A stretch of DNA of 32,322 bases from Alteromonas sp. (GCA_964220215.1 CAXPTH010000019.1:1-32322); one strand, 5' to 3'; positions 1-32,322 are shown, numbered from the stretch's first letter. Numbers and translations are program-made. Notes: generated by a model not told the origin, from the sequence alone.

Positions 1-167
1 CTCTGGCTTTTCCCCGGAACTACCGTGAGCCGACGCCCAACCTGCCAAGCAAATAGGCTTAAAACAACCATGATAAACCAGGTCGTTCCCAGCATAACCG
101 GGTCGACGATGATTGTCTTCCCAAATATTGTTATTGCCCATTCACTTATTGCACCAATTTTGTCCAT
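1..167 (-). CDS. atpB: F0F1 ATP synthase subunit a, 5' part (runs off the window)
   Basis: Not in the ORF track. My translation from ATG at 167 is MDKIGAISEWAITIFGKTIIVDPVMLGTTWFIMVVLSLFAWQVGRRLTVVPGKSQ. The TW..M..L transmembrane helix followed by R.L..VPG..Q is typical of subunit a, and the gene lies downstream of atpI. Confidence 0.88.
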   Translation of the reverse strand, partial: MDKIGAISEWAITIFGKTIIVDPVMLGTTWFIMVVLSLFAWQVGRRLTVVPGKSQ

Positions 168-185
168 ACTTATCTCTTTTTTATT

Positions 186-1016
186 TTATGAAGGATCATT
201 GTACCAAACGTCGGGGTCTATCGACAAGCGTTGAATATACCGCCACGCATTGGATTGGGGCAATGCTGTTGGCCACGACTGTGCCAAACCGGTTTCAACA
301 GGGACAAACCCCTGAACCCCAAGATCCTGCGTCATTTGATGCACGTTGTCTGGATTGTCATCCACAAATGCCCAGTTAGTACCCAGCGAAAGCCCCAAAA
401 CAGTCTGGCAATACGCCTGTACAACCGTCGAAAACACCGGCAAGGGCTTGCCCATCCAGTGAATAGGGCCAACCTGCCGCTCAATTTGCTCTGAAAAATG
501 ACCAATAACCGGCACCCGTTGGGTATTGGCCTGAACATACCGGTCTGGATTAATACAAATAATTGGCACATCCGGACGCATCCGTTTGTGCTGAATAACT
601 CCCGTATAGCCATCCGCTTGGTCCGATGTGCAGGCCAAGACAACCGCCTCCGCCTGGGCCACATCCAACACCCGGGACCCCCCCGCATCGTGCACATAGC
701 AAAAGGCATCGTCTGAACCGACTAAAAACACCGATTTTCCATCAACTAGACGCCGAGCGCCTGGATCCCAAGCCAAACCACGACCCGATGAAATAATACA
801 CTTCGGATCGATCGGCATCCCCATTGCGTGCAAACGCGTAGAAATGGTGTCTGGGGATACGCTGGTGTTGTTGGTAACCACCACCACCGGCTTGCCGGCA
901 TCCAGCATTGCCTGAACACATGCGACGGACTCTGGAAACGCCCCCAGGTGGTTATACAACACCCCAAAGGCATCCACCAACAGCCCATCGTATGCACAAA
1001 AATTTATACCCGGCAT
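186..1016 (-). CDS. HAD-superfamily hydrolase, subfamily IIA (NagD/TIGR01459-like)
   Basis: Motif I LLVDAFGVL, motif II VVTNN, cap NPD, motif III MGKP, motif IV FVDDN. The start overlaps the atpI stop (TAATG). Confidence 0.85.
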   Translation of the reverse strand: MPGINFCAYDGLLVDAFGVLYNHLGAFPESVACVQAMLDAGKPVVVVTNNTSVSPDTISTRLHAMGMPIDPKCIISSGRGLAWDPGARRLVDGKSVFLVGSDDAFCYVHDAGGSRVLDVAQAEAVVLACTSDQADGYTGVIQHKRMRPDVPIICINPDRYVQANTQRVPVIGHFSEQIERQVGPIHWMGKPLPVFSTVVQAYCQTVLGLSLGTNWAFVDDNPDNVHQMTQDLGVQGFVPVETGLAQSWPTALPQSNAWRYIQRLSIDPDVWYNDPS

Positions 1017-1381
1017 TACAAGCTCCGGCGGGCTTTCACAATCAACACTGCAATTAAATACGCATTGTAACTAAATAGACCCAAGAGCGTTATCGGCATG
1101 CTCATCATCGGAGAGGCTGCGGCATACCCAATGGGAAGTGCGTAAACCGCCAACCGAGCCAAAAAATAGGCAAAAAATCGACCATAGTGCCGGTGCGCCA
1201 CAACCGTTTCTTGAGCCCGAACAAAGACCCAAAACCCAACCGCTCCGCAGATACCCCCCGAGGCCAACGACAGGGCCCACACCCATTGGCGAATGCCCAA
1301 ACACACACACACACAAACCCCCAGGCCAATCAGAACTGGCCGAATCACCCGGTGGCGCAGCAACACCAAATTACTGGCCAA
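1016..1381 (-). CDS. atpI: ATP synthase subunit I (AtpI-like membrane protein)
   Basis: 121 aa with four hydrophobic segments and F..RL..Y motif (YFLARLAVY). Located upstream of atpB. Confidence 0.75.
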   Translation of the reverse strand: MASNLVLLRHRVIRPVLIGLGVCVCVCLGIRQWVWALSLASGGICGAVGFWVFVRAQETVVAHRHYGRFFAYFLARLAVYALPIGYAAASPMMSMPITLLGLFSYNAYLIAVLIVKARRSL

Positions 1382-1598
1382 GGCGCATCACCTGTTTGTA
1401 TAGCTGATAAAACCCCACCAACACACCGGCTAAAACACCGAAAATAATCCCCCAACCATGCGCATTGATCACACGCTCAACACCCCATCCCAACACGCCG
1501 CCGGCACCCACACAGCCAATCATGGTCATCACCGATACCGATGCCGCCCGCATGAGCTGCTTCACAACAACTTTAGGGTCTTCTGACATGACTCCCAA
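1371..1598 (-). CDS. AtpZ/AtpI-family small membrane protein (start may be ATG at 1589)
   Basis: Two TM helices with the G..LGW..E......W...G...G...GFY pattern. First gene of the atp operon. Confidence 0.75.
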   Translation of the reverse strand: MGVMSEDPKVVVKQLMRAASVSVMTMIGCVGAGGVLGWGVERVINAHGWGIIFGVLAGVLVGFYQLYKQVMRLGQ

Positions 1599-1632
1599 GA
1601 AACTGGTTTTTATTAAAAATCATAACGAATTA

Positions 1633-1641
1633 ACTATAGCA
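1633..1641 (-). promoter_or_regulatory. Extended -10 promoter for the atp operon
   Basis: TGcTATAGT on the minus strand in the divergent atp/tsaB intergenic region. Confidence 0.55.
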
Positions 1642-1664
1642 CACCTGCCCAGCATCCGAATATT

Positions 1665-1673
1665 TGCTAAACT
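1665..1673 (+). promoter_or_regulatory. Extended -10 promoter for tsaB
   Basis: TGcTAAACT ending 11 nt before the tsaB ATG. Confidence 0.5.
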
Positions 1674-1684
1674 AATAGACAAGT

Positions 1685-2347
1685 ATGATTTTAGGTATTC
1701 AAACTGCACAAAAGCCCAACGGGTTGGCCCTTGTCGATACACATGGCAATCCTTTAGCCACGCTGTCTCACGACAACGGTCGCCGGTTTGGGGATACCGT
1801 AGTGGAGCAAGCCCACGCCCTGTGCGAACAGGTGGGTAAAACACTTAACGATATTGAAGCCATTGGGGTTGTTACCGGGCCCGGCGGGTATACGGCCGTT
1901 CGGGTGGGGGTTGCCCTTGCCAATAGCGTGTCGCTGGTAACCGGATGTCCGGTATACGGCATAGACACACTCACCGCCATGGCTCACCCCTATTGCGCCA
2001 TCCCAGGAACGGCGCTGGTTATGACGCCCACGCTTGGTACCCAGGTTGCTGTTCAACTCATGGGGTTTCACACCAACACAATCAACCCCCTCACACCCCT
2101 GGATGTCATCGATGCGGCCACATTGGCCAACACAGTGGCCAACGTGTCGGGCAATCTGTATATTATCGGGACCCTGCCTGAACCCATCGCAACGTTGGAT
2201 AATTCGGCATTAATTCGGATTCACACCCTGCCCGATGCCCGAATAGTTGCCCAATGGGCCGCACAACAATTTAGGCAAGAGACCCCATCACACGCCTGGG
2301 TTTCAGCCTATTACGCCTACGCAGCCGTTGCACCCCCCAGCCGATAG
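1685..2347 (+). CDS. tsaB: tRNA t6A biosynthesis protein TsaB (YeaZ)
   Basis: N-terminus MILGIQTA, plus IGVVTGPGGYTAVRVGVA (GPGSFTGLRIG-like) and PVYGIDTL. Confidence 0.9.
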   Translation: MILGIQTAQKPNGLALVDTHGNPLATLSHDNGRRFGDTVVEQAHALCEQVGKTLNDIEAIGVVTGPGGYTAVRVGVALANSVSLVTGCPVYGIDTLTAMAHPYCAIPGTALVMTPTLGTQVAVQLMGFHTNTINPLTPLDVIDAATLANTVANVSGNLYIIGTLPEPIATLDNSALIRIHTLPDARIVAQWAAQQFRQETPSHAWVSAYYAYAAVAPPSR

Positions 2348-2362
2348 CCATCCGTGCAATTT

Positions 2363-2383
2363 TATGCCAAATTATGGCATACT
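2363..2383 (+). promoter_or_regulatory. uvrA extended -10 (TGgCATACT) overlapped by palindrome TATGCC-N7-GGCATA
   Basis: Seen directly in the 45-bp tsaB-uvrA spacer. Confidence 0.45.
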
Positions 2384-2392
2384 ATATAAAGT

Positions 2393-5179
2393 ATGAAGCA
2401 ATCGAAAAACGATACTATTGTTGTATCCGGTGCTCGGATGCACAACCTTAAAAACATTGACTTAACGATCCCACGAGATAAGCTGGTTGTCTTTACCGGA
2501 CTGTCTGGATCTGGGAAATCGTCCCTAGCGTTTGACACTATTTATGCCGAAGGCCAGCGCCGGTATGTCGAGTCCCTATCTGCGTATGCCCGGCAATTTC
2601 TCAATCAACTGGATAAGCCGGATGTGGACCGCATCGACGGATTATCCCCCGCTATATCCATTGACCAAAAAGCCCCCTCCCACAACCCCCGATCGACCGT
2701 TGGAACGGTCACTGAAATTTACGATTACCTGCGTGTCTTGATGAGCAGCATTGGGGTGCCCCACTGCCCCTCGTGCGGCGGGGAGGTCCGCTCCCAAAGC
2801 ATTCAAGAAATGGTGGACCACCTGATGGGCTCCGCTGATGAAGAACCCACCATCATGGTGCTTGCCCCCATTGTTCAAGACCGAAAAGGTACGTTTACCA
2901 AAGAATTGGATCAATGCCGTGCCAATGGATTTTTGCGGGTTCTTGTGGATGGGGATATCCTGCGTTTATCTGAAAAAATTCAGCTAAGCCGCAATCACAA
3001 GCACACCATTTCGATTGTGGTGGACCGATTTTCACTATCCAAAGCCAATGAGCCTCGGTTGTTTGAAGCCATTGAAACGGCGACCCAACAAACTAAGGGC
3101 ATGGTTGAAATTATCTGGACAGATACCGATCGACGCCAGCTATTTAGCGAACAATTTGCCTGCCCCGACTGCCAAGTCAGTTTGCCCGAAATTAATACAC
3201 GACTGTTCTCCTTCAACTCCCCCGTAGGCGCTTGTGGGCAATGCCGCGGCCTGGGCTATCACTTGGCCTTTGACCCCTTGTTGGTTATCCAAGACGAAAC
3301 CTTGCCGTTGCGCCTGGCCACTCAACGGTGCCTGGATTTGGATTATACCGCCATTGGACGCGATGCGGATCAGCTCTGCCGACAATACGGGTTTGACTTA
3401 TCGGTTCGGGTATGCGATTTAACCCCAGAGCAGTATCAGATTATTATGTATGGGGATCCGGATAATCGATCCGCCGCCTGGCATGGGATTATGCCGGCGT
3501 TGGACATGCGGTATGCCCGATTTCGTCGGGACCACATGCGACAATTTTTGCATCAGTTTATGTCTGAACGCCCCTGCGATGCGTGTGGGGGTAGCCGCTT
3601 ATGCCCCGAAGCGTTAGCGGTTACGGTATCGGGGCTGTCCTTAGCCACTATTACAGAAAAAAGCATTGATGATTTAATTGCCTTTTTTAATCAACTCACA
3701 CTAACCGATACCGAAGCCCATATTGCCGATCAACTCCTAAAAGAAATTGTTGAGCGATTGTCGTTTTTACAGCGTGTTGGCGTGGGGTATTTAAATCTAT
3801 CTCGAAAAGCCGGAACTCTATCCGGCGGCGAATACCAGCGGATTCGGTTGGCCACCCAAATTGGTGCGGGTTTAACCGGCGTGTTGTATGTGTTGGATGA
3901 GCCCAGCATTGGTTTGCACCAACGGGACAACCAACGCCTCATTGACGCCTTGTGTCGCCTGCGAGATTTGGGGAACACGCTGATTGTTGTGGAGCACGAT
4001 GAAGATATGATTTTATCAGCGGATCATGTGGTCGATATTGGCCCGGGGGCCGGACGATACGGCGGAAATATTTTGTTTTCCGGACCCGTCAGCAAACTCA
4101 AACAATCCAAACAATCGGTTACCGCCGACTATTTATTTGGAAAAAACAAACTCAAGACACCCAAAACCCGCCGCAACTGGACAAAATCACTCGTACTAAC
4201 CGGCGCCACCAACAACAACCTCCAAGACGTTTCGGTAGAATTCCCGCTGAATATTCTAACCTGTGTCACCGGCGTCTCCGGATCGGGAAAAAGCACCTTG
4301 ATTCACAGCATTTTAAAGCCAGCACTCATTAAGCATACCAACCGCCAGTCCATTAAATCGCCGCTGTTTAAATCCCTATCCGGGCTGGAGCATGTGGATA
4401 AAGTAATCACCATTGACCAAACCCCGATTGGCCGCACGCCACGCTCAAACCCAGCAACATATACCGGTGTTTTTACCCCCATTCGAGACCTCATGGCCCA
4501 AACCAAAGAAGCTAAAATTCGTGGCTACAAAGCCGGGCGATTTAGTTTTAACGTCAAAGGCGGCCGATGCGAGGCGTGCCAGGGAGACGGCTCTGTTAAA
4601 ATTGAAATGCACTTTTTGGCCGATGTCTATGTCACCTGCGATGTGTGCAATGGCAAACGCTACAACCGCGAAACCCTATTGGTTACGTTTGACAACCATA
4701 CAATTGCTGATTTTTTGAGCATGACGGTGAATCAAGCCATGGAATCCTGCCTCAAAGACATCCCGGCTATTCACCAAAAACTCAGCACGTTGCAAGATGT
4801 TGGCTTGGGGTATATTCAACTGGGGCAAAGCGCCACAACACTGAGCGGCGGGGAAGCCCAACGGATTAAACTCGCCAAAGAACTCTCGCGCCCACAAACA
4901 GGCAACACGGTGTATTTGTTGGATGAACCCACCACGGGATTGCATTTTAAAGATATTCAAAATTTACTGGCTGTCTTGCAACGATTGGTCGATATGGGCA
5001 ACACCGTTGTTGTCATTGAACACAATTTAGATGTGATTAAAACAGCAGATTATGTCATTGATCTCGGCCCGGATGGGGGAAATAATGGGGGGACTATTGT
5101 TGGGTTTGGAACACCGGAAAACCTAGCCAAAATCAAAGCATCGGTTACCGGACAGTATTTGGCGCCATTGTTGCAATGA
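2393..5179 (+). CDS. uvrA: Excinuclease ABC subunit A
   Basis: Two ABC ATPase modules (GLSGSGKS and [13 protein letters not shown] twice, LDEP), zinc fingers and [11 protein letters not shown]. Confidence 0.99.
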
Positions 5180-6816
5180 TTCGACGGTTTCGCTACGGGT
5201 GTTGGTGTGGGGTGTTCGGTCTTGTGTTGCAGTTATCCACCTGGGGATCTATACCCGAGTACCTAGGCCCCCACGACACCCATTACGCCATTCCAAATAA
5301 TTGGGAATCAGTCACCGGGGATCAGCGAACCGTTATCCTGCTTCATAACGAACTTCCCGTAACGTTATCAATTACATCCCGAGTCTTTCCAGAAGGCATT
5401 ACCGTCAATCGACTGCAAGATATGCATATGGTTGGGAATTATGATGGCTGGATCAGCATTGGCACCGAGCTGGGAACTTTATTTGATAACCAACGGGCCA
5501 ATGCAACCGAATCGTTTAAAGCTATTTATGGCAAAACACATTTAAATGAAAACTTGAAACCTATTCGCGATTTTGTTATTGACTATTATTTTGTCAAAGA
5601 TACTATCGGGTATATTGTGTCGATTCAAACCCCCCAGCACCACTGGCAGACGCTGAAGCCGGATATTCAGTTTTTTTTAAAACATTTTTGGATTGGCCCA
5701 GATCCCAAACAAATCCTGTCAGACACCACCCCGTATTTGTGGTCTATGAGCGGCAAAACATCGGGACACACACGCTACTTTCCCATTCATATAAACACAC
5801 CCAACACCACAACCCCCAACTGGCAGATTGAGCGCCCCCGAGAAGGCTTAACATCCGCGCCCGTAATTGGAAATACATGGTATGCTTTTGCCCAAAGCGA
5901 CCAGCTAATTGTTGGGGACCTTAAAACCGGTACCCCAAACTGGACAATGGTCGTTCCAGGCGGTATTGTGAGCCAACTGGCCATTCATAAAGATCTGTTA
6001 TTTTTTGTCACAGGAGCCAATCCCAATCAGTTAATTGGGGTTGACCCGGACTCCCAACAAATTGTTGTGCGAGTCACACTCAATGAGCCCCTAGCCAGTC
6101 CAGATATTGTGATTCACAACAACCAATTATTGCTTCAATTATTTACACAGTTAATCGCCATTGACATACATACCGGTAAATTGCTGTGGGAACACCCAAA
6201 CATCAGCAGCATGCCCCCAACAATGACTAAGGACGCCCTTGTATTAATGCCCAACAACCAAGCGGTTCACCAATTGGACAGCGACACCCGAGTACTCAAA
6301 CACAGCTGGGACCTTGCGCCCCAAGAAAGCCCCATTGCACACGGTGAGCATTTATGGACGGCCCATTATACCGGAAACACACTGCATGTCACTGTATTAA
6401 ACACCCAAACCGGCGAAGTTGATGCGCAACTGACACAAACGGCCAGTCAAATTCAAACGGTATGGCCCGCAGCTCTGTCCCAGCATCATTACGGGGTTTT
6501 GTTTAACGATGATACAGGCATGCATTATCTGTGGATTATTGATACCCGAACCCGAAAAACATCTGGGTTTGTTTTGATTGATACGCCAGTGCTGGGCACG
6601 CATATCATTGGAACCCCCGACACCTTCGAAATTGTATGTGGAACCGATCGTAGTAGTCATATTCGAGGCATTCATGTGAATACCAATACAGAAACACGTC
6701 GAGACCTACCCATTCGGCTTGAATCACCGTTGTACCACGTCATGTATGGACGATTTGGCTCACAGTTTATTTTGGGTCATAATAACCAGTTTTTACAGGC
6801 ATTATCATTGCCATAA
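5176..6816 (+). CDS. Exported protein with C-terminal PQQ-like (BamB-type) beta-propeller repeats
   Basis: N-terminal basic-then-hydrophobic signal-like segment. Repeats such as GDLKTGTPNWT and IAIDIHTGKLLWEH. ATGA overlap with uvrA. Confidence 0.65.
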   Translation: MIRRFRYGCWCGVFGLVLQLSTWGSIPEYLGPHDTHYAIPNNWESVTGDQRTVILLHNELPVTLSITSRVFPEGITVNRLQDMHMVGNYDGWISIGTELGTLFDNQRANATESFKAIYGKTHLNENLKPIRDFVIDYYFVKDTIGYIVSIQTPQHHWQTLKPDIQFFLKHFWIGPDPKQILSDTTPYLWSMSGKTSGHTRYFPIHINTPNTTTPNWQIERPREGLTSAPVIGNTWYAFAQSDQLIVGDLKTGTPNWTMVVPGGIVSQLAIHKDLLFFVTGANPNQLIGVDPDSQQIVVRVTLNEPLASPDIVIHNNQLLLQLFTQLIAIDIHTGKLLWEHPNISSMPPTMTKDALVLMPNNQAVHQLDSDTRVLKHSWDLAPQESPIAHGEHLWTAHYTGNTLHVTVLNTQTGEVDAQLTQTASQIQTVWPAALSQHHYGVLFNDDTGMHYLWIIDTRTRKTSGFVLIDTPVLGTHIIGTPDTFEIVCGTDRSSHIRGIHVNTNTETRRDLPIRLESPLYHVMYGRFGSQFILGHNNQFLQALSLP

Positions 6817-6825
6817 TTTAGATTG

Positions 6826-6834
6826 TGGTATACT
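6826..6834 (+). promoter_or_regulatory. Extended -10 promoter for clpC-radA
   Basis: TGgTATACT about 60 nt upstream of the clpC ATG. AAGGA Shine-Dalgarno before the start. Confidence 0.55.
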
Positions 6835-6893
6835 AAACAAATGTGTTGAATCTTAGGATTATCAAGTATAAAAATATTTAAGGATTAACAACT

Positions 6894-9311
6894 ATGTTCT
6901 CACGATTTACAGAAAAAGCGATTCAAGCCATTATGCTAGCCCAAGAAGAGGCTAAAAAATTTAACCACAACTATGTAGGTACCGAGCATATTTTGCTAGG
7001 CATTCTCAGTGAAGGGGACAACAACGTTACAAAAACATTAAAAGAAATGGGGTTTAATGCTGCTAATATTAAATTAGCCATCGAAGATAAATTGGAGTTT
7101 AGTGGTTCAACAATCGAACAAACAAACATTCCATTTACACAACAAGCCAAACAAATGTTAACGGCCGCTTGGGATGAATCTCGCCGTTTGGGACACAATT
7201 ACGTCAATATTGAGCATTTGTTTTTGTCTATTTTCCGAGACCCCAATAGCATTGCATCAAAGTTGCTGGAAGAATTAGGGATCACTGCCGATAACTTTCG
7301 AAAAACACTCTTTAATGAATTGACTAGCGAACATGAATCCCAAGAATCACGCCCAATTGCCCACCCAACCCCTACGCTGGATTTATTTGGCCGTGATTTA
7401 ACCGCTTTAGCCAAAAATAATAAGCTGGACCCGATTATTGGGCGGGATAATGAGGTGAATCGCATGATTCAGATTCTTTGCCGAAGAAATAAAAACAATC
7501 CTGTCTTAACGGGTGAGCCTGGGGTTGGTAAAACCGCTGTTGTTGAAGGGCTTGCCCAGCGGCTCCTCACCGACGTTGCCCCTGAGAAACTCAAAACCAA
7601 GCGCATTATTTCCTTGGATTTGGGGTTATTGGTTGCCGGAACAAAATACCGGGGTGAATTCGAAGAACGCGTTAAAAAAATTATGGAAGAAACACACAAA
7701 GCCAAAAATATTGTGTTGTTTATCGACGAATTGCACACCATTATTGGAACCGGTGGCTCTGAAGGTAGTTTAGATGCTGCCAACTTGCTAAAACCAGCGC
7801 TTGCCCGTGGGGAACTGCAGTGCATTGGGGCAACAACATTGGAAGAATACCGCAAACACATTGAACAAGATGGGGCCTTAGAGCGTCGATTCCAATCCAT
7901 TTTAGTTGAGGCACCTACCGAAGCGAATGCGGTTGAAATTCTAAAAGGCATCAAAAAACGGTATGAAGACTTTCATGGCGTTCAGTTCACCGATGAAGCC
8001 ATTGAAAAGTGTGTGGAGCTATCCGTTCGGTATATTACTGACCGCAATTTGCCGGATAAAGCCGTGGATCTTATGGATGAATCAGCAGCTAAAATTATGA
8101 TCGCTTTTTCAAAACTACCCCCTGAGATTCAAGAGTTATCAAAAAGTGGGGATGATGACTCAAATACTAAAGCCGTCGCAACACCCGCAAGCCCTGAGCA
8201 ATATCAGCAATATTGCATTGTAAATCGGATTGTCGACACACCCGTCATTAACGAAGTCTTGTCAATATGGACCGGAATCGATATCAAACAACTGACCGAA
8301 AAAGAAACAGAACGCATTAAAAATATTAATCAAACGCTGAAGCGCGCTATTATTGGCCAGGACTCTGCAGTTGATTCAATTTCTCGGGCAGTTAAACGAT
8401 CTAAGTTGGGGCTTAAGGACCCCAAACGCCCCATTGGCTCGTTTCTATTTTTAGGGCCAACTGGCGTTGGGAAATCTGAATTAGCCAAGCAATTAGCGTT
8501 ATTTTTATTTGGGGATGTGGATGCATTGATTCGGATTGACATGTCTGAATTTATGGAAAAACATTCGGTATCCCGACTGATTGGGGCGCCTCCTGGATAT
8601 ATTGGATTTAACGAAGGCGGAGAGCTAACCGAACCCATTCGGCGAAAACCTTACTCGGTGGTTTTGTTTGATGAAATTGAAAAAGCATCCCCCGATGTCA
8701 TGAATATTTTATTGCAAATTTTAGACGATGGTCGACTGACTGACTCCAGTGGCCGTGTTGTGAATTTTAAAAACACTATTATTATTTTAACCTCCAATGT
8801 AGGGAGTCAATTCATCGAAACCAGTAGCACATTTGGGTTTCAACGAGAAACTGGAGAGGCCAGTCAAGATAAGCAAAATATTGAAAAGAAAATTGGTGAA
8901 GAATTACTCAATTCATTCAAACCCGAATTATTAAACCGGATTGATGACACTATTATTTTTGGACGGTTGGATCGAGATAGTCTATTGCAAATTATTGATA
9001 TCATGCTTCAAGAAATTCAAACCCGTCTGAAAAGTAAAAATATTACCATCCGATTTGACGATAGCATTAAGTCATTTTTAGTGGACAAAGGATTTAACAA
9101 AAAGCAGGGTGCGCGTCCCTTGCGCCGATCATTGCAAACCCATTTTGAAGATGTTTTGGTTGATACCATGTTGGATCGCGGGGTTAAAGAAGATATATCT
9201 GCCAGTGCAAAACTCAACAAAGAAAAAGATAAAATTGTATTTTCTATTCGAAAAAAACAAGCTAAAAAAAAGACGCCTGTTAAACGCATTGCACATTCCA
9301 ACCAGTCTTGA
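6894..9311 (+). CDS. clpC: ATP-dependent Clp protease ATP-binding subunit ClpC
   Basis: Double Clp-N repeat (MFSRFTEKA...HNYVGTEHILLG), two AAA+ domains (GEPGVGKT, GPTGVGKS), pore loops KYRG and GYIG, ClpP-docking FGF loop. Confidence 0.95.
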   Translation: MFSRFTEKAIQAIMLAQEEAKKFNHNYVGTEHILLGILSEGDNNVTKTLKEMGFNAANIKLAIEDKLEFSGSTIEQTNIPFTQQAKQMLTAAWDESRRLGHNYVNIEHLFLSIFRDPNSIASKLLEELGITADNFRKTLFNELTSEHESQESRPIAHPTPTLDLFGRDLTALAKNNKLDPIIGRDNEVNRMIQILCRRNKNNPVLTGEPGVGKTAVVEGLAQRLLTDVAPEKLKTKRIISLDLGLLVAGTKYRGEFEERVKKIMEETHKAKNIVLFIDELHTIIGTGGSEGSLDAANLLKPALARGELQCIGATTLEEYRKHIEQDGALERRFQSILVEAPTEANAVEILKGIKKRYEDFHGVQFTDEAIEKCVELSVRYITDRNLPDKAVDLMDESAAKIMIAFSKLPPEIQELSKSGDDDSNTKAVATPASPEQYQQYCIVNRIVDTPVINEVLSIWTGIDIKQLTEKETERIKNINQTLKRAIIGQDSAVDSISRAVKRSKLGLKDPKRPIGSFLFLGPTGVGKSELAKQLALFLFGDVDALIRIDMSEFMEKHSVSRLIGAPPGYIGFNEGGELTEPIRRKPYSVVLFDEIEKASPDVMNILLQILDDGRLTDSSGRVVNFKNTIIILTSNVGSQFIETSSTFGFQRETGEASQDKQNIEKKIGEELLNSFKPELLNRIDDTIIFGRLDRDSLLQIIDIMLQEIQTRLKSKNITIRFDDSIKSFLVDKGFNKKQGARPLRRSLQTHFEDVLVDTMLDRGVKEDISASAKLNKEKDKIVFSIRKKQAKKKTPVKRIAHSNQS

Positions 9312-10681
9312 AGTCCCCAGTCTTTGTTTGTGAAAGCTGCCAAGAACCCTATGCCCGATGGCAGGGGCAATGCAACCAATGTTTAGAATGGAATAGTATT
9401 CAAGAATCCATTACACACACAAAAAAAACCCCCGATCTGTCCCCACCCCCAACACCCATTACAAACATTGCCATTGATATGCCCTTGTTGTATACCCAAA
9501 CACTACCCGAACTGGATCATGTACTGGGCAATGGGTTGGTCATGGGGGCCACAACCTTGTTGGGCGGAGAGCCTGGAATTGGAAAATCAACACTGGCGAT
9601 GCAATTAGCCAAAGTCGTGACCGATAAAAACCAATCGGTTTTGTACATTTCAGCTGAAGAGTCCGCTACTCAATTGGCACTACGCGCGAAACGACTCAAT
9701 TGCTTATCTGAAAAACTTACCGTGTATACCACCCAATCCATGGGAAATATTGTTGAGTACATTCAAAATCAAAAACCACATGTTGTAATTTTAGATTCAA
9801 TTCAAGTGGTCAAGGATTCGGATTTATCTGGGGTTCCGGGGAGTGTGTCGCAAGTTCATCATTGTGCCAATCGGCTGGTATCGGTCACAAAAACCATCGG
9901 ATGCCATAGTGTGATTATTGGGCATATTACCAAAGAAGGGGGGTTGGCCGGGCCTAAAGTATTGGAACATTTGGTCGATATTATTTTATTTTTTGAGGGG
10001 GATCGATACCAATCCCAACGCATTTTACGCTGTTTTAAAAACCGATACGGGTCAACCGAAGAAATTGGTTTATTTACCATGGAAAAAACGGGTTTAATTG
10101 CCAACCGACATCCTGAAAAGTCGTTTTTAGACCGCCCGTTAAAACCCAATCAATCTGGCTCCATGATTGTGCCCATTCAAGAAGGCAGTCGGGTATTCTT
10201 GATTGAAATTCAAGCTCTGGTTGTGTCCTCTGGGTACGGCATGGCTAAACGAACATTTGTCGGCGTGGATCAAAACCGAATTAATGTTTTAATTGCCACA
10301 CTTGAAAAAAACTTATCGATTAAATTATCCAATAAAGACATTTTTGTGACTGTTATTGGGGGGTATAAATTAAACCAGCCGGCTGCTGATTTGGGAATTT
10401 TATTGTCGATTTTATCGGCGTTTTACACATTACCACTCTCTCACTTATTGGGGGTTGTGGGTGAGGTCGATCTAACCGGTCATATTCGCCCAGTCAAACA
10501 ACTGGGAAAATACATACAAGAGTTGGGGAGTTTAGGGTTTCAATATTGCATCACGCCCAACCAAACAAACACCACAGAACATCCGAATCTGACCACTCTC
10601 TCAGCCACTACAATTCAAGACGCTGTTCAACACCTATTGAAAGTATCAAAAAAAAATGGTAAAGTAGCAGAATCTGGTTAA
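9308..10681 (+). CDS. radA: DNA repair protein RadA/Sms
   Basis: C4 zinc finger (CESC...CNQC), GGEPGIGKSTL, KNRYG motif and Lon-like C-terminal domain. TTG start overlaps the clpC stop. Confidence 0.96.
   Translation: MKSPVFVCESCQEPYARWQGQCNQCLEWNSIQESITHTKKTPDLSPPPTPITNIAIDMPLLYTQTLPELDHVLGNGLVMGATTLLGGEPGIGKSTLAMQLAKVVTDKNQSVLYISAEESATQLALRAKRLNCLSEKLTVYTTQSMGNIVEYIQNQKPHVVILDSIQVVKDSDLSGVPGSVSQVHHCANRLVSVTKTIGCHSVIIGHITKEGGLAGPKVLEHLVDIILFFEGDRYQSQRILRCFKNRYGSTEEIGLFTMEKTGLIANRHPEKSFLDRPLKPNQSGSMIVPIQEGSRVFLIEIQALVVSSGYGMAKRTFVGVDQNRINVLIATLEKNLSIKLSNKDIFVTVIGGYKLNQPAADLGILLSILSAFYTLPLSHLLGVVGEVDLTGHIRPVKQLGKYIQELGSLGFQYCITPNQTNTTEHPNLTTLSATTIQDAVQHLLKVSKKNGKVAESG
10637..10665 (+). promoter_or_regulatory. 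Sigma70-type promoter for rpsB-tsf, inside the 3' end of radA
   Basis: TTGAAA-N17-TAAAGT with TG extension (TGgTAAAGT). Confidence 0.6.
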
Positions 10682-10714
10682 TACTACCAATTTAAATAAA
10701 AGGGTAATAATTTT

Positions 10715-11473
10715 ATGGAAAACGAAAAGAAAAAAGCAAAGATTATTGATTTAAGACAGTTACTGGAAACCGGTGCCCATTTTGGTCATCAAACCAACCG
10801 ATGGGATCCTCGCATGAAGCCGTATATTTTTACAGCACGCAATGACATTCATGTGATTGATCTTCAAAAAACCATTAAGCTTATTCGAAAAGCATATCGA
10901 TTTTGCGAAGCATTATCGGCCAAGAATGGAACTATTTTGTTTGTTGGGACTAAAAAACAGGCTCAAGATCCTATTGAACAAGCCGCATTATCTTGTGGTA
11001 TGCCATACATTAACAAGCGATGGTTAGGCGGCGTTTTAACCAACAATGAAACCTTGCAAAGCAGTATTTCAAATCTTGTTAAGTTAGAGCAAATGCAAAG
11101 CGATGGTATTTTAGATACATTGCCCAATAAAGAAAAATCACAAAAAACTAGAAAATTAGAAAAATTACAAAGTTATTTATCCGGAATTAAGAACATGCGC
11201 GGGCTTCCCGATGCTATTGTTGTTGTGGATGTTGTCGCTGAAGACTTGGCTGTTAAAGAAGCGGTTAAATTGGGAATTCCAGTGATCGGCATTGTAGACA
11301 CGAATTCAAATCCCAACCCAGTTACCTATCCAATCCCAGCGAATGATGATGCGGTTAAATCCATTAAACTAATTTTAAATACACTCGCCAATGGTATTCG
11401 AGAAGGGCAAATTCAAAATTACACATCGACTGAAGAAATAGCGACACAAACTGCTGAAGTCGTTAATCAATAA
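10715..11473 (+). CDS. rpsB: 30S ribosomal protein S2
   Basis: GAHFGHQT.RW.P.M, RWLGG.LTN, PANDDA. Confidence 0.99.
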   Translation: MENEKKKAKIIDLRQLLETGAHFGHQTNRWDPRMKPYIFTARNDIHVIDLQKTIKLIRKAYRFCEALSAKNGTILFVGTKKQAQDPIEQAALSCGMPYINKRWLGGVLTNNETLQSSISNLVKLEQMQSDGILDTLPNKEKSQKTRKLEKLQSYLSGIKNMRGLPDAIVVVDVVAEDLAVKEAVKLGIPVIGIVDTNSNPNPVTYPIPANDDAVKSIKLILNTLANGIREGQIQNYTSTEEIATQTAEVVNQ

Positions 11474-11485
11474 AAGGAGTTAACT

Positions 11486-12280
11486 ATGGACGTCACAATG
11501 GCCTTAATTCAAGAACTTCGTCAGAAGACGGGTGTGGGTATTATGGATTGTAAAGAAGCATTAACCGCATCCAACACACTCGAAGACGCTTGTAATTATT
11601 TACGTGAAAAAGGCCTAGCGAAAGCAGTGAAAAAGTCGGATCGAGACGCAACCGCTGGGGGGGTTTTTATTGCAATTAACGCCGATCAGTCGACTGGATT
11701 TATCGTTAAAGTCAATTGTGAAACGGATTTTGTATCTCAAAACGATACGTTTCAGTCGTTTGGCACCGCTGTAGTTCAAGCGGCTTTAGACGCCAATGAA
11801 ACCAATGTGGATGCACTCAGTATCAACGGAACCCCTTTATCAACAGCCTTAACCGATATGGTTGCTAAAACTGGTGAAAACATTCAAATTGATACCATCC
11901 AACACGTTACGGGTAGTCATGTCAGTGGGTATATTCATATGAATGGCACGATTGGGGTATTGGTTGGGTTTGATTCTAAAATCGATGCCGCATTGGGTAA
12001 AGATATTGCTATGCAAGTGGCTGCTGCCAACCCAACGTATATCAACCGAGAGGATGTCCCTCAGTCTGTGCTCGATAGCGAGCGCGATGTACTAAAAAAA
12101 CAGGCGATTGAAAACGGAAAACCTGAAAAAATTATTGATCAAATTGTCAACGGCTTAATTAATAAATACTATGAAGAAAACTGTTTGGTTGACCAAGTGT
12201 TTATTAAAGATCAAAAAGTGTTTATTCGGGATTTACTCAAATCCACGAATGTATCCAGTATGTATCGATTTGCACTGTAA
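11486..12280 (+). CDS. tsf: Elongation factor Ts
   Basis: ELRQKTGVGIMDCKEAL and NCETDFV. AGGAG Shine-Dalgarno. Follows rpsB. Confidence 0.98.
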   Translation: MDVTMALIQELRQKTGVGIMDCKEALTASNTLEDACNYLREKGLAKAVKKSDRDATAGGVFIAINADQSTGFIVKVNCETDFVSQNDTFQSFGTAVVQAALDANETNVDALSINGTPLSTALTDMVAKTGENIQIDTIQHVTGSHVSGYIHMNGTIGVLVGFDSKIDAALGKDIAMQVAAANPTYINREDVPQSVLDSERDVLKKQAIENGKPEKIIDQIVNGLINKYYEENCLVDQVFIKDQKVFIRDLLKSTNVSSMYRFAL

Positions 12281-12597
12281 TGGCCGTTCATACAATTACA
12301 GCGGATACGTTTAATACCACTATTCAATCAAGCACCCCTGTTTTAATCGACTTTTGGGCGGATTGGTGTGGGCCATGTAAAGCACTTGCCCCAACAATTG
12401 AGGACCTGTCTATCGAATTTGATGGGAAGCTGCTCGTGGGTAAATTAAATATCGATGATGCCTCTGATTTGGCTGCTTCGTTGGGACTGACCAGTATCCC
12501 GTGTTGTATTTTATTCAAAGACGGTGTTGAAGTCGATCGAATTATTGGGTATAAGCCAAAATCGGACTTTGTATCCCTGTTAAACGCCAACCTATAA
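12280..12597 (+). CDS. trxA: Thioredoxin
   Basis: WCGPC active site, 105 aa. TAATG overlap with tsf. Confidence 0.96.
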   Translation: MAVHTITADTFNTTIQSSTPVLIDFWADWCGPCKALAPTIEDLSIEFDGKLLVGKLNIDDASDLAASLGLTSIPCCILFKDGVEVDRIIGYKPKSDFVSLLNANL

Positions 12598-12796
12598 CCT
12601 GTGCATAACCTGTTAGTGGCGAAGGGGTAATTGTTCGGGCTACGCCAGTTATTCACATCCTTTTCCCGAAGTTGTTCCACTATAAGTGGTTTGAAACGCA
12701 TTGTTTTTCTGAGTTATCCACAGTTTCAACAGGTCTTACTATGATGATAGTAATTGATATATAAATTTATTATTTCTATATCAATTGGGGATAGTG
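12598..12796. other. Putative chromosomal replication origin (oriC)
   Basis: DnaA boxes TGTGCATAA (12600-12608), TTATTCACA (12649-12657), TTATCCACA (12714-12722) and an abutting degenerate GTTTCAACA (12723-12731). These are followed by GGTC, trio-like TTACTATGATGATAG and an AT-rich tract directly upstream of dnaN. Confidence 0.8.
12752..12786. repeat. 15-bp inverted repeat (1 mismatch) in the AT-rich unwinding tract
   Basis: AATTGATATATAAAT-ttatt-ATTTCTATATCAATT. Confidence 0.8.
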
Positions 12797-12802
12797 TATA
12801 AT
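12797..12802 (+). promoter_or_regulatory. -10 element (TATAAT) 7 nt before the dnaN ATG
   Basis: gtgTATAATaaagcttATG, with no Shine-Dalgarno. Confidence 0.55.
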
Positions 12803-12809
12803 AAAGCTT

Positions 12810-13952
12810 ATGGAGTTTTCATGTAACAGTGAATTGTTTTTTCAAGCGATTTCCCATGTCGGAAAAGCAATATCCAATCAAAACACCATTGATGCCTTGA
12901 ATAACTTTTATATTGAGTTATATGAAAACAAACTGACATTAAGAGGGTATAATTTGACACTGGGGATTGAATCCTCGGTTCCTATTGAGGATTGTACCGT
13001 ATGTGGGCGTGTATTAATTCGTGCTAAGACGTTGCACGATGTTGTTCGGCATTTTGACAACGAAACATTGTATTTTAAATGCGATAACAACCACATGCTG
13101 ACGTTAAAATCCAATCGATTTAGTTTTGACTTGCGGGGGCAATCATGTGAGAACTACCCCGTATTTCCCAGCATGGACAATGGCACACAGTTTAATTTAC
13201 CTTATTCAGTTGTGAAAGATAGCTTATCGCAGGCCTTGTTCGCCGCTAGTCTAGATGAAACACAAGATATTCTGAGTGGTGTTTTATTTAAGCATGAAGC
13301 CGGTCAATTAATGGTTGTTGGGGCGGATGGATTTCGATTAGCCCTAAAACAAATTTCGGCTGATATTCCCGATTTTTACACCATACTCCCGGCAAAATCC
13401 ATGCAGGAATTTAGTAAACTAATTGCCAAACCCGAGGAATCCGATACCGTTAGCATTACCATTACCGAACACCAAGCCCAATTTGTATTGAAAAATACAG
13501 TTTTAGTGACCCGCGTGATGCAGGGAATGTTTCCAGATTATAAAAAAATAAAACCCACCACGTTTGGGTATTCGTTCCAAGTATCCAAGCGCCAATTGCA
13601 AGGATCCTGTGAGCGAGCCAGTATCATTTCAGCCGAAGCCAATGACGTGGTTTCCTTTCGGTTCCACGATGCGGGCATTCATCTAACAGCTAAAGCGAAT
13701 GCGCTGGGTAAATTTGAGGAGACACTATCAGCATCCCTGATTGAATACCCCCAAGCGCCGTTAACCTTAGCTTTTAATATTCGAATGATCTTGGACGGAT
13801 TGCGAGCGATTGAATCGGATGATGTGATTGTATCGTTTAATAGCGCTGAAACCCCATGTTTAATTACACCCGCTGCGGATGAATCCTTTACGTATATTGT
13901 GATGCCGGTTCGTGTGGCATCCAATGTGGTTCAGGAGCCTGTTACCACATAA
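12810..13952 (+). CDS. dnaN: DNA polymerase III beta sliding clamp
   Basis: 380 aa, GADGFRLA, G.FPDY, C-terminal YIVMPVR. Confidence 0.97.
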   Translation: MEFSCNSELFFQAISHVGKAISNQNTIDALNNFYIELYENKLTLRGYNLTLGIESSVPIEDCTVCGRVLIRAKTLHDVVRHFDNETLYFKCDNNHMLTLKSNRFSFDLRGQSCENYPVFPSMDNGTQFNLPYSVVKDSLSQALFAASLDETQDILSGVLFKHEAGQLMVVGADGFRLALKQISADIPDFYTILPAKSMQEFSKLIAKPEESDTVSITITEHQAQFVLKNTVLVTRVMQGMFPDYKKIKPTTFGYSFQVSKRQLQGSCERASIISAEANDVVSFRFHDAGIHLTAKANALGKFEETLSASLIEYPQAPLTLAFNIRMILDGLRAIESDDVIVSFNSAETPCLITPAADESFTYIVMPVRVASNVVQEPVTT

Positions 13953-13957
13953 GTTCG

Positions 13958-14998
13958 GTGCTTCGCCGGCTATTTACCCAACGATGTAGAAATTTATCTG
14001 ACGGGGTTCTAACCTTTGAGTCTCCCCATGGGGCGATACTGATTGGCGATAATAATCAAGGCAAGACAAGTGTGTTGGAATCAATGTATTACTTGGCTAA
14101 TTTTAAATCGTTTTTGCGTAAAACGACACGAAAAACAGTGATTCGGCATGATGCTGATTCGGCTGTTATTGGCGGGGAATTTGAGCATTGCGATATGGTG
14201 TATCAGCGCTATGTTAAACTTGAATCTAATCAACAATGGGTATTTCAAAATCAAGAATTGCTAAAAACCCACACAGCGGCGCATACCCAATTGGGAGCGG
14301 ATTATATTTCAGCGGACACCATTCGATTGTTTTATGACAGTCCCGCGTTTCGTCGCCATCAGCTGGATGTGTGTGTGCAAAAAAAAAATCCAACCATGCG
14401 CACCATTTATCGGCAATACGATCGGGTTATTCAACAAAAAATAGAATCCGTCAAATACGGTCGTGAGTGGCCGGCTGTGTACCACGAACGGTGGCAAACA
14501 TTGGGGACGCGAATTGTCGAGGAACGCCACACCATGCTGAACACATTAAACCAGCACATTCAGCCACTGATTCATCAATTTTCTCAATTGGAACACACAG
14601 CCACTCAGGTCCGGTATATGCCCATTGTATCGGATCTGCATAGCCAACCCAGTACACCCGAACTGTATCGGGTGGGGCCGCATGTGGATGATTGGGGAAT
14701 TTATATTAACGATCAATTGGTGAGTCAGTATTATTCTCGGGGGATTAATCGAATCTTAGCCCTAATTATGGTCAGTTTACAGATTCAATTAACCCAACCA
14801 CCTGGGCAAACCCACCGGTTATTATTGGACGACCCCTTTATTGAACTAGATGCGGGCAATAAGGCGTCTATTATGCAGTACTTATGGAACCAGTTCTATT
14901 GTATTTACGCAACAACGTCTGCGAGTGATCACCCCTCAACATTGCCCCATTTAGATCAGTTTTACATTCAAAATGGGTGTATTAAACCCCATACCTAA
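13958..14998 (+). CDS. recF: DNA replication/repair protein RecF (divergent)
   Basis: Walker A GDNNQGKT, SF..., GPH.DD, Walker B/D-loop LLLDDPFIELD. Follows dnaN. Confidence 0.88.
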   Translation: MLRRLFTQRCRNLSDGVLTFESPHGAILIGDNNQGKTSVLESMYYLANFKSFLRKTTRKTVIRHDADSAVIGGEFEHCDMVYQRYVKLESNQQWVFQNQELLKTHTAAHTQLGADYISADTIRLFYDSPAFRRHQLDVCVQKKNPTMRTIYRQYDRVIQQKIESVKYGREWPAVYHERWQTLGTRIVEERHTMLNTLNQHIQPLIHQFSQLEHTATQVRYMPIVSDLHSQPSTPELYRVGPHVDDWGIYINDQLVSQYYSRGINRILALIMVSLQIQLTQPPGQTHRLLLDDPFIELDAGNKASIMQYLWNQFYCIYATTSASDHPSTLPHLDQFYIQNGCIKPHT

Positions 14999-15026
14999 CC
15001 GGGTGTAAATCGGGTATACTGATAGA

Positions 15027-15503
15027 ATGCACAGCGTATCGGATGTTCTTCTAAAGCAAAAAAAAATTCGGGAAGCCATGAGAAACACCCTGCTTTTGCA
15101 GCAGTGTCGCGACCGCTGGCGGACATTATCCCCCATTTTAGTGAAGCACGCCTCCGTCATTGCTATTCAAGATAACGTGCTAACCTTGGGGGTATACACA
15201 GCGACTTGGAAGCAGGAATTAACCCTGATGACGCCCACATTAATCCAGCGATTTTCACAGTGGTTTCCCGATCTGGTGATTCAAAAAATCCAATTCACAA
15301 TGCTCAAACGGCCCAAAAAACAAAAAAAAACACCGTTGGTGATTAAGGCCAGTACACTAGAAGCCTCGATTCGATATACCCATGAGGCCCGAAAAGCCAG
15401 CGGCCAACACCTGTGCAGGCATTGCCAGTTTACGTATACGCACGCTGAACTTTGCTTGGTTTGTCAATCGAAAAAACAGTATCAGGAGTTGCAAAACCCA
15501 TAA
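15027..15503 (+). CDS. dciA: DUF721/DciA-family helicase-loading protein with C-terminal Zn ribbon
   Basis: W.......HA.......L.LGV....WKQEL pattern, C-terminal CRHC...CLVC, and canonical position after recF. Confidence 0.75.
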   Translation: MHSVSDVLLKQKKIREAMRNTLLLQQCRDRWRTLSPILVKHASVIAIQDNVLTLGVYTATWKQELTLMTPTLIQRFSQWFPDLVIQKIQFTMLKRPKKQKKTPLVIKASTLEASIRYTHEARKASGQHLCRHCQFTYTHAELCLVCQSKKQYQELQNP

Positions 15504-15518
15504 AATCTATGCCATAAT
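15489..15518 (+). promoter_or_regulatory. Promoter for the small basic peptide gene and gatCAB
   Basis: TTGCAA-N18-CATAAT with TG extension. Confidence 0.5.
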
Positions 15519-15563
15519 TAAAGACTATTTTGATCGTTAATAAAAAGTAAAAGTGAGGTGACT

Positions 15564-15653
15564 ATGGGCAGCGTTATTAAAAAAAGAAAAAAGAAGATGA
15601 ACAAACATAAGCATAAAAAATACGGAAAAAAAATGCGAGCATCTAAAAAATGA
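15564..15653 (+). CDS. 29-aa basic peptide, bS22 / AURKAIP1-COX24 (DUF1713) family small ribosomal protein
   Basis: Not in the ORF track. MGSVIKKRKKKMNKHKHKKYGKKMRASKK, matching the actinobacterial bS22 start MGSVIKKR. Strong GAGGTG Shine-Dalgarno and ATGA overlap with gatC. Confidence 0.88.
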   Translation: MGSVIKKRKKKMNKHKHKKYGKKMRASKK

Positions 15654-15931
15654 TCACCCCTGAAGCCATACGAAAGTTAGCCGAACTATCTGCTCTGAGT
15701 GTGTCTTCAGCGGATGAAGCGGTGTATGCTCAGCAATTAACCCAAGTGTTGGATTATATGGATGTTTTGCGTCAGCATACCCCATTGGATGCCCGCATTA
15801 GCTGGCCCATTCACAAAGAAACCCATACCCGATCCGACCATGCCGTGAATTTGAATGGTGAATTACCCCAGGGGTTTCATCGGACCCGTGATGGGTTTCC
15901 GGTTCCTAAAATTTCCACTGCACAATCATGA
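15650..15931 (+). CDS. gatC: Asp/Glu-tRNA amidotransferase subunit C
   Basis: MIT.E.IRKLA.LS.L, R.D, F.VPKI. Precedes gatA. Confidence 0.88.
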   Translation: MITPEAIRKLAELSALSVSSADEAVYAQQLTQVLDYMDVLRQHTPLDARISWPIHKETHTRSDHAVNLNGELPQGFHRTRDGFPVPKISTAQS

Positions 15932-17331
15932 ATACGATTACTAGTTATTTAAATTCGAATCAAGGGTGTCGCGATACTGTTGATTCGATTTTAAATACCA
16001 TTCGATCCGATGAGCATAATGCCGTTGTGGGGACTTATGATCACTTAGCGGCTCAGTTGGCTGATTATTATGATGCGACACAGTCGGATCGCCCATTTGC
16101 CGGTGTTCCAATCGCTATTAAAGATAATTTATGTATTCAAAACGAGTTGGTGACCTGTGGGTCTCAAATTTTATCCGGTTACCATTCCCCGTATACGGCA
16201 ACCGCTGTACAAAAATTATTGGATGCCGGGTTTATTCCTATATGCCGAACCAATATGGACGAGTTTGCCATGGGGTCATCCAATGAGACATCGGTCTACG
16301 GACCGGTCAAAAACCCCGTAAATCCCACCCGAGTACCGGGTGGATCATCAGGAGGATCGGCAGCGGTTGTTGCTGCTAATTTAGTCCCTGCGGCCTTGGG
16401 ATCAGACACCGGGGGGTCGATTCGACAACCTGCCGCATTTTGTGGCATTGTCGGATTAAAGCCGACCTATGGCCGCGTGTCCCGATACGGCTTGGTTGCC
16501 TTTGCGTCGTCGTTGGATCAAATTGGTCCCATGACGCACACGGTATCCGATGCGGCAGCTTTATTTTCTGTGATTGCAGGGCATGATCCATCGGATGCGA
16601 CAACCATTGAAAAACCCGTTCCCAAACTGACGCTGAATACAGAACAATCGATTCAGTCGCTAGCCGGAAAACGCATTGGAGTCCCCACTGCTTTATTATC
16701 GGATTCAGTGATTCATCCAGAAATTATTCAAGCCATTCGAAACGTGTTGGATCAATTAGCCAACGCTGGTGCTGACATTATTGAGCTGGATATGCAATTT
16801 TTTGACGAGGCTGTGGCAACCTATTATATTTTAGCCCCGGCAGAGGCCGCATCGAATCTCAGTCGATTTGATGGGGTTCGCTACGGGTACCGCAATTCTC
16901 AAGCTCAAACCATGCAAACCATGATGCAAACTACCCGGGAAACTGGATTCGGACACGAAGTAAAACGCCGCATTATGTTGGGGAATTATGTATTAAGTTC
17001 TGGGTATTACGATGCGTATTATGGCAAAGCCCAAATCATGCGGGGGGAGCTCTGTCAGCAGTATACAAAAGTGTTCGAATCCGTTGATGCTATTGTATCC
17101 CCAACGACCCCCACAACGGCGTTTGAGTTGGGGGCTCATTTAGACCCCTTGCAGATGTATTTGGCCGATATTGCAACCATACCGGTGAATTTAGCTGGTG
17201 TTCCCGCTATCTCTATTCCCTGTGGGACCGATAGTCAGCAGTTGCCCATTGGGCTTCAAATTACAGGAAACTGGTTTGACGAGGCCGGTTTATTGACAAT
17301 CGCACACGGGATTGAAGGGCTTTTATCATGA
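15928..17331 (+). CDS. gatA: Asp/Glu-tRNA amidotransferase subunit A
   Basis: Amidase signature GGSSGGSA, GSDTGGSIRQPA, EVKRRIMLG.Y.LSSGYYDAYY. Confidence 0.98.
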   Translation: MNTITSYLNSNQGCRDTVDSILNTIRSDEHNAVVGTYDHLAAQLADYYDATQSDRPFAGVPIAIKDNLCIQNELVTCGSQILSGYHSPYTATAVQKLLDAGFIPICRTNMDEFAMGSSNETSVYGPVKNPVNPTRVPGGSSGGSAAVVAANLVPAALGSDTGGSIRQPAAFCGIVGLKPTYGRVSRYGLVAFASSLDQIGPMTHTVSDAAALFSVIAGHDPSDATTIEKPVPKLTLNTEQSIQSLAGKRIGVPTALLSDSVIHPEIIQAIRNVLDQLANAGADIIELDMQFFDEAVATYYILAPAEAASNLSRFDGVRYGYRNSQAQTMQTMMQTTRETGFGHEVKRRIMLGNYVLSSGYYDAYYGKAQIMRGELCQQYTKVFESVDAIVSPTTPTTAFELGAHLDPLQMYLADIATIPVNLAGVPAISIPCGTDSQQLPIGLQITGNWFDEAGLLTIAHGIEGLLS

Positions 17332-18785
17332 CACCATCGGGTATCTATAAAAATTACGAATTGGTGGTTGGATTGGAAATCCATGTGCAGCTGGATACGA
17401 ATTCAAAATTATTTTGTTGTGCGGCAGCTGGGGGTTCCAATCAACCCAACGACCATGTGGGGGCCGTGAGCTTGGGTCTTCCCGGGGCTTTGCCAGTCCT
17501 GAATGAACAGGCGGTTCAGTATGCCATTATGGCCGGTTTGGCATTGGGGTGTGCTATACAAGAAACATCTGTGTTTGCTCGGAAGCATTACTTTTATCCT
17601 GATTTACCCAAAGGGTATCAAATTTCTCAGTATGATCAACCCTTGTGTCTCAATGGCTATATACAATTGTCCGATGGAAAAAAAATCGGCATTACACGCA
17701 TTCATATGGAAGAAGATGCGGGTAAATTGGTTCACCAAGGAGCGAGTGGCTTAGCGGGCTCGTCTGGATCATTGGTAGATTTAAATCGGGCTGGGATTCC
17801 CTTGATTGAAATTGTATCAGAGCCCGATATCCGAACCCCGCAAGAGGCTCGGCAGTATATGGAAAAAGTCCATGAAATTGTCCGGTTTATTGGGGTGTGC
17901 GATGGGGATTTAGAAAAAGGTTCGTTTCGCTGCGATGCCAATGTATCGGTTCGCCCAGTGGGAACAACCCAATTTGGGACCCGAACGGAAACCAAAAACT
18001 TAAACTCATTTCGATCCGTTGAACAGGCAATACAGCATGAGTTTCATCGTCAAGTGGATGCCTTATTGGCTGGTGAGACCATTGTTCAACAAACGCGGCA
18101 TTACGATGATGCAACTGGGACAACAACAGCACTCAGAACCAAAGAGGAAGCGCATGATTATCGGTATTTCCCCGATCCGGATCTTAAACCGTTGGTTGTG
18201 ACAACAGCGACCGTGGATGCCATTCAACAAACACTCCCAGAGCTTCCAGATGCTGTTCGAAGCCGATATAAAACAGAGTATGCGTTGCCAGATAACGCCA
18301 TAGAGGTGCTTATTCAAGATCGAAATTTGTATCAATTATTTAACGATTGCCAAGCGTGTATTCAAACAACACCGTTGCCTGAATTGGCCAAATGGCTGGT
18401 TGGCCCGATTCAATCCCTATTAAAAACACAATCACCCAATACACAGTTTTCGCCCAGCGATATTGCTTGGCTATTGGATGAATGCGCGTCGGGTAAATTA
18501 TCAAAGACCATGGTTAAAGATGTGTTGGAGCAACTTAAACCCGGTATGACGGCTCAAGAGTTGGTGAACCAACAAGGCGGGGGGCAAATTTCAGATCAGT
18601 CCGAGCTAGTTGGCCTGGTTCAGTCAGTGATGGCTGAAAACCCCGATGTGGTTAAAAAAATTCAAGATGGGAAAGTTGCGTCGGCCAACTTTCTTATGGG
18701 ACAAGTGATGAAGTTGAGCCAAGGACGAGCCAAACCGGATACCGTTCGGGCACTAATTTTAGAGGCCTGTGGTGTTGCGGTCTAG
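17328..18785 (+). CDS. gatB: Asp/Glu-tRNA amidotransferase subunit B
   Basis: GLEIHVQL, YFYPDLPKGYQISQ, RCDANVS, DYRYFPDPDL. Confidence 0.98.
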   Translation: MTPSGIYKNYELVVGLEIHVQLDTNSKLFCCAAAGGSNQPNDHVGAVSLGLPGALPVLNEQAVQYAIMAGLALGCAIQETSVFARKHYFYPDLPKGYQISQYDQPLCLNGYIQLSDGKKIGITRIHMEEDAGKLVHQGASGLAGSSGSLVDLNRAGIPLIEIVSEPDIRTPQEARQYMEKVHEIVRFIGVCDGDLEKGSFRCDANVSVRPVGTTQFGTRTETKNLNSFRSVEQAIQHEFHRQVDALLAGETIVQQTRHYDDATGTTTALRTKEEAHDYRYFPDPDLKPLVVTTATVDAIQQTLPELPDAVRSRYKTEYALPDNAIEVLIQDRNLYQLFNDCQACIQTTPLPELAKWLVGPIQSLLKTQSPNTQFSPSDIAWLLDECASGKLSKTMVKDVLEQLKPGMTAQELVNQQGGGQISDQSELVGLVQSVMAENPDVVKKIQDGKVASANFLMGQVMKLSQGRAKPDTVRALILEACGVAV

Positions 18786-18790
18786 TCAGT

Positions 18791-21379
18791 ATGGATACAG
18801 TTTACGACCCCCAATCGTTTGAATCGGATATTTATCATCAGTGGGAATCGGGTGGATACTTTTCACCCGATTTTTTTTCGGATGATCGTCCGTGTTTTTC
18901 AATGGTCATCCCACCGCCGAATGTAACGGGAAAATTGCACATGGGGCATGCATTAAATCATACCCTTCAAGATATTTTGGCACGGTGGAAGCGGTTAACT
19001 GGGCACCGGGTGTTGTGGGTGCCGGGGACGGATCATGCAGGGATTGCCACACAGGCCGTTGTTGAAAAGCAATGCGCTAAAGAAAATACGGATCGACACC
19101 AATTGGGACGCGACGCCTTTATTCAACGAATTTGGGATTGGAAAACACTCTATGGGTCTCATATTGAGAACCAAATTCGGCGCTTGGGGGACTCGGTGGA
19201 CTGGTCGCGTCAACGCTTTACCCTGGATGATCAACTGGTTAAAGCCGTTCGGCACCATTTTGTAACCCTATACAATCAGGGCTATATTTATCGGGGGAAG
19301 TCGATTACCCATTGGTGTATTCGATGTCAATCAGCGTTATCCGATATTGAGGTGAATCATGTGGATCACTCCGGAAGTTTGTGGCATATTCGATATCCGC
19401 TCGACACCGGGACAGGTTCAATTGTTGTGGCCACCACCCGGCCGGAGACGTTGTTGGGAGACCAAGCGATTGCGGTTCACCCCAATGATGCTCGATATGC
19501 GCAGTGGATTGGCTGTTCGGTTCAGCTGCCGCTATGCAATCGAAGCATTCCTATTATTGCCGATGATGCTGTAGACCCTGAATTTGGGACCGGGGCGGTT
19601 AAAGTGACCCCCGCACACGATCATACCGACTACGAGATTGGCCAGCGGCACCACCTCGAGCCTCGGGTTATTATGGACATTAATGGCCATTTAACGGGCG
19701 ATATTCCATCGGATTATCACGGCCTTTCACGCGAGGATGCTCGGGCGACAATCATCCAAGACTTGGGGGAGTATTTGGTCCAAACAACCGATCACACTGT
19801 TCCGCAAGCTCGGTGCTATCGGTGCGATACGGTTGTCGAGCCCCGGCTGTCTAAACAATGGTTTGTGGCGATGAAAGACCTGGTTCAACCGGCTATTGCG
19901 GCCATTCAGAATGGCGAGGTTCAGTTTCAACCCAAACGCTGGGAATCGTTGTATTTAGACTGGATGAACACAATTCGGGACTGGTGTATTTCACGCCAAA
20001 TTTGGTGGGGTCATCGGATTCCGGTTTGGTATGACCCCGATGATCCCGATACGCCTATTGTGTGTGCTGAGGACCCGGATGATCCAAAACTGATTCAAGA
20101 CCCGGATGTCTTAGACACCTGGTTTAGCTCGGCCTTGTGGCCGTTTTCAACTTTAGGTTGGCCTGAAAAAACGCCTGATTTTGACCAGTTTTACCCAACA
20201 AGCGCCTTAGTGACGGGGTACGATATTATTACCTTTTGGGTATCTCGAATGATGACAATGGGGATGCATCATTGCCAGCACCCACCGTTTCATACAGTGA
20301 TCGTCCATGGCTTGGTCCGGGATATTACCGGGAAAAAAATGAGTAAATCGTTGGGTAATGTGATTGACCCCATTGACCTGATGGATACCTACGGTGCCGA
20401 TGCCCTTCGGTTTTGCTTAGCTAGCCATGCAACTTTAGGGGGGCAAGATATTCGGTTTTCAGTTGAAAAAGTAGAATCATGCCGAAATTTTGCCAATAAA
20501 CTATGGAACGCAACTCGCTATTTGTTGCGACAACCCGTGGAATCGGTATCGCTTAATCAACCCGATGTTCAAACCGAAGAAGACCGCTGGATTGTCAGCC
20601 AGTGGTATGCGACGCTTGAATCAGTCAATCACCAGTTAGCGCAATACAATATGGCCGCTGTTACTGAAACAATGTGGCAATTTACCTGGAACTATGTCTG
20701 TGATTGGTATATTGAGATGACAAAGTCTCGAGCATCAGAGGCAGCCCCGGTATTGGGCTGGGTCTTGAGTCAGATATGCATTGTTTTACACCCCTTTATA
20801 CCCTTTATTACGGAACGGCTCTGGGCAGAGCTTCAAGCGCATGGCGCACAATTGCCGGACAAAGTGATTGTTGCTCAATGGCCAACGGTGCAGCCCTCGG
20901 CTATTGCAACCGAATTAAATAGTACGATGGATTTGGTGTTGTCTATGATTCGATCAATACGATCGTTGCGCAAGCAGGTGCAGTTGAAAAATAGTGTGCT
21001 ATGCGATGTCTATATAGCGGGTGATTGTGTTGATCAACTCGCCCCCTACCACCGGTTTTTTAAACAACTCGCCGGGGTGTCCAGTGTCTGCTCGGGCAGC
21101 TGCCCGGGCCCCCATATTCCAGCGGTTGTATTGGGGTGCACGCTTGGGATTCCAATTACGGAATCCATTGATATTACGGGCCACCAGACACGGTTAGAGC
21201 AACAAACTAAACAAACCAAGCAGGCCTTGGATCAAGTTAATAAAAAATTGAGCAATACGGGTTTTTTAAATCAAGCCCCTGAGCATGTCGTTGCCGATAT
21301 TCAGACCAAACAACACCAACTTCAGTGTGATTATGATCAATTGATGATACAATTGAAAGCACTATCACACAATGTCTAA
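18791..21379 (+). CDS. valS: Valine--tRNA ligase
   Basis: PPPNVTG.LHMGH, DWCISRQIWWGH, KMSKS and C-terminal coiled-coil arm. Confidence 0.99.
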   Translation: MDTVYDPQSFESDIYHQWESGGYFSPDFFSDDRPCFSMVIPPPNVTGKLHMGHALNHTLQDILARWKRLTGHRVLWVPGTDHAGIATQAVVEKQCAKENTDRHQLGRDAFIQRIWDWKTLYGSHIENQIRRLGDSVDWSRQRFTLDDQLVKAVRHHFVTLYNQGYIYRGKSITHWCIRCQSALSDIEVNHVDHSGSLWHIRYPLDTGTGSIVVATTRPETLLGDQAIAVHPNDARYAQWIGCSVQLPLCNRSIPIIADDAVDPEFGTGAVKVTPAHDHTDYEIGQRHHLEPRVIMDINGHLTGDIPSDYHGLSREDARATIIQDLGEYLVQTTDHTVPQARCYRCDTVVEPRLSKQWFVAMKDLVQPAIAAIQNGEVQFQPKRWESLYLDWMNTIRDWCISRQIWWGHRIPVWYDPDDPDTPIVCAEDPDDPKLIQDPDVLDTWFSSALWPFSTLGWPEKTPDFDQFYPTSALVTGYDIITFWVSRMMTMGMHHCQHPPFHTVIVHGLVRDITGKKMSKSLGNVIDPIDLMDTYGADALRFCLASHATLGGQDIRFSVEKVESCRNFANKLWNATRYLLRQPVESVSLNQPDVQTEEDRWIVSQWYATLESVNHQLAQYNMAAVTETMWQFTWNYVCDWYIEMTKSRASEAAPVLGWVLSQICIVLHPFIPFITERLWAELQAHGAQLPDKVIVAQWPTVQPSAIATELNSTMDLVLSMIRSIRSLRKQVQLKNSVLCDVYIAGDCVDQLAPYHRFFKQLAGVSSVCSGSCPGPHIPAVVLGCTLGIPITESIDITGHQTRLEQQTKQTKQALDQVNKKLSNTGFLNQAPEHVVADIQTKQHQLQCDYDQLMIQLKALSHNV

Positions 21380-22583
21380 GTTTATTACTCAATTAACACA
21401 CGATCTTGCCTGGCGGTCTAAAACCCATGGGGTCCAGTATAACTTGGACGCATTTTATGGGTATCTGAATGCGTTGGGGAATCCCCATCAGGAACTATCC
21501 CGGTGCCTACACGTGGCCGGAACCCATGGCAAAGGCTCAACCGTAGCATTTTTAGTGTCTGGTTTAATGGCTATGGGGTACAGCGTTGGATCGTTTACAT
21601 CCCCCCATATCCGCAGCTACGCAGAGCGCATTCAAATTAACAACACACCGATTAAAACCGATGATTTTTGGCGAATTTATCATACCGTGCTTGATCGGTT
21701 AAACGTGAACAAGACAGACGCCGATGCTCAAAAAAAAGAACCAACAGAATTTGAGGTACTAACCTTGGTTGCGTTTCTGTACTTTCAAGAAAAACAGCCG
21801 GACTTTATCGTCTTTGAAACGGGGCTGGGTGGGCGATTGGATGCCACGAATGTGATCCGACCCGTTGCGTGCAGCATCACAAAAATTGGCTGGGATCATA
21901 TGGAAATTTTAGGAAACACATTGGTGGATATTGCCGCTGAAAAAGCGGGTATTATTAAACCGAGAACCCCGGTTGTCAGTGTTCAACAAGATTCGATTTG
22001 TGAATCGGTCTTGTCTTTGGTCGCTTCAGACAATCAAGCGCCATATCAAATTTCAGCGCCACTGGACGCGGTTGATGGGTTTCATCTTAAGGCAGATATT
22101 CAGCGTGAAAATGCCGGGTTGGCATTAGCAACCTTGAATTTAATCTTTCCCGATATTGACAAAGATCGTATGATTCAGGCCTTTAAAACCACCCAGTTTT
22201 GGGGTCGATACACCACGATTATACCTAAAAAAACACCCGAAAAAACACTTGTTGTGGACGCTGCCCATAATGTTGAAGGGATTCGAGCCCTAGTTGAACA
22301 AATAAGCCACGATTACCCGGATTTATACCCCGATCACTGCGTGTTTGTTATGGGGATTTTAAATCGAAAAGCCTACTCGGATATGATAAGCCTCATTCAG
22401 GCACCGGTTCGGCTGGTAGACTTTCAGCCCGGGGTTAGTGTTGGGCCCAATGCAACCGTGCCGCATTATGTTACCCACCATACACTTAAAGATCCCAATT
22501 TGTTATCTGGGCGATTGGTTGTGGTAACAGGGTCAATTTATTTTTTAGGCGAAATTATCCAATATCTGCCCGATTCTGATTAA
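21372..22583 (+). CDS. folC: Folylpolyglutamate synthase / dihydrofolate synthase
   Basis: HVAGTHGKGST, FTSPH, ETGLGGRLDATNV, DAAHN, TGSIY. Common valS-folC synteny. Confidence 0.95.
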   Translation: MSKFITQLTHDLAWRSKTHGVQYNLDAFYGYLNALGNPHQELSRCLHVAGTHGKGSTVAFLVSGLMAMGYSVGSFTSPHIRSYAERIQINNTPIKTDDFWRIYHTVLDRLNVNKTDADAQKKEPTEFEVLTLVAFLYFQEKQPDFIVFETGLGGRLDATNVIRPVACSITKIGWDHMEILGNTLVDIAAEKAGIIKPRTPVVSVQQDSICESVLSLVASDNQAPYQISAPLDAVDGFHLKADIQRENAGLALATLNLIFPDIDKDRMIQAFKTTQFWGRYTTIIPKKTPEKTLVVDAAHNVEGIRALVEQISHDYPDLYPDHCVFVMGILNRKAYSDMISLIQAPVRLVDFQPGVSVGPNATVPHYVTHHTLKDPNLLSGRLVVVTGSIYFLGEIIQYLPDSD

Positions 22584-22597
22584 GTATGCAAGATTTG

Positions 22598-22603
22598 TAT
22601 ACT
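22598..22603 (+). promoter_or_regulatory. Possible -10 (TATACT) for the downstream hypothetical operon
   Basis: ttgTATACT in the 42-bp folC-ORF spacer. Confidence 0.4.
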
Positions 22604-22625
22604 ATAGAACGATTATGTAGTCATA

Positions 22626-24527
22626 GTGAGTCTTGCATTTTATAAAATAAATATCAATGAAGGCAACTTCGGTCAGCGGGCGGCTCGTCAGGAAGCGGAG
22701 TTGGGAGAATTTTTTTATGAAATGATTGAACCCAAGCTTCCCGGAAGTTTAGAAGGAAACTTAGAGCTTGTTGAACAAAAAAAAGCGTTTCAACAACCAG
22801 GCACAGCGCGCAAACAGTTTTGGAAGAAACAAGTCTTGCTTCATAATATGGGGGGGCGGTTGTTTGATGAAGATGATTATTTATCCTTTTTTATACAACT
22901 CAAAAATAAAGATAAAAACCGTGTGATTCGAGATACACAAGATCCCGTCATTCGCGATTATTTAAAATCCAAGGAAACGAATGGGTTTAACAGTCAGTTT
23001 GCCACGCTGGAATCCAGGGTCAATACACAGTATCAAGCTATGTTTGTGGATTCTGGCATGGACCATGGGTATTATGGGCAACCGTATCAATACGCTGTAC
23101 GGAGCATTGAGCAGGCGTTGCGATCCGGAACAATGACGGATGCACCATTATCCCTGATTTTGGGGCTTGGGGATACCGTGTCAGAGTCTGCGGCGTCTTT
23201 ATCCCAGGATGATTTTTTATCTCATTTTCAATCGCTATCGGGCAATGTGGCATTGTCCGGTGAGCAAGCTTTGACGGTCGTTCGGTATTTAGCGGCGATT
23301 CACCATGGCTATGTCCAGTCTAGATACTCGTTTGAAGCGAATTTGTCAGAAATACGCAATTTGGATTCGTCGTACGTCGAATCTGAAAAACAGGCCATTG
23401 CGTCAGTATCTTGGGAGATGGCCACATCGCCTATAGACAATAGTATTGAGTATCAACACATTAAGCACAATGGGCATTTGTACCAATTAAGTTACAAACG
23501 CCGTATTGGAACGGTGACGGAAGCTGTCTTTCAACACAGCGGTCAGTTTGATGCGGATGCCAAGGGGGATGTATACGCCGCATTTGTGTATAGCAACAAT
23601 GGGACCTGGTACACACAGGATGAAGCCGGCCAGCGCACAGAATTTAAACCGCCAACAACAACCAATAGCTTGGTGCCGAGTATGAATAAAATTAGTTTTG
23701 ACCGCATTCATTTAACGAGCAATAGTCAACCGTACAAGTACAGTGTATTGCTGAAACAAGCAGCGGTTTGTTTGCATCGGTTGTCTCAGAGCAGTGGACA
23801 CGCGATGGCCGCAGCGTCTCCATCGATTCGGGACGCGCTATTGGCGCTTGCATCGGCTACCAATAACAGAACGATTATAAGCGCCCTTGAAGCGCTGTAC
23901 GCGGAAGTACAGCAGTTGCTCCCTGGCAATGGTGTTGCTGTATCGGATACGAACACCCCATCGGTTAAGCTGTGGGGGTGCTTGTATCCGATCCTTGCGT
24001 TGGGCCGAGTCTTTGCGCACACAAGAAGCTATATTCAGGTTGATCGCATACATAGTGCGTATCGCACACAGGTGGTGAGTCTGTTGGAACAAAAAGGTGT
24101 GATTGCGCCAATTCGGGGAAATGGGGGGCGCTGGCTTTTGCTTAAAGAACTAGTACAGAGTGATTTGCAGGGCCAGAGCGGGGATTATCGTGGGTATTTT
24201 AATGCCATTCAAGATGCGTTAAGTATTCGGGATGTGCACGATATTTTTTCGGATCAAACAGCACTGTTTGAGCACAATGGTGGCCATGTTGTTGGTTTGG
24301 CGAATGTTCAGCCTGTGTATGGCAACCCACAATTATTAGCACAATATCGCCAGGAACAAGCCAATTTGGACAAGAGTAAGACCCGTGATGCGCTGCTGAT
24401 GACGATTCAAAACCGACAAGTTTCCGCTCGCCAAGCCCGAAAAGCGGCGAATTATTCTCAGGCGTACGAATCGTGGCGATCCGATGTTGAAGCGCGGCAG
24501 TTGCAGGACCGCAGAAACAACGCATGA
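22626..24527 (+). CDS. Hypothetical protein, 633 aa, no recognised domain
   Basis: Long open frame with GTG start. The stop overlaps the next ATG (ATGA). No signal peptide or clear TM segment, and a charged helical C-terminus. Confidence 0.8.
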   Translation: MSLAFYKININEGNFGQRAARQEAELGEFFYEMIEPKLPGSLEGNLELVEQKKAFQQPGTARKQFWKKQVLLHNMGGRLFDEDDYLSFFIQLKNKDKNRVIRDTQDPVIRDYLKSKETNGFNSQFATLESRVNTQYQAMFVDSGMDHGYYGQPYQYAVRSIEQALRSGTMTDAPLSLILGLGDTVSESAASLSQDDFLSHFQSLSGNVALSGEQALTVVRYLAAIHHGYVQSRYSFEANLSEIRNLDSSYVESEKQAIASVSWEMATSPIDNSIEYQHIKHNGHLYQLSYKRRIGTVTEAVFQHSGQFDADAKGDVYAAFVYSNNGTWYTQDEAGQRTEFKPPTTTNSLVPSMNKISFDRIHLTSNSQPYKYSVLLKQAAVCLHRLSQSSGHAMAAASPSIRDALLALASATNNRTIISALEALYAEVQQLLPGNGVAVSDTNTPSVKLWGCLYPILALGRVFAHTRSYIQVDRIHSAYRTQVVSLLEQKGVIAPIRGNGGRWLLLKELVQSDLQGQSGDYRGYFNAIQDALSIRDVHDIFSDQTALFEHNGGHVVGLANVQPVYGNPQLLAQYRQEQANLDKSKTRDALLMTIQNRQVSARQARKAANYSQAYESWRSDVEARQLQDRRNNA

Positions 24528-27500
24528 CCCTTTCTATAAACAGCTTACTGCCTACGCCGGACACAGAGTCTCGCATCGCTGAATTTGCGCCCGTACACGT
24601 GCATACAGGCTCAATGCCAGTGGGCCACACACTTGAAGATACCACTCAAATACAAACAACCCCAACCGTGGTGGACGCGCGGCCATCGACCCCAACAGAC
24701 CCGGATTATTTTGAAGCAATCGTATCGGGACGCGATTTTGTATTGGATGATCCTGTTTTAATACACTGGCTAAACACTACGAAGATCCGACAAACAGCTA
24801 CCGTGGTGTACGGCCTAAACCCGCAGGGAGAACGGGTGGATGGGCTTGGGTTAACCTTGGATACTGGCCAAACGGTCTTGATACACCGGAAAGACTTGGG
24901 CCATGTTCATAGTGGCCAATTGGCTGCGGATAGTGCAACAACTCCCTTGTTTGAGCGAAAAGCCACGGGCACGGTAACACAAACCCCGGAGAGCCGCGTG
25001 AATGCTGAATTGGCGCCACGGGCTGGCGTTTCGTATCTGCCGGATGTGATTGACCCGGATGCGGCGGCTGTTGTGGCCATTGTGGCGGATTTGCGCAGTC
25101 AAGGCCGTTTGCGAAGAGGGATGACAAAAGAAGACGTCTTTGCGGTGGTCCAAGCGGAAATGGCTCGCCGATATCAGTATCAATCGGATGGGGATCGGGA
25201 TGCGTGGCAGTCGGCTCACGATACCCTTCAGCGTGGCCAGGGGGATTGTGAAGATTGGAGTATTGCAATGGCGTCTGTGCTAGCCAGAGCCCTGGTTGTT
25301 ACGGGCCATTCGCCCGATGGCGTTCGGTTGCACATAATCGAAGATGGGGATCAGGCACACATGATTGTTGAGCATGGTGGACGGGTTTGGGATACCAAGC
25401 AGCCAGACCGCATACGGGACTACTCGGATAAACCCATTGTAACAATTAGCCAAAATAAGATTTCAGTTAAAGACGAATCGTCTGTTGACTGGTTGCTGGC
25501 TGTGCGCACAGCGTCTGGGACGGCTCGTTCAGAACGTGGCGAAGGCCAATCTGGAGGGCCCTTGATCTTTCAAGGTTTGGCGAGCGACACATCACTGGAT
25601 ATCCATCGCATGATGCATGGCAATGATTCTGAGCTTAAGGAGATCGGCGGTGCGTTAGCTAAGGGGGAAATTACAAAAGAACAGTTAGAAGCCTTTTTAG
25701 CTATTCAGCGCGAATTTGATGCGATGCGTGCGTTTTTTGTTATCTTGATGCATGTTGTGCAACAACGGGGCAAGTGGATTCGATTAATTCTAGCGATCAT
25801 TGAAGGGGTGGAGGAAAGCAAAGATCCTAGCGATCATAAATATTCATTTGAAGGGATTAATTTTAATCAATTGACCCAATCTATACTGGCTGTTTTTGTG
25901 GCTGATATTGAATCGGAGTTGGCCACTAAGCGAAAAGAGATTGCCGATAAATACACCGGCATGGGGTATTCTTTTTTGGATTCAATCTTGGGCGAAACAT
26001 ATACAATTGATCAACAAAAAGAAGAAAATGAGGCGGTTAAAGATGCGTATAAAAAAATTGAGGAACTTATGGTATTGCTTGCTAAGGAGTTTCTCCGGGA
26101 GCAAGATGAGTTAGAGAAACTGTCGGCATCGATGCACCAACGGGTTCACCAGACTTCCGATTTAAAAAACGAAACCCTGGTTTATTTTGGGAATGGCCAA
26201 TCCATGACATTGGCCGATTGGTTAAATTCAGAAGACGGATCGGATTCGTTGGCGGCTATGGGGACACAATTTGCGACAGCGGATGCAGACAACCGCCCAT
26301 TTTTTGATATTGTTGAGGAATCCCTTCAAGCCATGATTATGAAAGGGCGAAAGCTGCAAGCGAATATTCAATTAACGGCAGCGGCATTGGGGTTTCGGGC
26401 GAATTTACAGTATGCGGTACAAAAAATAAGCTTGGGTTACGGCGACTTTGATACTGGGACACAAGCGAAAGTCTTGGGATGGCGAACCAGTCGATACGAA
26501 TTGTTTGAAAGCCAGTTTGTGGACCAGCTCCTTAAAATGAAAAATTTATTTAATGAGTCCGTTAATTTGACCCTTGATATTCAAAAAAAGGAAGCGATTC
26601 GATTCCTTAAAATAGCCCAAGGTTTCTTTAATGTGGTGGTGGTTCCGGCAATCGTGCTTTTTGTACCACCCGGTTTGGGTGCCTTGGCGACGGTTCTTGG
26701 AAATATGATATTTACAACGGCGGTGTTTGCAATGGAGACCCATCTTGAAACCCAATATAATAAAGATATCGCGTTGCGTGCAATGGATGATTCGCAGTTA
26801 ACGGCGGTGTTGGCAGCGCAAGGAATCCCCACCCAAAAGCCCAACGGACACAATCCGCAGGATCGGTCCATATTTTCGGCTTATTCAGCCTATGTGCGGG
26901 TTCGGTTTGAGCAGGGAAAGGTTTTGAAGACCAGTTTGTCTGGTCAAGATCGATGGCAAGACAACAGGGAGGGGGCGTTTAAAAAGTTGGACGCTTTGTT
27001 TGATGTTAATATGGGCGAGCAGTTGCTGGACCTTAATAAAAAAATGGCCATGATGCGGCAATCTTGGGTTCAGCGGTCGCTGCTCATGGCGACGGTTTTG
27101 CAGTTTTCAATCGGGTTTTCTGTTCATGATAAATATGCCAATGAGTTTCGGGGTGTTTCGGAAAAAATGGCCGGCATCGTTCAATCGCTTAAATCGGCTA
27201 TTCAGCGGGAATGGCAAGATCAAGAGCAGCTGCAACGTATTCAATTTGAGCGCGAGAAAAAAAAACGAGAATTGGCTATTGGATACTTTCTGGATATGGC
27301 CAAACACGTGCTGGGCTTGGGCTTGGTTCGGGTTAAGGCCTTACAAAAACAAATATTTTTCAAGCTGACCCCCTGGCATATTATCTACAATTCAATATTA
27401 GGCCCTATTGCCAATGCGATCAAAACATTAACAAAAGACTCCCGCTGGCTATATGCTCGAGACTTTATGAATGCGTCAACGCCAAGTTTATCGGATGCCC

Positions 27501-30500
27501 ATCAGGCACTCAGTGCCAATTCAAATACGCTTCGTGAACTCAAGGCGCGTGAAGCATCCGCTAAGAAACACTATGATTCGGCTCGGCGTCATCGTGAAGC
27601 CATGCAAGCCGTGTTGGCACAAGATTCAGAATCAACCGTGGCGGCACAGCAGTTGGAAGATGCACGGTTAAATGAGGCTCGGACACGTGCGCAGTATGAG
27701 CGTCACAAATTTCAAACCCGGTTGGCGGATTATCGAGACAATGCTTGGGGTATGAATGCTTATGAAAAAGTGTTTTCTCAAGAATTTAAAATGGTTAATC
27801 ATGCCACTATTTTTGATAACTTTAAATGCGTGACGTATTTGTATAATCAATATTATACGATGCAGGCGGCTCGGATGGCCCGGTATCGCGTGATGGATAC
27901 GATTGTTGGGCTGTCTCGGGGTGACCGAGCGGCTGAATCGATAAATTTAATGTCCATGGAATCCGATCTGATTAAAACCCATACAGACAACTTGGTGTCT
28001 CAGGCGAAAGAACAAATCCGGATTGCCAATAAAAAAGCAGACACTCGGTATGAAATTTATGAAGCAGCGATTGATTTGGCTATAACCAGTGCTTTTGCTG
28101 GTGCAATGATTGTGTTTCAAAACCCGGCCATGGTGGCATTTTTTCAAATATCTAAAGAAATGCTCGGTTTGGTGCGTAATACTGTATTCAATGCGATCAA
28201 TCAAACGATGGTTTATGGGGATACCCAAACGCTTGAGGATGACCTGAAGGAAGAAGCCGTATCGGAAGATGCTTCCCACGCACTGTCTGTGGTTAGTCCG
28301 CAGGCGCCAACCCAGAAGCACCAATCGTTAAACCGGGAGTTTGATACCAGCATTCAAGCGCAACGTGGCCGAAGTGGGGAGTATTTTTTAAATCAAGAAC
28401 ACGTGACACAATTTAATCGGGAGTTGGCCTATGTTACGCAAGCGATGCAGCTATCGGCACAGGCGGTGGCTAAAATTGCCGAGCTGCGCTACATGATTAT
28501 GAATCGGATAGCCGGCGGAACCACATCCCCAACCGCAGTGGCCGGTTTAATTATGGGGTTACAACAAGCGTTAATAGACGCCTATTACAACACGCACCGC
28601 ATGGGCCATTTAGAAATAAAGCTAAGCCGAGACACCGATTCCAATGAGATATGGCAGAAAATAACAGCGGACACTATGCATGCGTCTGCCAATATATTGA
28701 GTTATCTTCCAGGGGGTAGAAGTATGACGCATTGGAGCCAGTCCCAATGGGTCACTCGCCAATTGGCTGCGATGGGATCGGCGAGTATGTTTCGGCAAGT
28801 TGCAGAGCACACTAAGCCAATGGTTGGCCGAATGCATGGGTTTTTTGTTGGCCAAGATGACCAGATAGCCCCAACCCTGCTGATGACGGATGCTGCGAAA
28901 CGAGAACAGTTGGCCTATGCGCAATCCCGTCGTGGGGACTATCACGGCATGGCGGATGTATACCAAGCCGCGATGCTGAATAAATATCAGAAGCAATATC
29001 AGCAGCAGCGGTCCAATGCGCGTAAAGAATACTTACAAAAAGTTAAAGCGTTTTTGAATGTGGTTAGCAATTCGGCAAAGTCTGTGCTTAAAGAACCCAA
29101 AGTGCGGGATCGCGTTCGAAACAATGTGCCCCGGTTTTTTGCTCAACACTATCAGAAAAATGGGCTGGGGGCAGCAATCGTTTGGGGAGGGATTAATGGT
29201 CTTTTTTTGGATATTCCACGCACAATGCTAGCCAGTTCTTATATGGCTAACGTCGCCCCGGATTGGCATATTTTGGCTAAAGCGTCTGCACAGGTTGAAA
29301 CCCCGACGATTCAAGCCGCTCTTAAGATTAGCAGTAAAGACGAAAAGCTAACGGCATCACCGCTTTTGGAAATGGCTCGGCGAAAAACAATCGCCGAAAA
29401 CCCGCATCACGATAGCGTTAAAAAGTTCAAAAAAAAGAGCCAGGCGAAGCAGTTTTGTGTTATTGGGGAGGCATTTGCTATGGGATCCAACGCCCAACAA
29501 AAAGTCTATTTTAAAAAGCTAAAAGAATTGCTGCACGAGATCAGTCAGGATACAAGTGATATCCAGTCTATAAACGATTCTCGTATTGGCACAATACTGT
29601 TGTCTCTGGGACAGAACGACTTAAACAAAATGCTAGATATTATGCGGATAACGTCTACATTGGGTGGCTCGGATACGTATACAGTTTCAGAAAATACGCT
29701 ATCCAGCATTCAAACGGTATCCGAGTGGTCACGCAGGGGCTACATGAATGAAGCCGATGTCCACACACGGATGTATAGCCGTATTTCACGGAGCACCTCT
29801 GTTCCAGGGTTTTCATGGGCTAAAGAACTAAAAGAACTAGAAAACAATTTAAAAAAAGCCACACAACCTGATAAACAGCTTCAAGCAGCCTACCAAGCCA
29901 TGGCTGTGGCCCGAATGATGGGGCATAGTCTTAATTTTTCAATAGATGGCTTTCGGGACTATCCCCGGCTTTGTTCCATTATGCGTTCGGTTTGGCACAA
30001 GGAGTTTCAGCAGCCGGCATTTAGGGGTTCACGGGTATTGATTCCGCGCATGCCCCGCCAGCCGTTTCGGTTGAAACAGGTGGATATTAACAAATCCCAT
30101 CCCATGGATGATTTGGATGGCGTGATGGACTATTTGGAACTTAAGCCCTCGAAAACTCCGAATTTACAGTCGATAGATCCTAAATCATGTAGCCCCGACG
30201 AGTTGGCAATAGCGATCTTTGATTACGCCCAAAAAAAGACATGGAGCACAGCTGGGAGTGAGCTTAGGTCTTTTAATCAAGACATAAACTGGAAAGAAAC
30301 AGTAGCGTCTATACGACGGATTATTCAGTATAACCGGGGCGTGTATCCCATGGGGTTTCGAGCGCGTCAAGCAGCGACCAATAAAAACATCCGGGAGTTC
30401 TTAGTGGGCGTGTTTGGTTCAGATGGTACTGAGTTTAAAAACTATTTAAGCACAATACAACCGGATGCCCATGGTGGCGATAGCGGTCAGAGCGTGGACA

Positions 30501-31069
30501 ATGTTTTAGCGATTCTAACGGGCGTGTCTCCGCTACAGTTGGTGGATGCGGCAAAGTATGACTACATTACAAAAGATTTGTTGGTCTCTGAGTTTGAGGA
30601 TTCCGAGTCAAAAGTTGCTGAAGTCTGGGCGGATCAGTTTTTGAAATACTTGCAGCGTAATGGGGATATTGATTCTAATAATAAGCGCGTGAGCTCTATT
30701 AATCAGATAAAGGGTCGGGTCCGGGCATCAGACATTCCGGTTTCATGGCAATCGGCGGTGTGCCAGGCGCTCGACAAAGCCAGCGTTTCCGCTAAAGAGT
30801 CTCCATACAAAAACAGGCACATACAGTCATTTTTAGAAGAGCTGAACAATCCAGCGCTTAACAAAGCAATAGCCGAACGGCTATTGAAGCAATCGGGTGC
30901 GGATTTTGTCCATGACCAAGACCCAATACTCATACACACATGCCGACACGCGACAGGCAAGCTTCAACCGACTCAACTTCCTGCCGATACGTGGACTGGG
31001 TTTAGCAATGCCCGGTTCCCCAAACAATCAGCCGGTGACATGGCTGAATACGATGAGCGGGGAGAGTAA
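24524..31069 (+). CDS. Giant protein (2181 aa): transglutaminase-like cysteine protease domain plus helical repeats with hydrophobic hairpins
   Basis: Y.SD...D.WQS...TL.RG.GDCED (Cys242), HMIV (His279), VWD (Asp290). Long coiled-coil segments and hydrophobic stretches at about aa 694-736, 917-967 and 1178-1226. Confidence 0.8.
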   Translation: MTLSINSLLPTPDTESRIAEFAPVHVHTGSMPVGHTLEDTTQIQTTPTVVDARPSTPTDPDYFEAIVSGRDFVLDDPVLIHWLNTTKIRQTATVVYGLNPQGERVDGLGLTLDTGQTVLIHRKDLGHVHSGQLAADSATTPLFERKATGTVTQTPESRVNAELAPRAGVSYLPDVIDPDAAAVVAIVADLRSQGRLRRGMTKEDVFAVVQAEMARRYQYQSDGDRDAWQSAHDTLQRGQGDCEDWSIAMASVLARALVVTGHSPDGVRLHIIEDGDQAHMIVEHGGRVWDTKQPDRIRDYSDKPIVTISQNKISVKDESSVDWLLAVRTASGTARSERGEGQSGGPLIFQGLASDTSLDIHRMMHGNDSELKEIGGALAKGEITKEQLEAFLAIQREFDAMRAFFVILMHVVQQRGKWIRLILAIIEGVEESKDPSDHKYSFEGINFNQLTQSILAVFVADIESELATKRKEIADKYTGMGYSFLDSILGETYTIDQQKEENEAVKDAYKKIEELMVLLAKEFLREQDELEKLSASMHQRVHQTSDLKNETLVYFGNGQSMTLADWLNSEDGSDSLAAMGTQFATADADNRPFFDIVEESLQAMIMKGRKLQANIQLTAAALGFRANLQYAVQKISLGYGDFDTGTQAKVLGWRTSRYELFESQFVDQLLKMKNLFNESVNLTLDIQKKEAIRFLKIAQGFFNVVVVPAIVLFVPPGLGALATVLGNMIFTTAVFAMETHLETQYNKDIALRAMDDSQLTAVLAAQGIPTQKPNGHNPQDRSIFSAYSAYVRVRFEQGKVLKTSLSGQDRWQDNREGAFKKLDALFDVNMGEQLLDLNKKMAMMRQSWVQRSLLMATVLQFSIGFSVHDKYANEFRGVSEKMAGIVQSLKSAIQREWQDQEQLQRIQFEREKKKRELAIGYFLDMAKHVLGLGLVRVKALQKQIFFKLTPWHIIYNSILGPIANAIKTLTKDSRWLYARDFMNASTPSLSDAHQALSANSNTLRELKAREASAKKHYDSARRHREAMQAVLAQDSESTVAAQQLEDARLNEARTRAQYERHKFQTRLADYRDNAWGMNAYEKVFSQEFKMVNHATIFDNFKCVTYLYNQYYTMQAARMARYRVMDTIVGLSRGDRAAESINLMSMESDLIKTHTDNLVSQAKEQIRIANKKADTRYEIYEAAIDLAITSAFAGAMIVFQNPAMVAFFQISKEMLGLVRNTVFNAINQTMVYGDTQTLEDDLKEEAVSEDASHALSVVSPQAPTQKHQSLNREFDTSIQAQRGRSGEYFLNQEHVTQFNRELAYVTQAMQLSAQAVAKIAELRYMIMNRIAGGTTSPTAVAGLIMGLQQALIDAYYNTHRMGHLEIKLSRDTDSNEIWQKITADTMHASANILSYLPGGRSMTHWSQSQWVTRQLAAMGSASMFRQVAEHTKPMVGRMHGFFVGQDDQIAPTLLMTDAAKREQLAYAQSRRGDYHGMADVYQAAMLNKYQKQYQQQRSNARKEYLQKVKAFLNVVSNSAKSVLKEPKVRDRVRNNVPRFFAQHYQKNGLGAAIVWGGINGLFLDIPRTMLASSYMANVAPDWHILAKASAQVETPTIQAALKISSKDEKLTASPLLEMARRKTIAENPHHDSVKKFKKKSQAKQFCVIGEAFAMGSNAQQKVYFKKLKELLHEISQDTSDIQSINDSRIGTILLSLGQNDLNKMLDIMRITSTLGGSDTYTVSENTLSSIQTVSEWSRRGYMNEADVHTRMYSRISRSTSVPGFSWAKELKELENNLKKATQPDKQLQAAYQAMAVARMMGHSLNFSIDGFRDYPRLCSIMRSVWHKEFQQPAFRGSRVLIPRMPRQPFRLKQVDINKSHPMDDLDGVMDYLELKPSKTPNLQSIDPKSCSPDELAIAIFDYAQKKTWSTAGSELRSFNQDINWKETVASIRRIIQYNRGVYPMGFRARQAATNKNIREFLVGVFGSDGTEFKNYLSTIQPDAHGGDSGQSVDNVLAILTGVSPLQLVDAAKYDYITKDLLVSEFEDSESKVAEVWADQFLKYLQRNGDIDSNNKRVSSINQIKGRVRASDIPVSWQSAVCQALDKASVSAKESPYKNRHIQSFLEELNNPALNKAIAERLLKQSGADFVHDQDPILIHTCRHATGKLQPTQLPADTWTGFSNARFPKQSAGDMAEYDERGE

Positions 31070-31072
31070 GCC

Positions 31073-31963
31073 GTGGACTTAACAATCATTCATGATGAAT
31101 ATATTGCCGGTAAAACAGCCGATGCCTTGCGGGAATCGGAACAGTTTTTCAACCAAGAAATTATTGATCAGATCTGGACCGTCGGGAGCGATTGGCCGGC
31201 GAGCGTTCCCCCGAGAGACCACGCAGAGGCCGTTGCCACCATTGAAGTTAAGGCCATTATTCTGGCGAGCCTTCATAAAAAGCCGATGGACGCGATTGTT
31301 TGGACGGATAGTCGCTTAACGGCACTAGCAGATGACTTGCCGGTGCTGGTGTCGGCGGGATTTGACCCATTGTGGCACTTAATGGTTACACACGGCTGTT
31401 TGGATCCGATGGTTGTGGTGTTGGTGCAATTGGGGTTTTCGGATGTTCAATCGATTATGGAGACGATGCCCTCAGCGTTGCGGGAGCGTGTCTTAAGCGT
31501 GCTGCCCGCCTTCATGATACAGTCGTTAGAGGCATCGGCGTGTGATACTGCACCATTGGGCCATTGCTTTGCCGGTGATGAAGCCCCCGTTTTGTCGGCT
31601 GTTTGGCAGTTGAATTGGGCGGATCATCGGGTGTGGTTTTCACGTGTACAGGCGGCTATTCAATCGGTAATAGACGCCGAAGCGTTCGATTGGTCCACGT
31701 GGTTGCGCGCGTATCGTATGGTGGGGTGTGGCCAGTGGTTAGCGGATTATCGGGAGCCTTTGTGCCAATGTTTTGTAACCAATTGGCTGAAACAGCCGGC
31801 ATCCACAGCGATACAGTCGTGCTTGGATCAATGGCTTTGGCGGGATCGGCAGTGGTTAATCAGCCACCTGTACCACTTAGCGAATACAGGACCAATTCAC
31901 ACGCGGGAACAGGCTTGGCCATTCCATAAGCAGCTCTGTGATTGGTATACTAATAACCAATGA
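31073..31963 (+). CDS. Hypothetical protein, 296 aa, Trp/Leu-rich and predicted helical
   Basis: GTG start 3 nt after the giant ORF stop, GGAGA-like Shine-Dalgarno, ATGA overlap with the next ORF. Confidence 0.7.
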   Translation: MDLTIIHDEYIAGKTADALRESEQFFNQEIIDQIWTVGSDWPASVPPRDHAEAVATIEVKAIILASLHKKPMDAIVWTDSRLTALADDLPVLVSAGFDPLWHLMVTHGCLDPMVVVLVQLGFSDVQSIMETMPSALRERVLSVLPAFMIQSLEASACDTAPLGHCFAGDEAPVLSAVWQLNWADHRVWFSRVQAAIQSVIDAEAFDWSTWLRAYRMVGCGQWLADYREPLCQCFVTNWLKQPASTAIQSCLDQWLWRDRQWLISHLYHLANTGPIHTREQAWPFHKQLCDWYTNNQ

Positions 31964-32193
31964 TCGTGGATTGGCAACACATGACGGCTATGGATATACT
32001 CAATGGCTTGGCTTGGGTAATTTTGGTAATTTTTTTAATTCGCTATGCGTATAAATTCAGTGTTGCTCAACGGAATTTAAGGGCATTAAATCAACGACAA
32101 AAAGAATTGGACCAAGCGATTGATGCAGAAACCCGGCACCTGAAGCAATTGGTGGATGCCTTTAAAGACGACGAGGATCCTGATGCGTCATGA
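31960..32193 (+). CDS. Small single-TM protein with a coiled-coil tail (77 aa)
   Basis: ILNGLAWVILVIFLI helix followed by RNLRALNQRQKELDQAIDAETRHLKQL heptads. Confidence 0.7.
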   Translation: MIVDWQHMTAMDILNGLAWVILVIFLIRYAYKFSVAQRNLRALNQRQKELDQAIDAETRHLKQLVDAFKDDEDPDAS

Positions 32194-32322
32194 ACCCATT
32201 GACGTTGTTGAGGCGTTATCGGTCTTAATAGACTTAATGGAGCTAGCCGATGGGCCAGAAAATCAGAGACAGCTTGATGAAATAACGGGGTCTATTTTAA
32301 AGCTAATCCCGGACTATTTAGC
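32183..32322 (+). CDS. Hypothetical protein, 5' part (runs off the window)
   Basis: ATG at 32183 after GAGGA. Open to the window end: MRHEPIDVVEALSVLIDLMELADGPENQRQLDEITGSILKLIPDYL. Overlaps the previous gene by 11 nt. Confidence 0.6.
   Translation, partial: MRHEPIDVVEALSVLIDLMELADGPENQRQLDEITGSILKLIPDYL

Follow-up and report, generated by a model that had tools for sequence, protein, structure and literature searches.

The block of five genes at the end of the 32,322-nt stretch of DNA analyzed here (the window) can tentatively be read as the compact, genus-specific form of a same-order gene cluster that occurs across the class of the Marinamargulisbacteria, and it possibly encodes a resident complex at the organism's own cytoplasmic membrane. 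Compared to the class cluster, its giant protein (B) is just 2181 aa long, and an extra gene (A) is placed in front of it.

The window is the entire contig C19 of a Candidatus Marinamargulisbacteria genome that is 82% complete. Since the window ends with the contig, gene E was cut by the assembly. A near-identical contig (L033; 98.4% identity) carries gene E in full (192 aa; E192), followed by a sixth ORF on the same strand, gene F (241 aa; F241). The genes upstream of the block are housekeeping genes: 16 of the 17 scanned ORFs gave matches, and the 17th is gatC (NCBIfam). Within the window the operon block lies amid core genes that share its strand. Mobile-element genes were not found in the window, and the operon matched neither phage families at a meaningful score nor defence families (PADLOC). 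This context agrees with the preliminary description, which had noted no integrase, transposase, or phage gene, and it supports a block that is resident and not mobile. The same description had located the block close to a putative origin. dnaN-recF-dciA are indeed present in the window, but dnaA is found on contig C12, and this location is not supported.

All five ORFs and their overlaps proved to be real and have the coordinates assigned to them before (Table 1), with E open at the contig end. According to coordinates and sequence, ATGA overlaps are present at positions 24524-24527 (A/B) and 31960-31963 (C/D), and B and C are separated by a 3-nt gap (31070-31072). The D/E overlap, previously given as 11 nt, has this length if E starts at ATG 32183, for which a GAGGA was read by eye 5 nt upstream; with the first in-frame ATG (32156) as alternative start, it amounts to 38 nt. 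The folC/A, A/B, B/C, and C/D junctions were bridged by contigs from RNA libraries (4 runs, 4 studies), although such libraries may hold DNA and bridging contigs cannot prove a single transcript. Moreover, the sister species G001 shows the same gene order for the operon, as does L033. Coupled starts, bridging contigs, and the order kept in G001 bear out the earlier notion of a translationally coupled operon, and it is supported that the operon behaves as one unit. The promoter once proposed for the block itself, with a -10 element at 22598, gained no support: the hexamer is present, but a promoter scan of positions 18000-32322 returned 22 sites versus 22.9 expected from shuffles, with none listed at TATACT 22598-22603, and one contig from the RNA libraries extends across from folC to A.

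Table 1. Features of the operon block and of the spacer preceding it (positions in the window)
Feature	Position	Strand	Description
folC-A spacer	22584..22625	+	42 nt; holds TATACT 22598-22603; crossed by RNA-library contig X17 (22493-22696)
Gene A	22626..24527	+	GTG start, 633 aa; without membrane segment, without known family
Gene B	24524..31069	+	2181 aa; protease-headed membrane protein, compact form
LapG/BTLCP-like cysteine protease domain, B residues 175-299	25046..25420	+	D241-C242-E243, H279, D290; Cys codon 25247-25249
Hydrophobic hairpin 1, B residues 694-737	26603..26734	+	Two lobes around PPG; hydropathy mean 2.3 over 19 residues
Best-conserved part of B, residues 745-1617	26756..29374	+	Helical, with weaker hydrophobic segments; 89% identity to G001 versus 80% for valS
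Hydrophobic hairpin 2, B residues 1177-1210	28052..28153	+	Lobes around QNP; kept in P0004
Gene C	31073..31963	+	GTG start, 296 aa; all-helical, repeat-like, without membrane segment
Gene D	31960..32193	+	77 aa; N-terminal membrane helix at residues 7-36 (nt 31978-32067), then coiled coil, acidic tail
Gene E, 5' end only	32183..32322 (alternative start 32156)	+	Cut at contig end

The protease formerly recognized in the giant protein could be confirmed as a domain with weak matches to Transglut_core (Pfam) and LapG (NCBIfam) models, LapG as its best PDB match, and conserved residues. Matches of the head stayed below curated cut-offs (PF01841, 16.2 bits versus 23; NF045674, 19 versus 320; PF06035 not listed), and the alignment to LapG (4u65_E) extended over GDCED and AHM. 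Relatives found by phmmer carry PF01841 or PF06035; a transglutaminase-like family at E ≤ 0.001 is on record for 23 of 26, and PF06035 for 12 of these. C242, H279, and D290 are invariant in alignment A1, and they line up with the conserved Cys, His, and Asp in 13 further members of the family. D241 and E243 on either side of C242 are likewise invariant in A1 and conserved across 14 family members, and they may represent a calcium motif; the description of DvhG/LapG gives the calcium site as D316 and E318 flanking the catalytic C317 in DvhG (PMC13090378). B thus shares with LapG/DvhG (BTLCP; PF06035, MEROPS C93, PDB 4u65) the Cys-His-Asp triad, the putative Asp-Cys-Glu calcium motif, and the link to a giant protein. 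In contrast to LapG/DvhG, however, the protease is an N-terminal fusion within the giant itself, and B lacks both a signal peptide and an N-terminal membrane helix of the kind present in DvhG; no hydrophobic segment precedes its residue 168. Unlike the Lap system, the window contains no LapD/DvhD-like receptor, T1SS genes, or T1SS adhesin, and adhesin release of the Lap type was not indicated. A LapG-type [T/A/P]AAG site is not conserved in any of the operon proteins A to F, whose sole [TAP]AA[GV] motif (DAAAV at B180) is not kept in P0004. TolC-like genes are present elsewhere in the genome.

Full-length relatives of B were limited to P0003 (96%) and P0004 (46%). Identity to G001 is 72%, 89%, and 74% along the protein, comparable to valS (80%) and folC (76%). 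Two strong hydrophobic segments of hairpin length are accompanied by four weaker ones, and hairpin 1 is hydrophobic in P0004 as well. The earlier term "membrane-repeat protein" therefore holds only loosely, for these segments but not for repeats, since self-BLAST detected none and the best probability in windowed hhalign was 2.8%. When compared to other giants by hhalign, the body of B aligned to none of them; only the protease domain did (96.8% probability).

Gene A matched no family in Pfam, NCBIfam, PADLOC, or PHROGs, and PDB profile and Atlas searches were empty. It is present in 3 of 41 class genomes and is the fastest-evolving member of the operon, with ∼43% identity to G001 versus 76 to 81% for adjoining housekeeping genes. 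By sequence, relatives of A (seven), of C (five, at 56 to 95% identity), and of the B body are confined to the organism's own genus-level clade, and no counterpart of A was found outside it. The AF2 model of C (pLDDT 68.8, 17 helices) matched only generic helical-repeat structures (Z ≤ 7.8). C had been described as a helical chaperone or immunity factor: it is helical, and no chaperone or immunity family was matched, while a chaperone role is neither shown nor excluded by this generic fold. The membrane helix and coiled coil previously noted in D were found again, with K/R residues directly after the helix. D has the same build and position as 90- to 123-aa ORFs in other families, with held-out HMM homology that was not significant (E 0.83). 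E192 begins with a helical N terminus, continues with a middle part rich in proline (14% Pro), and closes with a basic C-terminal helix whose last residues are DGQN; its C-terminal basic motif is common to E proteins of other families.

With B as the query, 32 of the 41 class genomes matched, outside the genus on the protease domain only, as did 60 of 146 genomes of the phylum. Like B, other Margulisbacteria giants have a LapG-like head near the N terminus, hydrophobic helical segments, and a fast-changing remainder, but they are usually longer, B having ∼1/3 to 1/2 of their length. According to the A1 profile, the protease domain starts at residues 158 to 186 in 11 of 13 first giants, versus 175 in B. 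In 10 of 13 assessable loci, representing 8 families other than the window's own (f1), a giant ORF (4,061 to 7,424 aa) is followed on the same strand by a D-E-Z trio, i.e., a ∼100-aa protein with N-terminal membrane helix and coiled coil, a ∼200-aa proline-rich protein, and a ∼270-aa membrane protein. Ahead of the trio, most loci encode a ∼300-aa helical protein (X), whose position is that of C. This module was not seen beside the G020 giant or beside the second of the giants in G006, and in G008 it is rearranged. In the window's lineage, the likeness to other families' partners is confined to order, size, and build, and sequence homology is not significant. The block had been called lineage-specific, which applies to its sequence but not to its architecture, since gene order and protein builds recur across the class; the search for conserved synteny suggested at that time thus revealed a conserved neighborhood in related genomes.

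The Z protein of G009, a member of another family, was modeled (pLDDT 87.3, pTM 0.82) and superposed on PlsC of Thermotoga maritima (PDB 5kym; E 3.1e-5, TM 0.59-0.69), N-terminal helices included; other proteins of the LPLAT/AGPAT fold (GPAT, PatA, LpxM) scored lower. As modeled, this representative of the Z family has the fold of PlsC, a lysophospholipid acyltransferase, which holds for G009 and not for F241. Pfam Acyltransferase did not match any of four Z members scanned. HX4D is the catalytic motif of LPLAT/PlsC acyltransferases; the His column is occupied by His in 4 of 11 lineages, F241 not being among them (alignment A6, by eye), and the motif is not conserved. Since the window's genome has a canonical PlsC-type gene at another site, Z would be an extra copy of this fold. 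With held-out HMMs, the f12 and f19 Z proteins could be connected to Z proteins from f8, f9, f14, and f20 (E 1e-21 to 1e-36), but HMMs of other families' partners did not find F241 or E192. F241 shares position, size, and an N-terminal membrane segment with the Z proteins, to which it gave only weak reciprocal phmmer matches (E 0.02-0.04, 20-sequence set).

If the operon does encode a membrane complex, its hydrophobic segments of hairpin length would hold B in the membrane, and the regions on either side of them would be cytoplasmic. D would be anchored beside B from the cytoplasmic side, as would F, provided that it is homologous to Z, and C and E would serve as soluble adaptors. The cytoplasmic side is suggested because A, B, C, and E have no N-terminal hydrophobic segment, K/R residues follow the D helix, and Z is PlsC-like with N-terminal helices; we infer this placement from hairpin topology and the positive-inside rule. 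Because the LapG catalytic triad and calcium site are kept, the head would be a calcium-dependent protease that cuts B itself or a partner, and not a LapA-type adhesin. A protease head in the cytoplasm would meet little free calcium. This counts against a membrane complex, as LapG and DvhG act in the periplasm and require calcium (PMC13090378), whereas the head of B would lie in the cytoplasm. Also against it, the Z model is from G009, not from this operon, and gene A is without counterpart elsewhere.

It is unlikely, though well worth weighing, that B and the other giants are instead exported; whether via the flagellar-type type III gate or by other means, they would end up at the cell surface, in the medium, or in the membrane of a host or prey. 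On this equally doubtful view, the head would turn active upon reaching calcium-rich seawater, and the hairpins would enter the target membrane, with C as export chaperone and D, E, and F as docking platform. The N termini of B and the other giants are polar, Ser/Thr-rich, and without Sec signal, the candidate calcium site of B matches that of the periplasmic LapG/DvhG, and the bodies of the giants evolve fast between families; within the genus, however, B is conserved like a housekeeping gene, and the searches identified neither an export signal nor a chaperone family. The genome encodes a complete flagellar-type gate, rod, and FliF, yet flagellin was not found at 82% completeness. One FHIPEP gene belongs to a FliN-FliO-FliP-FliQ-FliR-FlhB-FlhA-sigma cluster, the rod and FliF genes being located elsewhere, and the type III genes are therefore of the flagellar type; an injectisome was not found in the 82%-complete genome, which has one short secretin. 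In five families, an orphan cluster whose last gene is FlgE/F/G-like adjoins the giant back to back, but in the window's own genome this cluster is located on a different contig. The two-lobed hairpin of B within a helical protein may resemble chlamydial Inc proteins and type III translocators, the likeness being a 44-residue two-lobed hydrophobic segment amid long helical regions without Sec signal. Unlike for these proteins, no injectisome was found and no chaperone family matched, and B is several times larger. Moreover, the strong hydrophobicity of hairpin 1 (mean, 2.3) favors insertion into the organism's own membrane, and D and Z resemble cytoplasmic-side membrane proteins. One class member, "Ruthmannia eludens," inhabits placozoan cells (PMC6784892), but the genus of the window's organism comes from seawater, salt-marsh, and estuary samples and has no known host.

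The preliminary description had suggested a contact-dependent toxin/translocation system in which B would be the effector or translocon, C its chaperone or an immunity factor, and D a membrane anchor. Despite the giant size, the protease domain, and the small downstream genes, we consider such a reading, with B as the toxin, most improbable: no match to toxin, immunity, Rhs, CDI, or RTX families was obtained (Pfam, NCBIfam, PADLOC, PHROGs), conservation within the family lies in the N-terminal protease and not in a variable C-terminal tip, the locus has a core-gene setting and is inherited with the class, and B diverges within the genus no faster than its housekeeping neighbors. Among the exporters that the description had proposed to look for (T3SS, flagellar, T4SS, T6SS), flagellar-type export genes were present, but the T6SS sheath (VipB) and VirB4 (T4SS) were not found in the 82%-complete genome. 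Mere adjacency of genes without shared function, with the likeness in order to other families arising by coincidence, appears improbable as well. It would fit with C, D, E, and F showing no significant homology to other families' partners and with a gene A unique to the clade, but not with overlapping starts at A/B, C/D, and D/E, a trio in 10/13 loci of 8 other families, or the C-terminal basic motif common to E192 and other E proteins. The chance of the order-and-architecture match was estimated at ∼2e-6, a rough value with classes defined post hoc and independence assumed.

Giant protease-headed proteins of this kind are confined to Margulisbacteria and allied lineages; what is new for them is that they have partners in a fixed order (X, D, E, and Z), along with the PlsC fold modeled for Z.

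Contig C19 (32,322 bp), which the window covers in full, is one of 29 in a 1.19-Mb genome that is 82% complete, and all genes from 1685 to the window end lie on the + strand. The operon is preceded, in this order, by tsaB-like, uvrA, BamB-like, clpC, radA, rpsB, tsf, trx, dnaN, recF, dciA, gatC, gatA, gatB, valS, and folC. In the preliminary description, five ORFs had been reported here, joined by two ATGA overlaps and a 3-nt gap, and ORF calls together with the sequence confirmed both their positions and these junctions. For E, an earlier in-frame ATG at 32156 is an alternative start. A metagenome contig (L033) that is 98.4% identical and extends past the window end provided the complete E (192 aa) and a sixth ORF, F (241 aa), located on the same strand ~135 nt beyond E and followed on the opposite strand by an EamA-like gene and rpiB. 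In the sister species (G001), genes A to F are arranged in identical order, again behind gatA-gatB-valS-folC. DNA runs containing this stretch were labeled as marine, seawater, salt-marsh, estuary, and ballast-water metagenomes.

Operon genes within the window
Gene	Position	Strand	Remarks
A	22626-24527	+	ORF, 633 aa
B	24524-31069	+	ORF, 2181 aa
C	31073-31963	+	ORF, 296 aa
D	31960-32193	+	ORF, 77 aa
E	likeliest start ATG 32183	+	11-nt overlap with D; GAGGA 5 nt upstream; truncated by contig end

GC skew was negative up to ~7 kb and positive over the rest of the window, with a cumulative minimum at ~6-7 kb; dnaN-recF-dciA lie at 12.8 to 15.5 kb, and dnaA is on another contig (C12). An Rfam scan of the window gave no match. 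The position after gatB was considered as a shared site and rejected, as it was occupied only in family f12 (three genomes, G013, G039, and G030) and in 0 of 13 other upstream stretches; since valS and folC intervene in the window, it was not used as evidence.

Contigs from four metatranscriptome runs (four studies) covered parts of valS, folC, A, B, C, and D between 20000 and 32322. Because of this coverage, the operon appears to be expressed in nature, with the caveat that DNA can be present in RNA libraries. Single RNA-library contigs bridged the folC/A (X17, 22493-22696), A/B (X15, 24232-24694; X16, 24232-24678), B/C (X17, 30998-31179), and C/D junctions (X17, 31914-32104; X16, 31945-32120). 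This fits cotranscription, possibly starting upstream of folC; the contigs are no proof of a single transcript, and stretches of B lacking coverage are uninformative either way. The -10 hexamer suspected upstream of A was not recovered by a promoter scan, which yielded 22 sites versus 22.9 expected from shuffles, and a candidate sigma-28-type promoter upstream of A was unconvincing by eye.

Searches of Pfam, NCBIfam, PADLOC, and PHROGs returned nothing significant for any operon protein, the PADLOC and PHROGs matches being at chance level. The sole lead among the family scans came from weak matches of B residues 203-298 to Transglut_core and LapG models. The surrounding region (175-299) contains a GDCED motif (D241-C242-E243), H279, and D290, which were invariant in three full-length sequences and aligned in 13 more family members. 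The closest solved structure to this head was LapG (4u65_E; E 0.036), aligned on GDCED and the His motif. According to excerpts of one report (PMC13090378), LapG and DvhG require for activity a C-H-D triad and an adjacent calcium site (in DvhG D316/E318, either side of C317), cleave at [T/A/P]AAG, and act in the periplasm. B resembles them in retaining the triad and the calcium motif, but differs in having no hydrophobic segment ahead of residue 168; moreover, no conserved [TAP]AA[GV] site was found in any of proteins A to F. We therefore regard B as LapG-like in mechanism but as standing outside Lap-type systems. In Lap and Dvh systems the protease cuts a separate adhesin, whereas here a LapG-type protease is fused to its own giant protein, which poses a testable question as to where the head is located and what it cleaves.

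Several relatives of 1,900 to 2,900 aa and some fragments (P0027-P0030, P0032-P0034, and P0045) have in common an N-terminal D.TSD[VI]AGGAAVTPSYI..DV motif, followed by a Ser/Thr-rich linker and then the protease domain; B is without this motif. In these relatives, the motif might serve as a signal for processing or export. Cleavage of a LapG or double-glycine type at its AGGAAVTPSYI part was considered as a possibility and set aside, as B does not have the motif. A further protease-head relative, P0031 (1,721 aa), also has ALTTAQ repeats (PF20080); a literature search on "ALTTAQ" found no paper.

Beyond its head, B has two strongly hydrophobic segments of hairpin length, one at 694-737 with two lobes around PPG and one at 1177-1210 around QNP, as well as weaker ones at 849-867, 916-940, 1333-1355, and 1546-1570. 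Internal repeats were not found by self-BLAST, and windowed hhalign reached a probability of 2.8% at best with a thin three-sequence profile. Identity of B to its G001 counterpart was 72% for residues 1-747, 89% for 745-1617, and 74% for 1611-2181. The neighboring genes showed 81.5% (gatA), 80% (gatB), 80% (valS), 76% (folC), and 78% (rpiB) identity, and the partners ~43% (A), 66% (C), 57% (D), 57% (E), and 70% (F). These identities indicated that, within the genus, B is under constraint comparable to that of housekeeping genes, strongest in its membrane core. Full-length relatives of B were limited to 2 of 7,998 scored candidates, P0003 (96%) and P0004 (46%). An exhaustive phmmer search with B residues 1-1200 against 1.84 billion representatives returned 36 matches; 9 of the best 10 were from the same clade (P0004 and fragments), and all others aligned only within residues 124-311. 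Of the nonclade matches, 26 were scanned; a transglutaminase-like family is listed for 23 of them at E <= 0.001, and Peptidase_C93 for 12 of the 23. Homology of the body of B to other giants was not detected.

The relatives of A (n = 7) and C (n = 5) were all from this clade. Profile searches of the PDB with A or C gave nothing below E 0.1, Atlas look-ups gave no usable match for either, and no homologue of A was detected among ORFs near other giants. The A homologue of G001 (L020:2293-4659) comprises 788 codons owing to a run of N (masked or unassembled) in its variable middle, and, as P0016 (684 aa) shows, this region also differs in length between species.

With B as the query, 32 of 41 genomes of the class matched in ORFs of 2,100 to 7,700 aa, outside the genus on the protease domain only; with the protease domain as the query, 60 of 146 genomes of the phylum, other classes included, matched at E <= 1e-5. 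We fetched the surroundings of giants from 13 further genomes and called their ORFs. The domain of B starts at residue 175, and that of 11 of the 13 first giants at residue 158-186. The giants are followed on the same strand by partner ORFs, often with overlapping starts. These are an X type (~277-330 aa, no membrane segment), which is usually present; a D type (90-123 aa), in which a membrane helix at the N-terminus is combined with a coiled coil; an E type (177-287 aa) with 5-16% proline and a common basic C-terminal motif like EKRRKERE..L..DKG; and a Z type (262-305 aa) with an N-terminal membrane segment. Leaving out the window's own family, the D-E-Z trio was found in 10 of 13 assessable loci from eight families (G009, G024, G021, G039, G013, G022, G010, G015, the first giant of G006, and G036), the D-type ORF of G015, G006, and G036 being recovered only on reading gaps. 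In G008, E and Z precede the giant and D follows it, and the trio is missing at G020 and at the second giant of G006; G032 and G028, in which the sequence ends inside the giant, were left out of the count. In f12, a 1,282- or 1,831-aa ORF takes the place of X, and X is missing in G022. Homologues of A and C were confined to the genus (3 of 41 class genomes).

The window lineage fits the module order exactly: C (296 aa) has no membrane segment, D (77 aa) combines a helix with a coiled coil, E (192 aa) has 14% proline and the C-terminal ...DADEKRAALLKKLEAIRDGQN..., and F (241 aa) has an N-terminal membrane segment. A Z-type HMM built from five proteins (f8, f9, f14, and two from f20) and run on 3,421 ORFs found the held-out Z proteins of f12 (E 3e-36 and 9e-31) and f19 (5e-21), and did not find F or the Z-position ORFs of G021, G008, and G006. 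Beyond its training families the E-type HMM matched only G010, weakly (0.031), the D-type HMM ranked D about tenth (E 0.83), and pairwise phmmer of the module proteins gave weak reciprocal best matches. What supports equivalence for the window lineage is therefore gene order, size, and build together with the C-terminal motif of E, not significant alignment scores.

The own genome has a second giant of 4593 aa (C22:41634-55415; L031:5635-19416), with a protease domain at residues 349-477 that is 42-44% identical to that of B, and hydrophobic segments near 3300 and at 3666-3702. It is preceded by infC, rplT, and a bifunctional-nuclease-domain gene, and has no D-E-Z behind it, mnmG being next on the other strand. 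In G021 (C49; L042/L043), giants of 7287 aa and 2681 aa have two protease domains each (~229-311 and 1792-1848; 244-312 and 1270-1374), and several genomes have two giants on one contig (e.g., G006:C20). In G022, a 1,602-aa ORF with a SecA_DEAD-like and a protein kinase domain is located just upstream of the giant (L050:1512-6320).

A model of C from a six-sequence alignment (pLDDT 68.8) agreed with the helical protein of the preliminary description in being all-helical, but the fold search gave only generic helical-repeat matches (Foldseek best E 0.018, TM 0.22; VIA best Z 7.8, in the common range). The type III gatekeepers SepL (Z 6.9) and InvE (Z 5.7) were among many unrelated rows. Complex prediction for C, D, and E scored 0.29 versus a mark of 0.32. 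The Z protein of G009, modeled from 13 sequences (pLDDT 87.3, pTM 0.82), matched Thermotoga maritima PlsC (5kym; E 3.1e-5, TM 0.59-0.69, ~245 columns), with GPAT, PatA, and LpxM ranking below. No Pfam Acyltransferase domain was found in the four Z members scanned, the His column of the catalytic motif is occupied by His in just 4 of 11 lineages (alignment A6, by eye), and a canonical PlsC-type gene lies on contig C6 of the own genome. Hence, Z represents an additional protein of this fold, possibly one without catalytic activity.

The exporters listed for checking in the preliminary description were present in part. The own genome has a single FHIPEP gene, within a FliN-FliO-FliP-FliQ-FliR-FlhB-FlhA-sigma cluster with an FlhG-like ATPase and a FliM-like gene; the gate and C-ring-like genes are on C12 (L035:13555-20000 and L036:115-1353), and rod genes and FliF on C8:18556-23975. 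TolC-like genes and one short secretin also occur, but no T6SS sheath gene, VirB4 gene, or flagellin N-domain was found in this 82%-complete genome. In five families, a conserved cluster of approximately seven orphan genes ending in an FlgE/F/G-like gene (283-294 aa; PF22692, 30 bits in G009) lies back to back with the giant (G009, L049:1754-8852; G036; G006; G032; and G010); in the own genome it is on other contigs, C21 (L077:7494-11311) and C14 (L078:10549-13475).

As the best-supported reading, we tentatively advance a complex resident at the cytoplasmic membrane, into which B would insert through its hairpins. D would be anchored from the cytoplasmic face, and so would F, provided that it is a Z homologue; C and E might act as adaptors, and the head would be a calcium-dependent protease that cuts the complex itself. 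As the main rival, the giant might instead be exported, perhaps via the flagellar-type gate; the calcium site of the head, the polar N-termini of giants, and their adjacency to the FlgE/F/G-like cluster speak for export, which we nevertheless consider unlikely.

Other explanations appear far less probable. One, for which we see only a slim chance, is a calpain-like membrane-damage system in Marinamargulisbacteria and probably the whole phylum: the hairpin-anchored giant would keep a latent calcium-dependent cysteine protease at the inner face of the membrane, seawater calcium entering through an envelope breach would activate it, the protease would cleave the giant scaffold or its partners, and the PlsC-fold lipid-handling protein, the proline-rich linker protein, and the coiled-coil anchor would reseal or remodel the membrane. 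Chance adjacency of the genes is a weak account; among 1,190 nonoverlapping ORFs of the own genome, 38 fell into the D, 2 into the E, and 46 into the Z class, and the chance of an ordered trio behind a given gene is ~2e-6, a rough value with classes set post hoc and independence assumed. A toxin/immunity function, raised in the preliminary description with C as a possible immunity factor, is likewise weak and the least probable of all. The remaining probability goes to functions outside these readings. A chlamydial Inc-like type III effector was dropped, as the genome belongs to "Candidatus Marinamargulisbacteria" and not to Chlamydiia.

In excerpts of two papers (PMC11573180; bioRxiv 10.1101/2023.11.21.568195), Margulisbacteria are listed as one of the bacterial phyla in which huge proteins are most abundant, with no function assigned there, and excerpts of a third (PMC6784892) assign "Ruthmannia eludens," a symbiont of placozoans, to the class Marinamargulisbacteria. 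A literature search found no paper combining "Margulisbacteria" and "transglutaminase." This work adds the set of partners in its fixed order, the PlsC fold found for Z, the compact form of the giant (2181 aa), and the RNA evidence; the LapG-type protease fused to a giant protein is a further yield of the analysis. The ordered set of helical adaptor, coiled-coil anchor, proline-rich protein, and PlsC-fold protein suggests a complex bound to the membrane and unlike any described system. With a 2181-aa "mini" member and a complete partner set, the operon offers a workable handle on the huge-protein problem, and its apparent expression in nature and the housekeeping-like conservation of B within the genus add to its value as such.
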